Assembly: GCA_001789395.1 (NCBI GenBank)
Contig: MFZK01000022.1
Span: forward strand, 6,921-70,920
Reading direction: 5' to 3'
DNA length: 64,000 bases
From: Candidatus Roizmanbacteria bacterium RIFCSPHIGHO2_02_FULL_37_13b
GTDB lineage: Bacteria > Patescibacteriota > Microgenomatia > UBA1406 > HO2-37-13b
Under the pieces are notes generated by a model that searched no databases, was not told the origin of the DNA, and worked only from the letters and a program-made list of their open reading frames with translations. The translations under genes were made by a program, and so were the position numbers. How positions within the stretch are numbered: position 1 is the first letter of the stretch; the number at the start of each line of letters is the position of its first letter. Below, piece by piece: positions 1 to 64,000 of this stretch.

Positions 1-350
1 TCAACGAATTTTCGTAAAGATAAAACCGGATAACCTTCCTTAGCTTCCTCAACTACGACTTTTGCAGCGACTGAATCACCTACCTTCAAATAAGGTAAAA
101 ACGTAGCTAGTTCTTTTGTCTCATATTCTCCCAATACTGCGAAAGATTTCCAGCCTATGTCAAAAAGTACTTGTTTTCGATCAATTGAGATGACTTTGGC
201 TTTGACTTGATCTCCTTTTTTAGGTGGATGAATTAAATGTTTTTGAAGCAACTGCTCCATCGTCGTGGATTTTTTTTTGCTAGGGTGCGGCGCACTACTA
301 TCGGGTGTTTTAGAGACTGTTGAAGTATCTTTTTTTATTTTCTTTGCCAT
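1..350 (-). CDS. S1 RNA-binding domain protein (ribosomal protein S1-like), C-terminal part cut by window edge
   Basis: Own minus-strand translation from ATG at 348-350: MAKKIKKDTS...GDQVKAKVISIDRKQVLFDIGWKSFAVLGEYE...GDSVAAKVVVEEAKEGYPVLSLRKF, an S1/OB-fold-like pattern. AGGAGG (plus-strand CCTCCT at 363-368) lies upstream. Absent from the ORF track because it runs off the window. Confidence 0.6.
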   Translation of the reverse strand, partial: MAKKIKKDTSTVSKTPDSSAPHPSKKKSTTMEQLLQKHLIHPPKKGDQVKAKVISIDRKQVLFDIGWKSFAVLGEYETKELATFLPYLKVGDSVAAKVVVEEAKEGYPVLSLRKFV

Positions 351-423
351 TTCCGGAAATGTCCTCCTTTTTTGCTTTCAAGTGAAAGATAATATACCAA
401 AAATAGCTCTAAAAAACAAGTGA

Positions 424-1663
424 ATACTTGTTACTAATTGTGCACAGGTCAGCACATGGTATACACTTTTCCGATCGAGATAGATATATCCGTTACCGAC
501 AACGTTGTCTAGAATTGTTTGGGTACGACTATTATCAGTTACCAAACATTATCCATGACAACTGGCATCCATTTAGACTATCAAGAACTGAGAAAAACCT
601 CTCCTAAAGCGGCACGGCAGGCGATCCTTTCGATCTTGAAAAGCACCAATGGTAATATTGCCGAAACCGCTCGTGTCCTCTCCGTTACCCGAAAAACCAT
701 ATACAAAGCACTCCGTAAAAAGAGTGAGGGATCACTTATCGACTCCAGTCGTGCTCCCCACATGGTTATCAACAAAACACCTGCTGATATTGAGCAGCAC
801 GTGGTTGATCTTAAAACAAAGACCAATTATGGTCCGGAACGACTTCATGCTGAACTTGTTGAAACGACAGGCATTGATCTTTCCATACACACCATCAGAA
901 ATATTGTCAGACGAAACAGAGACAAGATCAAAACAAAACGACATAAACCTAAAAAAGCCTCTCCTCGTCAGTTTGTTGACTGGTACACAGCCAAAGCATT
1001 TGAGATTGTACAGATCGATCTGAAGCATATTGTTGATCAGAAGGCACTTTCTGAAAAACAGATTAGCCATATATATGCTCATGATCTTCCGCTGTATCAA
1101 TGGGGAGCCTTAGATGTTACGTCACGTTTCAAACTTATCGGCTATTCGACCGAGAAAACATGGACAAATGGTCTGTGTTGGTTTCTCTGGGTAACCAGTT
1201 GGTTGAGGAGTCACGGCGTGACGAGTCAAATCATCTACACGGTAGATCACGGGGTTGAGTTTGGTGGAGACTGTTGGTGGAAGATTGCTGACCTTAAAAA
1301 ACTCTTATCTGGTTTTGGCTGTAAACTCATACAAAATCACAAGAAATGTCCTCAGGAGAATGCACATCTTGAGAGGTCACACCGTACTGATGATGATGAG
1401 TTTTACATTCCAAGAATTCTTTCAATCACCACCAGAAAAGAGTTTTTTACTGAAGCGATGAATTATATCTACTATTACAACAATATTCGTAAACACGCCA
1501 GCCTTGATAAAGATACCCCATATGTGGTTTTACATCAGCAGTTACCGATGATTGATGATACAATCAGATTTGTACCACCAATATTCTTAGACAAAGTGGC
1601 TGTAGATTTAGGAGCATGGAGTGGATACCATGTGCTGGCTAATCACCATACTTGTTACTAATT
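424..1663 (+). mobile_element. Insertion sequence, IS481/IS3-superfamily-like, single DDE transposase
   Basis: A 16-bp direct repeat ATACTTGTTACTAATT occurs at 424-439 and 1648-1663. Subterminal inverted repeats CAGCACATGGTAT(A/C)CAC occur at 450-466 and, reverse-complemented, at 1621-1637. One rve-type transposase ORF lies between them, and the region is more GC-rich than its flanks. Confidence 0.7.
555..1661 (+). CDS. DDE (rve/integrase-core) transposase with N-terminal HTH
   Basis: The ORF track gives 519..1661 with a TTG start; the first ATG is at 555. HTH-like segment NIAETARVLSVTRKTIYKAL. DDE candidates: QIDLKH, TVDHGVEF, AHLERSHRT. The C-terminal YNNIRKHASL is typical of IS481/IS3-type enzymes. 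Confidence 0.8.
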   Translation: MTTGIHLDYQELRKTSPKAARQAILSILKSTNGNIAETARVLSVTRKTIYKALRKKSEGSLIDSSRAPHMVINKTPADIEQHVVDLKTKTNYGPERLHAELVETTGIDLSIHTIRNIVRRNRDKIKTKRHKPKKASPRQFVDWYTAKAFEIVQIDLKHIVDQKALSEKQISHIYAHDLPLYQWGALDVTSRFKLIGYSTEKTWTNGLCWFLWVTSWLRSHGVTSQIIYTVDHGVEFGGDCWWKIADLKKLLSGFGCKLIQNHKKCPQENAHLERSHRTDDDEFYIPRILSITTRKEFFTEAMNYIYYYNNIRKHASLDKDTPYVVLHQQLPMIDDTIRFVPPIFLDKVAVDLGAWSGYHVLANHHTCY

Positions 1664-3178
1664 CTCTTTACTTCGATATTGCAAGGCTTCGGCAATAGCA
1701 GTTTTCTCAATTTTATCTTTTGAGCTCAAATCCGATATCGTTTGGGCGATCTTGATGATTTTAAAATATCCCCGTGCTGATAATCCTAATCGTGATATAG
1801 CCAGTTTAAGTAATTTAGTCGCATCTTCTGTCATATGACAATATTTTTTTATATGAGCTACAGTCATTTCTCCATTTGTTTTTACATTACAGTCGATTAA
1901 CCGCTTACTCTGATGAAGTCGTGACTTAATGACACGATCTCTAATTTTTTCGCTGCTTTCGCTCACAAATTCGGAAGTTAACTTATCCTCCTCAACCGGC
2001 GGAACATCTATATGGATATCGATCCGATCCAGAATCGGTCCAGAGATTCTTTTTTTATATTTTGAAATTTGAAGCAGCGAACAATGACAACTTTTTTTTG
2101 GGTGACCTAAAAACCCGCATTGACAGGGATTTGAAGCTGCCAAGAAAATAAATCTTGCTGGAAATGTCACTGATCCACGCGCTCGTGAAATCGTAACAAC
2201 ACCATCTTCCAATGGTTGCCGCAATGCTTCCAAGGTCGATCTGGAAAATTCAGGAAACTCATCCAAAAAAAGAACCCCCCGATGGGCAAATGTAATTTCT
2301 CCGGGAGTCAATTTATTTCCGCCTCCGACTAACCCCACGCGAGAAATGGTGTGATGGGGAGCGCGAAATGGTCTTTGAGTTATAAGCGTTGATCCATAGC
2401 CGCCATTAACCACTGAATAAATTTTGGTGACATCAATTATTTCTTCTTCTCGCATTATTGGCAATATTGAAGGAAAAGCCCGTGCCATCATCGTCTTACC
2501 CGCGCCGGGCGGACCTTTAAGATGGACATTATGAAAACCGGCGGAAGCAATTTCCATAGCTCTTTTTGCGTTTTCTTGACCTTTAATATCACTGAAATTA
2601 TTCTCATATTTTTCAATCGTAGCGGCTTTTGATAAATCTGTCATTGGTTGTTTTTTAATTAATTTGAGATTATTTAAGTGAAGAATCAGATCAAGCAATG
2701 TCTTGACCGGATAAACATTGACTCCTTCTATTATCGATGCCTCAGAAGCATTGCCATCAGGGACAAAGAGATTAGTAATTCCTTTTTTGGCTGCCAGATA
2801 GGCTATTAATAAAACACCAGGGACTGGATGAATCACACCATCTAGTGAAAGTTCTCCGACAAGAATGCTGTTTCTCAAAAAACCATTGTCGACAACTCCT
2901 GATGAGGTCAAAATTCCAATCGCAATAGGTAGATCAAAAAGAGATCCTTCTTTTGGAATATCTGCCGGTGCCAGATTTACGACAATTCTTGAGCCAGGCA
3001 CTTCGTAGTTTGAATTATAAATAGCAGTCCTAACTCTCTCCTTTGATTCGTCAATTGCTTTATTAGGTAATCCAACAATTGTTAAACTTGGAAAACCGCG
3101 TGATGCCACATCAACTTCAACTTTGATTGATACCGCTTCTAGACCGATAGTGGCTGCTGATAAAACCTTTGATAACAT
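1658..3178 (-). CDS. comM: Mg-chelatase-like AAA+ protein YifB/ComM
   Basis: N-terminal Lon-like ChlI domain (MLSKVLSAATIGLEAVSIKVEVD). Walker A GPPGAGKT, Walker B VLFLDEF, and a C-terminal Mg-chelatase subunit ChlI tail. Confidence 0.85.
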   Translation of the reverse strand: MLSKVLSAATIGLEAVSIKVEVDVASRGFPSLTIVGLPNKAIDESKERVRTAIYNSNYEVPGSRIVVNLAPADIPKEGSLFDLPIAIGILTSSGVVDNGFLRNSILVGELSLDGVIHPVPGVLLIAYLAAKKGITNLFVPDGNASEASIIEGVNVYPVKTLLDLILHLNNLKLIKKQPMTDLSKAATIEKYENNFSDIKGQENAKRAMEIASAGFHNVHLKGPPGAGKTMMARAFPSILPIMREEEIIDVTKIYSVVNGGYGSTLITQRPFRAPHHTISRVGLVGGGNKLTPGEITFAHRGVLFLDEFPEFSRSTLEALRQPLEDGVVTISRARGSVTFPARFIFLAASNPCQCGFLGHPKKSCHCSLLQISKYKKRISGPILDRIDIHIDVPPVEEDKLTSEFVSESSEKIRDRVIKSRLHQSKRLIDCNVKTNGEMTVAHIKKYCHMTEDATKLLKLAISRLGLSARGYFKIIKIAQTISDLSSKDKIEKTAIAEALQYRSKEN

Positions 3179-3405
3179 GCAGAATGAATCATAAATATAT
3201 CAGTGAGTTTTTTCTACGGATTATAGTCATCAATTAGATTAATTTAGCGTTTCAAAAAGGCCTCTCACCATCTCAAACTCAATAGATGGCAATATTGCGT
3301 CCATAACCGTTAACCATAAAGAAAAACAGGAGCATTTTTTTAATTGAAGCTAAAACTCAAGAAATCCTTACCGTGTGAATTTTTTGGGCACCCAATAAAC
3401 CTCTC

Positions 3406-3648
3406 CTAATTGTATGACCCATACCCAATCCAGTCCAAAAAACGAACACACAAATAAAAAAAACTACCAATCAAAAAACCAATGACAGTAGTTGAAATAG
3501 TTGCTGTAAAGAAAGTGTGAATATTGTTTGATTCGTCGTTTTTTGACTTATTCTTTTTTATGAAATAAAAAAATCCAATACTTAAACGAAATAAACCAAC
3601 AGTCGCTATAGACCACAACACAGGAATCAGCCATTCTAAATCAATCAT
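3406..3648 (-). CDS. small hypothetical membrane protein (2 predicted TM segments)
   Basis: An 80-aa ORF with two hydrophobic stretches; no recognisable family. Confidence 0.3.
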   Translation of the reverse strand: MIDLEWLIPVLWSIATVGLFRLSIGFFYFIKKNKSKNDESNNIHTFFTATISTTVIGFLIGSFFYLCVRFLDWIGYGSYN

Positions 3649-3838
3649 AATAAAGTTTTCTATAAACTAAAAAAACCTTTCCATGTAATAATTATCTTTT
3701 AAAGATTATAGAATTGTTACCTATATTTTTCTACTGCCTTAACATCATCTCCTCATTCAACCCCGTAAGCCGTTGGTCTTCAACGCTCAGGAGAATACCT
3801 AAGCATCTTTGACTTACGTGGTTGGATGAATAGTCAAT

Positions 3839-4681
3839 TTAATTTGGGGTAAGGAGATGAGGCTCAACAGGATCAAGTGCGATGGGGACATCAAGGCTCC
3901 ACGATGTTAAAGATTTTGCATTTTCTGGATGGAAATTAATTCTATATAACGAATCAACCTGCTCTAACGTTGCCCTATCAAAGTAATCAGGAGCTGGTCT
4001 TTGTGATATTACTGTAACATTTGATTTTGGTTCACAACAGAGAACTTTATGATGCGATGGAATTCCTTGCCGCTTCATCATGCCCTCTGTTATTAAACCT
4101 GCATGAGCTGGATGTTCAAAATCTGTTGGTATGAGTAATGTAGGACGCATCAGTAAACTGACAAATGAACCATCTTCTGGAGGATCTGGAAATTCATCGT
4201 CAGTCACTGAAATATTTATTCTATATGCATCCATCTCACCAAATGTTCTGTAACTAACTGCTAAAATACGAGGACTTTCATTTGAATCAGTGATAACACC
4301 AGCTATTTGTATATCATCGATTCCGTACGTTTCGTCCTGATTATAGGGACAACGATTGATAATTAAAGTTGCATGTGCTTGTTCGATAGGCATCGGGCCT
4401 TGTTCACTTGGATCTCCAGCGATAAATAGTAACGCAGCTATATCATCCTCTGGTTTAACGGTTACCAACTGCCATCTTTGGGTCCTCAGAATTTGACCAA
4501 CTGCTGCTGCTTGAGGAATTTCAAAACCAATGGTTTCTCTCAGGTATTGTTGAATCGCCTCAACGGAACAATCTTGTCTTTCAGTTTTTTCCCGAATTTC
4601 CAATAGTTTTTCAATGTCGAATCTTTTTACAGCCTTAGGATTAGTTGGTCTATGGCTTATTGGTAGGGTTTCGATTACCAT
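3839..4681 (-). CDS. hypothetical protein, compositional outlier
   Basis: A 280-aa ORF with no recognisable motifs. It is clearly more GC-rich than neighbouring genes (first 60 nt counted as 31 G+C). Confidence 0.5.
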   Translation of the reverse strand: MVIETLPISHRPTNPKAVKRFDIEKLLEIREKTERQDCSVEAIQQYLRETIGFEIPQAAAVGQILRTQRWQLVTVKPEDDIAALLFIAGDPSEQGPMPIEQAHATLIINRCPYNQDETYGIDDIQIAGVITDSNESPRILAVSYRTFGEMDAYRINISVTDDEFPDPPEDGSFVSLLMRPTLLIPTDFEHPAHAGLITEGMMKRQGIPSHHKVLCCEPKSNVTVISQRPAPDYFDRATLEQVDSLYRINFHPENAKSLTSWSLDVPIALDPVEPHLLTPN

Positions 4682-4779
4682 AAAAGGCTATTATATCATT
4701 CAAATTTCTGCCAATGTTGCTCAATACTTAGGTTGTTGTTTAATTTGAGGCGATTTTGCGTCTATTGAAGGATTATTAC

Positions 4780-5760
4780 TTAATCTTTTGTCCTGGAGAT
4801 TTCGACGAGGATTGTCTCAAGGATAAGAGCTATCGGTACAGATAGAAGAATACCTAAAAAACCTCCCAGTTTACCACCGACTGTCAATGCAATCAGAGTA
4901 AATATCGGATTTAAACCGACGGCTTTTCTCATAACCATTGGCACAACCAGATTGTTTTCAAGCTGTTGAATTAAAATGTAAAGAACGATAGTGTAAACCG
5001 CCATGACAGGGGAAATCGCCAAAGCCACCAAGACCGCAGGAATTGCTGATATTATCGGCCCGATCATCGGTACGATCTCCAAGATTCCGGCCAAGACCGC
5101 CAAAGGCAAGACATATTTCATCTGAAGTATGAATAATCCAAAATAGGTAGCTAAACCAATTAGAGTCATTAAAACAATCTCTCCCCACATCCATGCCGAT
5201 AATCTTTTTTCTGCTTTATTTAAGATAACGACAATCTCGCCTGCTTTTTTCTCATTTAGAAATTTATATAAAAAATTCTGCAGGAATTTTTCTTCTACTA
5301 AAAAATAAAAAGTGAAAAAAAGGATAGAAACAATAAATATTACATTAGAAAAAAGTCTTGTTATCACCTGAATAATATTCTGGGTGATGTCCGGCAAAAA
5401 CGAAGTAAGTGAAGAAATATTAAAATAATCCGACACCATCGGAAAGATATTTGAAATCAATATGGGTAACGATTTAACAAAAATCAAACTTTCCTCGAGA
5501 AGTGGTGGAACAACCACGGCAAAAAGAAATAAAACCCCAAAAATTGCAGAAATAAAAACAATGATAGTTGACAGCAATCTGGGGATTTTCCCCTTCTCCA
5601 AATAATTAACCGCCGGCTTTAACGCACTCATTAAAATGAAAGCTAATAAAAGACCAAAAATTAACTCTCTGACCTCCCAAATAACCTTTAAAGATAAAAT
5701 AAAAAAAACCGTGAAGATAATTGTCCTGGAGGATATTTCTATTTTTTGAGACATTTTCAT
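4780..5760 (-). CDS. AI-2E family transporter (PerM/UPF0118-like permease)
   Basis: A 326-aa polytopic membrane protein with the family-typical architecture and a C-terminal ILEIVPMIGPIISAIPAVLVAL segment. Confidence 0.7.
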   Translation of the reverse strand: MKMSQKIEISSRTIIFTVFFILSLKVIWEVRELIFGLLLAFILMSALKPAVNYLEKGKIPRLLSTIIVFISAIFGVLFLFAVVVPPLLEESLIFVKSLPILISNIFPMVSDYFNISSLTSFLPDITQNIIQVITRLFSNVIFIVSILFFTFYFLVEEKFLQNFLYKFLNEKKAGEIVVILNKAEKRLSAWMWGEIVLMTLIGLATYFGLFILQMKYVLPLAVLAGILEIVPMIGPIISAIPAVLVALAISPVMAVYTIVLYILIQQLENNLVVPMVMRKAVGLNPIFTLIALTVGGKLGGFLGILLSVPIALILETILVEISRTKD

Positions 5761-5803
5761 TTAAGTTATATATAAAAAGGGAAGAATTTGCAAGTTTTTC
5801 TTG

Positions 5804-6508
5804 CTACCTTGCTAAAGTCAAAGCATAAACTCGACGAGCGCCAGATAATTTAAGTTTACGAGCAATTTCTTTTAAAGTTGATCCTGTCGTCCAAACATCA
5901 TCGACGATAATCAAATCTCTATTTTTAATTAAACGACATTTCCCCTTAGCAAGGGTAAATGCACCTCTTACATTTAAGTATCTTTCTTTAGGGGTCTTCA
6001 AACTTACCTGTGGTTTTGTATCAATATGTCTTTCTAAAAGTGTAAAGTTTTTATCGATGTTGATTTTTTTGGCGATGATTGTCGATAAAATTTCAGACTG
6101 ATTAAAACCACGTCTGTGAAGACGATTAGTACTAAGCGGTGTAGGAATTATTATCGGATTTTCAGTGATTTCTTTAAAAGTTGCCAACTCGAAAAGTTTA
6201 CTTATGGGAATGGCATCGACAAGATCTTCAACAGCGCTTGTTACTAACCGATATTTTATTTGCTTGATTATCCGCTTAAGAAGGGCATTATAAAATAATA
6301 GACTCTTCAAACCATCAATGCCTGTTTTCCTTTGACACCCGGGATGAGTCAACCCAAAGAAACTCGGTTTTAGACAATAGGGACAAGCATCTCTATCAAT
6401 AATTTTCAGGTCTTTTTGGCATTTTGTGCAGATATAAACACCAAGAACTCCGCACCCAAAACAACGTTTAGGAAAGAAGACGTCAATCAAATTATTAAAT
6501 AAAGACAT
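5804..6508 (-). CDS. comFC: ComF family protein (phosphoribosyltransferase domain)
   Basis: N-terminal Cys4 finger (CFGCG...CTKC...CPYC) and a C-terminal PRTase motif LIIVDDVWTTGSTL. Confidence 0.8.
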   Translation of the reverse strand: MSLFNNLIDVFFPKRCFGCGVLGVYICTKCQKDLKIIDRDACPYCLKPSFFGLTHPGCQRKTGIDGLKSLLFYNALLKRIIKQIKYRLVTSAVEDLVDAIPISKLFELATFKEITENPIIIPTPLSTNRLHRRGFNQSEILSTIIAKKINIDKNFTLLERHIDTKPQVSLKTPKERYLNVRGAFTLAKGKCRLIKNRDLIIVDDVWTTGSTLKEIARKLKLSGARRVYALTLAR

Positions 6509-8001
6509 TATCTTCTTTTAAGTAAGCGATTTGCTCCATATAGACAAAAGATTATGGGAAGCAGAAGCATAGCCAGATATTTTACTTTATCTTTTTGATT
6601 GTCGTTGATGTCCACTAAAGGGTTTATTGAAACCGAACGTGATCTAATACCTGACAAGGCTCCTTTTGATGCATAATTATTTAAAATATTCAGAATTAAA
6701 TTGACATTCCCTCTACCCTGAGCAAGAAATTGTTCTTTTATAAATCGCGATGAAGGAATCAGTATCACATGACCATCTTTTTTCGACTGTGATACGGTAA
6801 TTAAGTTTTGCTCTTTGACCTGATTTTCACTCGGAGGTTTTATACTGTTTGGTGATACATCAATATTCTCACCTTGAACGGTCCAAGAATTTTTTGTTGT
6901 TTTGACTAGAATTCTGGTTGTAAATTGACTACCGTTATTAATTTTCACCGACGATGTCCAAGGAAAAGTCAAGGCCGAAACGCTGCTGAGTTCTGAGGAT
7001 TTCTCATCAAAATTATCAGTTTTTAACCAAAAAGGATAAACCGTAAAAAAACCGACTTGTCCAGTGCTGAAATTAGCTACCTCAGCTGTTTTAGATAAAA
7101 TTAAATCTTGATTTAATTCAAGACCAAAGTACTTAAACAAATTGAATAAATTATTGTTAGCTTTTTGAGTAGTAAGATCATCAGAAACATAAATTCCATC
7201 AACCATAATTAATGCTTGTCCACCATTTTCTATATATTTTTCCAATACTGCAACTTGGTCATCGTTAAACTTATGATTGTCACTATCTACAACTATTAGC
7301 GCTTGAAAAGAGGAGTCAATTCTCTGCTGTCCGGAATCTGTCGCTTCAATAGGCTCCAGTATAAATTGACGCTCTAAAACACTCTTTAAAGTATAGAAAT
7401 CGTCTTGTCTTGGGTCTAAAACTTGAGGGAACCCAATTAGACCAATCTTGACATCTTCTTTCCGACTCATTTTATAGATGGAAGACGCAATATCATACTC
7501 TAAGCTGTCTACATTGGTAGCTTGTGGAATTAATTCATTTTTATCCTTATAACTAATGACTATGCCAAAATAGCTTGACGATACTGCATATTTGTCTTTT
7601 TCAATTTGAGAAAATTGCAACTCCGGAATATTATATTTTTTTGCTTCATCTTGATCCTTGGTGTTTTTTTTTGGATCAGCATACTGAACACTAATTTTGC
7701 TGCGATTTACCCTTTTGAATTCATTAACGAGATCAATGACATCCGTCTTCAATGGACCCAAAGCTGCGGGCAGATCGGAGGTAATAAATAATTTAATAGT
7801 TACTTTATTATCCAATGCTTTAACAAGTTTTTTTGTTGAATTTGACAAACTGTAGGCTCTACCTTGTGACAGATCAATCCTGACCGTCAAAAAACTCAAC
7901 GCATAATTTAAAGCAATTAGACTTAAACCTATCGTAATAACAAATGTGATACTGTTTTTATTGACTAATAGGATTATTTTTTTTATCAAACGTCTTAACA
8001 T
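6508..8001 (-). CDS. GldG-like auxiliary component of an ABC-2 transport system
   Basis: A 497-aa protein with N- and C-terminal TM anchors and a large extracytoplasmic region. It is translationally coupled to the ABC-2 permease and ATPase upstream. Confidence 0.5.
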   Translation of the reverse strand: MLRRLIKKIILLVNKNSITFVITIGLSLIALNYALSFLTVRIDLSQGRAYSLSNSTKKLVKALDNKVTIKLFITSDLPAALGPLKTDVIDLVNEFKRVNRSKISVQYADPKKNTKDQDEAKKYNIPELQFSQIEKDKYAVSSSYFGIVISYKDKNELIPQATNVDSLEYDIASSIYKMSRKEDVKIGLIGFPQVLDPRQDDFYTLKSVLERQFILEPIEATDSGQQRIDSSFQALIVVDSDNHKFNDDQVAVLEKYIENGGQALIMVDGIYVSDDLTTQKANNNLFNLFKYFGLELNQDLILSKTAEVANFSTGQVGFFTVYPFWLKTDNFDEKSSELSSVSALTFPWTSSVKINNGSQFTTRILVKTTKNSWTVQGENIDVSPNSIKPPSENQVKEQNLITVSQSKKDGHVILIPSSRFIKEQFLAQGRGNVNLILNILNNYASKGALSGIRSRSVSINPLVDINDNQKDKVKYLAMLLLPIIFCLYGANRLLKRR

Positions 8002-8002
8002 A

Positions 8003-8713
8003 TTATTGCCTATCTTTTAGATTAACTACGGTTATATAAATAAAAAATAAGGAAACAGAAAAAAAGTATATTAAAGATCTTAGATCAATTATTCCTTTTA
8101 GAAAAGTGTTGTAGTGATAAAGCGGTGTAAAAATATTAATAATTTCAAGAAGAGCACGTGGCAAAATAGGAGCAAAAAAATCTCCACTGGCAGCGATAGT
8201 TAAAAATAACACTAGTATCGAAGCAAGAAAAGCAACTATTTGGTTTTTTGTCATACTGGAGAACCAAATAGATATTGCTAAAAAAAGACCGATTAAACAT
8301 ATTACTCCAAAATAAGAGACGATTACTTCTGCTAAACTGACTCGACCAAGATAATTGACAGTTATCGGAATTGATAAAGTCAAAGCTAGCGCAATAAGTG
8401 AATAGACAAATGTCCCAAAATATTTTCCCATTACAATTCTCTTCTCTTCAATTGGTAAACTTAAAAGCAACTCTATCGTTTGAGTTCTTTTTTCCTCAGA
8501 AAAAATTCTCATTGCCAGGGCAGGAATAAAGATCATTAAAACCCAAGGAATAAAATCAAAAAAAGGTCGAAGTGAAGTATTACCTCTCAAAAAAATGTCT
8601 TTCATAAACAAAAAATTAGAAAAAACAGCAAAAATAGCAGCGACAATATATCCCAAAGGATTATTTAGATAAAAATTGATTTCTTTTCGTGCTAATACCC
8701 AGATTTTTGACAT
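8003..8713 (-). CDS. ABC-2 type transporter permease
   Basis: A 236-aa protein with about 6 TM segments, located between the ABC ATPase and the GldG-like gene. Confidence 0.6.
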   Translation of the reverse strand: MSKIWVLARKEINFYLNNPLGYIVAAIFAVFSNFLFMKDIFLRGNTSLRPFFDFIPWVLMIFIPALAMRIFSEEKRTQTIELLLSLPIEEKRIVMGKYFGTFVYSLIALALTLSIPITVNYLGRVSLAEVIVSYFGVICLIGLFLAISIWFSSMTKNQIVAFLASILVLFLTIAASGDFFAPILPRALLEIINIFTPLYHYNTFLKGIIDLRSLIYFFSVSLFFIYITVVNLKDRQ

Positions 8714-8724
8714 AAGATTTATTA

Positions 8725-9408
8725 TTAACTTGTTGCTTTTTTAAACAATGCTTCTATACCGGCATCAGTCTTAGGTTTTGGCCCGTCATAAGTAATTTTA
8801 CCCTTATTGATGACAACGACTCTTGTCGCTACATCAGCTACTTCAGATAACATATGAGTTGATAAAATGACTGTTCTTCTTTTACCCAGTTTTTTTATCA
8901 AATCCCTGATTTTTTCTTGCTCAAGCGGATCAAGACCAGATGTCGGTTCATCAAATATTATTATCTTTGGATTGCCGATAAGTGTCGCGGCCAAACCAAC
9001 TCTTTGCTTATATCCCCGTGACAACTCCTCAATCTTTGAAGATAAAACATCATTTATTCCTGTTTCTTCAATTATTGATTTTAAAAAATCACCTGTTGAA
9101 TTCTTAATATCGACAACAAACTGCAAGTACTCATCGACCTTCATATCATAATAAAGAGGATTGTTTTCAGGCAAATAGCCAATTTGATTTAAAACACTGA
9201 GTCGATGCTTGATTGGATCTTGTTCATTAATTTCAACTGTCCCGCTGGATGGTTTTAAGTAGCCGACAATTATTCTCATTGTCGTAGTTTTTCCGGCACC
9301 GTTTGGACCTAAAAAACCGATTATTTCTCCTTCGCCTATTTTTAGTGAAATATCAGATAAAACCGTTTTGTTTTTGAATTTTTTTGAAATTTTATCTAAG
9401 ACTATCAT
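8725..9408 (-). CDS. ABC transporter ATP-binding protein
   Basis: Walker A GPNGAGKTT, signature LSRGYKQR, Walker B IIIFDEPTSGLD. Confidence 0.9.
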   Translation of the reverse strand: MIVLDKISKKFKNKTVLSDISLKIGEGEIIGFLGPNGAGKTTTMRIIVGYLKPSSGTVEINEQDPIKHRLSVLNQIGYLPENNPLYYDMKVDEYLQFVVDIKNSTGDFLKSIIEETGINDVLSSKIEELSRGYKQRVGLAATLIGNPKIIIFDEPTSGLDPLEQEKIRDLIKKLGKRRTVILSTHMLSEVADVATRVVVINKGKITYDGPKPKTDAGIEALFKKATS

Positions 9409-9440
9409 GTTTCCGTTGTTACAATATACTAAAAAAAAGT

Positions 9441-10232
9441 CTAAGCTTCAAGAAGATCCGGTCGTTTTGACTTGGTCATTTCAAACGCTTCTCTTAAACG
9501 CCACTTTTCGATCTGGGCATGATTGCCAGAAAGAAGAATGCCTGGAACTTTTGACTTTTTAAATATCTCCGGTCTTGTATATTGTGGATATTCCAATAGT
9601 TTTACTTTCTTGATATTTTTCTTTTTAAGTCTTAATAATTCTTTATCATCTCCAATCATCTCGATTAGTTTTTGAACAGTTATCTCAATAAAAGATTCGT
9701 TAATTGTCGCTTCGCTTTTTTTCAATACTCCAGGTAGGAGCCGGGTGACAGAATCAACTATTGCTGCAGCTGTTATCTCGCCACCGGTCATAACAAAATC
9801 CCCCAATGATATTTCCTCATCGATAAAATTCGCCACTCTCTCATCCACGCCTTCATAATGCCCGGCAATAATAATCAAATGATCGAGCTTGGAGTAATTC
9901 TTGGCATGTGATTGATTAAAAACCGTACCTCGTGGGGAAGTTAGAACGATTTTTGAATTTTGCTTGCCCCACGAAGCTTGAGTTAAACGAGATGCGAAGT
10001 GAGGAGATTTGAGGTTGTCGATTGCCGCTTTAATGCAATCGACTTTAAGCACCATCCCCGCTCCTCCACCATACGACCTATCATCAACAGTACGATATTT
10101 ATCTTTAGCAAAATCTCTGAGATTTATAATTTCGATTTGAACCAACCCTTTTTTTATTGCCCGATTTACAATACTCTCCTTAAAAAAAGAATTCAACATT
10201 TCAGGAAAAAGAGTTATTATCGAGATTTTCAT
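9441..10232 (-). CDS. trmD: tRNA (guanine37-N1)-methyltransferase
   Basis: MKISIITLFPEM... N-terminus, SYGGGAGMV and LIIIAGHYEGVDERV motifs. Confidence 0.85.
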   Translation of the reverse strand: MKISIITLFPEMLNSFFKESIVNRAIKKGLVQIEIINLRDFAKDKYRTVDDRSYGGGAGMVLKVDCIKAAIDNLKSPHFASRLTQASWGKQNSKIVLTSPRGTVFNQSHAKNYSKLDHLIIIAGHYEGVDERVANFIDEEISLGDFVMTGGEITAAAIVDSVTRLLPGVLKKSEATINESFIEITVQKLIEMIGDDKELLRLKKKNIKKVKLLEYPQYTRPEIFKKSKVPGILLSGNHAQIEKWRLREAFEMTKSKRPDLLEA

Positions 10233-10246
10233 GATAATATTGTACT

Positions 10247-10483
10247 ATGAAAAAGCATATTTTAAAGCTAATTAGGCTTTATCAAAAAACTTCTTTTTTT
10301 CACAACTATTTTTTCCGGCTTTTTTATTTATCCGACCGGATTTGCCGTTTCACACCGACTTGTTCAGAATATACCTACCAAGCAGTTGAAAAATATGGGG
10401 TAGTAAAAGGATTAATTTTAGGTTTTAAACGAATTATCCGCTGTCATCCTTTTTCCAAGGGCGGCCATGATCCCATAAAATAG
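10247..10483 (+). CDS. yidD: membrane protein insertion efficiency factor YidD
   Basis: [19 protein letters not shown]...[11 protein letters not shown] is the hallmark of the YidD family. Confidence 0.85.
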
Positions 10484-11746
10484 ATAGATCAAAACTACTA
10501 AATTACCTATCGAGATAATTCTCACAATAAATGGATTGTTGATCATTTGGAATAACATTTCAATCTTCGGTACTGGCCAACTGTGATACATATTTAAAAA
10601 ACTAATTAATGACAAATATACGAACCATATTAATAATTTTCTGTTTTTAATTGACGCTAAAAGCAAAAAAGGCAATGGAAGCATCAGATACCGCTCATGC
10701 ATCTTTGTCAAAAACAAAAAGGCGCTTAGCCCTGACAATGCTGCTGCTAAGAAAATGTTTTCAACTCCAACTTTCTTCCCCTTCAACAGGTTACGAGCAA
10801 TCAACAACAAACAACTTGAAAATAATAAATATCCCCAAGCCCTATATGAAATATTTAAGATGAATGGTGCAGTGTCTTTTATCCCCTGAAAGTAAGTGAT
10901 AAGTACCCAGAAATTAAATGCACCATTGGTCACATATGGCAGACTTTGTTTGGTAAGAATCTTCTCAACAAAAACAACATAAGGTGCAAATAAATAATTC
11001 AAATTTACAAACGGAAGAAAAGAAATCCAAAAAATTATATTAGTAATAATAAATGCATAAATAATTTTCTTAAAATTGTTGCTTTTAATAAATAATAAAA
11101 CGTAAACAGGAATAAATACCAAAATTGTGGGTTTGATTAATATGGACAAAACGAAAAAAATACTGCTTAATAAAGTTCTTTTCAAATAAAACAGAAAGTA
11201 AAAAGATAAAATTACAAAAAAAATAGGAATTACATCAATCTGACCCCAGAGACTGCTGTTATAAAAAAACGCTGGATTAAAAAGGATTAAGCAAGCAATT
11301 ATTACAGGTATTTTTTTGTCTTTTGGAATCATTTTTTTGGCAGTCTTGTATGAAACAACTGCCAATCCCAGATCTGCGGCAATCGCTGGTAATTTAAAAA
11401 TAGCGGCCAGAAAAGACCGAGATTCGATAAATAAAACCAGTTTCGAAGGAAATATAGGAAATGTGACATTTAACCACCAAGTTAGATTGTAGATTATAGA
11501 TTGTAGAGGGTAGATAAAATAAAAAATAAAGAGCGATAGAGGTGGATAATTGGGAAATTTACTGGCAAAGCTTTCGGACGATGGCACATAATAAAAATTG
11601 CTAAAACCTCTGCTCCATAAATCATGAGCCCAAACTATGTGATTGTTGACGTCAAAGCTGAAATCCAGAAAAAGAAGAGCCAAGCGAAGTAATAAACCCA
11701 AAATAAATACAATATATAATGGCCTTAATTGCTTATGTAATTTCAT
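10418..11746 (-). CDS. polytopic membrane protein, GT-C-like glycosyltransferase candidate
   Basis: A 442-aa protein with more than 10 TM segments and an architecture like ArnT/PMT/DUF2029-type enzymes. The function is inferred only. Confidence 0.4.
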
Positions 11747-11773
11747 TGATTAATAAACAGTATTATATTAAAT

Positions 11774-12865
11774 ATGAAGCGAAATCGAACGATTGCACTT
11801 CTTGTCGGTATAACTTGCCTATACTTATTTACTTTATATACAACCAACAAAAGTATTTTTAGCTACGTTTTTAACCCTGACTTAATTCACAAATATTATT
11901 TATCTCAAGATATACCACATGAGGTTGCCGGAAAAAGACTTTTTTTATCCGATACGGAAATATATCTGGCTTCGGGATATCTTTATGCAAACGGTCTTGA
12001 TCCGACAAAAATAAATTTTGATCATCCCCCTTTAATCAAATATTTATACGGGATCTCTATCCTGCTTTTTATGACTCCTTTCCCGATCGAGATCGGTTTT
12101 GGCATCATGATTTTATCATTATCATTTCTCTTAGGACGAAAGATATTTAAAAACTGGCAAATACCGACATTTGCCTGCCTGATACTAATTATCGATCCCT
12201 TGTTTTTAGATATGACCGCTCTGCCGCTACTTGATTTTGGGCAAACTGCTTTTATGCTGCTTTATTTATTTACCATCCTTTTTTACCGCCGCAATATTTT
12301 GCTCGTCGGTTTGACTTTAGGTCTTTTTGCTGCCAGTAAATCTTGGATAACACCGGTGTATTTTTTGATAGTAATAAGTGCTTTTCAAATTTATAAAAAA
12401 GAATTTAATCTTAAAAATATGATGTCGCAGATCATGATTGCTTTTGTTATCTATTGCTCTTTCTACTTAATAACTTTTGTAAATAATGCGGGCAGATTTA
12501 ATATTTTCTTTTTTATTTTAAAGACAATAAAGTATCGGCTTGAACATAATTTCACTCCGTTTATAGGCTCGTCAGTGATTTTATTCTTAACCGGATATGC
12601 AAAGACGTGGTGGGGAAACCAGGAATTTATCCGCTCTAATGTCTGGACCATTCTTTGGCCAATAGGACTGATGATAACTATCAGAAATATCTTTCTCCCA
12701 AATATTAAGAAAATTGATCAAAAAAAGCTTTTAGCAATACTGTCTGTGGGTTATCTTTTATTTTTACTTACCCAATCACCCTTCCCCCGATATTTCATAA
12801 TTATTCTGCCGTTTATATATCTAAATCTTTCTGATTTTATTTACAGCAAATTTAAGTCATCGTGA
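11774..12865 (+). CDS. polytopic membrane protein, GT39/PMT_2-like glycosyltransferase candidate
   Basis: A 363-aa protein. The YLASGYLYANGLDPTKINFDHPPLIKYLYG loop resembles dolichyl-phosphate-mannose mannosyltransferase-like proteins. Confidence 0.45.
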   Translation: MKRNRTIALLVGITCLYLFTLYTTNKSIFSYVFNPDLIHKYYLSQDIPHEVAGKRLFLSDTEIYLASGYLYANGLDPTKINFDHPPLIKYLYGISILLFMTPFPIEIGFGIMILSLSFLLGRKIFKNWQIPTFACLILIIDPLFLDMTALPLLDFGQTAFMLLYLFTILFYRRNILLVGLTLGLFAASKSWITPVYFLIVISAFQIYKKEFNLKNMMSQIMIAFVIYCSFYLITFVNNAGRFNIFFFILKTIKYRLEHNFTPFIGSSVILFLTGYAKTWWGNQEFIRSNVWTILWPIGLMITIRNIFLPNIKKIDQKKLLAILSVGYLLFLLTQSPFPRYFIIILPFIYLNLSDFIYSKFKSS

Positions 12866-13512
12866 ATGCATTTGTCATATATTCTTTTAAGTGATTTTGC
12901 CACATAATCATCATCATCAAAATTTGATTTAAATGCGTTGGCAATCATAGCTCTTCTTATATCATTATCAAGAAATTCAATCTTTTTTTGACAATGAAGT
13001 TTAACTACGACAGGCTTTACAAAAAAAACGAATATAAAACAAGAAGCTATTATTGAAAATAATATTAGAAATGGTGCAAAGATTTTGTTCTTCAATTTGT
13101 ATATTTTCTCTATTATCATTGCCCCGGATAAAAAAAATGTAAAAGCCGCCAGAAACGCTTCCATCAGACTAGACTCCTGAGAAAAAACCGGGACATATCG
13201 GTAATTTATATTATTTGGAGTTTTATACATGTCGTAGTAGTCAAAAATAATACTGTAAGCACATTGTTTACGAGCCTTTTTGTCATTAAATAAATCGAGT
13301 TTACCATCGAGGGAAAACATAAAAATAGTGTTCGCTCCATATCTTTTACCATCAAAGCAATAAATTGACGACTCGATATGATTGATATATTTAAATGGCT
13401 TAAAAACAAAAAAAACTCCGGCAGAAACCGATATTAATAATAAATATAAGAAATAATATAATGACAAGACCATAATAATCCGGCCGTGTCTCATTGAGCT
13501 TGAGCTATGCAT
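12841..13512 (-). CDS. hypothetical membrane protein
   Basis: A 223-aa ORF with TM segments. The start is uncertain because it overlaps the 3' end of the upstream gene. Confidence 0.35.
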   Translation of the reverse strand: MHSSSSMRHGRIIMVLSLYYFLYLLLISVSAGVFFVFKPFKYINHIESSIYCFDGKRYGANTIFMFSLDGKLDLFNDKKARKQCAYSIIFDYYDMYKTPNNINYRYVPVFSQESSLMEAFLAAFTFFLSGAMIIEKIYKLKNKIFAPFLILFSIIASCFIFVFFVKPVVVKLHCQKKIEFLDNDIRRAMIANAFKSNFDDDDYVAKSLKRIYDKCIHDDLNLL

Positions 13513-15557
13513 AGATCATTTGTACAAATTGTAGGTTGATATTTAAGATGACAACCTGACTCTATCTTATTTAATAAAAGTAGTTGTATATCAACGGGAT
13601 ATGTCACTGAATTTATCATAGACCGATGATGCATAAATGAGCATCTTTCTACAAGATCACAATCGATTGCTATTTTTTTTGGGCAGACTTTTAATACCTC
13701 GCGTAAAGCAAAGGTTAACTCATCTTCAGTCAAAATTCCGATTTGTGGGTTAACATCTAATAAATTCTCTTTATCTATTAGATAAAATAGATATGTATCA
13801 TCGCTGTATATCATAAGAATTTTATTGCCATTGAGATTTGTATTGATTAGATTTATTTCCGCGCTGTATTTCTTTCTCATAATTTCAACGATTTCCGGTT
13901 TTAAAATCTCTTGAGATTTAAGTCTCTCAATCCTACTTATTAGCATGTCGGCTATAAACTCTTTTCGAATATAGACGGGAAATAATGCAAAAATTGTCAA
14001 TAATATCAACAATATAAGGACTCTCGATCCTGTCGACTGAAGCTTCCCGTAGTAATAACCAATAACCAAAAAAAAGCTGAGGACCAGAAATATCGATATT
14101 GAAAATAAGTTAGTATCTCTACTGTTTCCGACAAAATATAATCCGCAAAATAAAGTGGCATTAGTGGTAAAAATAATAAATTGATCAATATCACTACTCA
14201 TTTGCTTTCTAAAATATAAAATGACTGCACTAAAAAAAATTAACATAACCAGCCAAAAATATGTGATCGTCGCGATTGGTAAAAATAGAAATCCACCTTG
14301 TGAAAATATTTTAAGTCTGGCAAAAACGTACAACAAATTAATTGTTTTTAAACCAAATAAAAAGTGGGTCAGATTAATGATTAAGAATAATAAGAGTAAA
14401 TCTAGAAACAATAAAAACACCGCATTTACTGCTCTTTTCATACTTATTGTTTTGTTCATTACAAATGAAAACAAACTACATATAAATGTGAAAATCAAAT
14501 ATAATCCAGCATCGACAGAGAATAGACTGAGCAGAGATAAAATAAGTATGAATTTTTTTGAGTCTATTTTTTTTAATTTATATAAAAAAAATATTCCTAA
14601 TATTATCGGCAACCACCTTAGTACATATTGGGGAGATTGCTCTAGCATCCCAAACAAAGAATAATAATTAAGTACTACAATTGAAACCAAACCAATGATA
14701 GAAAAAGCGACAGAGCGACTCACTTTATATATCAGATAAAAACAAAGAAAGTATTGGATGAGATATAAAATCCAGACAATTACAGGGAACGTCGAAAGAT
14801 TAAAAAGACCTAATTTGTAAAAAGCTGAGAAAATCAAAATTGACAAGAATCCGTATTGAGAAGAAGTTTCTGTAAAAATTGTCTTGCCATGGGCTACTTC
14901 CCATATTGGGCCTAAGTAATAAGAATAACTATTGCCTCCTATGGGAAACCTTACTTCAAAAGTAAAAAAAGCAATGATGACAATGAGTAAAGAAAAGAGA
15001 ATTATATTGAAGATTTTTTTATTGTATTTCAAAATCCTCTCCCAGATTAACGCTTGAATGATTATGATGAAAAGACTAATTACGAAGATAATCATAAAAC
15101 TGAAATATATATTTTGATGAGCCTGTGGTGTATAAGAATAGGCTAAACTATCCAAAGGATATTTACCTATATTATTTAAAAATAGAATGATCATCGCAAT
15201 AAAAAAAATATATTTAAGCAAAACATAGAAAGGTCTATTTTTTTTCTCTTTGGAAATTTCGGTTAGATTGATTACATATTTATGAAAAATAAATATAAAA
15301 ATCACAAAGAGAACAGAGAGAACTAAATATAGAGGAATCTCAAATGGTTCAGGAAAATCCAGTGGAACTAAAAATCTTTCACCAATCACGGGTTTAAAAT
15401 TAGATCTTAAAAAACTAAGGATCGTTTTATAAATTAGAATCCACAGATTAGTGACAAAAAGCGCTTCTATGAAAACTCCAAGAAATGAGTTTAAAGGTTT
15501 GTTATCTGATATTTTCTTGAAATATAACATATATAAGAGATACCAAATAAAACGCAA
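13491..15557 (-). CDS. large polytopic membrane protein, unknown function
   Basis: A 688-aa protein that is strongly hydrophobic, with many TM segments and a soluble C-terminal domain of about 120 aa. Confidence 0.5.
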   Translation of the reverse strand: MRFIWYLLYMLYFKKISDNKPLNSFLGVFIEALFVTNLWILIYKTILSFLRSNFKPVIGERFLVPLDFPEPFEIPLYLVLSVLFVIFIFIFHKYVINLTEISKEKKNRPFYVLLKYIFFIAMIILFLNNIGKYPLDSLAYSYTPQAHQNIYFSFMIIFVISLFIIIIQALIWERILKYNKKIFNIILFSLLIVIIAFFTFEVRFPIGGNSYSYYLGPIWEVAHGKTIFTETSSQYGFLSILIFSAFYKLGLFNLSTFPVIVWILYLIQYFLCFYLIYKVSRSVAFSIIGLVSIVVLNYYSLFGMLEQSPQYVLRWLPIILGIFFLYKLKKIDSKKFILILSLLSLFSVDAGLYLIFTFICSLFSFVMNKTISMKRAVNAVFLLFLDLLLLFLIINLTHFLFGLKTINLLYVFARLKIFSQGGFLFLPIATITYFWLVMLIFFSAVILYFRKQMSSDIDQFIIFTTNATLFCGLYFVGNSRDTNLFSISIFLVLSFFLVIGYYYGKLQSTGSRVLILLILLTIFALFPVYIRKEFIADMLISRIERLKSQEILKPEIVEIMRKKYSAEINLINTNLNGNKILMIYSDDTYLFYLIDKENLLDVNPQIGILTEDELTFALREVLKVCPKKIAIDCDLVERCSFMHHRSMINSVTYPVDIQLLLLNKIESGCHLKYQPTICTNDLCIAQAQ

Positions 15558-15596
15558 TGAATCTTTATGAGAACAATTCTATAATATATTTAGAAC

Positions 15597-15851
15597 ATGG
15601 AAGTTCCAAGAGAATTAAATACCGTCACTCATATCTCAAAAATCATGGCATTGATACTTTTTATCCTTCTTCCAATAATATCCTTTTTATGGGGAATGAA
15701 ATATCAGAGAATGTTAAATGGCGAAGTTTCCAATTTTCCTGTCCAAAAAGCTTGCACCATGGAAGCGAAGATCTGTCCTAATGGAACAGCTGTGGGAAGA
15801 TCCGGACCAAATTGCGAATTTAATCCTTGTCCGATTGTAAAGACGGAATAA
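15597..15851 (+). CDS. small secreted/anchored Cys-containing protein
   Basis: An 84-aa protein with a signal-anchor ALILFILLPIISFLW followed by a 4-Cys segment (CTMEAKICPNG...CEFNPCP). Confidence 0.35.
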   Translation: MEVPRELNTVTHISKIMALILFILLPIISFLWGMKYQRMLNGEVSNFPVQKACTMEAKICPNGTAVGRSGPNCEFNPCPIVKTE

Positions 15852-15939
15852 AACATACATACAACTTAATTATGCTTTTATGACGCGCCAAGTAACTCCC
15901 GGTGTTGAATTTATTACTTCAAAACGTGAAACAATCAGT

Positions 15940-16791
15940 TTATGGATTTGTTGTTTCACTACAACTCTCTTTACAAGTTACTTCTCTATTTTGACCTACA
16001 CACTTATTTGCAATACATTTTGAACCGCTAAATTTTACATCAGTAATGCATTTTTTATTTTCATCACAAATGCCATAAGTGTATCCTGTTTCATCACTTG
16101 GCGGACCACAACCCCAAACATCAGCATAATTACTAAAATTGTTATACGACCCATATGAACAGAAATTGAATCGTAGTATACAATCATTATCGGTGCTGCA
16201 ATAATCACTATTAAGTAAATAAGCAGATAGACTGGCATCTTCCTTTACCACTCGAATAGTAGAATATTTATCTTCGTAAATTTTATTATCAATAAGACTA
16301 CCCTTCTTTAACACAACATAATAATCATTATTATTTTCAAACTTATTAAATTCTTTAACTTTTGTTGTATCGTAACTTATATTTAAAACATCACTATAGT
16401 TTTCCGATTTTGGTAATTCCAATATCCCTAATAAATAATTACCTAAACCGTATGATTGTTCACTACCTAAAGGTAAACTCGCTCCCGTTTTTAATCTTAA
16501 CTCTAATCTATACACATTGCTCTCTATTGATTCATTGTGAAATTCAGTTGTTTTTTGCATCTCCTGAGCGGTCGGAATAAGTTGAGTGGGTTGAATAGAA
16601 GATTGAGAAACTTCTGACGTTTGAGTTGTGGAAGGTTTATCTCGAGACAGGAAAATATATCCAAAAGCACCAAAGAGTAATAGGACCAAAACAATAATAA
16701 TTGAATAAAAATATTTGTTGTTTATATTTTGCGAAATAGTCTCAACAGACGGAATTGGTTGGGCTTGGGAAATCTGTTGATTTTCTTCCAT
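15940..16791 (-). CDS. membrane-anchored Cys-rich hypothetical protein
   Basis: A 283-aa protein with one TM segment (YSIIIVLVLLLFGAFGYIFL) and a Cys-rich C-terminal domain. Confidence 0.45.
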   Translation of the reverse strand: MEENQQISQAQPIPSVETISQNINNKYFYSIIIVLVLLLFGAFGYIFLSRDKPSTTQTSEVSQSSIQPTQLIPTAQEMQKTTEFHNESIESNVYRLELRLKTGASLPLGSEQSYGLGNYLLGILELPKSENYSDVLNISYDTTKVKEFNKFENNNDYYVVLKKGSLIDNKIYEDKYSTIRVVKEDASLSAYLLNSDYCSTDNDCILRFNFCSYGSYNNFSNYADVWGCGPPSDETGYTYGICDENKKCITDVKFSGSKCIANKCVGQNREVTCKESCSETTNP

Positions 16792-16957
16792 GTAAATAAA
16801 TATATCAAATATTCTAGAGAAAAAATATTACAGTGAATAATTGGACATAAATATCTGCTGGTATTATATTATTTTAGCTTGTTATTATATTCTGAAATAT
16901 ACAGATGGATAAGGCGGATAATTTGAGGATGTTTGGAGGTGGTATTATGAAAATAAA

Positions 16958-17266
16958 TTAATTTTCCTTGAGCAGGGTTCTTTTTAAAGCTTGTTTTAGT
17001 TGTTTTCTACCGAAACCACTTTTAAGAAATTTCTCGCGGGCTTTGGCATCAACTTTGCTAATAAAGTATTCGTAGTGAATTAGTTTGAATGGTCTTCTTA
17101 ATCTTGTTGAAGTTACTTGACCTTTGACATGCGCTATTAGGCGTTTCTTTAAGTCTGTAGTGTAACCAATGTAAAGACCTTTGTCTTTGTATGAAAAAAG
17201 AACATAGACGTAGAATTTATTTATAATTGTCGCAATTGATGCGACTGAAACGTCTAACGTTTCCAT
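16958..17266 (-). CDS. GIY-YIG nuclease family protein (UPF0213-like)
   Basis: FYVYVLFS...GLYIGYTTDLKKRLIAH...FKLIHYEYF contains the GIY-YIG core. Confidence 0.8.
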   Translation of the reverse strand: METLDVSVASIATIINKFYVYVLFSYKDKGLYIGYTTDLKKRLIAHVKGQVTSTRLRRPFKLIHYEYFISKVDAKAREKFLKSGFGRKQLKQALKRTLLKEN

Positions 17267-17289
17267 TTTGTATTAAATATATGTTCACG

Positions 17290-17407
17290 GTCGCGTCTGA
17301 CGCGACACGCTTAAATCACGTTTGACCACGTCAGACGTGGTTTTACGTGATTTACAAACGCAGTTTACCTCGTCTTTCAGACTCGGTTAAACCGCGTTTG
17401 ACGCGGT
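17290..17407 (-). repeat. cluster of GC-rich palindromic hairpins (CGTCnGACG-type); probable native ssrA trailer
   Basis: GTCGCGTCTGACGCGAC at 17290-17306. ACCACGTCAGACGTGGT at 17325-17341, nested inside AAATCACGT/ACGTGATTT (17313-17321 and 17345-17353). ACCGCGTTTGACGCGGT at 17391-17407. Confidence 0.6.
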
Positions 17408-17425
17408 GGAGATGCCGGGAGTTGA
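17406..17425. repeat. att core copy (displaced 3' fragment of ssrA)
   Basis: GTGGAGATGCCGGGAGTTGA is identical to 24202-24221. Its reverse complement TCAACTCCCGGCATCTCCAC is the T-loop/T-stem/acceptor 3' end of the tmRNA. Confidence 0.8.
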
Positions 17426-17554
17426 TTTGAACCAAATACAACGCTACATTTGGAAATGGTACAACATTATTAAATCTCAAGAGCTTCTAATGGCTGGTTA
17501 AATATGTGAGAAATTATTATCAACAACAATCTATATCTTGAAGCTAATAGGAAG

Positions 17555-17983
17555 TTATTCTTGCGTACCTAAGAACCTATCCACGGTGGCTTTAAGATCT
17601 TCAGCATCAAATGATAGTTTACTTAAACTTGCATCTGCCCACGGGGTATTCCCTGCAGATAAACCAATTATTCCAATAGCGAGTTGGCTTTGTCGAATTA
17701 AACCAGCAATTTCTGCACCAGTACCATCACCTAAGTCTCCATCTAGAATAGACACACCAACTCCTTGAAGATCGTCTGGTATCATTCTCCTTGCTTCAGT
17801 TGCATTTGGAGTTGAAACAACTTGATGACCATCTCTAGTCAATATGCTTGAGACTATATTTCTCCAAGAGTCACCATCTTCAACATGCCAGACAGTGCCA
17901 CCAACTTTTGTTTCTGCCATAGAATTTATTATAACATATAATAGATTACTTTGAAAGCCTAAATCCACGCTAGTTGACGACAT
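17555..17983 (-). CDS. stand-alone receiver (CheY-like REC) domain protein candidate
   Basis: The pattern VWHVEDGD...VSILDGDLGDGTGAEIAGLIR...IIGLSAG...SKLSF matches DD/D/T(S)/K receiver positions. An alternative start is the ATG at 17920 (MAETKVGG...). Confidence 0.5.
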   Translation of the reverse strand: MSSTSVDLGFQSNLLYVIINSMAETKVGGTVWHVEDGDSWRNIVSSILTRDGHQVVSTPNATEARRMIPDDLQGVGVSILDGDLGDGTGAEIAGLIRQSQLAIGIIGLSAGNTPWADASLSKLSFDAEDLKATVDRFLGTQE

Positions 17984-18118
17984 TGGGACGTATTATAAGG
18001 ATAAAATGTACTTTTATCAGAGTATTCAATACCCCACCACACCCGCTCGCACCAATAGCTTAGTTATAATTACACCCAAAAAAAGTCGGCGATATGTTTG
18101 TGACATTTCGTAGTCGTT

Positions 18119-19936
18119 CTACTTGAACTCCCCGAATTTAATAAGTTTTGGATACTTATCAATAAATTCATCTATTGTGTCTAATGAAGAATAGACATAT
18201 TCCATAAGCCTTATTCCGATAGTATCATAGGATGGTGTTGAACCTCCCAATTTATCCCAAGCGTTCCATACTCTCTCCCGATCAGATTGATTTTCGAGTT
18301 CTTCTATATAATAAAGTGTCACCTCTAATACTCGATGCAAATTCTTCTTCTCCCAATATTCATCAGGCATATCTTTTAACCTTTGCGGAGCTAATTTGTA
18401 TATGTCCTCAAGCATATTCCTCTTTTCTGTTTCATCAATGTATCCAACTGGCGCAGGAATATGAAAACTAAAATCATCTCCATAGGTCGACATTGTGGTA
18501 CCAAGCTGCCAAGGTTTTCTCATGTGTTCAATAAATATATTTCGATACATCCGGAGATTAAAAAAGAGCCAAATAATATCTTTTTTGTGGCATTCCCAAA
18601 AGACTTTTAGCTCTCCTGAATATGTTTTTGCTTGTAAAAGATTGACTAACCCAGCAAGGTTAAGATCGTACTCTCCAGTATTAATCTTATTAGTCTTGGG
18701 AGCTTCATATCCTGCAAGGTAACCGATAATATATGACCACTGGTCAAGCAGAAGATTCCCATATATCAATAGACTCTCCATATCTTGACTCATTTGCTCT
18801 CCTAGACGATCACGTTTATTACTAGCAGTTTGCAGTCGCTTTGCGAATGGTTTTCCGGGAATTATTTTAGTTGGAGTTAGCGAATCAATTTTAATTTGAA
18901 GCTCAGTCAACTCTTTTCTGGTGAGTGCCATTCTCATCATAACTCTCTGAACATCTTTTATTCTTCTAATCAAATATCCGACATGATAAAATAATGCTGA
19001 AGGCTTGCCGGGATTCATGCTTACAAGTTTTTTTTCAACCTGTTTAATTCTCTCTAGGGATTTATCACATAGATATATTATCTTTGCAGGCTTAATCGGG
19101 ATTGGATACATCAGGTTTTTAACAAAGTTCACACGTTTTTTTAAACCTCTCTTTTGATAGTCCTTTGCTACTTTGGTTAGCATGACGTTCCTTCTTGTTT
19201 TATTCGTCGTTGATAGAGCCTTTGCCATCAAAGCCTCCGTTTGTGTTGCATCTTCTCCAAACCTATCTGTCGTCTTTTGTATTGCAGCTACTGCTTGTTC
19301 GAGCTCTTTTGTTCTATCCTTTGGGTTGTAAACAGTATTTGCCTTTATTCGGTGATATAGTGCTTTGATTTTAAACATGAGCTCATCCTCGAGTCCCTGC
19401 TGAGCATGACTCAACATTTTATCGGCAAGCTCTGATGTTTTGTGAGTGCCTAGATCATCGTCATGCTGTTCCATTATTAGGAACATATAGTAGAAGCTCA
19501 TCTCTTGGTTATATGTTTGTATCTGCCCCAACTCTTTATATAAAGTCGCTCGACGTAAGATAATTTTTGGATCTGGTCTTTGTAATTTACTTCCCAATTT
19601 TCTTTTCAAGAACTCGAGCTCGACTCTTTTCAATATCACGTCATTTTTTGGAAGCACATTCTTAAACTCTGATAATGACTTCATAAAATTCCTGCGTGCT
19701 CTCTTATCATTATTATCCTTCAGACCCTTTTCTCTGAAATACAGGGCTTTATACATCGTTGATATTTGTTTAGCTTCTGGATTAGAACTTTGTACCATTA
19801 GTTCGGATGCTTGCAATAAAAGCTCTGGCGGAGTTTTCTCTTTATTAAACTTTTTATATAAGTGAGAAGCCTCCTGCTCATATTTATCAGTGAGGAATAC
19901 TTCCACTTTTGGAGGTTTGTCAACAGGTTCACTCAT
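18119..19936 (-). CDS. 605-aa hypothetical protein with helical N-terminal half and C-terminal RNIFIEH (Rx5H, HEPN-like) motif
   Basis: Long uninterrupted ORF. R465-N-I-F-I-E-H471 is encoded at 18524-18544. I cannot assign a family. Confidence 0.6.
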   Translation of the reverse strand: MSEPVDKPPKVEVFLTDKYEQEASHLYKKFNKEKTPPELLLQASELMVQSSNPEAKQISTMYKALYFREKGLKDNNDKRARRNFMKSLSEFKNVLPKNDVILKRVELEFLKRKLGSKLQRPDPKIILRRATLYKELGQIQTYNQEMSFYYMFLIMEQHDDDLGTHKTSELADKMLSHAQQGLEDELMFKIKALYHRIKANTVYNPKDRTKELEQAVAAIQKTTDRFGEDATQTEALMAKALSTTNKTRRNVMLTKVAKDYQKRGLKKRVNFVKNLMYPIPIKPAKIIYLCDKSLERIKQVEKKLVSMNPGKPSALFYHVGYLIRRIKDVQRVMMRMALTRKELTELQIKIDSLTPTKIIPGKPFAKRLQTASNKRDRLGEQMSQDMESLLIYGNLLLDQWSYIIGYLAGYEAPKTNKINTGEYDLNLAGLVNLLQAKTYSGELKVFWECHKKDIIWLFFNLRMYRNIFIEHMRKPWQLGTTMSTYGDDFSFHIPAPVGYIDETEKRNMLEDIYKLAPQRLKDMPDEYWEKKNLHRVLEVTLYYIEELENQSDRERVWNAWDKLGGSTPSYDTIGIRLMEYVYSSLDTIDEFIDKYPKLIKFGEFK

Positions 19937-19947
19937 TGTTTAATTTT

Positions 19948-20388
19948 TTACTTTTTACCGAATAAACTACCGATCCATGCCCAGAATCCACTCTTCCTTA
20001 CAACCGGAACAGATCGTTGCTCGTTTATTTGTGTTGGGATAGGTGTATTTGATGGTTGGAGCGTTGGAGACGGAATCATCGTGGGAGTTGGAGTTCTGGT
20101 CGGTTTAATAGTAGGCTTCCGTGTAGGGATAATGGGTCGTCGTGTTGGATACGGAGTAGGTTGCTCAACTACCGGTTGTTCTTGAACTTGCTGAGCCGGT
20201 TGCTCTACTGGCGCACTTCCTCCTCCATGACAATGTCGTTCATCCCATGGCACGCCCCACTTATCACAATTTGTTCGACAATAATGACAACCGTCTGCTG
20301 CGGTATTGCCGGGATGGGCTGATACTGATTGTGATGAAACAAGGAAAAGGACAAGTAAGAGTGCGATTAATAATTTATGTTGTTTCAT
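19948..20388 (-). CDS. secreted YHYH-domain-like protein with Pro/Thr-rich linker
   Basis: Signal peptide MKQHKLLIALLLVLFLVSSQSVSA, then HPGNTAADGCHYCRTNCDKWGVPWDERHCH (resembles the YHYH family), then a PT-rich repeat region. Confidence 0.55.
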   Translation of the reverse strand: MKQHKLLIALLLVLFLVSSQSVSAHPGNTAADGCHYCRTNCDKWGVPWDERHCHGGGSAPVEQPAQQVQEQPVVEQPTPYPTRRPIIPTRKPTIKPTRTPTPTMIPSPTLQPSNTPIPTQINEQRSVPVVRKSGFWAWIGSLFGKK

Positions 20389-20487
20389 AGTGATTGCTAT
20401 TATACTCTATATTCTAATTTGTGATGATTATAGTCATCATTTTTATTGCTCATTACTTATGATTTTATAAACCTATAAAATAACTGA

Positions 20488-20853
20488 TTATTTATTCTGG
20501 TTGAGTGATGAAGTCTCTTTGACGAGTCTTTGTAGTTCCGCTTCAAGCTCTATCTTCTCATCATTAAGCACTTTTAATTTCGCTTGCTCGGTATTAAGAT
20601 CGCACCGGTCAAGATGAAGCATGCATTCCTTGGTAATGATGTAGGCAGAAGAACAATTTGTAGTCAGTTTATTTGATACCTCAATATTTGCAACACAGTT
20701 AGACATAACAGCACGTCCTTTTAGCATATAGGCTTCGTGTTGCTGTTTGAGGTTGAAGGTGTGCCAGATCAGCACAAGAGATAAAATCGTTGCTAGTCCT
20801 GCCCAGAGTAGTGTTATGTGGCTTCTTAAATTGAGCTTCTTCAGATTTACCAT
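20488..20853 (-). CDS. membrane-anchored coiled-coil hypothetical protein
   Basis: A 121-aa protein with one TM segment (ITLLWAGLATILSLVLIW) and a C-terminal heptad-like segment. Confidence 0.4.
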   Translation of the reverse strand: MVNLKKLNLRSHITLLWAGLATILSLVLIWHTFNLKQQHEAYMLKGRAVMSNCVANIEVSNKLTTNCSSAYIITKECMLHLDRCDLNTEQAKLKVLNDEKIELEAELQRLVKETSSLNQNK

Positions 20854-21110
20854 ACAAGACCCTCCTTGAGGCAGCTTGCATATTGAAATGAGTCTAGTCC
20901 TAAATAGGGATTATATCGTGCTTGCGATAGTTCTCGGCATCGAAAAAGCACGTTGGGTCGATAAATAAAGATGTAATAGAAAATTGCCAGACATAAAAGA
21001 ATGAAGAGGCCTTTTTTTGTTACGAGTTTATCCATATCGTCCCGATTATACATGTGGGCACAAATGAATACAAGGAGTATGTTGTTACAAGGAGTATTCT
21101 TTTTTACCAT
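20847..21110 (-). CDS. small hypothetical membrane protein
   Basis: An 87-aa ORF. The likely real start is an internal Met (MDKLVTKKGLFILLCLAIFYYIFIY, near 21035). Confidence 0.3.
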   Translation of the reverse strand: MVKKNTPCNNILLVFICAHMYNRDDMDKLVTKKGLFILLCLAIFYYIFIYRPNVLFRCRELSQARYNPYLGLDSFQYASCLKEGLVW

Positions 21111-21112
21111 AA

Positions 21113-21346
21113 GTGCCTATGGGGAAGCCTATCAGTCACAGACATATTCTCAAAGACTTTGGCAAGCAATTACAGCTTGTTCGTAAATCAAAGAATATCT
21201 CGCAAGAAGAACTTGCTCATAAGCTATCAATGCACAGAACGTATGTTGGTATGATCGAGCGAGGAGAGCGAAATCCAACGATCCGTACTTTGTATAAGAT
21301 AGTTCAAGTCTTAAAGATCAAGTCTTCGGAGATCTTGCCGTTCTAA
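21113..21346 (+). CDS. XRE/Cro-C1 family HTH transcriptional regulator
   Basis: LVRKSKNISQEELAHKLSMHRTYVGMIERGERNPTIRTLYKIVQVL is a canonical HTH_3 pattern. The gene is divergent from the island cargo operon. Confidence 0.8.
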   Translation: MPMGKPISHRHILKDFGKQLQLVRKSKNISQEELAHKLSMHRTYVGMIERGERNPTIRTLYKIVQVLKIKSSEILPF

Positions 21347-21574
21347 TATAATGACATAGTCTGTCATGTTATTATATATATGTATATATATCTATATATA
21401 ATATATACGGTAGAGCTTCTACTTAGTCCTTCTTGCCTGTTGTTCTAATAGTGTCTGACAAGAAGATGAAAAAATCTGTGCCGTTGCTCTCTTCTGATGC
21501 TATTCTATCTATAAAATAGATATTCATTGAAGTCGACTTCATACTCTGTAGTTTGTTACAAAGCTCTAAACCCC

Positions 21575-21603
21575 TTGACAGCAACTTGTATTTATGTTAG
21601 ATT
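21575..21603 (+). promoter_or_regulatory. sigma70-like promoter candidate inside island non-coding hub
   Basis: TTGACA (21575-21580), a 17-nt spacer, then TAGATT (21598-21603). Confidence 0.4.
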
Positions 21604-21803
21604 GATTATTAGCAACAACAACTAAACAAACAAACAAACATTTAAGCGAATCTACTAAATAAACAATTTTTAGCAACAAGTCGTTTATTCATCTTAAATG
21701 TCGGCACATACACTGGTTTTTTAACGCAACAACAAGCAGATCTAATTTTGCGTAATAAGACTTTTGGTGTGCCGCAGTAGACGTTATTAATAAAATTACT
21801 ACG

Positions 21804-21829
21804 GGCAGCCAGAAGTGGCTGCCTTTTTT
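21804..21829 (+). terminator. Rho-independent terminator candidate
   Basis: GGCAGCC (21804-21810), loop AGAAGT, GGCTGCC (21817-21823), followed by TTTTTT (21824-21829). Confidence 0.6.
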
Positions 21830-21842
21830 GTTGGCAATAAAT

Positions 21843-22307
21843 ATGAGAATTACTAGCGAGCTACTAAAATTAAAAGCGATCGAGTTTGAAAAAAAGCTCA
21901 ACGGCTTTTGTCGATACGAGAGAAGTCGAATCTTACTTCTGATCAATAAAGACCTATCGGATGAAGAGTTTGTACTCTACTGCATTTTCGATGATGTCAT
22001 CTCCGACTGGGACAATGGTCACGACAAGTTTGGCTCATTTGAGGTGATACCAGACTTATTTGCAGAGTTTATTGGGTGGACCCCTTCAAAGATCAGAAGA
22101 ATCCTAAAAAGCCTTATTACAAAAGGCTTTATTGCGTTTCTCGGTATGAATATGTACGTCATGGTTGGAGTTGAACTTAAGAAGCACAAGCGGGTAAGAG
22201 ATGTGCCGTTTGATTATTATGCCGAACTAAAAAAGCTCGTTGAAACACACTTGATTAAAAGTTCTACAAATCATAACGATGATGCTAAAAGTAATCCACT
22301 CAACTAA
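21843..22307 (+). CDS. hypothetical protein with winged-helix-like segment
   Basis: The ORF track starts at TTG 21828; the first ATG is at 21843. FIGWTPSKIRRILKSLITKGFIAF resembles a wHTH recognition region. Confidence 0.4.
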   Translation: MRITSELLKLKAIEFEKKLNGFCRYERSRILLLINKDLSDEEFVLYCIFDDVISDWDNGHDKFGSFEVIPDLFAEFIGWTPSKIRRILKSLITKGFIAFLGMNMYVMVGVELKKHKRVRDVPFDYYAELKKLVETHLIKSSTNHNDDAKSNPLN

Positions 22308-22554
22308 TAATTTGCTTCCAAATATAACAAATATGGAAATAAATATAACGATTCGGACTGTTGAGCAAGCTTCCGATGGTCGTAAATCTAAGTATCCTCT
22401 AAGTGGATCTAGGTATCGTACTTCTTCATTAACAAGTTCTCCTGAGGAGTATTTAAAGATCTGGGAAGAGATGGGGAAGCCAGAAAACTTCACACCTGAA
22501 GACATGTATTGGTTGGATATGAATGTTCATGAGGATCCGGGGATTCCAAGTTGA
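22279..22554 (+). CDS. hypothetical protein
   Basis: A 91-aa ORF in the island with no recognisable motifs. The start is uncertain. Confidence 0.3.
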   Translation: MMLKVIHSTNNLLPNITNMEINITIRTVEQASDGRKSKYPLSGSRYRTSSLTSSPEEYLKIWEEMGKPENFTPEDMYWLDMNVHEDPGIPS

Positions 22555-22565
22555 ATGATTAAATT

Positions 22566-22724
22566 ATGATTCCGATCAGCGAGGCGCGCACCATATTAGG
22601 AGAGAAGTATGCACACTTAACCGATAAGGATATTGAGCGTATGGTTGTATTTATCTACAATTTGTGTAAAGATGTTATTCACGTTGTTGTAAGCAGCAAA
22701 TATGAAAAAGGCAATAATTTATTG
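22566..22724 (+). CDS. small ORF (52 aa) overlapping the recombinase start; possible accessory/directionality factor
   Basis: Own translation: MIPISEARTILGEKYAHLTDKDIERMVVFIYNLCKDVIHVVVSSKYEKGNNLL. It is below the ORF-track size cutoff, and only its position supports a role. Confidence 0.2.
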
Positions 22725-24270
22725 TAGGGTTTCGTCTAAACGGCAGGTAGAAGAAGGTCATGGACTGGATGGACAAGAATTAAGATGTAATCAATACGCT
22801 AAAATTCAGGGCTATGAGGTTGTAAAAGTGTTCAAAGAAGAAGGTATTTCGGGTGGGATTATCGACCGACCACAAATTCAAGAACTTCTTGCCTATTTAG
22901 ATAAACATGGAGATGGAGTTATCGTGATAATCGACGACATTAAACGCTTCGCCCGAGATGTTGTTGGGCACTTTAACTTGCGACAGGCAATCTATTCCAG
23001 AGGAGCAACGCTTGAGAGCCCTTCGCATCGCTTTGAAGAAACTCCTGAAGGAAAATTTATTGAAACGATACTTGCTGGAGCAAGTGAACTGGAACGAAAT
23101 CAAAATGCTCGACAGGTAAAAAACAGGATGAAGTCTCGACTTGAGCAGGGGTATTGGTGTTTTCGCTCTCCTCCAAGAGGACTAATCTACACAAAAGTTC
23201 CTATTCATGGCAAACTCCTTGTTTCTGATGAACCACTGACTGCAATCTATAAGGAAACGATCGAAAGATTTGAAAAAGACATGCTTAATACGCCCGAACA
23301 GGCGCGTCAATTTACTCTCTTAAAATATAAAGAGCATAACATCGACAAACCACTATCCATACACGGCATGGAAAGCATTTTAAGCGAACTTCTATACACA
23401 GGGTACATAGAGTACCAACCATGGGGAATACCGCTTCAAAAGGGCAAACATACAGGCTTTATCTCCCTTGAGACACATCACAATGTACTGGCGAAGTTAT
23501 TTGGTAAAAAACGTAAACAAATACGACAAGACTATAATCCCGACTTCCCATTACGAGGGTTTGTATTATGCGATGTTTGCGGAAAACCAATGACGGCTGC
23601 GTGGTGTCAGGGAAGAAGCAATAAGTATCCCAAGTATTGGTGTAAGGACAAGGAGTGCTCGTACGGCTCAAAATCTGTACCTAAAACCACAATAGAGGAT
23701 GATTTTATTGCTTTATTAGATGGGGTCAAACTAGACTCTGTAAAAGCACAACTTATTCTAAGAGTCCTCTCAAAGACATGGGGCGAAGAAAAAGAATCAG
23801 TCTCAATGCTCAAGTTGAATGCTGAACGCAATAAACATGGGCTTAATGAAAAGATAGCAAATCTGTCAAAGATAATAAGCGGTACAAAAGACGACGATCT
23901 ACTCATCGCATACGAAACTCAACTCAAAGAGTTTATTATGCAACGTAAGAGCGTAGCCAATCCAACCCCAATAGAAGAATATACTGAAGAAGAGTTTCGA
24001 ACCGCTTCTGATATGGTTTTTGGGATTTTAGAAGAGCCTGTCAGAGTATGGAAAAACCCACGCTATGAGAATAAAGCAACTATCGTACAAATGTACTTCC
24101 CTAATCGCTTGTCTTATCGAGTAAATGAAGGGTTTCGAACCGTTGAGATAGAGCCTACTATCAAGCTAATCAACTCACTTGACCCTTCAAAAATCCCGTT
24201 TGTGGAGATGCCGGGAGTTGAACCCGGGTCCGAGAAAACACCTGTGATACAAGAGTTTAGTCAGGGTTAG
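22702..24270 (+). CDS. large serine recombinase (resolvase N-domain + recombinase domain + zinc ribbon)
   Basis: MKKAIIYCRVSSKRQ contains the catalytic Ser context, followed by DRPQIQELL...IIDDIKRFARD. Zinc ribbon CDVCGKPM...WCKDKEC. The last 69 nt overlap ssrA in antisense. Confidence 0.9.
   Translation: MKKAIIYCRVSSKRQVEEGHGLDGQELRCNQYAKIQGYEVVKVFKEEGISGGIIDRPQIQELLAYLDKHGDGVIVIIDDIKRFARDVVGHFNLRQAIYSRGATLESPSHRFEETPEGKFIETILAGASELERNQNARQVKNRMKSRLEQGYWCFRSPPRGLIYTKVPIHGKLLVSDEPLTAIYKETIERFEKDMLNTPEQARQFTLLKYKEHNIDKPLSIHGMESILSELLYTGYIEYQPWGIPLQKGKHTGFISLETHHNVLAKLFGKKRKQIRQDYNPDFPLRGFVLCDVCGKPMTAAWCQGRSNKYPKYWCKDKECSYGSKSVPKTTIEDDFIALLDGVKLDSVKAQLILRVLSKTWGEEKESVSMLKLNAERNKHGLNEKIANLSKIISGTKDDDLLIAYETQLKEFIMQRKSVANPTPIEEYTEEEFRTASDMVFGILEEPVRVWKNPRYENKATIVQMYFPNRLSYRVNEGFRTVEIEPTIKLINSLDPSKIPFVEMPGVEPGSEKTPVIQEFSQG
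24202..24221. repeat. att core copy within the intact ssrA 3' end
   Basis: GTGGAGATGCCGGGAGTTGA is identical to 17406-17425. Confidence 0.8.
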
Positions 24271-24597
24271 ATTATTTTAAACTCTATCTCGCCTTGCAAA
24301 ATAACCAAAAGTCAGACAAGAAGCCGATTAAGGCATTGTCGGGTTTTTAAACCAATCGGGAATGTTTAAAAACCGTACCTGCGGTTGGTTATCTCTTATA
24401 TCAAGTTGAACCGCGGAAAACCTGAAAAAGAGCCTTGTTTCTTATTTAGGCAGCGTAAGCATATTGAAATGCCTGGCGGCCATAAAAAGCTCGGATAGCT
24501 TCAGATTCGTCATCTGCATCTATATGTTTTCTAGTTAACGGATAGATCCGCCCCAACCTCTTGTAAAAGTGCATCCCCGTCGACACCGTTCATCCCC
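24203..24597 (-). ncRNA. ssrA: tmRNA (SsrA)
   Basis: Minus-strand 5' end GGGGATGAACGGTGTCGACGGGG. 3' end CCGGGTTCAACTCCCGGCATCTCCA (T-arm plus acceptor with a G3:U pair). An internal tag frame ends ...YAYAA-TAA. The gene lies directly downstream of smpB. Confidence 0.85.
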
Positions 24598-24714
24598 GTT
24601 AGAAACTCTTAACGAGTTATTTTCGAGTTTAGAGTTTCTTACGTCCGCCTAAGCTCGCTCCGCAAGCCGCAGTAGAAATCTACTAAGGCGAGCGGTAAGA
24701 GCGGGCGGACAATA

Positions 24715-25164
24715 TTAATACTTCATCTGCTCTTTCATTTCCCGCTCAATTCTTCTATTCTCATCACGATTCTTCTCGACTTTCTTTTTTTCCCAGGTTT
24801 TTTTACCCTTAGACAGTGCTATTTCTAGCTTAATTAAACTCTTCTTATTATAGCATGCGATAGGCACGATCGTCAAATTGGCGCCGGCTGAAAGTTTGGT
24901 TTTTAAGCGTAATATTTCAGACTTATGAAGCAATAACTTTCTGGTTCTTCTTGAATCATAGCTTTCAGGTCTGGCATATTCATATATAGCAATTTCTGCA
25001 TTTATTAAAAATACTTCTGATCCGACAATCTTAACGTATGAGCCTTCAAACTTAATCCTCCCCTGTCGCACTGTCTTAACTTCAGCCCCGGTTAAAGAAA
25101 TTCCAGCTTCGTATTTTTCGATTATTTCATACTCCCGATTTATATTCCGATTTATCACCTTCAT
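24715..25164 (-). CDS. smpB: SsrA-binding protein
   Basis: EAGISLTGAEVKTVRQG...RRTRKLLLHKSEI...KGKKTWEKKK is a canonical SmpB pattern. Confidence 0.9.
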   Translation of the reverse strand: MKVINRNINREYEIIEKYEAGISLTGAEVKTVRQGRIKFEGSYVKIVGSEVFLINAEIAIYEYARPESYDSRRTRKLLLHKSEILRLKTKLSAGANLTIVPIACYNKKSLIKLEIALSKGKKTWEKKKVEKNRDENRRIEREMKEQMKY

Positions 25165-25222
25165 AGGCTTATTTTATCAAAACGACTTAGCTAAAACGTA
25201 GAGTCAGGTGTAAAATACATCT

Positions 25223-26563
25223 ATGCAAATAATTACTGATTTACAGATTCACTCAAAGTATTCACGGGCGACCTCACCTAGGCAAAATTTACCGGAAATA
25301 TCACTTTGGGCTTCAAAAAAAGGAATTGATGTTATAGCTACTGGCGACTGGACACATCCATTGTGGTTTCGTGAAATTCAATCACAACTAAAAGAAGTCT
25401 CTCCAGGACTTTTCACACTGAAAGAAACCCTACCGGAGCAAAAACGAGATGTCTACTTCTTACTCTCAACTGAAATTTCCAGCATCTATACACAAGGTGG
25501 AGCTACACGACGCGTCCATAATCTTATCTTTTCACCATCGATTGAGACTTCCTCGAAGATAATTAGCCAATTGCAGAAACAAGGATGCAATTTAATGGCA
25601 GATGGCCGACCTATCATTGGACTTTCGTCAATAAATCTACTTGAATTGGTTTTATCTATAGACCCAAACTGTTTATTCATCCCCGCTCATGCCTGGACAC
25701 CCTGGTTCTCGATCTTTGGCTCAAAATCAGGCTTTAATTCAATAAAAGAATGTTTTGGCGAGCTTCATAAACACATCTTTGCGATTGAAAGCGGCTTGTC
25801 TTCTGACCCTGCTATGAACTGGCAAATCGACGAGCTGGACAGCCGATCTATTCTATCATTTTCCGACGCTCATTCCGGACCAAAGCTCGGTCGCGAGGCA
25901 ACGGTTTTTATTCCAACGACAAAACAATCGAACAATGAAATAATTAACTATTCATATAGAGATATTGCCGATGCTATTAAACAAAAAACAGATGGCCTTT
26001 TAAAAATCGCTTATACGATAGAATTTTTTCCCGAGGAAGGAAAATATCACTATACCGGGCATCGTGATTGTGGAATAAAATATTCAACAATAGAAAGTAA
26101 ACAAAAAGGAACAATCTGTCCAAAATGCGGCAAGCAGCTTACGGTTGGAGTAGAAGATCGTGTCACTGAACTGGCAAACAGAACGATTACTCAGGGTGAT
26201 TTATTATTATCCGAAAACAGTCAGGGATTAGTCTTTGTCAGTGATAAAGCAAAGACTCGGAAACCTTTTGTCTCGATAGTACCGCTTTTGGAAATATTGG
26301 CTGAAATTGATGCTTCTCCGACAAAAAATTTAGCCTTGTATGAAAATCTTGTATCAAATTTAGGCAGTGAATTCGATATTCTGCTTAAAAAGCCTCTCAC
26401 AGAAATTGAAAAATACGGTAGCGAAAAATTAAAAAAAGCAATTGAGATTGTAAGAAAAAGACAAGTTAAAATCGATCCGGGATATGATGGAGTATTTGGT
26501 AAGGTTAAAGTCTTTGATGAAAGTACAAAAGAACATGACGAAACCCAGTCAGCGCTATTTTAA
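25223..26563 (+). CDS. endonuclease Q-like PHP-domain protein
   Basis: The DLQIHSKYSRATS N-terminus is PHP-like. An internal zinc ribbon is CPKCGKQLTVGVEDRV. Size and layout match the EndoQ/TIGR00375-type family, from memory. Confidence 0.65.
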   Translation: MQIITDLQIHSKYSRATSPRQNLPEISLWASKKGIDVIATGDWTHPLWFREIQSQLKEVSPGLFTLKETLPEQKRDVYFLLSTEISSIYTQGGATRRVHNLIFSPSIETSSKIISQLQKQGCNLMADGRPIIGLSSINLLELVLSIDPNCLFIPAHAWTPWFSIFGSKSGFNSIKECFGELHKHIFAIESGLSSDPAMNWQIDELDSRSILSFSDAHSGPKLGREATVFIPTTKQSNNEIINYSYRDIADAIKQKTDGLLKIAYTIEFFPEEGKYHYTGHRDCGIKYSTIESKQKGTICPKCGKQLTVGVEDRVTELANRTITQGDLLLSENSQGLVFVSDKAKTRKPFVSIVPLLEILAEIDASPTKNLALYENLVSNLGSEFDILLKKPLTEIEKYGSEKLKKAIEIVRKRQVKIDPGYDGVFGKVKVFDESTKEHDETQSALF

Positions 26564-27788
26564 ATTAATCAACATTAAGAAACTGATTTTGATTATATTT
26601 CTTCTACTATTACCCACCCAATTTGGTAAACACTTTTTTTTTGATTTTTCATATATTAATGGTCTAAAAATTGACTATTTATCTATAATTCTATATACCA
26701 CCGATCTACTTGCCCTAGCTATGTTTATTTTATTCCGCACATTATTAATTGAATTCATAAAAAATAATCAAAAACGAGTCTTGATTATTGTTTTATGTTT
26801 ATTGCTCAATATTGCCGTTACAAAATATCCGATGACAACATTGTATCAATCGCTTAAATTAATCGAATTTGTATTACTCTTTTCCTTATTTAAATCGATC
26901 AATATTAAAGTTCATTGGTGGTATTTGATATTTTTTATTAGTTCTTTATTTGAACTTACTCTCTCAACTTTGCAACTACTTAACCGGTCTTCTCTTCAAG
27001 GATTATTTTACTTTTTTGGTGAACGCTATCTTACTTTATCATCAATTGGTATCGCTAAGTTTTTTATAAATGGTGTTGAACATTTACGCCCTTATGGTAC
27101 ATTTTCACATCCAAATAGCATGGCTGGTTTCTATTTACTTGTGTATTTTTTTCTTCTCTCCCTACCCGTTTCAAATAAAATGGGGTTTAAAGTTAAATTT
27201 ATAAGAAGTATTACTTTAGCTATTTGTTCACTTTTAATTATCATCAGTTTCTCAAAGATAATTTTATTAATGTATATTGTTTTGAATCTCGCTTTTTTTA
27301 TATCGACGAGAAAAGTTGATTGTAAACTGTGTTTTTTTTCACGATTTATCACTATTTTAACGCTGTCGGTAATAGTGTTTAGCGCATCTGTAAATATTGA
27401 ATCGTTAAACAACCGAGTGCTACTCATAAATCACGGTTTGACTATTATGAAAAATCATTTTCTATTTGGTATCGGGCTCGGTAATTATCTTTATTTTGAA
27501 ACGAAGCAACCATCCTTTAGTTCTTTTTTTTCACCCCAACCAATCCACAATGTCTTCTTATTGCTTTTAATTGAACTTGGCGTAATGATAGCTGGATTTT
27601 TTTTATATCTTTCTTTACCTTTTATAGTCAAGATCATTAAAGATAAAAGATATTTGCTTTGTTTGCTTTCAGTTTTAGCAACGGGAATGTTCGACCATTA
27701 TTGGCGCACACTGCAACAAAATTTTATATTACTGGCTATTGTCTTTGGAAGTATCCTTGGAGCAAATAAAAAACTAAAATCTTTTTAA
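26535..27788 (+). CDS. O-antigen ligase (Wzy_C) family membrane protein
   Basis: The ORF track begins at 26484 inside the previous gene; the likely start is ATG 26535 (MTKPSQRYF...). The protein is polytopic, and HNVFLLLLIELGVM resembles the ligase-family motif. Confidence 0.6.
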   Translation: MTKPSQRYFKLINIKKLILIIFLLLLPTQFGKHFFFDFSYINGLKIDYLSIILYTTDLLALAMFILFRTLLIEFIKNNQKRVLIIVLCLLLNIAVTKYPMTTLYQSLKLIEFVLLFSLFKSINIKVHWWYLIFFISSLFELTLSTLQLLNRSSLQGLFYFFGERYLTLSSIGIAKFFINGVEHLRPYGTFSHPNSMAGFYLLVYFFLLSLPVSNKMGFKVKFIRSITLAICSLLIIISFSKIILLMYIVLNLAFFISTRKVDCKLCFFSRFITILTLSVIVFSASVNIESLNNRVLLINHGLTIMKNHFLFGIGLGNYLYFETKQPSFSSFFSPQPIHNVFLLLLIELGVMIAGFFLYLSLPFIVKIIKDKRYLLCLLSVLATGMFDHYWRTLQQNFILLAIVFGSILGANKKLKSF

Positions 27789-28307
27789 TTCGTTTTTTGC
27801 CTTTTTATTAACATTTAATACCTCGCTTAAAAGTGAACGTTCTCCTTGCGGAACATCCTTAAATATAGTTTCTATGACTTCTTGGTGTTTTTCGTTACTT
27901 AATTTTAAAGTTAGAATAAAATCTTGACTGGGAGAAACGCCTTGTTTTTTAGATTGACTTAAAAACGGAAAAATTTTCATAAAATCTTGCTCCCCGTCAT
28001 AAGCTGATTTTGTAGATAATCCCCACTTTCCACTTTGAGAAAAAAGTAATGCGCTGTTAATGTTCTTGTCTGATATCTGAAGTAATAATTCTGCTTTTTT
28101 TACGTAATCGCGAGTTAAAAATAAATTTAATTGATCACGGATTTTTTTTAAAAAGTATAGGGGATGATCTCGCATGATCCCCGGATATTTCAAGTTGTAT
28201 TCTACGTTTTTTTTCCCTTCTATTTGGACTTCCTGAGAATTTACTGAAAGAGCTGGAACCGCGAGGAATAAAAATAATACTATATATATAAAAAGCCTGC
28301 TAATCAT
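27774..28307 (-). CDS. secreted hypothetical protein
   Basis: A 177-aa protein with signal peptide LFIYIVLFLFLAVPALSVNS and a helical body. Confidence 0.4.
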   Translation of the reverse strand: MISRLFIYIVLFLFLAVPALSVNSQEVQIEGKKNVEYNLKYPGIMRDHPLYFLKKIRDQLNLFLTRDYVKKAELLLQISDKNINSALLFSQSGKWGLSTKSAYDGEQDFMKIFPFLSQSKKQGVSPSQDFILTLKLSNEKHQEVIETIFKDVPQGERSLLSEVLNVNKKAKNELKRF

Positions 28308-28323
28308 AGATAAATTATATCAT

Positions 28324-28356
28324 AAACAAAAAGGGACGCTAATAAGGTAACGTCCC
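28324..28356 (-). terminator. Rho-independent terminator of hup
   Basis: On the minus strand: GGGACG stem (28351-28356 / 28333-28338) followed by TTTTTGTTT. Confidence 0.6.
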
Positions 28357-28370
28357 TTTTAGTAAACAAT

Positions 28371-28643
28371 TTATTTAACCATTCTTTTTATTGTCTTTCC
28401 TGCTGTGAAACCGGGTGTTTTTGTAGCGGGAATTTGAATCTCTGCTCCAGTTTGAGGATTTCTACCTTTTCGAGCAGCTCTTTTTCTAACTACAAAAGTA
28501 CCAAAACCAGTAATAACTACCTTTTCCCCTCTCTTCATTGCTTCTGTGATAGTTGAAAAAATTACATTGACAGACTCTTTCGATGCTTTTGAAGTTAAAT
28601 TGGCTTTTTTAGCTACCTGCATGACCAAATCGGCTTTTGTCAT
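28371..28643 (-). CDS. hup: HU family DNA-binding protein
   Basis: MTKADLV...GFGTFVVRKRAARKGRNPQTGAEIQIPATKTPGFTAGK. A strong RBS GGAGGTG lies upstream. Confidence 0.9.
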   Translation of the reverse strand: MTKADLVMQVAKKANLTSKASKESVNVIFSTITEAMKRGEKVVITGFGTFVVRKRAARKGRNPQTGAEIQIPATKTPGFTAGKTIKRMVK

Positions 28644-28703
28644 TATTTTCTCACCTCCCTTCTAAAAAAAATCTTTTTTTGAAAAGAATAAGCGACTAGG
28701 AAA

Positions 28704-28732
28704 ATCATAGAGACTTTGAAGCTTCTTGTCAA
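28704..28732 (-). promoter_or_regulatory. sigma70-like promoter of hup
   Basis: On the minus strand: TTGACA (28727-28732), a 17-nt spacer, then TATGAT (28704-28709). Confidence 0.5.
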
Positions 28733-28767
28733 TCTATATTAAAAACATCTTACTGTAACAGTGTATA

Positions 28768-30216
28768 TCAAGAGTGGCTTGTTGCAAAGGCGCGAAATTC
28801 ACGAATTACTGTTATTTTTACCTGACCGGGAAAAGTAGGAAATTTTTCATTGACCTCTTCTTTAATTTTTTCCGCAAGCACCGTTGCTTGATCATCGGAT
28901 ATTTCCTCAGGCTTGACTACTATTCGAAGTTCACGTCCTGCTTGGAGCGCATAAGCTTCCACTATTCCTGGTCTTTTTTTAACTATCCCCTCAATCGTTT
29001 CAATCCTCTTCAAATATTCCTGGAAATCTTCATGCCGGGCTCCTGGCCGTCCACCAGAAACTGCGTCAGCAATATAAACTATCACAGCCTCAACAGAATT
29101 AAACGGAACATCTTCATGATGAGATGCAACACAGTCAATTACTGAGGACGATATTTTATATTTTTTAAGCAAATCAACGCCTAGCTGAACATGCGATCCC
29201 TCCTTATCGGTAACGATTTTACCTATATCGTGCAACAAACACCCTAATCTGACTACATTAACATCGGCTTTTAATTCATGAGCTAAAGCGACGCCAATTT
29301 TAGTTTCTTCTAATGTATGGAGTATCATGTTTTGTCCATATGAGTAACGATATTTGAATCTTCCCAATAGTTGAACTAAGTCTTGGGGTAGATCATGAAC
29401 TCCAGCTTTGTAACAAAGATCCTCACCAGCTTTTACAATTAATTTATCGGTTTCTTCTTTTGCTTTATGAACAATTTCTTCAATTCTACTAGGTTGAATG
29501 CGGCCATCACGAATTAATCGCTCCATTGATACCCGGGCTATTTCTCGACGTATAGCATCAAAAGATGAAAATTTAATTACTCCTTCTTCTTCCAAATCAA
29601 CGTCAACACCAGTCGCCAGTTCAAACGCGCGGATGTTTCTTCCTTCCTTGCCTATGATTCTGCCTTTAAACTCTTCGTTTGGCAACATCACCATTGATAA
29701 AGTATATTCGGGAGTAAAATCAACAGCTCCATAACGAATCGCGTCAACAAACATTTCTCTGGCTTTCTCATCAACGGTATTTTTTATTTGTTCTTCTGTT
29801 TGCTTGATCCTATGGGCAATTTCACTTTTTAATTTTTCTTCCCAAGCTTTTAAAATTAAGTCCTTAGCTTCCAGTTGCGTCAATTTGGCAATCTTTTCAA
29901 GCTTAGACAAAATCTCTTCTCTTTTTGTCGAGAGTTCCAATCTTTCGCTTTCTATTCTTTTCCTATCGCTTTCTGTTCTTTTCTTTTGTGCCTCAAGCTC
30001 ATTTTCTTTATAATGCAGTCTTTTTTCTATATCTATTGTCTCATGGGTAGCTTTTTTTGCCGCATCTTCTGCTTCTTTTTCAATTTTTAACGCCTCCTCA
30101 CGGGCTTTAATTAATATTTCCTTAGCGGTAATTTCCGCATCGGTCACTTTCCGCATTTGCTCTGCTTTAATATCTTTAAAAAAAGGTAGTTTAGTAACAA
30201 AATCTGAAAAATTCAT
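28768..30216 (-). CDS. rny: ribonuclease Y
   Basis: Charged coiled-coil N-terminus, KH domain (GRIIGKEGRNIRAFE), and HD domain (LLHDIGK...ASHH). Confidence 0.9.
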   Translation of the reverse strand: MNFSDFVTKLPFFKDIKAEQMRKVTDAEITAKEILIKAREEALKIEKEAEDAAKKATHETIDIEKRLHYKENELEAQKKRTESDRKRIESERLELSTKREEILSKLEKIAKLTQLEAKDLILKAWEEKLKSEIAHRIKQTEEQIKNTVDEKAREMFVDAIRYGAVDFTPEYTLSMVMLPNEEFKGRIIGKEGRNIRAFELATGVDVDLEEEGVIKFSSFDAIRREIARVSMERLIRDGRIQPSRIEEIVHKAKEETDKLIVKAGEDLCYKAGVHDLPQDLVQLLGRFKYRYSYGQNMILHTLEETKIGVALAHELKADVNVVRLGCLLHDIGKIVTDKEGSHVQLGVDLLKKYKISSSVIDCVASHHEDVPFNSVEAVIVYIADAVSGGRPGARHEDFQEYLKRIETIEGIVKKRPGIVEAYALQAGRELRIVVKPEEISDDQATVLAEKIKEEVNEKFPTFPGQVKITVIREFRAFATSHS

Positions 30217-30437
30217 AAGTGTATGTTTCCTAATTCAAGCGTTTTGGAATAAAAAGCTTACTGCAAAGATTTATGAAGCACTGAACCCAGCGTGTCAAAT
30301 ATGGTTAATAGTGAAATTCTCATAACAAACAAAATCTTTGATATATAATTCAATAAGTTTTTATGACGCTTAAAATACTAATAATATTGCTTAGATTAGA
30401 AAATTTGTAAGACAAAATTTATAATGTTTTGGTTATT

Positions 30438-30908
30438 TTAACTCATTTGATAATATTGTTCAAATGCTTTTTTTGCTATATCATAACTAAAGCCTCGCCT
30501 GAGCAAATAATTAACAGCTACTTTAAATCTCTTTTGCACCTCGATTCTGTCAAAGTGTAGTTTTTTTACAGATAGAGCTTTTAAGGCCAACTCAACTTCG
30601 TCTAAATTAGTTTCGTTAAAAAAACCCTCCAAAATCTCCCTATCAACTCCCTTTTGGATTAGCTCACTCTTTAAAAGTAACTTGCCTCGCGGACGAAAAT
30701 ACTCCCGCTGCCCTATCCACCAACTTATAAATTTACGGTCGTCTAGATAATCGCCCTTTTTTAATTTATCAATTATGAGATCAATCAGGGTTTGATCACA
30801 AGAAAGTTTGAGCAGATAGGATTTTATTTCTTTTTCGGTCCGGGGCCTTATATAGATTAGCTTTATACAACGGGCATACAGTGATTCTATCTCCGTCTTA
30901 TTATCCAT
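30438..30908 (-). CDS. recX: recombination regulator RecX
   Basis: A 156-aa helical-repeat protein immediately downstream of recA, with YLDDRKF and RGKLLLKSELIQKG patterns. Confidence 0.75.
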   Translation of the reverse strand: MDNKTEIESLYARCIKLIYIRPRTEKEIKSYLLKLSCDQTLIDLIIDKLKKGDYLDDRKFISWWIGQREYFRPRGKLLLKSELIQKGVDREILEGFFNETNLDEVELALKALSVKKLHFDRIEVQKRFKVAVNYLLRRGFSYDIAKKAFEQYYQMS

Positions 30909-30927
30909 ATAGAAGGGGTTTTATTAA

Positions 30928-31926
30928 TTATTTGCTTATCACCTTGGCGTATATTTCTTTATCTAAATCTCGATAGAACTTGGCATCTTTTGTCAATGCT
31001 TCCTTTAATTGCTCTCTCCCTTGTGATATTGTCTTATCGCCCCTTTTTATAAACGCACCGCTTTTGGTAAGTATCCCACTCTGCAATCCCGCCTCAATCA
31101 AACAATCAAGATGATCGATACCGTCTTTCGTAATCAAGAAAATAGCCTCTCTAAACGGCGGCGCGACTTTATTTTTTACAATTTTTACTCTAATCCTTGA
31201 CCCATATACCTGATCATTTTTTTTCAGCGTTTCGATCTTTCTAACATCCATCCTAACCGAGCAGTAAAATTTTAAGGCCAATCCACCCGGTGTTGTCTCC
31301 GGATTGCCAAACATTACTCCAATTTTCATTCTAAGCTGGTTGGTGAAAACAACGATGGTTTTTGATTTAGAAACTACACTTGTCAACTTGCGAAGCGCTT
31401 GTGACATTAGCCTGGCTTGAAGCCCCATGTGGGCATCACCCATCTCCCCTTCGATCTCCGCTTTAGGGACTAAGGCAGCGACCGAATCAACCACGACAAT
31501 ATCCACACCTCCGGAACGGATTAAACTTTCGGTGATTTCCAAAGCCTGCTCTCCGGCATCGGGTTGAGAAATCAATAAATTGTCAAGATCCACACCTAAA
31601 GTCTTGGCCCAACTTGGATCTAATGCATGCTCGACATCGATAAACGCAGCCACTCCTTTTTCTTTTTGAATTTGAGCCACAAACGATAAACATAGAGTAG
31701 TTTTTCCTGATGCTTCCGGACCATAAACTTCGATGATTCTCCCCTTGGGGATTCCGCCTACGCCCAGAGCAATATCTAAAGGTAGAATTCCTGTTTTTAC
31801 AACATCTATCTCCATTTTAGATTTAGAACCAAGCCTCATAATTGCGCCTTTCCCAAATTGTTTTTGAATATGTTCAATAGCAGCTTCAACGGCTTGTTTT
31901 TTTTGATTTAAATTGTCTTGCGGCAT
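30928..31926 (-). CDS. recA: recombinase A
   Basis: [16 protein letters not shown] (Walker A), [18 protein letters not shown]. Confidence 0.95.
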
Positions 31927-32035
31927 AAATAAAAAATTTTAAGATTGCTAACGAGACTATGATAGAATAAAGATTGTAAAAAAACAATCGATTATAGTCA
32001 TCAAAATAACGGAATATGATTATTTACTAATGACA

Positions 32036-32109
32036 CGGGGCGTAGTTCAGATGGCCAGAACGCTGGGCTGGGGGTCCAGAAGTCGCTGGTTCGAGTCCAG
32101 TCGCCCCGA
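32036..32109 (+). tRNA. tRNA-Pro (anticodon GGG)
   Basis: Hand-folded cloverleaf: acceptor CGGGGCG/CGCCCCG, D stem GTTC/GAAC, anticodon stem CTGGG/TCCAG with loop CTGGGGG, T arm GCTGG-TTCGAGT-CCAGT. CCA is not encoded. Confidence 0.85.
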
Positions 32110-32198
32110 CTTTAGACTGTTGTAATAATCTAAATTACATCGTGTTGACAAAATTAGTGTATTTTTATATTCTTATTAGTGAACGATAGTTCACTAAT

Positions 32199-33056
32199 AT
32201 GCCTTACCTTAAGGTTATTTGTAATTATTGCAACGAACCCTTTTTAAAAGAAACGTGTAGATTTAACGAATCAATAAATCGCAAGTGGAATATGTATTGT
32301 TCGAAAGAATGCAGACTTAAAGCACGGACAACTCGAACTACTCTGACTTGTGACAATCCTCTATGTAAGATATCTTTTGAACGCTTACAAAAAGAAATTA
32401 TCAAATCGAATGCTCACTATTGTTCTCGAACTTGCGCTATATCAATTAATAACAAAAAATTTCCTAAAAGAAAAGCAAAAATTAAAGAATGTATTGTCTG
32501 TAATAATAAATTTACAGGGGAAGCAAAATGTTGTTCTATAGAATGCCGAAAGAAAAAAATAGAATCACTCATCATTCCAGGGAAAATAATTATTGACTTA
32601 ATAAAAGTGTTTTATAAGAAAAATGGACGAATTCCTTTTAAGAAGGAATGTTCTCACTATTATGCAGCTCGTGGCCGCTTTGGCACTTGGAATAAAGCCA
32701 TTGAAGCTGCGGGATATTCATCCAATCCTGTTAGGTTTGCTAAAAAACACATTGCTAAAGACGGCCACAAGTGCGATTCACTATCTGAAAAAATTATCGA
32801 TGATTTTCTTTATCGTAAAAAAATCAAGCATGCCATCCACGTTCCCTATGGAAAATGCAACATGACTGCTGATTTTAAAGTTGACGATACTCTTCTAGAG
32901 TTTACTGGCTTGGTTGGACAATTAAAAGCATATGATAAACTTCTTGAAAGAAAACGGGCGTTTTGGAAAGAATATGAACTTAAGGTAATCGAAATACACC
33001 CAACAGATCTATTTCCAGTGAATAAATTGGCTACGATATTGGCTCAACATGTATAA
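32199..33056 (+). CDS. triple zinc-ribbon + HEAR-like repeat + Vsr/DUF559-like endonuclease-fold protein
   Basis: Three CxxC...CSxxC units. GRIPFKKECSHYYAARGRFGTWNKAIEAAGY resembles the homing-endonuclease-associated repeat. The C-terminal SLSEKIIDDFL...ADFKVDDTLLEFTG resembles PD-(D/E)XK Vsr-like nucleases. Confidence 0.5.
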   Translation: MPYLKVICNYCNEPFLKETCRFNESINRKWNMYCSKECRLKARTTRTTLTCDNPLCKISFERLQKEIIKSNAHYCSRTCAISINNKKFPKRKAKIKECIVCNNKFTGEAKCCSIECRKKKIESLIIPGKIIIDLIKVFYKKNGRIPFKKECSHYYAARGRFGTWNKAIEAAGYSSNPVRFAKKHIAKDGHKCDSLSEKIIDDFLYRKKIKHAIHVPYGKCNMTADFKVDDTLLEFTGLVGQLKAYDKLLERKRAFWKEYELKVIEIHPTDLFPVNKLATILAQHV

Positions 33057-33122
33057 TTAGAGTATTGATGGAGGTCGACTGTCCGCTCCCCGACAGAATC
33101 GAAAAGCCGCCGTTATAACGAT

Positions 33123-34043
33123 ATGACTAAATTTAAAAAAATCTTGGTGACGGGATTTGATAAATCCGCTCTTGATGAAGATACTTGGACAAGAATCAAT
33201 AAGCTAACCAACTCAATCTCTTTTAAGCCCTCAAAAGAAGCTGATTGTCTTTTCTCCAGATTCAATAGGGTTGATAAAGTATTAATCGACAGTCTGCCAA
33301 ACTTAAAATATATTGGTCTTTTGGCAACTGGCACTGGAACAGTAGATCTTATTCATGCAAAAAAGAAAAATATTACCGTATGTAATATTCCCGGCTATGC
33401 CACGGAGTCAGTGGCAGAATGGGTGTTTGGTGTCATTCTTGAACATTTACATGATTTAGAAAGAGCAAAATATGTAGCGCGCAATGGAGATTTCTCCGGG
33501 AGCGGATTTTCTACGATGGAGATCCTCGGGAAAAAATTCGGGGTAATTGGTTTAGGCAGGATTGGTAAACGGGTTGCGGAAATTGCAGCAGGCTTTGGAG
33601 CCAAAGTTTGTTATTGGTCGAGAAATAGAAAAAAAGAAATGGAAAATAAGGGAATCAGTTATGAACCGCTTGACGCCTTGATTTCGACATGCGATTTTAT
33701 ATCACTTCACTTACTTTATAACAAAGATACCGCAGACATACTAAGTGAAAAATTGATTAATTCTCTTAAAAAAGGTGCTATTGTTATTAATGTTGCCCCT
33801 ATGGAATTAGTTAATATTCCGGCGCTTAAAAAGAGATTAAAACAAAACGACATCACTTTTATCTTGGATCACCCGGATGAAATGAATCCTATAGATGTGA
33901 AACAACTTTCTCGATACAAAAACTGTATTATTTATCCTCCCATTGGTTATGTATCTAAAGAAAGCAGAGTGTTAAAACAAAATATCTTTATTTCTAATCT
34001 AGAAAATTTTTTGGGGAACAAACCAATAAACAAAGTTAACTAA
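33123..34043 (+). CDS. D-isomer-specific 2-hydroxyacid dehydrogenase family protein
   Basis: NAD-binding GVIGLGRIGKRVAEIAAGFGAKV. The overall layout matches glycerate/phosphoglycerate dehydrogenase-like enzymes. Confidence 0.8.
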   Translation: MTKFKKILVTGFDKSALDEDTWTRINKLTNSISFKPSKEADCLFSRFNRVDKVLIDSLPNLKYIGLLATGTGTVDLIHAKKKNITVCNIPGYATESVAEWVFGVILEHLHDLERAKYVARNGDFSGSGFSTMEILGKKFGVIGLGRIGKRVAEIAAGFGAKVCYWSRNRKKEMENKGISYEPLDALISTCDFISLHLLYNKDTADILSEKLINSLKKGAIVINVAPMELVNIPALKKRLKQNDITFILDHPDEMNPIDVKQLSRYKNCIIYPPIGYVSKESRVLKQNIFISNLENFLGNKPINKVN

Positions 34044-34063
34044 TAATAAAATAAAACTCTCAT

Positions 34064-34348
34064 ATGCAAGATAGAATACCAACTGATTTTGCACCTGTTG
34101 CGCCGGATGGTTCATTAATTAAATTTGGTAATGAACCGTTTTATTCCGTAGCTCAAGCAAAAGATCGTCTTAAAGAATTATTGGGCGATATGGGCAATAC
34201 TACGGAAGAAGATGTCGTCGAAAACTGCATGAAAGCAAATCCACCATTTATGTTCAATAGTACAATCGTTCTTTGGAATGGTTTTAAAAGTACCGAAGAT
34301 GAAGTAAAAGATAGTGAGCTTACTATTGACACCGGGAATAGCGTGTGA
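34064..34348 (+). CDS. hypothetical protein
   Basis: A 94-aa acidic ORF with no recognisable family. Confidence 0.35.
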   Translation: MQDRIPTDFAPVAPDGSLIKFGNEPFYSVAQAKDRLKELLGDMGNTTEEDVVENCMKANPPFMFNSTIVLWNGFKSTEDEVKDSELTIDTGNSV

Positions 34349-34402
34349 TAGAATTTTACCGGGAATCCCGGGAAAAGTAAATATTACCGAGATTCCTGGA
34401 AT

Positions 34403-35365
34403 ATGAAAATTCATCTACCAAACAGTGCTTTTTTAGGAAATATTGATCCTTTTTTGAAATCGTTCAATACTTCCAATCCAAAAAAACTTGAAATCACAGC
34501 ACACAAACAGTGGATATCAATTCATCCGGTAGTCCTTTCTATGATCGCTGCGCTTGGCTTAAATTTAAAATCTAAAAATATAAAATGTGAACAAATTGAG
34601 GCGAAGTCTAGACATTATTTAAAACGAATGCGGTTGTTTGATTTGCTAAAAATTGAGTCTGGTATTAAAATAACAGAACACGAAGCTGCTGGAAGATTTA
34701 TTCCTTTAACACAAATTACTGATAGTGATTATCTAACGAAATTCATAACCGATATGATTCCGTTACTTCATCTCAAACCTAATCAAGTAGAACCAATTCG
34801 TTATGTGATTAGTGAATTGACAAGAAATGTTTTCGAACATGCACGATCTAAAATTGGAGCCATACTATGTGCACAATACTACAAGAAAAGCAATACAATA
34901 AGGATAGGAATTGTGGATATGGGCATAGGTATAAAATCGTCAATATCAGCCTCATATCGAGTTATTAGCGATTCAGAGGCTTTAAGACTTGCGCTTACGC
35001 CGGGAGTAACAGGAACTACCCATCGAATAGGAGGAACTGATTATAACGCCGGCGCTGGACTATTTTTTATTAAATCGATCGCCAAGGTAAACCGTAATTT
35101 TTTTGTAATTTACAGCGGTTCCTCAATGTATAAATTATTAAGAACAAAAAAGTCTAGTCGAACCCGACTATATGCAGATCCATTTAGAGACAAACATTCT
35201 GTCAGTGATAAATTCCCCTACTGGCGGGGTACTGTAGTTGGTGTTGATATTAGTTTAGACACGGGGGAAGAGTTTTCAAGCTTATTAGAGTTAATTAGAG
35301 AAATTTACTCAAAATCTATTAAGGAGAGAAAAAAAGCATTATTTAAAAAACCTAAATTTATATGA
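34403..35365 (+). CDS. GHKL (histidine-kinase-like/anti-sigma-type) ATPase domain protein
   Basis: N-box ELTRNVFEHA, G1-like IVDMGIGI, G2-like GAGLFFI. The N-terminal ~110 aa are of unknown type. Confidence 0.6.
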   Translation: MKIHLPNSAFLGNIDPFLKSFNTSNPKKLEITAHKQWISIHPVVLSMIAALGLNLKSKNIKCEQIEAKSRHYLKRMRLFDLLKIESGIKITEHEAAGRFIPLTQITDSDYLTKFITDMIPLLHLKPNQVEPIRYVISELTRNVFEHARSKIGAILCAQYYKKSNTIRIGIVDMGIGIKSSISASYRVISDSEALRLALTPGVTGTTHRIGGTDYNAGAGLFFIKSIAKVNRNFFVIYSGSSMYKLLRTKKSSRTRLYADPFRDKHSVSDKFPYWRGTVVGVDISLDTGEEFSSLLELIREIYSKSIKERKKALFKKPKFI

Positions 35366-35646
35366 AAAGAGTTATTATTTTTCGAAAAACAGGCAGTTTT
35401 GCTGAAAATAAAGATCTTGCAAGAGATATAAGAATTAACTTAATAGAGCCTTCAATAAAAAAAGAGAAAGAAGTAATCTTAGACTTTAAAGGCGTTGATT
35501 CTGTAACTCAGTCTTTTATGCATGCTTTAATTAGTGAAACAATCAGAGAATTTGGTCCGAAATCATTAGATTTAATTTCATTTAAAGACTGCAATGAAAC
35601 GGTAAAAAATATTGTTAATATAGTCGTTGAATATATGCAGATATAA
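35362..35646 (+). CDS. STAS-like (DUF4325-type) small protein
   Basis: A 94-aa protein whose start overlaps the upstream stop (ATGA). ILDFKGVDSVTQSFMHALISE matches the DUF4325/STAS-like pattern, from memory. Confidence 0.5.
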   Translation: MKRVIIFRKTGSFAENKDLARDIRINLIEPSIKKEKEVILDFKGVDSVTQSFMHALISETIREFGPKSLDLISFKDCNETVKNIVNIVVEYMQI

Positions 35647-36871
35647 GAACGCTGATATAACAATATATACTGTGGTAATAAACGGTAACAAGAATATAGT
35701 CAAATCTTCAGCTCTTTTCTTTATTATTTTTTTCTTTTCATACTTTATTTTTCAGGGTATGATTACATCTCCCAATGAAATTGACAGCTTGAAGCTCCAT
35801 ATCCCAACTGCTCATAAAATTTTAGATGGGAGCATATACAATCCCAAGACTTTCACAAACGACCTGTTTTATTACCCTTGGATTATTGAATATATTTTAG
35901 CCGTATTTATTCTGTTAAAAATTCCTTTAAATTTATATAACGTCGTCGCTACAGGCTTCCTTTTATTGGCAATTTTTAAATTGACTAATTTGGTTATCAA
36001 GGAAAAACAAAATGCGCTTTTTGCTATCTCTTTTTGTTTTTTACCTGTGATTACCCGTTGGCTCAATACTCAAAAAAATGATATCTGGACAGTGTTTTTT
36101 TATATCATCTCAATCTGCATCTTAGAGAAAGGATTGTCGAGCCGCAAGTCTTATTTACTACTTGGGGTAACTTTAGGAGCGGTCGCAGGAGCAAAATATT
36201 TTAGTTGGTTATTTATCATTCCGGTAATTGCTATTTACTATAAACAGTTCACAAACTCCAAAAAAATATCGTTTTTAATTTTAACTTTTTTATCGCTTAG
36301 TTTAATCGGCGGCTCGTGGATCCTTCGCGCATGGTTTTATACCGGCAACCCTGTCTATCCTTTAAATATTGCTATCGTGAGTGGATCTGGTGATGAATTT
36401 TTTAGATTTAATTTAATTAAATATATTTTATTTTTTAAGAACGGTTTATTCATTTTTATTGAAAAATTGTTTTCTGAATATCTTTTTTGGGCATTGGCAC
36501 TTTTTAGCATTCCTTTTTTTACGCTACACATCAAACACAAAAATAAATCTCTCTCTGACTCAATCAAACGAATAGCAAGTCTTGGATTTATAAACTTTGT
36601 CATTTTTCTATTTCTTCCCACTTGGGTTGATAATTTGACCTCAAGCATGCGTTACGGATATTATTCGATCATTCCACTTGCAATTGTCTCATGGTGGCTA
36701 TTAATTAAACACAAAACTCAATTTTGGGCATATACTTTGTCTTTTTTGACCATATTTACCGGGCTAACTAATTTTGACTTCCGACCTAAAATCGCATTGT
36801 TTTCTCTAATCGTCTTGTTTGTGGTAATCAAATACAAGAAAGAGCAGAAATTTAATTTTCATGATTCTTGA
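35627..36871 (+). CDS. polytopic membrane protein, GT-C-like glycosyltransferase candidate
   Basis: A 414-aa protein with many TM segments. The start is uncertain and may be an internal Met. Confidence 0.4.
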   Translation: MNICRYKNADITIYTVVINGNKNIVKSSALFFIIFFFSYFIFQGMITSPNEIDSLKLHIPTAHKILDGSIYNPKTFTNDLFYYPWIIEYILAVFILLKIPLNLYNVVATGFLLLAIFKLTNLVIKEKQNALFAISFCFLPVITRWLNTQKNDIWTVFFYIISICILEKGLSSRKSYLLLGVTLGAVAGAKYFSWLFIIPVIAIYYKQFTNSKKISFLILTFLSLSLIGGSWILRAWFYTGNPVYPLNIAIVSGSGDEFFRFNLIKYILFFKNGLFIFIEKLFSEYLFWALALFSIPFFTLHIKHKNKSLSDSIKRIASLGFINFVIFLFLPTWVDNLTSSMRYGYYSIIPLAIVSWWLLIKHKTQFWAYTLSFLTIFTGLTNFDFRPKIALFSLIVLFVVIKYKKEQKFNFHDS

Positions 36872-37866
36872 TTTTCGAGGTATCGCTCAATCTCAAGAGC
36901 CGCAGCTATCCCCATCCCAACCGCAGTACCAGCTTGACGGTAAACATAGTCAACACAATCTCCAGCTGCAAAAATGCCATTTATATTTGTTGAGTATTGG
37001 TATTTAGTATTTAATATTTGATATTTGGTATTTTTGTTAGCAACCATTTCCCAGGCCATTAAAGCTGAGGTTTTAATATAACCTTTTTTATCTAAAATCA
37101 CTCCGCTGTCTTTTAAAAAACCCGTATCAGGTTTATGACCAATTGCTAAAAATAGTCCGTCTGTCTTTAAGATTGATTTATTGTTCAATTGCTTTATTGT
37201 TGTATTATTGTCGGTTTTTATTTTTAATCCTTCAACCCTTTGCTCTCCCAAAACCTCTTCTACCTCACTCTTCCATAAAACTATAATTTTAGGGTGTTTC
37301 AAAACTCGGTTTTGCATAATTTTAGAAGCACGAAATTCACTACGTCTGTGAATGATAAATATCTGATTGGCAAATTTGGTTAAAAATAGAGATTCTTCCA
37401 TTGCTGTATCTCCACCACCAACCACAGCAATCGTCTTATCTTTAAAGAAAAACCCATCACAAGTGGCGCAAGCAGAAACACCCCTACCTCGAAGTCGCGT
37501 CTCTGAAGGCAATCCGAGCCATAAAGCTGAAGCTCCCGTGGTAATAAGAACTGATTTTGCTTTCATTTCTTTACCGGATGATAAATAAATCGTGTGTGGT
37601 TTTTTTGAAAAATCAACATGATCCACATTGTCATTAATAAATCGGGTTCCAAATTTTTCCGCGTGTGATTTATATTTAGAAATTAATTCCGGGCCTAATA
37701 TCGACTCAAACCCCGGATAATTTTCGACATCTGTCGTCAACATTAGCTGCCCTCCTGGGGTTTGCCCCGCTACAACAATGGGATTAAGACCTGCCCGCGC
37801 GGTATAAAGGGCGGCGGCAAGACCAGCCGGACCTCCTCCTATTATAATTACGTTTTCAATTTCCAT
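36859..37866 (-). CDS. trxB: thioredoxin-disulfide reductase
   Basis: GGGPAGLAAALY, redox centre CATCDG, GGGDTAMEE, GIFAAGD. It carries the in-frame heptamer-array insert at 36992-37033. Confidence 0.9.
   Translation of the reverse strand: MEIENVIIIGGGPAGLAAALYTARAGLNPIVVAGQTPGGQLMLTTDVENYPGFESILGPELISKYKSHAEKFGTRFINDNVDHVDFSKKPHTIYLSSGKEMKAKSVLITTGASALWLGLPSETRLRGRGVSACATCDGFFFKDKTIAVVGGGDTAMEESLFLTKFANQIFIIHRRSEFRASKIMQNRVLKHPKIIVLWKSEVEEVLGEQRVEGLKIKTDNNTTIKQLNNKSILKTDGLFLAIGHKPDTGFLKDSGVILDKKGYIKTSALMAWEMVANKNTKYQILNTKYQYSTNINGIFAAGDCVDYVYRQAGTAVGMGIAAALEIERYLENQES
36992..37033 (-). repeat. six tandem degenerate heptamers (coding strand AAATAYY) inside trxB
   Basis: Plus strand: GAGTATT GGTATTT AGTATTT AATATTT GATATTT GGTATTT, 42 nt, equal to 14 codons (TKYQILNTKYQYST). 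Confidence 0.75.
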
Positions 37867-37933
37867 AAGCTAAGGCCATTTTAAACAAGACTCGTTGAAT
37901 TTACAAGATAAAGTTTTTATACTTATAGCCATA

Positions 37934-38332
37934 ATGGAACCATGTGTTTTCTGCAAAATAATATCCGGAGAGATTCCTTGCTATAAAGTCTATGAGGATG
38001 AAAATTTTTTGGGGTTTCTTGATATTACACCAAGGACCGAAGGCCATTGTCTTTTGATTCCAAAAAAACATTATCGTTGGGTTTATTCTGTGCCAAATTT
38101 TGCCGAATATTGGATGGCTGTCCTAAAACTAACAGAAGCCATTCAACGATCATTAAAACCTTTTTTTATTACCTACGTCACTCACGGACTTGAAGTCGCA
38201 CACGCTCACATACATATCATACCCCGAGACCAATCTAATACCCAGTTTGTTCCTCCCATCCTATCCATAAAAAAGGAAAAACTAAAACAAATCGCCTCAT
38301 CTATCCTCAATATCACCACGACTGTTGTATAA
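37934..38332 (+). CDS. HIT (histidine triad) family protein
   Basis: CVFCKII...GHCLLIPKKH...HAHIHIIP. The ORF track starts at 37895; the ATG at 37934 fits family N-termini better. Confidence 0.85.
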   Translation: MEPCVFCKIISGEIPCYKVYEDENFLGFLDITPRTEGHCLLIPKKHYRWVYSVPNFAEYWMAVLKLTEAIQRSLKPFFITYVTHGLEVAHAHIHIIPRDQSNTQFVPPILSIKKEKLKQIASSILNITTTVV

Positions 38333-38373
38333 AATACTAGATACTAAATGCTAAATACCATATACTAACTATA
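38332..38373 (+). repeat. intergenic heptamer array (AAATACT-type)
   Basis: AAATACT AGATACT AAATGCT AAATACC ATATACT AACTATA lies directly after the HIT stop. Confidence 0.65.
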
Positions 38374-38376
38374 TAT

Positions 38377-39183
38377 ATGGAGCAACACGCTGTTCCTAGA
38401 CAAATCACAACTTTTGAATTTAAACTTATTGGTTTTTTAACTATCAAACAATTTGGCTCTTTGGTTTTTTTTGGACTAATTGCAGTTTTTTTATATTTTG
38501 CTGTCCCCATACCAATTGTCAATATTGCTTCCGCCATTGTGTCATTTTTAATCGGTGCGTTTATTGTTTTTGTTCCAATAAATGATCGGCCCGTTGATAT
38601 ATGGATTACGAATTTTTTTAGAAGATTAATTTCACCGTCACAATATTTCTATCATAAAATAAATTCCCCTCCGGATTTTCTAAAAAACGTCTTTATTTAT
38701 CCATCGCCAGACTTAATCGCTTCACATGTCGACGCCCAAAAAAAACTGGCTTCATATTTAAACACAACGGGAAAAGCAGTTGGTAAAGATGTAAAAAAAC
38801 AACAAATACAAAACATAATCTCATCATCAAAGGCAAATCCATCCATTGCGAAAAATCCACCAACGCCGGATACTAAAAACAACGAGGAACAACAAAAGCC
38901 CGTTTCACAATCTGCACCAACGCTATCTGGAGTGGTGAGAAATAGCAAAAACCTTGGTCTTCCAAATATTTTAGTTTATATAAGAGACAAGACGGGACGA
39001 TTAGTACGCATACTAAAAACTAATCACAATGGAGTATTTGCCTCATTCCATTCGCTTCCCGAAGGGAATTATTCTTTTGAAATTAAAGATTTGGGACAAA
39101 AGTATTTTTTTGATACAATGAATTTTGATCTGGGTAAAAACGCTCAAAAACCTTTAAGTTTTTATTCAAAAGAATTGCTGTAA
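38377..39183 (+). CDS. PrgI/VirB3-like membrane protein with C-terminal beta-sandwich (carboxypeptidase-regulatory-like) segment
   Basis: The N-terminal HAVPRQITTFEFKLIGFLTIKQFGSLVFFG plus 2 TM segments resembles PrgI family proteins. The C-terminal SGVVRN...GNYSFEI is CarboxypepD_reg-like. The gene lies upstream of the VirB4-like ATPase. Confidence 0.45.
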   Translation: MEQHAVPRQITTFEFKLIGFLTIKQFGSLVFFGLIAVFLYFAVPIPIVNIASAIVSFLIGAFIVFVPINDRPVDIWITNFFRRLISPSQYFYHKINSPPDFLKNVFIYPSPDLIASHVDAQKKLASYLNTTGKAVGKDVKKQQIQNIISSSKANPSIAKNPPTPDTKNNEEQQKPVSQSAPTLSGVVRNSKNLGLPNILVYIRDKTGRLVRILKTNHNGVFASFHSLPEGNYSFEIKDLGQKYFFDTMNFDLGKNAQKPLSFYSKELL

Positions 39184-39191
39184 AAAAATAA

Positions 39192-39845
39192 ATGAAAACT
39201 AAAAAGCCTACATCTCCGGTAAAGGCTTCAACTCAAGCGTTTATTGAACTAGAAACCGTCAAAGACGATGTGTTAATGCAACAGGATAAATCATGCTGTG
39301 TAATCATAAAATGTGGAGCGACTAACTTCGGCCTTCTCTCAGAGGAAGAGCAAAGATCTATGATTTATTCATATGCATCTCTTTTAAATTCGTTGTCATT
39401 CCCGGTTCAAATACTTATTCTCTCGAAGAGAATGGATATATCCTCATACTTAGATTATCTTGATATAAAAATAGCATCACAACTTGATGAAGGGATAAAA
39501 CAACAGTTGATTGGTTATAAAGAATTTATTAAAAATATTGTAAAAAAAAATACCATTTTGGAAAAAAATTTCTATTTTATCATTCCTTTTTCGCCGCTTG
39601 AAATGGGTCTTAAATCAGCACAGACTGGTCATCTCAACCGTGAATATGTTTTTACCCGAGCTAAAGCAGCGCTTTACCCAAAAAAAGATCATTTGCTTAG
39701 ACTGCTTAAAAAAACTGGTCTTAGCGCCGTCGTCTTACAAGAACAGGAAATAATAGAGTTGTTTTACAATTTGTATAATCCATCTCCTTCGGGAACAAAA
39801 CTGGCGCCAATTAATAGCTATACTACGGTAATTTCAACCGCATAA
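39192..39845 (+). CDS. hypothetical protein of the VirB3/VirB4-like cluster
   Basis: A 217-aa protein tightly packed between the PrgI-like and VirB4-like genes. Confidence 0.4.
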   Translation: MKTKKPTSPVKASTQAFIELETVKDDVLMQQDKSCCVIIKCGATNFGLLSEEEQRSMIYSYASLLNSLSFPVQILILSKRMDISSYLDYLDIKIASQLDEGIKQQLIGYKEFIKNIVKKNTILEKNFYFIIPFSPLEMGLKSAQTGHLNREYVFTRAKAALYPKKDHLLRLLKKTGLSAVVLQEQEIIELFYNLYNPSPSGTKLAPINSYTTVISTA

Positions 39846-39850
39846 ACATT

Positions 39851-41599
39851 ATGTTTTTTAATTTGTTTGGTAGTAAAAAAAATAAGGCACCAGCGGCTAC
39901 CAGCGCTGGGAAAGTCGTAGCCGCTGGTTTAACTTCAATAAAAGATATCGTCGCTCCATCGTTTATTGAGGTTGATTTTAATCATTTAAAAATTGGTGAC
40001 AAATACTATAGAACTCTGTTTGTTGTTGGGTATCCGAGATTTGTTTCTTCTAATTGGCTCTATCCCATAATCACCTTCGATCATCCTCTTTATATATCAA
40101 TGTTTATTTATCCGACCCAATCAAAAGATATATTAAAAGATTTAAAAAGAAAAATTGCCGAAATGGAAGCAACCATTGAAAGTGATATGAAAGCAGGTAA
40201 AGTTGTCGATCCATCCACTCAAGTTGCTTTAGACGACGCTCTCACTCTTCAAGCAGAGCTCGCACAAGGATCGGAGAGATTTTTCCAATTTGGACTTTAT
40301 GTCACTATCCCCGCTGACTCATTGGAAGAATTGAGCCAAACCACAAAAGAAGTCGATTCTTCTCTTTCGTCACTTCTAATCATCGCTAAACAATCAACTC
40401 TGGAAATGGAAGAAGGTTTTAAATCTACCCTACCGCTATTTGCCGATAGATTAAAAATATGGCGAAATATGGACACCACCTCTTTGGCAACGACGTTCCC
40501 TTTTTCTACCGCGTCTTTAACTGCTAATGAGGGTGTTTTATATGGTGTCAACGAACATGATGGGAGCTTGGTAATTTTTGACCGTTTCTCACTTGAAAAT
40601 GCCAACTCAGTTATTTTGGGTAAATCCGGGGGTGGAAAAAGTTTTTTGGTTAAGTTGGAGGTGTTACGGCTATTGATGATAGGCGTTGATGTTATTATTA
40701 TCGATCCGGAAAATGAATATCGCGAAGTTGCCCAAACGGTCGGTGGAGAGTACATCTCTTTTTCACTATCTTCTGAATACAAAATAAATCCTTTTGATCT
40801 TAATGCAGTAACTCCAGAACCTGATGAACTCGCTAATAAAATATTAAACCTTCATTCTTTAATGAGAGTTGTTATGGGAGAGCTTACCCCATCCCAAGAT
40901 GCAATGTTAGATCGTTGCTTGGTTGAGGTATATCGACAAAAAGGAATCACTGATGATGTTGAAACCCACAAAAAACAACCGCCGCTTTTAGAGGATTTAT
41001 ATAAGGTTTTACTTGGGTTGGAAACACCAGAGGGTCAAGAATTAGCACAGCGATTAGAAAAATTTATAAAAGGATCTGCTAGTGGAGTATTTAACCAACA
41101 ATCGAATTTTGATATAAAGAACAAGTTTACTGTATTTGGAGTTCGCGACCTCGAGGAAAATTTAAGACCAATGGCCATGTATATTATCCTTGACTATATT
41201 TGGAATTCTATCAGAAAGGATAAAAAAAAGAGGGTTTTGGTGGTTGATGAAGCTTGGTATTTGGTCAAATATAAAGATTCGGCTGAGTTTTTACACAGTT
41301 TTGCCAAAAGAGCGAGAAAGTATCAACTTGGGTTAACAACGATAACCCAAGATGTGGAAGATTTTTTGAATGTTGAGGAAGGAAAAGCCATTCTTACAAA
41401 TTCAAGCCTGCAAATATTGCTAAAACAATCAACAGCTGCGGTTGATAAAGTTTCGGAAATTTTCAATCTAACAGGTGGTGAAAAACATTTTCTTCTTTCT
41501 GGAGACGTTGGTGAGGGACTATTTTTTGCTGGCCAATCTCATGTTGCGATTAAAATAATTGCTTCCGATGAAGAGTACAAACTAATCACCCAAACCTAA
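39851..41599 (+). CDS. VirB4/TraC-like (DUF87-type) secretion ATPase
   Basis: Walker A GKSGGGKSFLVK, Walker B VLVVDEAWYL, and a C-terminal TQDVEDF segment. Confidence 0.75.
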   Translation: MFFNLFGSKKNKAPAATSAGKVVAAGLTSIKDIVAPSFIEVDFNHLKIGDKYYRTLFVVGYPRFVSSNWLYPIITFDHPLYISMFIYPTQSKDILKDLKRKIAEMEATIESDMKAGKVVDPSTQVALDDALTLQAELAQGSERFFQFGLYVTIPADSLEELSQTTKEVDSSLSSLLIIAKQSTLEMEEGFKSTLPLFADRLKIWRNMDTTSLATTFPFSTASLTANEGVLYGVNEHDGSLVIFDRFSLENANSVILGKSGGGKSFLVKLEVLRLLMIGVDVIIIDPENEYREVAQTVGGEYISFSLSSEYKINPFDLNAVTPEPDELANKILNLHSLMRVVMGELTPSQDAMLDRCLVEVYRQKGITDDVETHKKQPPLLEDLYKVLLGLETPEGQELAQRLEKFIKGSASGVFNQQSNFDIKNKFTVFGVRDLEENLRPMAMYIILDYIWNSIRKDKKKRVLVVDEAWYLVKYKDSAEFLHSFAKRARKYQLGLTTITQDVEDFLNVEEGKAILTNSSLQILLKQSTAAVDKVSEIFNLTGGEKHFLLSGDVGEGLFFAGQSHVAIKIIASDEEYKLITQT

Positions 41600-42702
41600 A
41601 CATTGGTTTCTTCTATCCTTACCGGCATGATTACGTGAATGAAATTGTCATTACCAACCTCCCTAAATAAACCCGGAGCGTTTTTATCAACCATTTCAAA
41701 TTGAATTTTTTTTGCTTTAGAAATACTTAAAAATTCTAAAACAAACTTAAAATTAAAAGCTATTATTTGCTCCTCGCCTTCCATCTCGATTGGTTGATAC
41801 ATTATCGAATCATCACCTGGAGACGATTTTGGCTTTATATACAAACCGTCTTTTTTTATATCCAGAACAATTGTATTGGATAATTCTCTGGCAAAAACCG
41901 ATGATAATTTAATATTACGTAGTAATTCATCTCTTTCAACAATGAATTTTGTCCGGTGTTGAGTTGGAATGACTTTTTGAAATGGGGGGAAATCACCGTC
42001 GATTAACCGTGAGGATATTTCCATCTTCTTAAGATCAAACTTAACCATTTTTTCAGTCTCAGATATTGTCATTTCTAAATCTTGGTCTTCATTTAGAAGC
42101 TTTGTTATGTCGTTTATTGTTTTGGCTGAAATAATTGTTTTTGGAAGTGTTTCTTTAGTTTTTTTTGTTACCAAAGACAATCTGAATCCGTCTGTTGCAA
42201 CTATATTTAGATTATCGTCAGATGTTTGAAAGTATATTCCCGTTAAAATCGGCCGGCTTTCGTCTGTGGCGGCCGCAAATATCACCAGTGATAAATAGTC
42301 GTTAATTAACTTCTTTTCGAGTATGTGTTTTTTTCCTTCAATTGTTGGTATTTTTGGGAAGTCATCGGCCTTAATAACTGGAAATGTTGCTTTTGTTTTT
42401 CCCATGCTTATAATCAAACTTGTGTCTGAAAATTCCAAATCTATTTTTCCTGACGGTAAAAGAGACAAATATTCACCAATTTTTTTTATATCGACAACAT
42501 TGTTTTTTTCTTCATTGGTGTCGTTTTTTAATTCCGTGTAAAAAAAATCATTTAAATTTGTTGTTGTGATTGCTATTTTTTTATCAAAAACTTGAATTAA
42601 GCCATTTTGCAATAGCGGGACCGATGATGTTTTTGATAAGGTAAATTTTTGGGCGTTAAAAATCTTTTCTTGTAAAAAATCTTTCAATATTGATAGTTTC
42701 AT
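41596..42702 (-). CDS. dnaN: DNA polymerase III beta sliding clamp
   Basis: A 368-aa protein with three-domain clamp length and periodicity, positioned directly after dnaA. Confidence 0.85.
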   Translation of the reverse strand: MKLSILKDFLQEKIFNAQKFTLSKTSSVPLLQNGLIQVFDKKIAITTTNLNDFFYTELKNDTNEEKNNVVDIKKIGEYLSLLPSGKIDLEFSDTSLIISMGKTKATFPVIKADDFPKIPTIEGKKHILEKKLINDYLSLVIFAAATDESRPILTGIYFQTSDDNLNIVATDGFRLSLVTKKTKETLPKTIISAKTINDITKLLNEDQDLEMTISETEKMVKFDLKKMEISSRLIDGDFPPFQKVIPTQHRTKFIVERDELLRNIKLSSVFARELSNTIVLDIKKDGLYIKPKSSPGDDSIMYQPIEMEGEEQIIAFNFKFVLEFLSISKAKKIQFEMVDKNAPGLFREVGNDNFIHVIMPVRIEETNV

Positions 42703-42832
42703 ATTAAATAGTAGTCTTAGTAAATGTGGTTAAGTTTATAACATCCCAATTACTATTTCAACGGATTTAGATAACAAGATAAAAGTTATATTTGTTAAAT
42801 AAACCAACGTGTATAGAAAGTGGATATATTGT

Positions 42833-44179
42833 TTATTGATAGAGGTTTTTGACTATCCTGTCAATATTTTCTCTTAATTTTTGGTCGTCGACAACTAGTT
42901 TTGTGATTTTTTCTACACCATGCATGATAGTTGTGTGATCTTTCTTTTTGAGAAAATTACCAATATCTTCATATTTCATTTTTAAACGATTTCTTAAAAT
43001 ATACATCACTATCTGGCGTGCTAAAGCAATATTTTCTTTTCGAACAGAGGATTTAATAAGCAAGGGCGTTATTGAAAAATATGCTCCAACGTTTTTTAAC
43101 ACGCTTTGTGGAGTAACGCGATCAAAACCTTGGCCGTTTTTAAAAAGCTCTTTTGTAACCATTTCTGGCGTAAAGACATTTTCTATCCCGGTTTCACCAT
43201 CTAACCTTAACATTTTTGAATAAAGTTCTAAAAGTTTACCTTCTAATTCTCTTGTATCTTCAACTTGTTGAGCGATAGTCTTAGCAACTTCCATGTCTAT
43301 TTTTATATTTCTCTCTTGAGCTTTTATTAACAAAATTGCCGTGCGAAGTTCAAAATCCGGCTTTTGGATATCGATAGATAATCCACCTGAAAATCTAGAG
43401 CGGAGTCTGTCTTCTAGTTTTTTTATTTCTTTAGGTGGTTTGTCTGAAATTAAAATTATCTGTGCCTTTTTTTTTATCAAGGTGTTGAATGTATGATAAA
43501 ACTCCTCTTGTATGTAGTTTTTTCCACCAATAAACTGAACATCGTCAATGACCAAAACATTCACATCTCTATATTTTTTTCTGAATTTATAAGTATTTTT
43601 TTCTCTTATTGACCCGATTAAATCATTGGTAAACTCCTCGGATGTACAATACAAAACCTGAATATCACCGTTAAGTTCAAGTGTTTTATTAGCTATAGCC
43701 TGAGCCAGATGGGTTTTGCCAACGCCAACGTCTCCATATATAAATAACGGGTTGTAGACATTTCCATAGTTCCCTGCCACTGCTTTAGCAGCTGAATAGG
43801 CAACGTTATTAGAATTTGACACAGCGAAATTGTCAAATATAAAATTATCATTTAAACCCGTTGTTTTTACATCTTTAATCTTTTCAAAGGTGACCATTTT
43901 AATTAAAGGAGTAATTGGGGGTTTGGTTGATTTTTTTACCTCTTTAACATCAAACAATATTGATATTTGTTCACCGCTCCAAACAGAGAAAAAATTACTA
44001 AGTTCGTCTTTTCTAGTATCCAAAAACATCTTAATACCCAAATTATCACAACTGACAAACGCCGTTTGTTTTTCAATATTGGTAAGGCTAGTTTTTTTTA
44101 AAACTGAGTTTAAAACAGGAGAAATATTTTTTTGTTCTACATAAACGAGAAACGGCAACCAAATTTTCAAGTAATTCAT
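42833..44179 (-). CDS. dnaA: chromosomal replication initiator DnaA
   Basis: AAA+ GDVGVGKTHLAQAI, VLVIDDVQF, and C-terminal DNA-binding KKDHTTIMHG. I prefer the ATG at 44179 because the GTG at 44203 lies inside the DnaA boxes. Confidence 0.9.
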   Translation of the reverse strand: MNYLKIWLPFLVYVEQKNISPVLNSVLKKTSLTNIEKQTAFVSCDNLGIKMFLDTRKDELSNFFSVWSGEQISILFDVKEVKKSTKPPITPLIKMVTFEKIKDVKTTGLNDNFIFDNFAVSNSNNVAYSAAKAVAGNYGNVYNPLFIYGDVGVGKTHLAQAIANKTLELNGDIQVLYCTSEEFTNDLIGSIREKNTYKFRKKYRDVNVLVIDDVQFIGGKNYIQEEFYHTFNTLIKKKAQIILISDKPPKEIKKLEDRLRSRFSGGLSIDIQKPDFELRTAILLIKAQERNIKIDMEVAKTIAQQVEDTRELEGKLLELYSKMLRLDGETGIENVFTPEMVTKELFKNGQGFDRVTPQSVLKNVGAYFSITPLLIKSSVRKENIALARQIVMYILRNRLKMKYEDIGNFLKKKDHTTIMHGVEKITKLVVDDQKLRENIDRIVKNLYQ

Positions 44180-44185
44180 AAATAA

Positions 44186-44227
44186 TGTGGATAAATTATC
44201 CACAATGTTATTTTAAAGTTATCCACA
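44186..44227. promoter_or_regulatory. DnaA-box cluster (oriC / dnaA promoter region)
   Basis: TGTGGATAA at 44186-44194, TTATCCACA at 44196-44204, TTATCCACA at 44219-44227. All three are perfect consensus boxes. Confidence 0.8.
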
Positions 44228-44328
44228 AATCAATCACATGTTTACTATATTAATTAATCAAAGGATTTAGTTGCTGTTAGAATAACGTAAAAACAAACAA
44301 TATGTAAAATATAGGATAATTAGAATAG

Positions 44329-45354
44329 TTAAAAACGTCGTTTAATTTTTCGAATCGATTCTATAAGCCAATTAATTACATAACTCTTATTGAGAATATA
44401 ATCTTGAGTAGGCACAAATTCAAGGATAAATCCACCAAACCCTTTTTTAAAATTAGTCAATCCTTTCCAGGGATGTTTTGTTTTATGTTCCGGTGCAATG
44501 CCCCAAAAATTATAAAAACCAAAACCATTTTCTTTTAAATATTTAATTATTTCCCATTGAATAATATAAGCAGAGGGAATTTTTGGATCGAGTAAATCTG
44601 ACGCCCCATGATGATAATATCCTGACGAGCCGTGTAAAATTATCATCGCTACCGAGAGAAGTTGAGACTTCTGAGTCGCGAAAAATAACAAAGCCTTATT
44701 TTCTTTAGAAAAGGTATCGAACTCAGTTTGTAAATATTTTTTACTGAAACCAACAAATTTTTGTCTACTTTCAGTTTTTTTATAAACATCATAAAACTTG
44801 TCAAAATCAGCTAAGCGTCGTGATGATGAAACGGAAATGTTATGTTTATCTTTTTGGTTGATTAAATAACGAGTTGTTTTTCTCATTTTTTTTAAAATTT
44901 CATCCTCGTTTTCTTTTAAATCAAGAATCCAACACATTTCCGAATGCATGTGTATCGGCGCTTTAATAAATCCCAGTGATTGAAAAAGATGAATATTTTC
45001 TTCTGAATTATTTAAAATAGGCGCTATTCTAATAAAACTGCAATTTTCTTCTTCCGCAAGTGTAATTAATTGCTTTTTTACCTCGTTTAATATTTGGTTG
45101 TATGAATGGGCATGTTGACTTTTATCAATAATGGGTCCATGTGGCACGAAGATAAACGACCCGCGCTTGGCTGTTATCTTTATTGATAAAAATATAGAAA
45201 TAATTATATTTCCTTCAAAGACGCCGAATCGCCAGATTTTATTGCCGATGTTTTGATTAAATTTACCCCAACACCAAGAATGTAGAAATGTATTTTCGTT
45301 TTTACAGATAAAATCATCCCAAGTTAAATTATCAACAATCGGCTTTATTTCCAT
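44329..45354 (-). CDS. FemAB-family peptidyltransferase-like protein
   Basis: A 341-aa protein. The FLHSWCWGKF N-terminus and tandem GNAT-like halves are typical of the FemABX family, from memory. Confidence 0.55.
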   Translation of the reverse strand: MEIKPIVDNLTWDDFICKNENTFLHSWCWGKFNQNIGNKIWRFGVFEGNIIISIFLSIKITAKRGSFIFVPHGPIIDKSQHAHSYNQILNEVKKQLITLAEEENCSFIRIAPILNNSEENIHLFQSLGFIKAPIHMHSEMCWILDLKENEDEILKKMRKTTRYLINQKDKHNISVSSSRRLADFDKFYDVYKKTESRQKFVGFSKKYLQTEFDTFSKENKALLFFATQKSQLLSVAMIILHGSSGYYHHGASDLLDPKIPSAYIIQWEIIKYLKENGFGFYNFWGIAPEHKTKHPWKGLTNFKKGFGGFILEFVPTQDYILNKSYVINWLIESIRKIKRRF

Positions 45355-45360
45355 GATTTT

Positions 45361-46602
45361 TTACTTAAAGGATAATGAATTTATAAAAGTACAAATTTTT
45401 TTTGCCTCGTCTGGTTTTATATTAATGTGTGTTGGTAAATTAATAAGTCGATGAACCAATTCTTCTGCATTTGGGCAGGAATCGAGTATGTAAAAAAAAG
45501 CGTTAAAATCAGTTTTTATCGGGGTTATTGGCGTACTATACCAATCGCCTAAATATATACCATTTTTTTTGGCTTGGGTAAGGACATGATTTTTGTTATT
45601 GAGTAAAATCGGATATCGTAAAAATATAGTTATTTCATCTCCAAAGTTATCCGATTTAATTAACTTTGTATAAATATCAGCTATTTGCCGACGATGTTGA
45701 TTGAAATCATCAATTTTTAATAGCTGATTTAAGGCTAATTTTGCCAAAAAAGGAGAAAACCGATAATCAATAAATTGAGGCATTTTGCCGATTTTTTCTT
45801 CATTGTATACAGCTTTTGACAACAGGTTTATTTTAAAACATAGCTTGATAATAATCCTTCCAATGATGATAGGATAGAGCAAGAGACTGAAATAATAAAT
45901 TGGATTAAAAAGTAACTGTTTTACTAAAAAAGATTTGGGCGTTTGTTGCAGTTTGTTTTCACAAATAGCGAGTTTTTTAGCTAAAGAAGAGTTTTTGGTT
46001 ACGATAGCGCCACCAAAGACCGATGAAATCATCTTATCCCGACCAAAACTAAAAAAAGCAACGTCACCAAATGAACCAAGTTTTTGTCCTTGATATGTCC
46101 CACCAAGTGAGTGGGCACAATCTTCGATTAAAATTAAATTATTCCTATCGGCGATTTGTTTTATCATCTTAATCTCAGCGGGTATTCCAAAGGTATGTTG
46201 GATGATAATAGCTTTTGTTTTTTGTGATATTTTCTTTCTGAGATCGTCAATATCCATATTCAAAGTTTTTTTGTCAACGTCGACATAAACGGGTTTTAAC
46301 CCGCTCCAAATTATTGAATTTGGCACTGCGACGCAAGTAAGCGCCTGAACGACGATCTCGGATCCTGGTTCTAAATTTAATGATTTTAATAAATAATATA
46401 AAGCCGCACGCCCCGAGGAAAAAACAAAGCAATGTTTAACGTGATAATAACTACAAAACCATTCTTTTAATGTGTTGATGAATTGGTTGTTTTTAGATTT
46501 AAACATTAAAGAAAGGACTTGTTGTAGAGCTAGTGTTACATCGTCGCCTTGGACGTTTGGGGCAAAAGAAGTGGTGATGGGTTTTTTTATCAAGTCAAAC
46601 AT
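45361..46602 (-). CDS. DegT/DnrJ/EryC1/StrS family aminotransferase
   Basis: IEDCAHSLGG, FSFGRDKMIS (PLP-Lys context). Confidence 0.75.
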   Translation of the reverse strand: MFDLIKKPITTSFAPNVQGDDVTLALQQVLSLMFKSKNNQFINTLKEWFCSYYHVKHCFVFSSGRAALYYLLKSLNLEPGSEIVVQALTCVAVPNSIIWSGLKPVYVDVDKKTLNMDIDDLRKKISQKTKAIIIQHTFGIPAEIKMIKQIADRNNLILIEDCAHSLGGTYQGQKLGSFGDVAFFSFGRDKMISSVFGGAIVTKNSSLAKKLAICENKLQQTPKSFLVKQLLFNPIYYFSLLLYPIIIGRIIIKLCFKINLLSKAVYNEEKIGKMPQFIDYRFSPFLAKLALNQLLKIDDFNQHRRQIADIYTKLIKSDNFGDEITIFLRYPILLNNKNHVLTQAKKNGIYLGDWYSTPITPIKTDFNAFFYILDSCPNAEELVHRLINLPTHINIKPDEAKKICTFINSLSFK

Positions 46603-47509
46603 TTTTTTTATCAGATAATAATTCAGTCATACATAAAACGTTATTATTTTTGGGGAAAAGCAGAGCTTTTTGAAGTATATCAACTCTTTTATTTTGACCG
46701 TTGACATCAATATCAAAATCGCACCCAGATGATAATTCAAGATGATCTGATCCAATCCACCCAAAGCCACCGGATTTAAAAGACCTGGCCTTATTGAATA
46801 AATATTCTGACGTTGGATCAAAAACATCTCCTGATGGCATTTTTGCCCATGCGTGCATATTGTTTTGATTATAGCCAAGATAATATCCAAACACCGGTAG
46901 ACATGAAATATTTAAAGCTGACATAAGTGAACAAAACAAAACAACAAATCCACCACAATCAACCGAAGGTTTGACAAGAGTTTCGTTTACAGAATAAAGA
47001 CCATCGATAGGATTGCCATAACTTAACTTAGTAATAACATAGTCATAAACAGCTTTAATATATGCATCTTTTTTTTGATCTTTGATTATGAGCTGGGATA
47101 CAATTTTTTTTATAGCGGTGTTTGTTGAGATGAATTGATTGTTTGGAGTAGGTTTTTCTTGAATGATTATGTTACCTCTTGAAACATTGGGAAGAATAGT
47201 AGCTTTAAAATAATGGGTAACAATTTTCACCTGTTGTGGTTTTAGATTTAACTCAACAACATAAAATTTATTCTTATATAGTTGGTCGGTGCTTATCTCG
47301 CCTTTTTGTGTAAATTTATTGGAAGTGATTATTTGATATGGAGTACTTTGAGGTATCGGGAAAACACAGTGGAGTCTTTCTGATGTTTTACCGTTGTTTG
47401 TAATTGTGACTTTATAATCAATTTGATAGCGTTGTTTTTTGAAATAAGAATTAAGCTTTAGATTTTGGATAAGTTGGTGATACAAAATCAATATGTTTTT
47501 ATTAATCAT
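46595..47509 (-). CDS. transglutaminase-like cysteine protease-fold protein
   Basis: DCGGFVVLFCSLMSALNI...NMHAWAKM...DVFD gives a Cys-His-Asp core. The ORF-track N-terminus (to 47587) is the antisense of tRNA-Ala, so I use ATG 47509. Confidence 0.55.
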   Translation of the reverse strand: MINKNILILYHQLIQNLKLNSYFKKQRYQIDYKVTITNNGKTSERLHCVFPIPQSTPYQIITSNKFTQKGEISTDQLYKNKFYVVELNLKPQQVKIVTHYFKATILPNVSRGNIIIQEKPTPNNQFISTNTAIKKIVSQLIIKDQKKDAYIKAVYDYVITKLSYGNPIDGLYSVNETLVKPSVDCGGFVVLFCSLMSALNISCLPVFGYYLGYNQNNMHAWAKMPSGDVFDPTSEYLFNKARSFKSGGFGWIGSDHLELSSGCDFDIDVNGQNKRVDILQKALLFPKNNNVLCMTELLSDKKNV

Positions 47510-47520
47510 TTGCACGGATG

Positions 47521-47593
47521 TGGACCTGACGGGGGTCGAACCCGTAACCTTCTGACTGCCAGCCAGACGCGCTGCCAATTGCGCCACAGGCCC
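47521..47593 (-). tRNA. tRNA-Ala (anticodon GGC)
   Basis: Minus strand: GGGCCTG-TG-GCGC...GCGC-G-TCTGG-CTGGCAG-TCAGA...CGGGTTCGACCCCCG-TCAGGTCC-A. The G3:U70 identity pair is present. CCA is not encoded. Confidence 0.85.
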
Positions 47594-47717
47594 TGTATTA
47601 TGACTTATATTATATATCGAATGGAGTTTTATTTAAAGATAAGGAACAATCTTGTTGACAGGGCAGGTTAAATCAGTTAGCATTAACTATTACCAAACAG
47701 ACACAAGTTAGAGAATA

Positions 47718-48551
47718 ATGCTACCTACTTTAATCATTTCTTTTAGGGAGTTTTTGGAGGTTTTTTTAATTATTGGTGTTTTTTTTGGCATATCAAAAAA
47801 ACTAAAACTTAGACGGGAAAAAGAAATTCTATCGGCATCGATATTAGGAATAATTATTTCATTTATTCTTCCGATTATTACATTTGCTTTAGGCGATAGC
47901 GCTCGAACTATTATTACTGAAAAAAACGCTGAGCTTCTCGAAGGATATTTGATGATTTTTTCTGGAGTGTTTTTGGGTTTTGTAATTTTTTCTTTACATA
48001 AATTCTTTGTACGTTATCGTTCAAGCGCAATAGAATCAACTCATCAGAAGCTGGAAAAAAATATTTTTGATTTATCACTGTTTTTAACAATAGTTTTTTT
48101 CGTCGTGCGAGAAGGTTTTGAAATAGCCCTTTTTACGGCAACAACATCTCTTTTTTCAAAATTTGTTGAAAACCTTCTTGGATTGGGTTTGGGATTTGCA
48201 ATATCTCTTTTATTTGGTACGTTAACATATATATCGTACGTCAAATTTCCGATAAGTAGAATTTACAAACTAACTGAATATTTAATTGTTATTTTAGGAG
48301 CAGCATTTTTAAAAAATGGGATTGGAGAGTTGGCAGAGATTTATTACAATGTGCATTTATCAGACATTATTCCCATAAAATTAAATTTTTTACCGGAAAA
48401 ATCAACACTAATTGGACATATGTTGAAAAGCATTGTCGGAATCGAGCAAAATTTTAGTCTGGCAAAATTGTCTATCATGGTTATTTATGTTGCTTTGATC
48501 TATCTAACTTTACTTCGAGTCAATAAAAAAAATACAAACAAGGCGTCATAA
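47718..48551 (+). CDS. FTR1-family iron permease-like membrane protein
   Basis: Two REXXE-type motifs sit in TM segments: REFLEV and REGFEI. Confidence 0.6.
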   Translation: MLPTLIISFREFLEVFLIIGVFFGISKKLKLRREKEILSASILGIIISFILPIITFALGDSARTIITEKNAELLEGYLMIFSGVFLGFVIFSLHKFFVRYRSSAIESTHQKLEKNIFDLSLFLTIVFFVVREGFEIALFTATTSLFSKFVENLLGLGLGFAISLLFGTLTYISYVKFPISRIYKLTEYLIVILGAAFLKNGIGELAEIYYNVHLSDIIPIKLNFLPEKSTLIGHMLKSIVGIEQNFSLAKLSIMVIYVALIYLTLLRVNKKNTNKAS

Positions 48552-49132
48552 TGCTATCCCGCCCCCAGATTTATTATCGAGCGGTATATAATACAGAAAT
48601 GGACTATTTTAACAAGACTTTGTATATACCTCAGGTTGATAGAAAAGATAATGTTATTGGTCAAGTCGAACGATGGAAAGCTCATGAAGACGTGATTCTT
48701 CATCGGGGGTTTACAATAATAATAGGTTTCCAAGACAAAATAATTATTCAACACCGACGTCATCCAGTCTTTGATGATGTCTACGACATCACTTGTTCTT
48801 CCCATCCAATATACGTAAAAAACAAACTTCAACCAATGATTGATGCGATTTACTTGACTTTAAAGCGGGAGTGGAATTTATCAAAAAATGATTTATTACA
48901 TGAACCTAAGTTCCTCGCTAAAAACTACTACAAAAGCAAAGATAAAAATAGTCAATACAGTGAACATGAAGTTTGCTATGTTTATAAAACCGAGGTTAAG
49001 AGCTTGCCTCTCCCCGATCTGAAATATGCTTATGGATCATCACTTTTGACACGTGAGCAAATCTTAAATAAAAAAACATCAATATATAAGCAATTTGCTC
49101 CATGGGTTTATAAGATGTTTAGCTTGATATAA
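48551..49132 (+). CDS. Nudix-fold protein, isopentenyl-diphosphate delta-isomerase-like
   Basis: LHRGFTIII...IIQHRRHPVFDDVYDITCSSHP resembles type 1 IDI. Confidence 0.45.
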   Translation: MLSRPQIYYRAVYNTEMDYFNKTLYIPQVDRKDNVIGQVERWKAHEDVILHRGFTIIIGFQDKIIIQHRRHPVFDDVYDITCSSHPIYVKNKLQPMIDAIYLTLKREWNLSKNDLLHEPKFLAKNYYKSKDKNSQYSEHEVCYVYKTEVKSLPLPDLKYAYGSSLLTREQILNKKTSIYKQFAPWVYKMFSLI

Positions 49133-49169
49133 TACCATTTGCGGTTTAAATGCGTTATATTTGCGGGAA

Positions 49170-50957
49170 TTAATTTGGTTTGTTTTTATACTCTTCATGT
49201 TGTAGAAAATTGCGGAACGTGCCTTCTGTATTGGCGAGCTGGTGGAAATTACCTTTTTGAATGACTTTTCCTTTCTCAAATACAAAAATTCGGTCGTTTT
49301 GAACCAGCGTAGTCAACCTATGAGCAATGGTAATAATGGTTTTGTCTTTAAAAAGATGCTCAATGTTTTTTTGAATTAATATTTCATTTTTATTATCTAG
49401 TGCAGAAGTTGCTTCATCAAAAATGAGTATTTCTGGGGATTGGAGAATAAGTCGAGCGAGGACGAGTCTTTGCTTTTGACCACCGCTTAAATTTTTACCT
49501 CCTTCAGAAACACGCCCTTCAAAACCACCAAGAAAGTTTGTTATTTCATCAAAAATAAGAGCTTTTTTAGATGCGTCAATAATTGCATCCTTACTTACCG
49601 TTTTATTTGTAAGTCCATAGAGAATGTTTTCTTCAACGGTTCCGGAAAATACATATGGTTGTTGGGGAATATACATGATTTTTTGTGCAATTTCCTCACG
49701 GTTAATTAATTTCAGATTCCGCCCAAAAAGATATATTTCACCCTGGTATCCATGCACAAGGCGGAGAAGAATTTTAACAAACGTAGATTTTCCACATCCA
49801 GACGCCCCGGCTAGACCGATTTTTTCTCCTGCATTAATTTTAAAAGTTACGTTGTTGAGAATTGGAATATCAGGTTTTGTCGGATAGGAAAAAGTAATCG
49901 ATCTTATATCAATGACGGGGTTTTCTGATGGATTCTTTTTATTTCTTTTTACGTGAGTAAATGATCTATCGAGCGGCTGATGCAGGAGTCCGTATAGATC
50001 ATTGACTTTTATTGAGCTTTCGTGGGCTTCATCTAAAATGCGGTGAATTTCTCGAAGAGGTGTGGTAATACTGATAAAAAGGATGGAGTAAACAAGTATG
50101 TCACCTTTCGTAATTGCCCCAGATGCTGAAAAAAACACTGCAAGTCCTATAACGAATATATAAAAAACACCCTCATTTAGATATTTAGCCGCATCGAATA
50201 GTGCCATGGCGATATGATGCTTAATTTCTTTTTTTCTCAATTCTTCAGCTATTTTTTCTATTTTTTTAATCTCGAAATCCGATGTATTTAGTGTGCGTAC
50301 CGTTTCGATTCCTGATAACATTTCAACGACAGTTCCGTCAATATGTTCTTTACCACGTAAAAGAGTAACTCTAATTCCCTTTTGTGATGATATTTGTTTA
50401 ATGACGATAAAAAGACCAACGGGGATAACTAAAATCATTATCGTTGCCAGAGCCGGTTTTTGATAAAAAGCGATTGTTGTTGCTGCGACCGCGCTAAAAA
50501 ATGCAGGAAAGAAATCTAAAAAACCAAGTTTAATTACTCTGACCAGTCCCTGAATAGATCTGAATAGTCTTCCGTGTAATGAGCCAATCTGTTGTTGTTG
50601 TATAAATGATGTAATGTCCGTCTTTAACAGACGATCAATAACCGCAACTGTTTGTTTTTTTTCTGTTTGAGTAGCGACATTTTCAACTAAATATTTTCTT
50701 ATTACCGTAATAATCTCTCGACTAATGACAATGACGAGAATAACCATGATAAAGGGTACGGCTACTAAAAAACTAAACTGTTTGATGTTTACAATCTGAT
50801 CGACAAATTTACCTAAAATAACAGCTGGCAAATTGGTTAGAATACCGGTGATAGTCATTAACAAAGTAGCTACGGTTAGATTTCTTTTTTCATTTTTATC
50901 CATCAATTCAAGTGAGCGTTTGAAGCCGGTGAAAATTTCAATTAATTCTTTTGTCAT
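49170..50957 (-). CDS. ABC exporter, fused permease/ATPase (MsbA-like)
   Basis: Six-TM N-terminal half. Walker A GASGCGKST, signature LSGGQKQR, Walker B ILIFDEATSALD. Confidence 0.85.
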   Translation of the reverse strand: MTKELIEIFTGFKRSLELMDKNEKRNLTVATLLMTITGILTNLPAVILGKFVDQIVNIKQFSFLVAVPFIMVILVIVISREIITVIRKYLVENVATQTEKKQTVAVIDRLLKTDITSFIQQQQIGSLHGRLFRSIQGLVRVIKLGFLDFFPAFFSAVAATTIAFYQKPALATIMILVIPVGLFIVIKQISSQKGIRVTLLRGKEHIDGTVVEMLSGIETVRTLNTSDFEIKKIEKIAEELRKKEIKHHIAMALFDAAKYLNEGVFYIFVIGLAVFFSASGAITKGDILVYSILFISITTPLREIHRILDEAHESSIKVNDLYGLLHQPLDRSFTHVKRNKKNPSENPVIDIRSITFSYPTKPDIPILNNVTFKINAGEKIGLAGASGCGKSTFVKILLRLVHGYQGEIYLFGRNLKLINREEIAQKIMYIPQQPYVFSGTVEENILYGLTNKTVSKDAIIDASKKALIFDEITNFLGGFEGRVSEGGKNLSGGQKQRLVLARLILQSPEILIFDEATSALDNKNEILIQKNIEHLFKDKTIITIAHRLTTLVQNDRIFVFEKGKVIQKGNFHQLANTEGTFRNFLQHEEYKNKPN

Positions 50958-51001
50958 GAAGTTAGATTTACAAATTTCATCTACATTATAATATAACTAA
51001 G

Positions 51002-52318
51002 ATGAGAGTGGCTATTTTAGGCGGAGGAATAACCGGTTTGACTGCAGGATATTTATTAGCAAAAAAAGGTCATAGTGTAACAATTTTTGAAAAGGAAAAA
51101 ATTCTTGGTGGTTTGGCTTCAGGATTTAATCCGCCTAACAGCGCCACGTCTGACGTGACTGGCGGATGGGACTGGCCGCTTGAGCGAGCTTACCATCACT
51201 TATTTGCCAATGATGATGATATTTTAAGTTTTGCGAAAGAAGTGGGGTTTGACCAGATTTATTTTCAAGAGCCGATCACGGCGTCTATGTATGAAAAGCC
51301 AAATTACAAAATCCAAATTTCAAATAATAAATTTAATCTTTATCCATTAGATACACCAGTTGATTTCTTACAGTTTCCTCGCCTATCACCTATTCAAAAA
51401 ATACGAGCAGGAGCAATATTAGCTGGATTAAAACTGTCTCCTTTTCTATCGCTTTATGAAAAGCAAACGGCGAAAGAATTTTTAAAGAAAACAATGGGAA
51501 ATGATACATGGAACATCATGTGGGAATCGCTTTTTCGGAAAAAGTTCGGTAAATATGCGGGAAATATTTTAGCCTCATTTATCTGGGCAAGAATCAAAAA
51601 GAGAACCAAAAAATTAGGTTATATCAGAGGCGGATTTCAGGCATTTGTTGACTATCTAGAAAAAGTAAATAATGAAAAGGGAGTGGTTATTAAAAAAGGA
51701 ACAGGGGTAGGGGATATTAAGAAAACCGGCAATACTTTTGTTGTTAATAGCCAAGAATTTGATTCAGTTATTTCAACGTTACCAACTATGCTGATGACAA
51801 AAATCACCCAAAATATTTTTCCAGACATTTATCTAAAAAAATTTGAAAAGCTGCACTATCTGCATGCGGTTAATCTGATCATTGAATCTAAAGAGCCGCT
51901 TTTTGAAAAAGAATATTGGATTAATGTCTGCTCGGAAGAGCTGCCGATAATGGTATTAGTTCAACACACAAATTTTATCGACAAAAAAAATTACAATGGT
52001 AATCATATTTTATATATCGGTAATTATGTCGATAAAGATCATAAATTATTAAAGATGGGGAATGAGGAAATCTTACATTATTTTCTTCCTTATTTAAAAA
52101 AGATAAATACCAAATACCAAATATTTGATACTAAATACTATTTATTTAAGGCTCCTTTCGCTCAGCCTATCTTTGATAAAGATTTCCTGCAAAACAAGCC
52201 CGATTTTAAAACTCCGGTGAAAAACTTTTTTATTGCCAATCTTGATATGACCTATCCATATGACAGAGGTACCAATTATGCAGTGAAGCTTGGGAGAGAG
52301 GTATCATCTCTTCTTTAA
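51002..52318 (+). CDS. FAD-dependent oxidoreductase (amine oxidase/protoporphyrinogen oxidase-like)
   Basis: MRVAILGGGITGLTAGYLLAKKGHSVTIFEKEKILGG is a dinucleotide-binding fold. The gene carries three embedded repeat/hairpin elements. Confidence 0.65.
   Translation: MRVAILGGGITGLTAGYLLAKKGHSVTIFEKEKILGGLASGFNPPNSATSDVTGGWDWPLERAYHHLFANDDDILSFAKEVGFDQIYFQEPITASMYEKPNYKIQISNNKFNLYPLDTPVDFLQFPRLSPIQKIRAGAILAGLKLSPFLSLYEKQTAKEFLKKTMGNDTWNIMWESLFRKKFGKYAGNILASFIWARIKKRTKKLGYIRGGFQAFVDYLEKVNNEKGVVIKKGTGVGDIKKTGNTFVVNSQEFDSVISTLPTMLMTKITQNIFPDIYLKKFEKLHYLHAVNLIIESKEPLFEKEYWINVCSEELPIMVLVQHTNFIDKKNYNGNHILYIGNYVDKDHKLLKMGNEEILHYFLPYLKKINTKYQIFDTKYYLFKAPFAQPIFDKDFLQNKPDFKTPVKNFFIANLDMTYPYDRGTNYAVKLGREVSSLL
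51130..51166 (+). repeat. GC-rich nested hairpin inside the oxidoreductase CDS
   Basis: TCCGCC-TAACAGCGC-CACGTCTGACGTG-ACT-GGCGGA. CCACGTCTGACGTG is identical to the reverse complement of 17327-17340. Confidence 0.65.
51300..51334 (+). repeat. five tandem degenerate heptamers (CAAAWWN) inside CDS
   Basis: CAAATTA CAAAATC CAAATTT CAAATAA TAAATTT encodes NYKIQISNNKF. Confidence 0.55.
52105..52139 (+). repeat. five tandem heptamers (AAATACY-type) inside CDS
   Basis: AAATACC AAATACC AAATATT TGATACT AAATACT encodes NTKYQIFDTKY. The trxB array has the same unit, strand sense and frame. Confidence 0.75.
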
Positions 52319-53617
52319 TTTCGGCTTATTGATTAAAGCATCAAGAATTTCCCACCGTTTCTTTTTTACCTTGAACGGCACGTCGTCAATCATCACCTTC
52401 GTTGCTGCAGTCATGGGGCGGGAGGAGTAAATATTGACATAGGCCCAGTCAAAATTTATTTGTTTGCATAATTTGACGGTATTTTCAAATTCCGCGTCAG
52501 TTTCACCGCAAAAACCAACAATTATGTCAGTGGTTATTTTGAGATCCGGGATTTTGGATTTTAGATTTGCGACGAGTTTAACAAACTCAGCCGCAGTGTA
52601 CCACCGGTTCATCCGTTTCAACATATTATCATCCCCCGATTGGACGGCAATATGAAGCGCCCGGGAGATATTTTTATTTTGGGCAATGACATCAATCAAT
52701 TCATCACTAAAGTCCCAAGGATTTGATGAAATAAAATTCACATTTTTAAAACCCAGTTTGGCCACATCTTCCAAAAGATATGGAAATAGGGTAGGAATAC
52801 GCATTCGGCCAAGATGTTTGACGAAAATGGGTTTATATTTAGAAATTCTAAATTCGAAATCCGAAGCGCCAAACAAATCCGAATTTTCTAAATTCAAATT
52901 TTCAAACGGTTGTTGTTTTGAATTTTGAATATTAGTATTTTGATATTGTTTCGGATTTTGTGCTTCGTGCTTCGAATTTATAGAAAAGTAGTCTTTTCCG
53001 GGTAAATCCCGCATAACCTGTACATTTTTTTCGCCCAAAATAAGATCAGCCCCATATGAATTAACATTCATGCCGAGTAAAGTCACATTTTCATAACCTT
53101 TTTGTTTAAGTTCAGAACATTCATTGATAATATCTTCGTATGGTCTTGATATTTCCCGGCCCCGGGTAAAAGGGACGATGCAGAATGTACAAAAATTATT
53201 GCATCCGTTGGAGATAGGCACCCAAGCAGATTTTGAATCGGTTCTTAAAGGAACATGATCAAATCCAACTTCTTCAATCGGCATAAACTCGTCAACTGCG
53301 GGCATGATATCCTTTAATCTTTTCAAAAATTTCCCGGTTTTATCTCGATTGGCAACGCCAACCATGCAGCCGGTGACGATAATTTTGATTTTAGATTTTA
53401 GATTTTTGATTTTAGATAGATTATTAACCAAACCATAGACGCGATTTTCAGCAGATTGCCGGACCATACAAGTATTAATGACGATATAATCGGCAGATTC
53501 AACAGTTTTGGCTTTTTTCATGCCACGACCTTCAAGCTCTGTCGATATACGTTCGCTATCAGCGACGTTCTGTTGGCATCCGAATGTCTTTATGAAATAT
53601 TTTTGAGATTTTTTCAT
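52304..53617 (-). CDS. miaB: tRNA methylthiotransferase MiaB (radical SAM)
   Basis: UPF0004 N-terminal domain (FIKTFGCQQN), radical-SAM CNNFCTFC, and a TRAM-like C-terminus. It contains a large in-frame insert at 52841-52985. Confidence 0.8.
   Translation of the reverse strand: MKKSQKYFIKTFGCQQNVADSERISTELEGRGMKKAKTVESADYIVINTCMVRQSAENRVYGLVNNLSKIKNLKSKIKIIVTGCMVGVANRDKTGKFLKRLKDIMPAVDEFMPIEEVGFDHVPLRTDSKSAWVPISNGCNNFCTFCIVPFTRGREISRPYEDIINECSELKQKGYENVTLLGMNVNSYGADLILGEKNVQVMRDLPGKDYFSINSKHEAQNPKQYQNTNIQNSKQQPFENLNLENSDLFGASDFEFRISKYKPIFVKHLGRMRIPTLFPYLLEDVAKLGFKNVNFISSNPWDFSDELIDVIAQNKNISRALHIAVQSGDDNMLKRMNRWYTAAEFVKLVANLKSKIPDLKITTDIIVGFCGETDAEFENTVKLCKQINFDWAYVNIYSSRPMTAATKVMIDDVPFKVKKKRWEILDALINKPKLKKR
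52841..52985. repeat. ~145-bp imperfect palindrome inside miaB
   Basis: The left arm TTCTAAATTCGAAATCCGAAGCGCCAAACAAATCCGAA...ATTCAAATTTTCAAAC aligns with the reverse complement of the right arm TTCTATAAATTCGAAGCACGAAGCACAAAATCCGAA...ATTCAAAATTCAAAAC. The centre is near 52907. Confidence 0.7.
53383..53417 (-). repeat. five tandem heptamers inside miaB
   Basis: Plus strand: TTTTGAT TTTAGAT TTTAGAT TTTTGAT TTTAGAT, encoding SKIKNLKSKIK. Confidence 0.7.
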
Positions 53618-53667
53618 CTCTGGTATTTTAACATGGAGATAGATACCTTATTGTCGAGAATGCATTT

Positions 53668-55991
<2,324 letters not shown>

Positions 55992-55994
55992 TCA

Positions 55995-56255
55995 TTACTT
56001 ATATTTAATTTTAAAAAAACAAATAGTCGACGTCAAAATAAGAGTTATGAAATTTGCAATTATTATCGGCGTTGATTTAATAAGCAGTCCGTAAACGAAC
56101 CATAGAAAAATACCAAAAGTAAATATTAAATACATATGCAATGATATTCCTTTTGTATCTTTTTCTTTGAGAGTTTTAAGCGCTTGAGGTATAAATGAGA
56201 TTGTCGTAAGAAACGCGGCGGTGTAACCGACAACAAGACTTATATTCTCTGGCAT
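55995..56255 (-). CDS. SemiSWEET / PQ-loop family transporter
   Basis: An 86-aa protein with 3 TM segments and a PQ motif (SFIPQALKT). Confidence 0.65.
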   Translation of the reverse strand: MPENISLVVGYTAAFLTTISFIPQALKTLKEKDTKGISLHMYLIFTFGIFLWFVYGLLIKSTPIIIANFITLILTSTICFFKIKYK

Positions 56256-56483
56256 GTCTTTTTCATTATATCATCTAACTCTTGATGTAGATCTGATAGG
56301 ATGATTTTATTAGCTACGTTAGGATCTAAAACGCGGAGTTTTTTCCTAAAGGGCAGTTGATATTTCATCTATTATTCTATAAAAAAAAGATTGATTTGTC
56401 AACTAAAATACCATTGGCAAGATAATAAAGGTTATGGTACGAAGGATCATAAACAAGCGTTGGAGAAAAATGGAGTGACAAAA

Positions 56484-56927
56484 TTACACCGACTGGATTT
56501 TATTTAAGGCAGCAATGATCTTATCTGATGATGATTTGGATTTTAATTCCCTCATGCATATCCCAATAATAGCTTTCGGGTTTTTTTGGTAAATGTCTTT
56601 ATTTTGGTCGATGATTTGTTTTATCTTAAGCTCAAGTTCATCTGCAGATAACTCTTGTGGAAGATAGCATTGAAGAATAGCAATTTGTTTTTCGTTTTGA
56701 ACGACTAAATCATTGCGGTTGCCTTTTTGAAACAATTCTTTGGCTTCCGCCAATTCCTTAACTTGTTTTTGAATTATTGCGATTATTTCATCATCTGATA
56801 ATTCTTTTTGTATTTCGATTTCTTTATTTTTAACAGCGGACATTAATAATCGAAGCACTGATAAAACTTCTGTATTTTTACTTTTTAAAGCAGTTACCAA
56901 GTCAAGTTGAATTTTATTTTTTAGCAT
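56484..56927 (-). CDS. GatB/YqeY domain-containing protein
   Basis: The pattern MLKNKIQLDLVTALKSKN...LSVLRLLMSAVKNKEIE is typical of YqeY. Confidence 0.8.
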   Translation of the reverse strand: MLKNKIQLDLVTALKSKNTEVLSVLRLLMSAVKNKEIEIQKELSDDEIIAIIQKQVKELAEAKELFQKGNRNDLVVQNEKQIAILQCYLPQELSADELELKIKQIIDQNKDIYQKNPKAIIGICMRELKSKSSSDKIIAALNKIQSV

Positions 56928-57052
56928 TATAAGATTGTCAGATTAATTATACTACGTGCAAATTAATTTACTTGAGTATATACCCAGTTGTTTTTAATTT
57001 GTAAAGGGTATAATGCAAAACAGAGTCAGTGACGCTTATATAATAAATCAAA

Positions 57053-57472
57053 ATGAAAAAAAAAGACAAAAATAAAAAAAACACTGTTTATCAATTGATC
57101 GAAAGTCTAATTTTAGATATTGATCAAAAAAATCCAAGTCGGGAACAAATGTTAAGTGACATTAAACAGATGAACTATCGGATCCGGCCAGTTGGGGGCG
57201 ATATTTTCATATTAGCTGCCAAACACAATCATTTACTTAAATCTTTATGGAAATTGTCCAAGATTGAAGAAGTGGTTATTCGTGCTGCAGACACGCTTGA
57301 TGAAGGGCAACGTAGTATTTTTTTCGGCTATATAGATAGTTTTGAAAATCGGATGCAACGATATATATTAGAATCAATGGAAAAATTATCCAAAACTGAA
57401 CAACTTTCTCTTAAAACCATGACTCTCGAGGTTTCTCGCGAGGCGAAAAAGGGCAAAGGAAATATAAACTAA
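57053..57472 (+). CDS. hypothetical protein
   Basis: A 139-aa helical ORF with no recognisable family. Confidence 0.35.
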   Translation: MKKKDKNKKNTVYQLIESLILDIDQKNPSREQMLSDIKQMNYRIRPVGGDIFILAAKHNHLLKSLWKLSKIEEVVIRAADTLDEGQRSIFFGYIDSFENRMQRYILESMEKLSKTEQLSLKTMTLEVSREAKKGKGNIN

Positions 57473-57480
57473 GGCAAATC

Positions 57481-58056
57481 ATGCGTTATCCAATCGTACT
57501 TGATCTAGAAACCAAACATAGCTTCCGAGAATTTAGCGACCCAAAAAAACTCGGGATTTCCGTGTTAGGAATTTTTGATTACCACGATAATCAACTAAAA
57601 GCATTTTTTGAATCAGAATTAAATACGGCGTTTCCCCTTCTTGAAAATGCTTCAATCCTAATCGGTTTTAATATCAATAGTTTTGATCTGCCGGTGTTGC
57701 AGGGATACTATCCGGGGAGAACCGAGCAATTTAAAACCTTTGATATTTTAGACGATATAAAAAACAAATTAGGACGAAGATTAGCTCTAAATGATATTGT
57801 TTCGGCCACTTTAAACAAAAAGAAATCCGGACATGGTCTTGCCGCAATTGATTATTATCGAGAAGGTCAACTAGATAAATTAAAAAGCTATTGTCTTTCA
57901 GACGTATCCTTAACAAAAGAACTATTTGAATATGGAGTCAAAGAAAAAAAAATATTTTATCCGCATTTAAGTGGCAAAATGGAACTTAAAGTAACTTGGG
58001 AAAAATCTTTATCTCAATCAAACGACAATGATGTCAGTCTTACGTTACCTTTTTGA
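57481..58056 (+). CDS. RNase H-fold 3'-5' exonuclease-like protein (DEDD-type)
   Basis: IVLDLET, GFNINSFDLPVL and HGLAAIDYY...CLSDV fit the Exo I/II/III motifs. Confidence 0.55.
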   Translation: MRYPIVLDLETKHSFREFSDPKKLGISVLGIFDYHDNQLKAFFESELNTAFPLLENASILIGFNINSFDLPVLQGYYPGRTEQFKTFDILDDIKNKLGRRLALNDIVSATLNKKKSGHGLAAIDYYREGQLDKLKSYCLSDVSLTKELFEYGVKEKKIFYPHLSGKMELKVTWEKSLSQSNDNDVSLTLPF

Positions 58057-58068
58057 TATAATTTCTAT

Positions 58069-58989
58069 ATGCGCTTAAAAAAAATAAAAACCATTTTAAT
58101 TGCTGCAAGGCCTAACCAGTGGATTAAGAATTTTATTATTTTTACAGCAATATTGTTTTCAGGGCAACTTTTCAACATGCCACTTCTTTTCAAGTCGGCA
58201 TTTGGATTTATTGTTTTTTGTCTGTTATCCTCAGTTTCTTACATTTTGAACGATGTTGTTGATTATCAATTTGATCGTAAGCATCCAATAAAAAAGTTGC
58301 GGCCGGTGGCTTCAGGCTCTTTAAGTATTCCTGATGCAACGTTTGTTGTCTTTATTCTTTCGTTAGTAGCTCTTATTATTTCATTATTCTTTTCCATTCC
58401 CTTCTTTATTCTGTCTTTAGTATTTTTGTTATTGCACTTTTTTTATTCGTTATATTTTAAGCGTTATCCGGTGCTTGATATATTCACCATTTCTTTCTCG
58501 TTTATGTTGCGTGCATTTGCCGGTCAAATAATAACTGGTTATCATATTCAAATATGGCTACTTTTAACAATATTTTTCATCTCTCTTTTTATCGCCACAG
58601 TTAAGCGTCATTCCGAATTGGTCATCCATGGTAAGGAAACCCGGTCATCTTTAATTTATTATAAAGGGCACTTGTTAGACTTTCTGACAACTACTTTCGC
58701 GACTCTGACAATCACCTCATATTCACTTTATACTTTTTTGGAGAATCCACCACTAATTGAAACGCAATTATCGCGTTATTTTCAAAATGTTTATACGAAC
58801 TTTGAAGCTCGCAAATGGTTTATGGTGACTATTCCATTGGTTGTCTATGGTATTGCCCGTTATGCACAACTCCTTTATGAAAAAGATCAAGGCGAAGCCC
58901 CGGAAAAGATCATGACCCAGGATAAGCCACTAATTTTTACCATCTTTGCCTGGGGTTTAATCGTGATTTCTTTAATTTACGTTTTTTAG
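58069..58989 (+). CDS. UbiA-family prenyltransferase, decaprenyl-phosphate phosphoribosyltransferase-like
   Basis: ARPNQWIKNFIIF N-terminus, NDVVDYQFDRKHP Asp-rich motif, and about 8 TM segments. Confidence 0.65.
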   Translation: MRLKKIKTILIAARPNQWIKNFIIFTAILFSGQLFNMPLLFKSAFGFIVFCLLSSVSYILNDVVDYQFDRKHPIKKLRPVASGSLSIPDATFVVFILSLVALIISLFFSIPFFILSLVFLLLHFFYSLYFKRYPVLDIFTISFSFMLRAFAGQIITGYHIQIWLLLTIFFISLFIATVKRHSELVIHGKETRSSLIYYKGHLLDFLTTTFATLTITSYSLYTFLENPPLIETQLSRYFQNVYTNFEARKWFMVTIPLVVYGIARYAQLLYEKDQGEAPEKIMTQDKPLIFTIFAWGLIVISLIYVF

Positions 58990-59000
58990 AGACTTCACTT

Positions 59001-60062
59001 ATGAATGAAATTGGAGAGGGGAATATTAAAGTTCGCTCTCTGGGTCTTACGCCAGATGATCAAGCCCGTGTTTCTACAATATTCTATAGAAATCTCCCAG
59101 CGAGTCGACAGAGGATTATTGACGAATTGCCAAAGCCAGAACTTTCTGATATCCAAAGAGCTGAATTATTAACTATTGAGGTTGCGGCGCGAGGATTTCT
59201 TGTCGATAAAATGCGACGTCTTGATATAGATAAACCAGAGTCGCGCTTACCCAATATTATATATTCGGCGCCTAGTGGAGAAGAAGACCAAAGTCATGCA
59301 GGATATATAAGGCAATTGGTTGGTTTACCTGTTGTTATGGTTCATCCGGATCGAATTACATCGTTTGACTTAGGTTTAACAATAATGCATGAATTAAGTC
59401 ATGCATCTACAACCACAGAGACAAGAATGGATTTTAGAAAAGCAGATGGTGATATCGCTAAAGTAAAATCCAATGTACCGATGGGTTTTGCAATCGCTGG
59501 TGGCAGCGAAAAATCAATAGGAAGAGGCATCGAAAACGGATTGGCTATAATGGATGAAGTTGACTTTTTTAATGGTTTTTTAAAAGATCATTATCCAAAG
59601 GATTATCAACGCCGAGTTGATGGGATTGGACCAAAATTCATAAGAGACAGAACGGAAAAAATTAGCCATAAACGATTCGGCTCTCCATTAACCGTTGAAG
59701 AGTATGCTTCATTTATTACTCTTACAGATCAACGTATTCCAATCATTGGTAAATGGATAGCAGTGCCTGGACAAAATGAAACATTACTCAAACAATATAT
59801 ATTGACTAGAGAGTTATGTAGGGCGGTGGGTAGAAAAATTGTGTCAGGCGATGAAGAAGCGCTACCGGAAAATCAATTAGTTCAAAAAGGTCGGGATCAC
59901 TTAGACGTAGAAAGATATAAAAGGGAAAATAATGCCCATCGAACGATTATTGATATATATGGAGGTAAAGACGCGAAAGTTATTTTTAAGGTTGATGATC
60001 ATGGAGTTGGTATAGATGAGGCTTTACGGATTGTAGTTGGCAAAGAAAGCAAGACTGGTTGA
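59001..60062 (+). CDS. hypothetical protein with HExxH (zincin-like) motif
   Basis: LTIMHELSHAST. The gene is more GC-rich than its neighbours. No family assigned. Confidence 0.45.
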   Translation: MNEIGEGNIKVRSLGLTPDDQARVSTIFYRNLPASRQRIIDELPKPELSDIQRAELLTIEVAARGFLVDKMRRLDIDKPESRLPNIIYSAPSGEEDQSHAGYIRQLVGLPVVMVHPDRITSFDLGLTIMHELSHASTTTETRMDFRKADGDIAKVKSNVPMGFAIAGGSEKSIGRGIENGLAIMDEVDFFNGFLKDHYPKDYQRRVDGIGPKFIRDRTEKISHKRFGSPLTVEEYASFITLTDQRIPIIGKWIAVPGQNETLLKQYILTRELCRAVGRKIVSGDEEALPENQLVQKGRDHLDVERYKRENNAHRTIIDIYGGKDAKVIFKVDDHGVGIDEALRIVVGKESKTG

Positions 60063-60077
60063 TGTTATAATAAAATC

Positions 60078-60701
60078 ATGGAATCATTTATTATCGACAC
60101 CAATTTCTTCTTTAATCTGGAGATTAAATCAGGGTTTGGCAAAAACCCAAATGAAATAATCGTCAATCTTACTGATATGGCAAAAAAACTTAAAAAGGAA
60201 AAAAAAGCCGAACTTTTTATGCCGGCATCAATTGTTTCAGAGTTTAAGACATTTATGGATGAAAAAAGTGAAATAGCCAATGAATTTCTTACCACAATTA
60301 CAATAAAATCTCCGGATATTGAAAATATCAAGTTTTCGGTAGCTGTATTTTACAAGTTGGTAGATGAATCCAGATCCAGATCATATCGGGGGCTGCAGAT
60401 AGCTGAGGAAATTGCTGATCAAGCAGGTAAAATCATGCTGGGAAAGCAAGATTTATCCAAAGTTGATTATCAAAAAACGATAGGAGTAGTGGTTAATAAA
60501 TTACGGGAAAGATACCGACAAGCGACCCGATTCAATTTTTTGGATAGCGTAGCTGATCTTGACCTAATTGTATTAGCCAAAGAGTTGGACGGTTGTTTAG
60601 TGACCTCAGACGAAGGTGTGACCCGCTGGGGAAGAATATTTGGTGTTAAAGAGATTTCATCGGTTCTTTTCCGGCAGAGACTGGTTTCACTTCTTGAATA
60701 A
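60078..60701 (+). CDS. PIN-domain nuclease-like protein (RNA-ligase-partner/Nob1-like)
   Basis: N-terminal FIIDTNFFFN (PIN Asp) and C-terminal LVTSDEGV. The pattern recalls MJ_0950-type proteins, from memory. Confidence 0.5.
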   Translation: MESFIIDTNFFFNLEIKSGFGKNPNEIIVNLTDMAKKLKKEKKAELFMPASIVSEFKTFMDEKSEIANEFLTTITIKSPDIENIKFSVAVFYKLVDESRSRSYRGLQIAEEIADQAGKIMLGKQDLSKVDYQKTIGVVVNKLRERYRQATRFNFLDSVADLDLIVLAKELDGCLVTSDEGVTRWGRIFGVKEISSVLFRQRLVSLLE

Positions 60702-61218
60702 AATCTTTCTCAGACGGCATTAATTTTGTCAACCATTCTGTCATTTTGTCGGTTAAGGTTTTATGAGGATGTTCTTGATAGATCAGATAATCAGATAATA
60801 GCTTAGTTACTTTTTGTTTAATGTCGATATCCTTAATCACGAGATATATATGGTAAGAATAGGGTTCGTGACTGACCAAAACCAAAACATGGTAATCAAA
60901 CTTTTCTACAAAATAGAAATAAGATAGAAAGTCGAATCGATAAGCATTTCCGGCGGTTTCAACCCCAAATTTTGTTATTTTATTGGTGACAGAAGGTGGT
61001 GGAGTAATCGTCAATACATAAAACAAAAAAATTATTGCTAAAATTGGCATGACTAAGATTTTGTCGCCAAAAAAAACCACGATTAATGATAAAAGCAGAG
61101 CTAAGGCGATATAGAAGCGCAGTACACCAGTCGAACGTTTTTTATATGCTCGAAGAGGGGCGACCCAAGAAAAAATAACTTGTGGATTCTGGTTTGTTTC
61201 GACTTTCACGTCTGTCAT
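60646..61218 (-). CDS. hypothetical membrane protein
   Basis: The ORF track gives 60646..61287; I prefer ATG 61218 (MTDVKVETNQ...). It has two TM segments followed by a soluble domain. Confidence 0.4.
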   Translation of the reverse strand: MTDVKVETNQNPQVIFSWVAPLRAYKKRSTGVLRFYIALALLLSLIVVFFGDKILVMPILAIIFLFYVLTITPPPSVTNKITKFGVETAGNAYRFDFLSYFYFVEKFDYHVLVLVSHEPYSYHIYLVIKDIDIKQKVTKLLSDYLIYQEHPHKTLTDKMTEWLTKLMPSEKDFIQEVKPVSAGKEPMKSL

Positions 61219-61480
61219 GGTATTTAGTAAATTTTCTCCAATTCGAACAGTCTTGTCAACCGTGATTTTAAATATCAATAAATACAATCATGGTTTTGTT
61301 GTATTGTCATAGGAATTCTATCTTCCCGTTCAATTTTTTTTGAGGAAACATCATCACGGGGGCTTTTTTTGTTATGGGGTATTTTTTTTGAGCCTAAGAA
61401 AACTAATGATACATTTTGATACTATATTGATGTATTGACAGATTACAGATAGTGTATTAGAGTAACTTCAGACACCAAAT

Positions 61481-61927
61481 ATGCATTGTATATTTTGCGG
61501 AAGCAGCGAGACAGATGTAATTGAAACAAGAGTTCCTGAGAACGGTTTGACAGTTAGACGACGTCGTGAATGCGGCAAGTGCGTGAAACGATTCACGACT
61601 TATGAAAAGGTTGAGGAACTTCCTTTAATAGTGATAAAACGTGATGGAAGAAGAGAAAGATTTGATCGACAAAAGTTATTTAAAGGAATATTTAAATCAA
61701 CCGAAAAAACAACCGTTACCCTGGAACAAGTAGAAGCAATTGTGTCCGGAGTTGAAAGTGATCTAAAACAACAAGAATCAACAGAGATCGAAAGTAAGAC
61801 AATAGGAAATCTAGTTGCTAAAAGGCTTAAAAGTCTTGATAAGGTGGCTTATATTAGATTTGCATCAGTTTTTCGGAGGTTTGTTGATCTGGAAGACTTT
61901 GAAAAAGAGTTAAAAAAATTATTATGA
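61481..61927 (+). CDS. nrdR: transcriptional repressor NrdR
   Basis: MHCIFCGSSETDVIETR...CGKCVKRFTTYE is a zinc ribbon, followed by an ATP-cone. Confidence 0.9.
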   Translation: MHCIFCGSSETDVIETRVPENGLTVRRRRECGKCVKRFTTYEKVEELPLIVIKRDGRRERFDRQKLFKGIFKSTEKTTVTLEQVEAIVSGVESDLKQQESTEIESKTIGNLVAKRLKSLDKVAYIRFASVFRRFVDLEDFEKELKKLL

Positions 61928-64000
61928 AATTAAAAGGAGTATCAGAAAAGGTTTTTTTGGATAGATATTCATTGAAAGACAAAAATGGTGGGGCTTTAGA
62001 AACGACACCTGATAAAATGTGGCGACGCGTTGCTAAAGGAATAGCTAGTGTTGAAAAAAAAGAAATAAGAAATCACTGGGAAAAAAAATTCTTTAATGCG
62101 ATGACTGATTTTAAATTCATTCCCGGTGGAAGAATTCTCTCAGGAGCCGGGACCGGTTATGAAGTCACCTATTATAATTGTTTTGTAATTCCTTCCCCTA
62201 AAGACTCAAGAGGTGGAATACTAGAGACATTAAAGCAAATGGTAGAGATTATGGCTCGTGGGGGTGGAGTCGGGTTTAATCTTTCATCTCTAAGAGCACG
62301 AGGCTCTAGAGTAAAGAAAGTCAATGGCTTTTCTTCTGGTCCATGTAATTGGGCGGAGTTATTCTCTGTAGCGACAAAGGATATCATTCAACAAGGGGGA
62401 ACTCGTCGTGGAGCCCTGATGTTAATGTTGTGGGATTGGCATCCTGATGTTGAAGAATTTATCACAGTAAAGCAAGATTTAAGACGTATTAACGGTGCGA
62501 ATTTATCGGTTTGTGTGTCTGATCAATTTATGAAGGCGGTTGAGAATGATGCTGATTGGCCATTAGTTTTCCCGGACACCGACGATCTAAATTACGACAG
62601 AGATTGGGATGGAGATATCGAGAAGTGGAAATCATTAGGCAAAAAAATTATTGTTCATAAAATAATTAAAGCCCGTCAGCTTTGGGAGTCAATTGCTCAA
62701 TCGGCATGGAGGTCGGCTGAGCCTGGAGTTGTTTTTATGGAGCGGGTCAATAAAGTATCCAATACCTGGTATTTTGAGCGAATCAACTGTGTTAATCCTT
62801 GTGGTGAACAACCGCTTCCGGACTGGGGCGTATGCAATCTTGGAGCTCTGAATCTATCCGCATTTGTAAAACGAGGAAAAATGGATTACAAAAAATTGTA
62901 TTCAACATCCAAAGTAGCGTTGCGTTTTCTCGACGACGTTATTGATGCAACAAGCTATTTTTACAAAGAGATAAAACAAAGCCAATCAGATAGGCGTCGT
63001 ACTGGTCTTGGAACAATGGGATTAGCTGATGCATTGATAAAAATTAAAATTCGATATGGCAGCGTCGAATCAATTAAGGCGATAGATAAGATTTACCGAA
63101 CGATAAGAGACGCGGCTTATGAATCCTCTACTGAGATTTCTAAAGAAAAAGGATCATTTTTAGCCTTCGATGCAAAAAAATATCCACAGGGAGAATTTAT
63201 AAAAAAATTACCCAAAAAAATAATCGATGGCATTAAAAAGCATGGTATTCGTAATGCAGTATTATTGACTCAAGCACCTACGGGATCAACATCTCTTTTA
63301 GCCGGAGTTTCGTCCGGAATCGAACCGGTTTTTGAATTTTCTTTCATGCGGCGTGATAGGCTTGGTGAGCACAAAATGTATCATCCTCTTTATTCTGAAT
63401 GGATATCAAAACAGAAAAACACCGAAAAGCAGGAAAAACCGGATTACTTTGTCTCGGCTTCTGATTTAAATCCGGAAGATCACGTCAGAGTACAAGCAGT
63501 AATTCAAAGCTATACTGATTCATCTATATCCAAGACTGCAAATGCGCCGACCGACCATACCGTTGAAGATGTAAAAAAACTTTATAATCTGGCCTACGAG
63601 TTGGGTTGTAAGGGAGTTACTTATATGCGTGAAGGTTCCCGACCCGGAGTTTTAGAGCGAGAGATGACAGAGAAAAAGAAGGAAGAGAAGAAAGAGGTAA
63701 TTCAACCGGAATATAAGGTAAAACCAAGACCAATGGTAGTCCATGGATCGACTTACAGGATAAAAACACCTGTTGGAGTAGCTTATATAACTATTAACAC
63801 CAACGGCAACATGGAACCTTTGGAGCTTTTTGTAAACGTCGGTAAAGCGGGATCTGATGTTTACGCGATGGCTGAGGGATTGGGTAGGATGATTTCGTTG
63901 GCACTCCGGTTCTCTTCACATCTGTCGCCGAATGAGCGGATAAAAGAAATCGTTGATCAGCTTTCTCATATAGGCGGAGCGCGAGTTTTGGGCTTTGGAA
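61924..64000 (+). CDS. nrdJ: class II (adenosylcobalamin-dependent) ribonucleotide reductase, 3'-truncated by window edge
   Basis: Own translation from ATG 61924 (ATGA overlap with the nrdR stop): MKLKGVSEKVFLDRYSLKD...FIPGGRILSGAG...NCFVIP...GGGVGFNLSSLRPRGS...NPCGEQPL...TANAP. The ORF stays open to the end of the window. Confidence 0.85.
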   Translation, partial: MKLKGVSEKVFLDRYSLKDKNGGALETTPDKMWRRVAKGIASVEKKEIRNHWEKKFFNAMTDFKFIPGGRILSGAGTGYEVTYYNCFVIPSPKDSRGGILETLKQMVEIMARGGGVGFNLSSLRARGSRVKKVNGFSSGPCNWAELFSVATKDIIQQGGTRRGALMLMLWDWHPDVEEFITVKQDLRRINGANLSVCVSDQFMKAVENDADWPLVFPDTDDLNYDRDWDGDIEKWKSLGKKIIVHKIIKARQLWESIAQSAWRSAEPGVVFMERVNKVSNTWYFERINCVNPCGEQPLPDWGVCNLGALNLSAFVKRGKMDYKKLYSTSKVALRFLDDVIDATSYFYKEIKQSQSDRRRTGLGTMGLADALIKIKIRYGSVESIKAIDKIYRTIRDAAYESSTEISKEKGSFLAFDAKKYPQGEFIKKLPKKIIDGIKKHGIRNAVLLTQAPTGSTSLLAGVSSGIEPVFEFSFMRRDRLGEHKMYHPLYSEWISKQKNTEKQEKPDYFVSASDLNPEDHVRVQAVIQSYTDSSISKTANAPTDHTVEDVKKLYNLAYELGCKGVTYMREGSRPGVLEREMTEKKKEEKKEVIQPEYKVKPRPMVVHGSTYRIKTPVGVAYITINTNGNMEPLELFVNVGKAGSDVYAMAEGLGRMISLALRFSSHLSPNERIKEIVDQLSHIGGARVLGFG

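What the first reader, a model, noticed from the sequence alone, without database searches (positions are those of the whole stretch)
17406..24270. 6.8-kb integrative island in the 3' end of ssrA, driven by a large serine recombinase whose ORF crosses the att core
Seen in sequence:
- GTGGAGATGCCGGGAGTTGA occurs at 17406-17425 and 24202-24221.
- Its reverse complement is the T-loop/T-stem/acceptor end of the tmRNA, whose body lies at 24203-24597 just downstream of smpB.
- The segment between the repeats is visibly more GC-rich. It carries an XRE regulator and a 522-aa resolvase-type recombinase.
- The recombinase ORF reads through the 20-bp core, so its last 16 codons (...GV-EPGSEKTPVIQEFSQG) are antisense to tmRNA.
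- If I join 24221 to 17426 in silico, as in an excised circle, the frame stays open for 25 different codons (...GV-DLNQIQRYIWKWYNIIKSQELLMAG, stop at 17499-17501).
- The enzyme would therefore have integration-state-specific C-termini.

Established knowledge: tmRNA genes are classic island targets, but usually for tyrosine integrases. A serine recombinase with an ORF spanning attP/attR is less usual, and CPR-type genomes are generally described as poor in such islands.
Basis: partly seen in the sequence, partly recalled or inferred. Interest (0 to 1): 0.8.

Follow-up and report, generated by a model that had tools for sequence, protein, structure and literature searches.

The report
Serine-recombinase island inserted in tmRNA gene
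A 6.8-kb mobile island sits at the very end of the tmRNA gene of a candidate-phyla-radiation (CPR) bacterium; it was put there by a large serine recombinase (LSR) whose own gene runs across the insertion site, so integration replaces a conserved C-terminal helix of the enzyme with a stretch read off the back of the tmRNA gene.

Summary
This covers the exact 20-bp repeat, the tmRNA gene, the 522-aa large serine recombinase (LSR) reading through the repeat, and the open 25-codon alternative tail in the in-silico circle.

Four distinct relatives carry the empty site smpB-ssrA-GIY-YIG, with the same tmRNA trailer that now lies at the island's far end. The island is compositionally distinct.

The arrangement is not a one-off.
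- About 106 of the 120 closest LSR homologs, mostly from CPR (candidate phyla radiation) genomes, end in the tmRNA-antisense peptide VEMxGxEPxSE.
- Nine end instead in a conserved tail, SWNQIEEYIFKWYPxL, which matches the window's predicted episomal tail.
- Two of those nine sit on circular contigs of 5.5 and 10.8 kb.
- The tail motif is as constrained (pN/pS 0.35) as the catalytic domain (0.37), while the linker before it is not (0.9).
- More distant relatives in Proteobacteria and other phyla overlap tRNA 3' ends in the same way.

A precedent exists. Dehalococcoides ssrA islands use the serine recombinase DsiB, whose ORF also overlaps att (McMurdie 2011). I therefore class this as a new variant of a known kind. 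The new element is the conserved, episome-only C-terminal helix. Its function is inferred, not shown.

The parts
17389..17425 (-). Displaced original 3' end of ssrA: the 20-bp attL core at 17406-17425, plus the ancestral tmRNA trailer hairpin (aaaccgcgtttgacgcg) at 17389-17405.
   Evidence: This stretch (36-37 nt) is identical to the tmRNA 3' end plus trailer of four of the five related contigs (L028, L029 from 17389; L030 from 17390) and has one mismatch over 41 nt in L026/L027; all five have no island. The same trailer is seen in L046.
17406..17425 (.). attL core (left copy of the 20-bp direct repeat).
17426..17501 (+). Detached 3' end of the recombinase ORF. It holds 25 codons plus a stop (DLNQIQRYIWKWYNIIKSQELLMAG*) and is joined to the ORF only in the excised circle.
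   Evidence: It matches the conserved tail of attP-form homologs. Motif pN/pS is 0.35.
17555..17983 (-). Cargo: 142-aa protein with a response-regulator receiver domain only.
   Evidence: Pfam PF00072, E = 2.7e-7.
18119..19936 (-). Cargo: 605-aa protein of unknown function.
   Evidence: No hit in Pfam, PHROGs or PADLOC.
19948..20388 (-). Cargo: 146-aa protein with an apparent N-terminal hydrophobic signal-like segment and Cys/His and Pro-rich stretches.
   Evidence: ORF and translation; the secretion signal is read by eye from the sequence, not tested. No family hit.
20488..21110 (-). Two small ORFs (121 aa and 87 aa) of unknown function.
21113..21346 (+). XRE/Cro-type HTH regulator (77 aa). 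Homologs occur in sister elements.
   Evidence: Pfam HTH_3, E = 1.7e-16. Clusters with L031, L036 and L046.
21843..22554 (+). Two ORFs (154/159 aa with a weak winged-helix signal, and 73 aa) upstream of the integration module.
22566..22727 (+). Conserved 53-aa ORF that overlaps the recombinase start by 26 nt. Candidate accessory factor of the integration module.
   Evidence: Present directly upstream of the LSR in all 9 compared elements and in about 20 CPR loci. No Pfam family.
22702..24270 (+). Large serine recombinase, integrated form (522 aa). Domains: catalytic 1-105 (nucleophile S11), alpha-E 115-148, recombinase domain 161-266, zinc ribbon 288-342 and 429-492 (C290, C293, C314, C319), coiled coil 346-418. 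The last 22 codons lie within the tmRNA gene, antisense.
24202..24221 (.). attR core (right copy of the repeat). It forms codons 501-506 plus the first two bases of codon 507 of the recombinase, and the 3' end of tmRNA.
24202..24597 (-). ssrA (tmRNA gene), intact. Tag peptide ADDESEAIRAFYGRQAFQYAYAA.
24715..25164 (-). smpB (host context, right flank).
16958..17266 (-). GIY-YIG nuclease-family gene (host context, left flank). It is the direct neighbour of ssrA in relatives with the empty site.

Best explanation
Window 17406-24221 is a small cargo-carrying integrative element of a Candidatus Roizmanbacteria (CPR) genome. It was inserted at the extreme 3' end of ssrA by its own large serine recombinase (LSR).

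SHOWN:
- The element lies between the intact tmRNA gene and a displaced 20-bp copy of its 3' end, which is still attached to the ancestral tmRNA trailer.
- Relatives have the empty site.
- The recombinase has the complete LSR architecture.
- Its ORF runs through the att core, so the integrated gene ends in 16 codons antisense to tmRNA. The excised circle would restore 25 different codons.
- This layout is the rule for a large clade of LSRs that target tmRNA (in CPR) or tRNA 3' ends (in other phyla).
- Homologs exist in both states, two of them on circular contigs.
- The episome-only tail carries a 15-residue motif, (S)WNxIExYIxKWYPxL, conserved as strongly as the catalytic domain and predicted to be a helix on a flexible linker.

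INFERRED:
- Strand exchange happens in GTGGA. This corresponds to tmRNA ...UCC-A-C, that is the acceptor end, the discriminator and the first C of CCA. It is the only identity between attL and attR in seven sister islands. The window's 20-bp core is an unusually long version.
- Circles exist, so the tail-less integrated enzyme must still be able to excise. The conserved helix is therefore most likely needed in the episomal phase, for integration or for its control. Integration physically removes it and so acts as a built-in record of state.
- Convergent overlap with the highly transcribed tmRNA gene may also damp recombinase expression after integration.
- The conserved 53-aa ORF coupled to the recombinase is a candidate accessory or directionality factor.
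For: - Repeat and tmRNA.
- Empty sites with conserved synteny and trailer.
- Composition.
- LSR identity.
- Both tails.
- Family-wide tails: about 106 of 120 are tmRNA-antisense and 9 of 120 are episomal type.
- Circular contigs L031 (127-bp terminal overlap, 10.8 kb) and L113 (30-nt overlap, 5.5 kb) encode episomal-form LSRs.
- The tail motif is found 3.4-7.2 kb upstream of the LSR at attL in 7 sister genomic loci, with a core of only 5-8 bp, GTGGA.
- Codon analysis: tail motif pN/pS 0.35, against 0.90 and 0.94 for the adjoining codons. By LSR domain the values are 0.37 (catalytic), 0.33 (alpha-E), 0.42-0.63 (DNA-binding domains) and 0.89 (linker).
- AlphaFold: episomal tail helix 509-528 has pLDDT about 71-75. 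The integrated tail has pLDDT 43-53.
- In 55 of 80 genome loci a tmRNA or tRNA 3' end lies inside the LSR ORF on the opposite strand.
- The small ORF is conserved.
Against: - No empty site or circle junction of this very strain was found. All contigs with identical flanking proteins carry the island, and no attP junction is present in viral contigs. The metagenome scan did not return the window's own JGI contigs, although both att junctions on them fit the pattern. The reason is unknown; the scanned collection may not hold those records. The absence is therefore uninformative.
- Contig breaks inside the core are explained by k-mers shared with other species' tmRNA genes, not by excision.
- The role of the tail is inferred from conservation only. 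The model gives no contact information.
- pS is saturated (about 0.8), so the ratios are only relative.
- Pfam PF07508 (Recombinase) is not detected in the window protein.
- No transfer, replication or phage genes were identified, so how the element moves between cells is unknown.
Confidence: 0.85

Rival explanations
1. The ORF crossing the att site is a neutral by-product of attP lying next to the recombinase gene. The C-terminal swap has no effect on the enzyme. The tail sequence is conserved for some other reason, such as an attP arm, a regulatory signal or a separate peptide.
For: - McMurdie et al. considered a trivial explanation for DsiB and saw divergent C-termini.
- GTGGAC and the TGGAAC hexamer are invariant even at third codon positions, which suggests some DNA-level constraint near the core.
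- The tail sits on a disordered linker.
- Short ORFs containing the tail are called at attL by gene finders.
Against: - Within the 15-codon motif, synonymous sites are saturated while amino acids are kept. pN/pS is 0.35, equal to the catalytic domain, with typical conservative swaps (K/R, E/D, I/V, F/W/Y).
- The motif lies 21-66 bp from the crossover, mostly outside a typical 40-50 bp LSR att site.
- No mirror-image copy of TGGAAC was found in the other arm.
- No ORF overlaps the motif on the other strand in the window or in L031.
- The upstream parts of the short attL ORFs are unrelated host sequence.
Confidence: 0.2
2. This particular copy is a fixed, no longer mobile remnant in the Roizmanbacteria strain.
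For: Every one of the 13-23 contigs from about ten Rifle-aquifer and other assemblies that encode the identical LSR, SmpB or GIY-YIG protein has the island or breaks at it. None shows an empty site.
Against: - The two cores are 20/20 identical.
- The LSR ORF is intact with all invariant residues.
- The detached tail ORF is open and keeps the motif.
- The small coupled ORF is intact.
- Assemblies cannot show rare excision.
Confidence: 0.3
3. The island is a small prophage or phage satellite rather than a non-viral cassette.
For: - The LSR matches PHROG 95 (integrase), and an XRE repressor-like gene is present.
- Distant relatives of the LSR (32-36% identity) occur on 13-51 kb IMG/VR contigs.
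Against: - No capsid, portal, terminase, tail or lysis family was hit in PHROGs or Pfam for any island protein.
- Sister elements are 3.4-10.8 kb. Their recognisable cargo is a restriction-modification system (two DNA methylases, Vsr, HNH) in L031, and DUF2321 with a Peptidase_M78 domain in L113.
- None of the CPR elements is in IMG/VR.
Confidence: 0.08
4. The repeat is a coincidence or was produced by another mechanism, and the serine recombinase is an unrelated invertase or resolvase.
For: Pfam does not detect the Recombinase domain (PF07508) in the window protein.
Against: - The 20-bp repeat has zero chance expectation.
- The insertion is precise relative to empty sites.
- The full-length LSR fold is present.
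- In-frame overlap of this LSR clade with t(m)RNA 3' ends is seen in 55 of 80 genomes.
Confidence: 0.02

Closest known systems
Dehalococcoides ssrA-specific genomic islands with the serine recombinase DsiB (McMurdie et al. 2011, PMC3146451)
   Same: - The target is the 3' end of ssrA, with a 20-bp direct repeat of that end.
- A serine recombinase of about 520-540 aa lies next to ssrA.
- Its ORF always overlaps the att site and finds its stop codon only inside ssrA or a neighbouring island.
- The elements are small to medium islands without their own transfer genes.
- Tandem or remnant copies occur. Compare L049, and P0127/P0129 on one contig.
- The authors already suggested the enzyme may be fully functional only on the circle.
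   Different: - The host phylum differs (CPR/Patescibacteria against Chloroflexota).
- There is no second small serine recombinase (DsiA) and no six-gene integration module (RecF-like, ParB, Mom, RNA-polymerase-domain protein). A conserved ORF of about 50 aa is coupled to the LSR instead.
- Sister elements share only 5-8 bp with the target, at the very end of tmRNA, rather than a mid-T-loop site.
- The episomal tail is here shown to be conserved and under purifying selection. For DsiB the C-termini were reported as divergent and the circular-form stop was left open.
- Orthology with DsiB was not tested.
Staphylococcal cassette chromosome (SCCmec) with CcrA/CcrB serine recombinases
   Same: Cargo cassettes without transfer or replication genes. 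They are moved by large serine recombinases into the 3' end of a single conserved housekeeping gene, and they excise as circles.
   Different: SCC targets rlmH (orfX), a protein gene. It usually needs two recombinases. The recombinase ORF is not split by integration.
Phage-type large serine integrases (Bxb1, PhiC31, TP901-1, Listeria A118/LI)
   Same: Same domain architecture and fold. Short att sites with minimal identity. Unidirectional integration chemistry is expected.
   Different: Sequence identity is only 12-18% to the full-length large serine integrase structures (26-28% to the isolated TP901-1 catalytic domain) and 21-29% to phage isolates. In those systems attP lies outside the int ORF, targets are mostly protein genes or intergenic sites, and direction is set by a separate RDF protein.
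Integration-dependent immunity of mycobacteriophages (attP inside the repressor gene) and SSV1-type archaeal integrases (attP inside int). Cited from my own knowledge, not checked here.
   Same: Integration cuts an element gene at attP, so the integrated and free forms encode different protein C-termini or a split gene. The DNA state is thereby coupled to protein activity or stability.
   Different: Those systems use tyrosine recombinases. The gene affected is the repressor (mycobacteriophages), or the integrase is cut in two (SSV1). Here a serine recombinase only exchanges its last 25 residues.
tRNA/tmRNA-gene islands of tyrosine integrases (Islander/TIGER class)
   Same: Signature of an intact t(m)DNA, an island, and a displaced 3' fragment. 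The integrase gene lies at the island end next to the target.
   Different: The integrase family differs. Islander (PMC4383910) stated that serine integrases were not known to use tDNA. TIGER (PMC7192596) found 14 of 297 and asked for experimental proof.

Membership tests
Large serine recombinase (serine integrase) | N-terminal resolvase-type catalytic domain with nucleophilic serine and conserved arginines | tested here: met
   Pfam PF00239, E = 2.2e-27, residues 4-151. Y7, R9, S11, Q15, R82 and R85 are invariant in 26 homologs.
Large serine recombinase (serine integrase) | Recombinase domain (RD) following the alpha-E helix | tested here: met
   Pfam PF07508 is not hit in the window protein, though it is precomputed for several homologs. 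The AlphaFold model aligns over 515-538 columns with Bxb1 9iu2_A (E = 1e-17) and other LSRs, and with the C-terminal domains in 4kis and 6dnw.
Large serine recombinase (serine integrase) | Zinc-ribbon domain with four cysteines and an embedded coiled coil | tested here: met
   Pfam PF13408, residues 283-338. C290, C293, C314 and C319 are invariant. A helical hairpin spans 346-418 in the model.
Large serine recombinase (serine integrase) | Catalyses attP x attB recombination at a central dinucleotide | not testable with these tools
   Indirect evidence only: precise insertion, 5-8 bp cores in sister elements, and circular forms.
t(m)DNA-integrated genomic island | Intact tRNA/tmRNA gene at one end, a displaced 3' fragment at the other, and the integrase inside | tested here: met
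t(m)DNA-integrated genomic island | Absent from the same locus in relatives (empty site) | tested here: met
   Four distinct relatives show smpB-tmRNA-trailer-GIY-YIG. No empty site of the same strain was found.
Dehalococcoides-type ssrA-GI (DsiB) | ssrA target, direct repeat of about 20 bp, and a serine recombinase ORF overlapping att | tested here: met
   Description in PMC3146451.
Dehalococcoides-type ssrA-GI (DsiB) | Second small serine recombinase (DsiA) and a six-gene integration module | tested here: not met
   No other island ORF hits Resolvase, ParB, RecF or Mom families.
Dehalococcoides-type ssrA-GI (DsiB) | Recombinase orthologous to DsiB | not tested
No Dehalococcoides record appeared among the best 80 genome loci.
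Temperate phage / prophage | Virion structural, packaging and lysis genes | tested here: not met
   PHROGs and Pfam hits are limited to the integrase, a regulator and a receiver domain.
Integrative conjugative or mobilizable element | Relaxase, oriT, coupling protein or type IV secretion genes | tested here: not met
   No such family was hit. Remote homologs cannot be excluded for the unknown ORFs.

The most novel reading that the evidence does not exclude
The conserved helix (S)WNxIExYIxKWYPxL, about 15-20 residues long and encoded beyond attP, is a built-in state sensor of this clade of serine integrases. With the helix (episome) the enzyme is tuned for integration. Integration removes the helix, leaving an enzyme that no longer re-integrates or that becomes competent for excision. 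Directionality would then be controlled partly by the position of attP inside the gene rather than only by a separate directionality factor. The same logic may apply to the whole pan-bacterial clade that targets tRNA and tmRNA 3' ends.
Probability: 0.3. Interest if true: 0.8.

Novelty: new variant of a known kind. Interest (0 to 1): 0.62.

Why it matters
- Target preference. Serine integrases are textbook examples of enzymes that avoid tRNA/tmRNA genes. Two reference surveys say such use was unknown, or needed proof.
- CPR biology. The finding shows that CPR bacteria, which have tiny genomes, commonly carry small excisable cassettes at ssrA.
- Genome engineering. Large serine integrases are leading genome-engineering tools, and their main limitation is control of direction. 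A C-terminal helix that is as conserved as the active site, yet present only in the free form of the element, gives a concrete and cheap hypothesis to test. One would compare three protein versions on two pairs of sites.

Tried and rejected
1. Contig ends. Logan and MEGAHIT contigs stop inside the core (17419, 24209, 24203). I first read this as a sign of mixed integrated and empty populations. De Bruijn graph arithmetic shows that the breaks fit k-mers shared with other species' tmRNA 3' ends and trailers. I rejected them as evidence of excision.
2. Metagenome scan. One scan used a degenerate pattern able to match attB, attP, attL and attR. It returned only foreign empty sites. It did not return even the window's own JGI contigs. 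It therefore says nothing about attP or attB of this strain.
3. Exact attP junction in IMG/VR: no match.
4. Tail profile search. A profile of the tail alone against the protein database scored only 41 candidates. It returned short ORFs (P0121-P0129 and P0133 carry the tail; P0130-P0132, P0134 and P0135 are C-terminal LSR fragments ending in the tmRNA-antisense peptide). This helped with conservation but not with counting episomal forms.
5. ARAGORN misses many CPR tmRNAs (0 genes in L034, L035 and others, despite the VEM..EP tails and GTGGAGATG ends). The figure of 55 of 80 is therefore a lower bound.
6. Sequence search of the PDB found only the catalytic domain. A fold search was needed.
7. 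Cargo function. PADLOC, Pfam and PHROGs gave nothing for the 605-aa, 146-aa, 121-aa and 87-aa proteins.
8. Dyad symmetry in the attP arms: no convincing symmetry, and no mirror copy of TGGAAC.
9. Terminator scan. No clear terminator follows tmRNA inside the island. The idea of antisense read-through remains an inference.
10. Model contacts. The structure tool returns no coordinates, so docking of the tail helix could not be examined.

Full report
OBSERVATION. The 20-mer GTGGAGATGCCGGGAGTTGA occurs exactly twice in the window, at 17406-17425 and 24202-24221. No near-copies exist and none is expected by chance. ARAGORN finds a tmRNA gene at 24202-24597 on the minus strand. Rfam's tmRNA model matches 24200-24597 end to end at 109 bits. 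In that alignment the reverse complement of the repeat covers the 3' part of the T-loop, the 3' T-stem strand, the acceptor strand, the discriminator A and one further C. smpB follows at 24715-25164.

ORF 22702-24270 encodes 522 aa with Resolvase and Zn_ribbon_recom domains. The repeat begins in frame at codon 501. The protein therefore ends ...FVEMPGV-EPGSEKTPVIQEFSQG, and its last 22 codons lie inside the tmRNA gene on the other strand. Joining 24221 to 17426 keeps the frame open for 25 different codons (DLNQIQRYIWKWYNIIKSQELLMAG), with stop TAA at 17499-17501.

The segment between the repeats is 38.2% GC against 34.8% for the rest of the window. No other 6.8-kb window reaches that value, and the segment's tetranucleotide usage is the most deviant in the window. 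The right-hand boundary is blurred because ssrA, smpB and the next gene are also GC-richer.

IT IS AN INSERTION. The window comes from Rifle-aquifer assemblies of Candidatus Roizmanbacteria (GCA_001788225.1). All contigs that encode the identical SmpB, recombinase or GIY-YIG proteins carry the segment or break at it.

A scan of JGI metagenome contigs used a pattern able to match all four junction types. It returned five contigs from four different relatives. In each, the tmRNA 3' end continues directly into aaaccgcgtttgacgcg. That is the same 17-nt hairpin-forming trailer which in the window lies immediately left of the left repeat (17389-17405). Where the contigs are long enough, the gene order is smpB, tmRNA, GIY-YIG. 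The window has the same genes, with 6.8 kb between tmRNA and the displaced 20-bp 3' end.

This is the classical signature of site-specific integration into a t(m)RNA gene.

Several short-read contigs stop inside the repeat (17419, 24209, 24203). I rejected these as evidence for excision. The positions are what a k = 31 graph produces when other species' tmRNA ends share 30-40 nt with this one.

THE ENZYME. The protein has the invariant serine-recombinase residues (Y7, R9, S11, Q15, R82, R85) and four invariant zinc-ribbon cysteines. Pfam does not see the Recombinase domain in it, and a sequence search of the PDB finds only the catalytic domain. The AlphaFold model (mean pLDDT 83.6) nevertheless shows the catalytic domain, the long alpha-E helix, a recombinase domain, a zinc ribbon and a 70-residue coiled coil. 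It aligns over more than 500 columns with Bxb1, PhiC31 and other large serine integrase structures, and with the Listeria integrase C-terminal domain. No tyrosine recombinase and no second serine recombinase is present in the island.

THE LAYOUT IS A FAMILY TRAIT. The homolog search gave 2805 hits below 1e-10. The best 120 are 510-550 aa proteins at 40-62% identity. The few that carry a source name are labelled Patescibacteria, Parcubacteria or Microgenomates.

About 106 of the 120 end in ...(L)VEM-x-G-x-EP-x-SE.... This is simply the antisense translation of the tmRNA acceptor and T-arm, so these are integrated copies. Nine end instead in ...VD-x5-SWNQIE(E/D)YI(F/W)(K/R)WYP(V/I)L.... That second ending aligns residue for residue with the window's in-silico circle tail.

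Three of these nine were traced to contigs.
- L031 is 10,950 bp with an exact 127-bp terminal overlap. It is therefore a 10.8-kb circle, carrying a restriction-modification cargo.
- L113 is 5,553 bp with a 30-nt (k-1) overlap, giving a 5.5-kb circle.
- L112 has element genes, not tmRNA, after the recombinase.

Free circular forms encoding the long version of the enzyme therefore exist.

SISTER ISLANDS. In seven CPR loci the tail motif lies on the same strand, 3.4-7.2 kb upstream of the recombinase and directly after GTGGA. These are sister islands with both ends visible. Their attL and attR share only 5-8 bp (GTGGA, sometimes with one to three more bases). This is typical of serine integrases. 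It places strand exchange at tmRNA ...UCC-A-C, the very end of the mature RNA. The window's 20-bp identity is an unusually long version, because its element carries 15 extra tmRNA-identical bases.

More distant relatives (35-38% identity) occur in Alpha-, Beta- and Gammaproteobacteria, Nitrospirales, Melainabacteria and others. These overlap the 3' ends of tRNA genes in the same frame. The targets are tRNA-Ala, which shares the CUCCACCA end with tmRNA, and also Arg, Ser, Leu, Tyr, Met, Lys and Val. In 55 of 80 loci ARAGORN places a t(m)RNA 3' end inside the last 12-185 nt of the ORF on the opposite strand. This is a lower bound, since many CPR tmRNAs are missed.

THE EPISOME-ONLY TAIL IS UNDER SELECTION AS PROTEIN. 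Twelve tail-coding sequences from distinct elements were compared codon by codon.
- In the 15-codon motif, synonymous sites are saturated (pS 0.81) while replacement differences are few (pN 0.29, ratio 0.35).
- The five codons before it and the four after it evolve freely (ratios 0.90 and 0.94).
- Across nine full-length genes, the same measure gives 0.37 for the catalytic domain and 0.33 for alpha-E. It gives 0.42-0.63 for the DNA-binding domains and coiled coil, and 0.89 for the linker before the core.

The tail motif is thus as constrained as the active-site domain. Ten further short ORFs called at attL sites in metagenomes carry the same motif.

AlphaFold predicts the tail of an episomal-form homolog as a helix (residues 509-528, pLDDT about 71-75) after a disordered linker. 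The tmRNA-antisense tail of the window protein scores 43-53.

GTGGAC and a TGGAAC hexamer are invariant even at third positions, so some DNA-level constraint near the core exists as well. The motif lies mostly outside the span of a usual serine-integrase att site, and I found no symmetric partner for it.

HOW IT MOST LIKELY WORKS.
- Shown: a small circle carries attP inside the 3' end of its recombinase gene. The recombinase joins GTGGA in attP to the same bases at the end of ssrA. The mature tmRNA sequence is preserved and only its trailer changes. The gene loses its last 25 codons to the far end of the island and gains 16 tmRNA-antisense codons.
- Inferred (tail): circles are observed, so the shortened enzyme made from the integrated copy must still be able to excise. 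The helix, although dispensable for that step, is strongly conserved. It should therefore serve the free phase, most simply integration itself or its control.
- Inferred (expression): the convergent, highly expressed tmRNA gene has no recognisable terminator before the recombinase ORF. Antisense interference may further silence the integrated copy.
- Candidate partner: a conserved ORF of about 50 aa overlaps the recombinase start in all nine compared elements and in about 20 CPR loci. It has no known family. It may be a partner or directionality factor.
- Cargo: the window cargo is a receiver-domain protein, a 605-aa protein, a protein with a signal-like N-terminus, and two small ORFs. It has no recognisable function and no match to defence families.
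- Unknown: nothing indicates how the element moves between cells.

COMPARISON WITH WHAT IS KNOWN. The closest precedent is the family of ssrA-specific islands of Dehalococcoides (McMurdie et al. 2011, PMC3146451). It has the same target and a 20-bp repeat. [quoted passage not shown] The authors speculated that it may be fully functional only on the circle.

The differences are these.
- The Dehalococcoides module has a second small serine recombinase and four more conserved genes, none of which is present here.
- The authors reported divergent C-termini and left the circular-form stop open.
- Orthology between the two recombinases was not tested here.

Two reference surveys of integrative elements state that use of t(m)RNA genes by serine integrases was unknown (Islander, PMC4383910). 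TIGER (PMC7192596) saw it in only 14 of 297 cases and said it needed experimental proof. SCC cassettes are a functional analogue, being cargo cassettes moved by serine recombinases into the 3' end of a housekeeping gene. Characterised phage integrases share the fold but only 12-29% identity.

Coupling of protein form to integration state through an attP inside a gene is known for tyrosine-recombinase systems. Examples are mycobacteriophage integration-dependent immunity and SSV1-type integrases. I cite these from my own knowledge; they were not checked here.

VERDICT. This is a new variant of a known kind: an ssrA island driven by a large serine recombinase, now found in the CPR. It is one member of a very large clade that targets t(m)RNA 3' ends. 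The new element is a conserved, selected, episome-only C-terminal helix.

Three things are not shown: excision of this particular copy, the position of strand exchange in it, and any functional effect of the tail swap.

Interest is 0.62. It is lowered by the 2011 precedent. It is raised by the breadth of the clade, by the contradiction with the usual view of serine-integrase targets, and by a directly testable idea about control of direction in an enzyme class used for genome engineering.

Noticed in passing
window 17270-17405: The spacer between the GIY-YIG gene and the displaced tmRNA end is packed with short GC-rich inverted repeats. Examples are 17312-17332/17334-17354 and 17355-17367/17388-17400, with hairpins of the form CGCGTCnGACGCG. 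The last one (CCGCGTTTGACGCGG) is the tmRNA trailer. It is conserved in five related contigs and in a Gottesmanbacteria genome (L046), so it is probably a terminator or processing signal. The others are unexplained.
   Followed up: partly
window 16958-17266; L026-L030: A GIY-YIG nuclease-family gene is the conserved downstream neighbour of ssrA in this group of CPR bacteria (smpB-ssrA-GIY-YIG synteny).
   Followed up: partly
L030 1655-1732: L030 is one of the empty-site relatives. It has an orphan copy of the tail motif (VDKRQNSLNLIQEYIFKWYNILKSS), the closest match to the window's tail. It lies next to a Fic-domain gene, with no recombinase and no tmRNA beside it. It may be the left end of a decayed element at another site.
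   Followed up: partly
L049 6429 and 7432; proteins P0127 and P0129 (same 205-kb JGI contig): Two tail motifs lie about 1 kb apart upstream of one recombinase, and two tail-containing short ORFs lie on one contig. This suggests tandem or remnant islands at ssrA, as described for Dehalococcoides.
   Followed up: partly
L112 5552-5611: The contig with the episomal-form recombinase P0090 ends in a second copy of the recombinase C-terminus plus tail (KEASVDIDEISWKRIEDYIF). This could be a tandem element or a mixed assembly of related elements.
   Followed up: no
window 22702-24270 (L002/L017 = GCA_001788225.1): The gene table for the GenBank assembly's contig (L002/L017) has no gene called at the recombinase position, and the 522-aa protein is held only by JGI and ENA sources. 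Gene calling seems to drop it, perhaps because it overlaps the tmRNA gene. Surveys based on deposited proteins would then miss this clade.
   Followed up: partly
L053-L111 (genome loci) and L114-L127 (IMG/VR): Relatives of the recombinase at 32-38% identity overlap tRNA-Ala, Arg, Ser, Leu, Tyr, Met, Lys and Val genes in Proteobacteria, Nitrospirales and others, including cultured isolates (Filomicrobium insigne, Stappia indica, Roseovarius marisflavi, Nitrosomonas marina). Some lie on 13-51 kb contigs predicted as viral. Their episomal tails were not identified.
   Followed up: partly
L036, L041, L042, L045: Genome bins titled 'uncultured Gammaproteobacteria' carry the same LSR-tmRNA arrangement (VEM... 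tails; sister-island structure in L036 and L041) and LSRs 42-45% identical to the window's, in the same identity range as the CPR-labelled loci. The bins may be mislabelled; their taxonomy was not checked.
   Followed up: no
window 24600-26563: ssrA, smpB and the adjacent 446-aa gene (weak MJ0043_C hit in the precomputed table) form a block of about 40% GC, against about 30% in the neighbouring host genes on both sides. This blurs the island's right compositional boundary.
   Followed up: no

What the first reader, a model, noticed from the sequence alone, without database searches (positions are those of the whole stretch)
36992..37033. In-frame array of six degenerate heptanucleotide repeats inside trxB
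- The coding strand reads AAATACC AAATATC AAATATT AAATACT AAATACC AATACTC. This is 42 nt, exactly 14 codons (TKYQILNTKYQYST).
- It lies between the GYIK strand and the GIFAAGD FAD motif.
- From memory of canonical TrxB (E. coli: GYIVV...TSIPGVFAAGD), this loop is roughly 15 aa shorter elsewhere.
- The array therefore looks like a tolerated insertion of a simple-sequence element into an essential gene.
- A 7-nt unit keeps the frame only in steps of three units.
- The analogy is Rickettsia palindromic elements, which insert in frame into ORFs.
Basis: partly seen in the sequence, partly recalled or inferred. Interest (0 to 1): 0.65.

Follow-up and report, generated by a model that had tools for sequence, protein, structure and literature searches.

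The report
Old heptanucleotide repeat inside trxB loop
A real 7-base tandem repeat lies in frame in a surface loop of thioredoxin reductase in a Microgenomates (CPR) bacterium; it is an old, conserved tract rather than a recent insertion, and it belongs to a lineage-wide set of such repeats and related palindromic elements embedded in housekeeping genes.

Summary
The array is real. On the sense (-) strand of trxB (36859..37866), bases 37033..36992 read five good AAATAYY units plus a decayed sixth. Lag-7 identity is 0.77 and exceeds every shuffle control. It encodes the coil K278-Y291 of a roughly 20-residue extension of the GYI...GIFAAGD hairpin, which solved TrxRs lack.

It is not a recent insertion. 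Nearly all Microgenomates TrxBs have an equally long loop. A 68%-identical orthologue carries the same tract in the same register without gaps.

The loop is a hotspot for heptanucleotide arrays. Relatives carry perfect arrays of other units (AATTACG, AAATCCA, AAAATTG). One orthologue pair differs by exactly three units (21 nt).

Period-7 arrays are strongly enriched in the window (8 observed, 0.45 expected) and in Microgenomates loci. AAATAYY arrays recur in another window gene, in a spacer, and in CarB of another genome.

The array has no hairpin, so it is not RPE-like. However, a true RPE-like ~140-nt palindromic element, with arms built of heptamers, sits in frame in this window's MiaB, in a relative's TrxB and twice in a CarB.

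Best reading: a slippage-born heptanucleotide microsatellite, filtered by reading frame and peptide chemistry.

The parts
36859..37866 (-). trxB, thioredoxin-disulfide reductase, 335 aa, intact ORF. Motifs present: GGGPAG10, CATC133, GGGDTA150, HRR173, GIFAAGD297.
   Evidence: ORF list. TIGR01292 363.8 bits, cutoff 343.45. PDB TrxRs E about 1e-79. Motifs.
36992..37033 (-). The heptanucleotide array: AAATACC AAATATC AAATATT AAATACT AAATACC AATACTC. It covers the third base of K278 to the second base of S292.
   Evidence: TRF period 7, 4.9 copies, 88% matches. Lag-7 identity 0.77. Shuffle p from 5e-5 to 2e-3.
36979..37083 (-). Lineage-specific long loop G262-N296 between the GYI strand and GIFAAGD. 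It is 16-20 aa longer than in solved TrxRs and is shared by Microgenomates TrxBs.
   Evidence: Gaps in PDB alignments. Loop lengths in 109 homologues. Alignment A1.
37036..37068 (-). Proximal half of the loop: predicted helix S267-N277 (SALMAWEMVAN) carrying the clade-conserved W.AWE-type motif. It has no 7-nt periodicity.
   Evidence: AF2 model me56174fee03d, DSSP helix 267-277, block pLDDT 78-89. Conservation.
36994..37035 (-). Distal half of the loop: predicted coil K278-Y291, block pLDDT about 73-78. This is the segment encoded by the array. Its 3' end encodes the conserved YQY(S/A)T motif.
   Evidence: DSSP coil 278-291..
38332..38373 (+). Sister array with the same unit, AAATACT AGATACT AAATGCT AAATACC ATATACT. 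It fills the 44-nt spacer between the HIT-family gene and the next gene. It is partly conserved in the syntenic spacer of relative L081.
52098..52139 (+). Sister array with the same unit (AAATACC AAATACC AAATATT TGATACT AAATACT). It lies in frame on the sense strand of an FAD oxidoreductase gene (51002..52318) and encodes INTKYQIFDTKYY.
52841..52981 (-). Palindromic element of about 140 nt whose arms are heptamer-periodic. It is in frame in the MiaB-like gene (52304..53617) and lies within the 85 residues that stand where Bacteroides MiaB has about 7.
   Evidence: (DNA fold z=-6.4).
53383..53417 (-). Heptamer array (sense-strand unit AAAATCT/AAAATCA; TRF 5.3 copies, 90% matches, score 58). It lies in frame in MiaB (LSKIKNLKSKIK) in a region of conserved length.
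52549..52568 (-). Short heptamer array (sense AAATCTA AAATCCA AAATCC) in frame in MiaB (ANLKSKI).
51294..51333 (+). Heptamer/14-mer array (CAAATTA-type) in frame in the FAD oxidoreductase gene (NYKIQISNNKF).
11483..11514 (-). Heptamer array (sense CAATCTA-type) in frame in a 442-aa membrane protein ([11 protein letters not shown]).

Best explanation
The tract is a degenerate heptanucleotide microsatellite with consensus AAATACC, on the sense strand of trxB. It encodes the unstructured distal half of a roughly 20-residue extension of the FAD-domain hairpin, GYI...GxFAAGD. That extension is a clade trait of Microgenomates-type TrxBs.

Shown:
- The periodicity is real and operates at the DNA level.
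- The loop and the tract are shared, in register, with diverged orthologues, so the array is old.
- The same loop in other lineages holds arrays of different units, some perfect.
- One orthologue pair differs by exactly three units.
- Period-7 arrays are strongly enriched in this window and in related genomes. Most lie in ORFs with the A-rich strand as sense.

Inferred mechanism:
- Slipped-strand mispairing, which favours 7-nt units in many bacteria, creates, expands and homogenises AAAT-N3 arrays.
- Inside ORFs only stop-free units survive, and only length changes of three units (21 nt, 7 aa).
- Mostly the orientation that yields hydrophilic K/N/Q/T/S/Y/I/P peptides survives, and only in solvent-exposed loops.
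- The trxB array is such a survivor, now partly fixed by selection on the loop (the YQY.T motif).
- It most likely has no catalytic role and does not act as a phase-variation switch.
For: - Reality of the periodicity.
- Loop is clade-wide: 107 of 109 homologues have loops of 23 aa or more, with conserved flanks.
- Orthology with P0002: no gaps in the loop. Array codons are 74% identical at nucleotide level against 65% gene-wide. Third positions are 64% identical against 39% gene-wide.
- Other units at the same site: AATTACG x4 (L084), AAATCCA x4 (L087), AAAATTG/T/C x4 (L088), AAATTCA x3 (L086).
- Three-unit step: P0116 against P0118, 21 nt.
- Peptide-level test: array-like 10-mers occur at 0.017 per position in the loop against 0.0007 elsewhere. 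There were 0 hits in 10 rounds of residue-shuffled loops.
- Period-7 enrichment in the window: 8 observed against 0.45 expected, and 4 against 0.05 at the stricter score.
- Period-7 density: 17.8 per 100 kb in 13 CPR loci (10 Microgenomates-type, 3 other CPR), against 3.8 in non-CPR loci and 2.3 in low-GC non-CPR loci.
- Same unit elsewhere: 13 AAATAYY pattern matches against 0.72 expected, and an in-frame array in CarB of L091 encoding QIPNTKYQIL.
- Stop avoidance: in P0088 the array reads AAT TTA exactly where a perfect AAAATTG unit would give an in-frame TGA.
- Strand census: 20 of 27 genic arrays have the A-rich strand as sense.
- AF2 model: the array-coded residues 278-291 are coil with lower pLDDT.
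- Literature: heptanucleotide SSRs are the most abundant long SSR class in many prokaryotes, attributed to polymerase slippage (PMC4692102 and PMC4679880, both summarising Mrazek et al. 2007).
Against: - No copy-number polymorphism was seen. Members of 90% clusters with perfect arrays have identical loops, though each cluster has only 2-4 members.
- No close relative of this genome exists in the databases (best hit 71% aa identity), so slippage at this array is not demonstrated.
- The same few units (AAATACY, AAATTCN, AAATCCN) recur in unrelated genes and genomes. This fits a sequence-specific process or ectopic copying better than unbiased slippage.
- Some arrays sit in regions of conserved length. 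The MiaB N-terminal array aligns without gaps to 7mjz. That requires length-neutral homogenisation rather than plain insertion.
- The array remains 88% periodic although synonymous sites between orthologues are near saturation. Neutral decay does not explain this.
Confidence: 0.68

Rival explanations
1. The array is a remnant (solo arm) of a mobile RPE/MITE-like palindromic element. The element would have inserted in frame into the trxB loop of an ancestor and later lost its second arm.
For: - A family of ~140-nt palindromic elements with heptamer-periodic arms exists. Copies lie in frame in this window's MiaB, in TrxB of L087, twice in CarB of L091, and in intergenic DNA.
- The TrxB loop of P0010 gives a weak nhmmer match to the left arm (E=0.055).
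Against: - The trxB array gives no nhmmer hit to the element.
- It has no T-rich partner arm. The only inverted repeat is 16 nt at 81% complementarity, and one arm is the conserved INGIFA coding sequence.
- The DNA fold is no better than shuffles (z=-0.34).
- Its unit, AAATACY, differs from the element's AAATYCN units.
- Solo arrays of many different units occupy the same loop in relatives.
Confidence: 0.12
2. The repeat is maintained, or was created, by selection on the protein. A tandem heptapeptide (NTKYQIL / NTKYQYS) would serve a lineage-specific role of the loop, for example partner binding or dimer contacts, and the DNA periodicity would be secondary.
For: - The loop is clade-wide with conserved flanks and a conserved YQY.T motif.
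- The tract is at least as conserved as the rest of the gene between orthologues.
- No length polymorphism was seen in clusters.
Against: - A peptide repeat predicts 21-nt periodicity, not 7-nt. Here successive units are the same heptamer read in all three phases.
- Resampling synonymous codons for the same peptide reaches the observed lag-7 identity in only 0.2% of trials.
- The middle of the loop is not conserved among relatives and holds unrelated units.
- The same array and peptide occur in an unrelated oxidoreductase, in CarB, and in untranslated spacer DNA.
Confidence: 0.08
3. The heptamer arrays are functional nucleic-acid signals. They could be binding sites for a protein that reads heptamer repeats on DNA or RNA (cold-shock-type proteins bind one heptamer each), or translational or transcriptional modulators. 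The trxB copy would be one such site that happens to be coding.
For: - The same few units recur across genes and genomes.
- An AAATACY array fills a 44-nt spacer directly upstream of a start codon and is partly conserved in a relative.
- Third codon positions in the trxB array are more conserved than gene-wide, 64% against 39%.
- TAACTGA heptamer arrays in Beggiatoaceae were proposed to act in translational regulation (PMC4679880).
Against: - No Rfam family matches and there is no structure signal.
- Units differ widely among orthologous loops, which argues against a conserved site at this position.
- The third-position signal rests on only 14 codons in A-rich sequence.
- No candidate binding protein was identified.
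Confidence: 0.08
4. Chance: an AT-rich genome with K/N/Y/I/Q-rich loops produces such apparent periodicity without any repeat process.
For: - The window has 35% G+C.
- The TRF score of 40 is below the default cutoff of 50.
Against: - All shuffle controls reject it.
- Low-GC non-CPR loci show no period-7 excess.
- Residue-shuffled loops give 0 hits against 55 observed.
Confidence: 0.02

Closest known systems
Long simple sequence repeats with heptanucleotide units in prokaryotes. Examples: Mrazek et al. 2007 as summarised in PMC4692102 and PMC4679880; cyanobacterial tandem heptanucleotides of Calothrix/Nostoc; GGGAATC in Xanthomonas; TAACTGA in Beggiatoaceae.
   Same: - Head-to-tail 7-nt units.
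- Period 7 is specifically over-represented in the genome.
- A few favoured units recur at many loci.
- The units and copy numbers at a given locus differ between related organisms.
- Slippage is the proposed origin.
- When such arrays lie in ORFs they give a cyclic heptapeptide, as with LSVISYQ for TAACTGA in reverse orientation.
   Different: - The described cases are mainly intergenic. Here 27 of 34 arrays lie in ORFs, in frame, in housekeeping enzymes (TrxB, MiaB, CarB, an FAD oxidoreductase).
- The units here are A-rich AAAT-N3, not G-rich.
- The trxB array is degenerate and conserved in register over deep divergence, rather than hypervariable.
Rickettsia palindromic elements (RPEs) and other in-frame MITEs (PMC10969869).
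   Same: - Repeated DNA tolerated in frame inside unrelated housekeeping genes.
- It adds a peptide segment at surface positions.
- The ~140-nt palindromic element found here in MiaB, TrxB (L087) and CarB matches this description well: dispersed copies, 75-83% DNA identity, strong hairpin, conserved encoded peptide, and copies both in genes and between genes.
   Different: - The trxB array itself is only 42 nt, is not palindromic and has no similarity to that element.
- It is present in register in a diverged orthologue.
- No relatedness to RPE sequences was tested or is expected.
- No transposase or target-site duplication was identified for the Microgenomates element.
Phase-variable contingency loci (non-triplet SSRs in ORFs of Haemophilus, Neisseria and Mycoplasma).
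   Same: A non-triplet repeat unit inside a reading frame, so a single-unit change would shift the frame.
   Different: - The units are degenerate (88% matches).
- The gene is a housekeeping redox enzyme, not a surface or restriction-modification gene.
- No frameshifted or length-variant alleles were seen among relatives.
- The array is stable over long divergence.
Tandem repeats that create disordered protein regions in Borg elements (PMC9879509).
   Same: DNA-level tandem repeats arise in ORFs and add low-complexity, probably disordered peptide segments.
   Different: - The host lineage differs (Borg elements of archaea).
- I read only that paper's abstract, so I did not compare unit lengths.
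- Here the unit is 7 nt, so one peptide period needs three units.

Membership tests
Thioredoxin-disulfide reductase (TrxB, TIGR01292) | Whole-protein score above the curated equivalog cutoff, and presence of the redox CxxC, FAD-binding and NADPH-binding motifs. | tested here: met
   363.8 bits against a cutoff of 343.45. GGGPAG10, CATC133, GGGDTA150, HRR173 and GIFAAGD297 are present. PDB TrxRs match at E about 1e-79.
Heptanucleotide long simple sequence repeat (LSSR) | Three or more head-to-tail copies of a 7-nt unit, beyond chance. | tested here: met
   TRF 4.9 copies at 88% matches. Lag-7 identity 0.77. Shuffle p from 5e-5 to 2e-3. No equal run in dinucleotide shuffles of the window.
Heptanucleotide long simple sequence repeat (LSSR) | Period 7 is specifically over-represented in the genome or lineage. 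| tested here: met
   Window: 8 observed against 0.45 expected. CPR loci 17.8 per 100 kb against 2.3-3.8 in non-CPR loci.
Heptanucleotide long simple sequence repeat (LSSR) | Copy number differs between strains or close relatives, the signature of slippage. | tested here: inconclusive
   A three-unit difference exists between orthologues P0116 and P0118. No variation was seen within four 90% clusters that carry arrays. No close relative of this genome is available (best 71% identity).
Heptanucleotide long simple sequence repeat (LSSR) | Predominantly intergenic location, as in Xanthomonas, Nostoc and Beggiatoaceae. | tested here: not met
   27 of 34 arrays in the window and Microgenomates loci lie in ORFs of at least 100 aa.
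RPE-like / MITE-like in-frame palindromic element | Length of about 100-150 bp with palindromic (hairpin) potential. | tested here: not met
   The array is 42 nt. DNA fold is -3.0 kcal/mol, z=-0.34, with 60 of 200 shuffles folding at least as well. The best inverted repeat is 16 nt at 81%. For contrast, the MiaB element gives z=-6.4.
RPE-like / MITE-like in-frame palindromic element | Dispersed copies with sequence similarity beyond a short unit. | tested here: inconclusive
   AAATAYY arrays occur at three window sites and in L091 CarB. The trxB and oxidoreductase arrays are 31/35 identical by my own count, unit by unit, from the sequences. The shared order of unit variants could be chance; my rough estimate is p about 0.05. 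There is no nhmmer match to the palindromic family.
RPE-like / MITE-like in-frame palindromic element | Presence or absence among orthologues, indicating an insertion event. | tested here: not met
   The same-length loop and in-register tract are present in P0002, P0004 and P0007-type orthologues.
RPE-like / MITE-like in-frame palindromic element | In-frame read-through that adds a peptide to a functional host protein. | tested here: met
   The ORF is intact and scores as TrxB. The array encodes coil 278-291.
Phase-variable contingency locus | Perfect or near-perfect non-triplet SSR whose unit changes switch the frame, with frameshifted alleles in populations. | tested here: not met
   The units are degenerate. 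No frameshifted or length-variant homologues were seen. Population reads for this genome are not available, so allele frequencies could not be tested.

The most novel reading that the evidence does not exclude
Microgenomates (CPR) genomes may carry a previously undescribed, lineage-wide repeat system built on A-rich AAAT-N3 heptamers. It would have two forms: simple arrays, and ~140-nt palindromic elements whose arms are such arrays.

Both forms colonise surface loops of essential enzymes (TrxB, MiaB, CarB) in frame, always yielding the same peptides, for example ...NSKRFEHLNLENSDLFRNSDLEFRI.

On this reading the clade-specific extension of the TrxB hairpin itself arose from such an array. Arrays would be kept homogeneous by a sequence-specific, length-neutral copying process rather than by plain slippage. 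This would be a second, independent RPE-like phenomenon outside Rickettsia.
Probability: 0.4. Interest if true: 0.72.

Novelty: new member of a known kind. Interest (0 to 1): 0.5.

Why it matters
The specific array is an instance of a known class, heptanucleotide simple-sequence repeats. It is therefore not a new kind of element, and it is not a recent hit on an essential gene.

Its context is what matters:
- In this CPR lineage, non-triplet repeats and a related palindromic element are built into the reading frames of core enzymes and persist over deep divergence.
- This gives a concrete, testable system for how mutational bias creates new loop segments in minimal genomes.
- It may explain part of the length heterogeneity and the low-complexity inserts that complicate annotation and structure prediction of CPR proteins.
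- It offers a parallel to Rickettsia palindromic elements in a free-standing bacterial radiation.
- It warns that peptides such as KIQNSKF, NTKYQIP or NYELRIT in metagenomic proteins reflect DNA repeats rather than functional motifs.

Tried and rejected
These served only as negative controls for period-7 density.
- I looked for steps of 7 aa in loop lengths across homologues. Lengths are broadly distributed (23 to 68 aa, mode 37), so I make no general claim. Only the P0116/P0118 pair shows a clean 21-nt step.
- I looked for copy-number polymorphism inside 90% protein clusters and found none.
- I tested the trxB array for a hairpin or flanking inverted repeat. Nothing exceeded chance.
- I tested whether the trxB array belongs to the palindromic element family by nhmmer. 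There was no hit.
- I checked whether the oxidoreductase array has a palindromic partner. There is only a 10-nt CAAATATTTG centre and no arms.
- An Rfam scan of the whole window found only a tmRNA and two tRNAs.
- Viral-contig scans gave 0 hits for the element core and 3 for an AAATACC array pattern. These were not followed, as they are uninformative for this question.
- Literature searches for palindromic or in-frame elements in CPR/Patescibacteria returned no paper holding those terms together. This is absence in that library only.
- I considered telomere-like or templated addition. The units are not cyclic permutations of known telomeric heptamers, and nothing further could be tested.
Full report
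**1. Observation**

trxB occupies window 36859..37866 on the minus strand as an intact 335-aa ORF.
- It scores 363.8 bits against TIGR01292, thioredoxin-disulfide reductase, whose cutoff is 343.45.
- It matches solved TrxRs at E about 1e-79.
- It keeps GGGPAG10, CATC133, GGGDTA150, HRR173 and GIFAAGD297.

On the sense strand, 37033..36992 reads AAATACC AAATATC AAATATT AAATACT AAATACC AATACTC. That is five good units and a decayed sixth.

Formal tests of the periodicity:
- TRF gives period 7, 4.9 copies, 88% matches and score 40. This is under the default cutoff of 50 but over the cutoff of 30 used here.
- Lag-7 identity is 0.77, while other lags stay near 0.3-0.4 except 14 and 21.
- Mononucleotide shuffles give p<=5e-5.
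- Codon-order shuffles give p=1.5e-4.
- The same peptide with resampled synonymous codons gives p=0.002.
- Only 2 of 15,019 16-codon windows in the window's long ORFs reach the observed value.

The 42 nt are not codon-aligned. They run from the third base of K278 to the second base of S292.

**2. The loop**

Against solved TrxRs the stretch between GYIK and GIFAAGD carries 16 extra residues (6bwt) or 20 (9xub).

However, the closest homologues are 56-71% identical and come from Roizmanbacteria, Woesebacteria and other Microgenomates. Nearly all have an equally long loop.
- 107 of the 109 in which the loop could be delimited have 23 aa or more. The mode is 37 aa and the query has 35.
- The flanks are conserved, of the form GYI.TS..W.AWE ... 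[FW].YQY.TS.
- Other CPR TrxBs (Doudnabacteria, unclassified Patescibacteria) and non-CPR TrxBs have ordinary gene lengths of 900-924 nt.

An AF2 model (mean pLDDT 85) puts a helix at S267-N277 and a coil at K278-Y291 with lower confidence. The coil is exactly the array-coded segment.

**3. Age of the array**

The 35-aa loops of P0002 and P0004 align to the query without gaps.

In P0002 (68% aa identity) the orthologous DNA reads ACA AAA CAC AAA ATA CTC AAT ACT ACA TAC CAA TAT. This is still visibly 7-periodic.

Array codons 279-292 are 74% identical at nucleotide level, against 65% gene-wide. Third positions are 64% identical, against 39% gene-wide.

The tract therefore predates the split of these lineages, and it is not a recent insertion. 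Synonymous sites are near saturation, yet the window's array is still 88% periodic. This suggests continuing homogenisation or some DNA-level constraint. That point is inference and remains unexplained.

**4. The loop is a hotspot for heptamer arrays**

DNA for eight relatives was obtained. Lag 7 or 14 is the strongest self-match in all eight loops.

Several loops hold perfect or near-perfect arrays of other units:
- AATTACG x4, encoding NYELRITNYE (L084).
- AAATCCA x4, encoding NPKSKIQNPK (L087).
- AAAATTG/T/C x4, encoding LKIENLKLKI (L088).
- AAATTCA x3 (L086).

In L088 the array reads AAT TTA exactly where a perfect unit would give an in-frame TGA.

The syntenic orthologues P0116 and P0118 differ in this loop by exactly 21 nt, which is three units.

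A peptide-level test gave the following:
- It scanned for 10-mers within two mismatches of the cyclic translation of any stop-free heptamer.
- It found 55 hits in the loops of 14 of 109 homologues, or 0.017 per position.
- The rate elsewhere was 0.0007 per position.
- Residue-shuffled loops gave 0 hits in ten rounds.
- Almost all hits outside the loop fall at residues 212-228, a second hotspot in the NADPH-domain hairpin.

**5. A genome and lineage property**

In the window, period-7 runs number 8 against 0.45 expected from dinucleotide shuffles. At a stricter score they number 4 against 0.05. Only period 14 is similarly enriched.

Array density by group:
- 13 CPR loci (10 Microgenomates-type, 3 other CPR): 17.8 per 100 kb.
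- Non-CPR TrxB loci: 3.8 per 100 kb.
- Low-GC non-CPR loci: 2.3 per 100 kb.

The pattern AAATAYY x3 with up to 3 mismatches matches 13 times against 0.72 expected. The matches fall in three arrays plus one isolated 3-mismatch match at 26920-26940:
- trxB.
- The 44-nt spacer 38332-38373, which is partly conserved in relative L081.
- An FAD oxidoreductase gene at 52098-52139, encoding INTKYQIFDTKYY.

The same unit also lies in frame in CarB of another Microgenomates contig, encoding QIPNTKYQIL.

Any sense reading of (AAATACC)n gives the same cyclic heptapeptide. The shared peptide therefore needs no frame preference. Only strand matters: 20 of 27 genic arrays have the A-rich strand as sense. That orientation gives hydrophilic peptides.

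**6. The RPE analogy**

The trxB array has no hairpin (z=-0.34), no meaningful inverted repeat and no match to the palindromic family.

While comparing relatives I found a genuine palindromic element of about 140 nt whose arms are heptamer-periodic.
- It lies in frame in the window's MiaB at 52841-52981. It falls within 85 residues that stand where Bacteroides MiaB has about 7.
- It lies in frame in TrxB of L087 and in an intergenic site of L087.
- Copies are 75-83% identical at DNA level.
- DNA folds give z=-6.4 and z=-5.0.

A metagenome scan with its conserved core found nine more loci.
- In-frame copies always use the same frame and give ...NSKRFEHLNLENS[DN]LFR[NA]SDLE[FI]R...
- Two copies sit in one CarB, at exactly the two segments that fail to align to solved CPS structures.
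- An eight-copy alignment shows a few compensatory changes in the stem.

This element matches the description of RPEs and in-frame MITEs (PMC10969869). The library search found no paper linking such elements to CPR.

**7. Mechanism and verdict**

The best-supported reading is that the trxB tract is a slippage-born heptanucleotide microsatellite.
- It lies in a permissive, clade-specific surface loop.
- It has been filtered by reading frame (three-unit steps, stop-free units) and by peptide chemistry.
- It is now partly constrained by the YQY.T motif.
- It is neither a recent insertion, nor a mobile palindromic element, nor a phase-variation switch.

Over-representation of heptanucleotide SSRs in bacteria and the polymerase-slippage idea are already in the literature (PMC4692102, PMC4679880). 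The array is therefore a new member of a known kind.

Three things remain unexplained:
- Why the same AAAT-N3 units recur across genes and genomes.
- How arrays stay homogeneous without length change.
- Whether they share a generating process with the palindromic element.

No copy-number polymorphism could be shown. No close relative of this genome was available to test it.

Noticed in passing
window 52841-52981 (-), within MiaB-like ORF 52304..53617: A palindromic element of about 140 nt with heptamer-periodic arms, inserted in frame. The encoded peptide is ...NIQNSKQQPFENLNLENSDLFGASDFEFRIS. Related copies (75-83% DNA identity) lie in TrxB and an intergenic site of L087, twice in a CarB (L091/L094), and in L090, L093, L095 and L097. 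This is RPE/MITE-like behaviour in Microgenomates.
   Followed up: partly
window 38332-38373 (+): The whole 44-nt spacer between the HIT-family gene and the next gene (the PrgI-like position by synteny) is an AAATACT-type heptamer array ending in TATACTAACTATATAT just before the ATG. It is largely conserved in the syntenic spacer of L081, and its 3' part in L085. It could carry promoter or 5'-UTR signals.
   Followed up: partly
window 52098-52139 and 51294-51333 (+), ORF 51002..52318: An FAD oxidoreductase (NF005560-type) carries two in-frame heptamer arrays. One has the same AAATACC unit as trxB, and I count 31/35 identity to the trxB array. There is no obvious net insertion relative to the family profile (438 against 435 positions).
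   Followed up: partly
window 53383-53417 (-), MiaB N-terminal domain: The best heptamer array in the window (TRF score 58, 5.3 copies, 90% matches; LSKIKNLKSKIK). It lies in a stretch that aligns without gaps to Bacteroides MiaB 7mjz. The array therefore overlays a region of conserved length rather than adding residues, and how this arises is unexplained.
   Followed up: no
window 37179-37211 (-), trxB residues about 219-229: A weak period-8 repeat (TRF score 31; sense CAATAATA CAACAATA ...) in the NADPH-domain hairpin loop. In relatives this loop is the second hotspot for heptamer arrays and for the palindromic element.
   Followed up: partly
window 11483-11514 (-), ORF 10418..11746: A heptamer array (sense CAATCTA-type, 4.7 copies) in frame in a 442-aa polytopic membrane protein with no NCBIfam match.
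   Followed up: no
L091 3007-3040 (CarB ORF 147..3608): An in-frame AAATACY array (CAAATACC AAATACT AAATACC AGATACT) giving QIPNTKYQIL. It appears as a small insertion relative to solved CPS structures and has the same unit and peptide as the window's trxB array.
   Followed up: partly
L084 680-700 and L086 about 1038-1130: In the TrxBs P0120 and P0014, A-rich heptamer arrays flank short GC-rich segments (peptides LPASLREALQTG and PLRISLRSSFAGQA). These may be a second kind of composite insert and were not analysed.
   Followed up: no
window 24200-24597 (-), 32036-32109 (+), 47521-47593 (-): A tmRNA gene (109 bits) and two tRNA genes by Rfam. The tRNA at 47521-47593 overlaps the 5' end of the listed ORF 46595..47587, so that ORF's start is probably further downstream.
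   Followed up: no
window about 37895-44203: The gene order next to trxB is HIT, a PrgI-like gene, a TraC-like gene and a TraG/VirB4-like ATPase, followed by genes in the dnaN and dnaA positions. This order matches relatives L081, L082 and L085. A type IV secretion-like cluster therefore seems to lie next to the likely replication origin region. This is inferred from synteny only; apart from the HIT gene (a sub-cutoff HinT match) and ORF 38377..39183 (no match), the window's own genes were not scanned.
   Followed up: no
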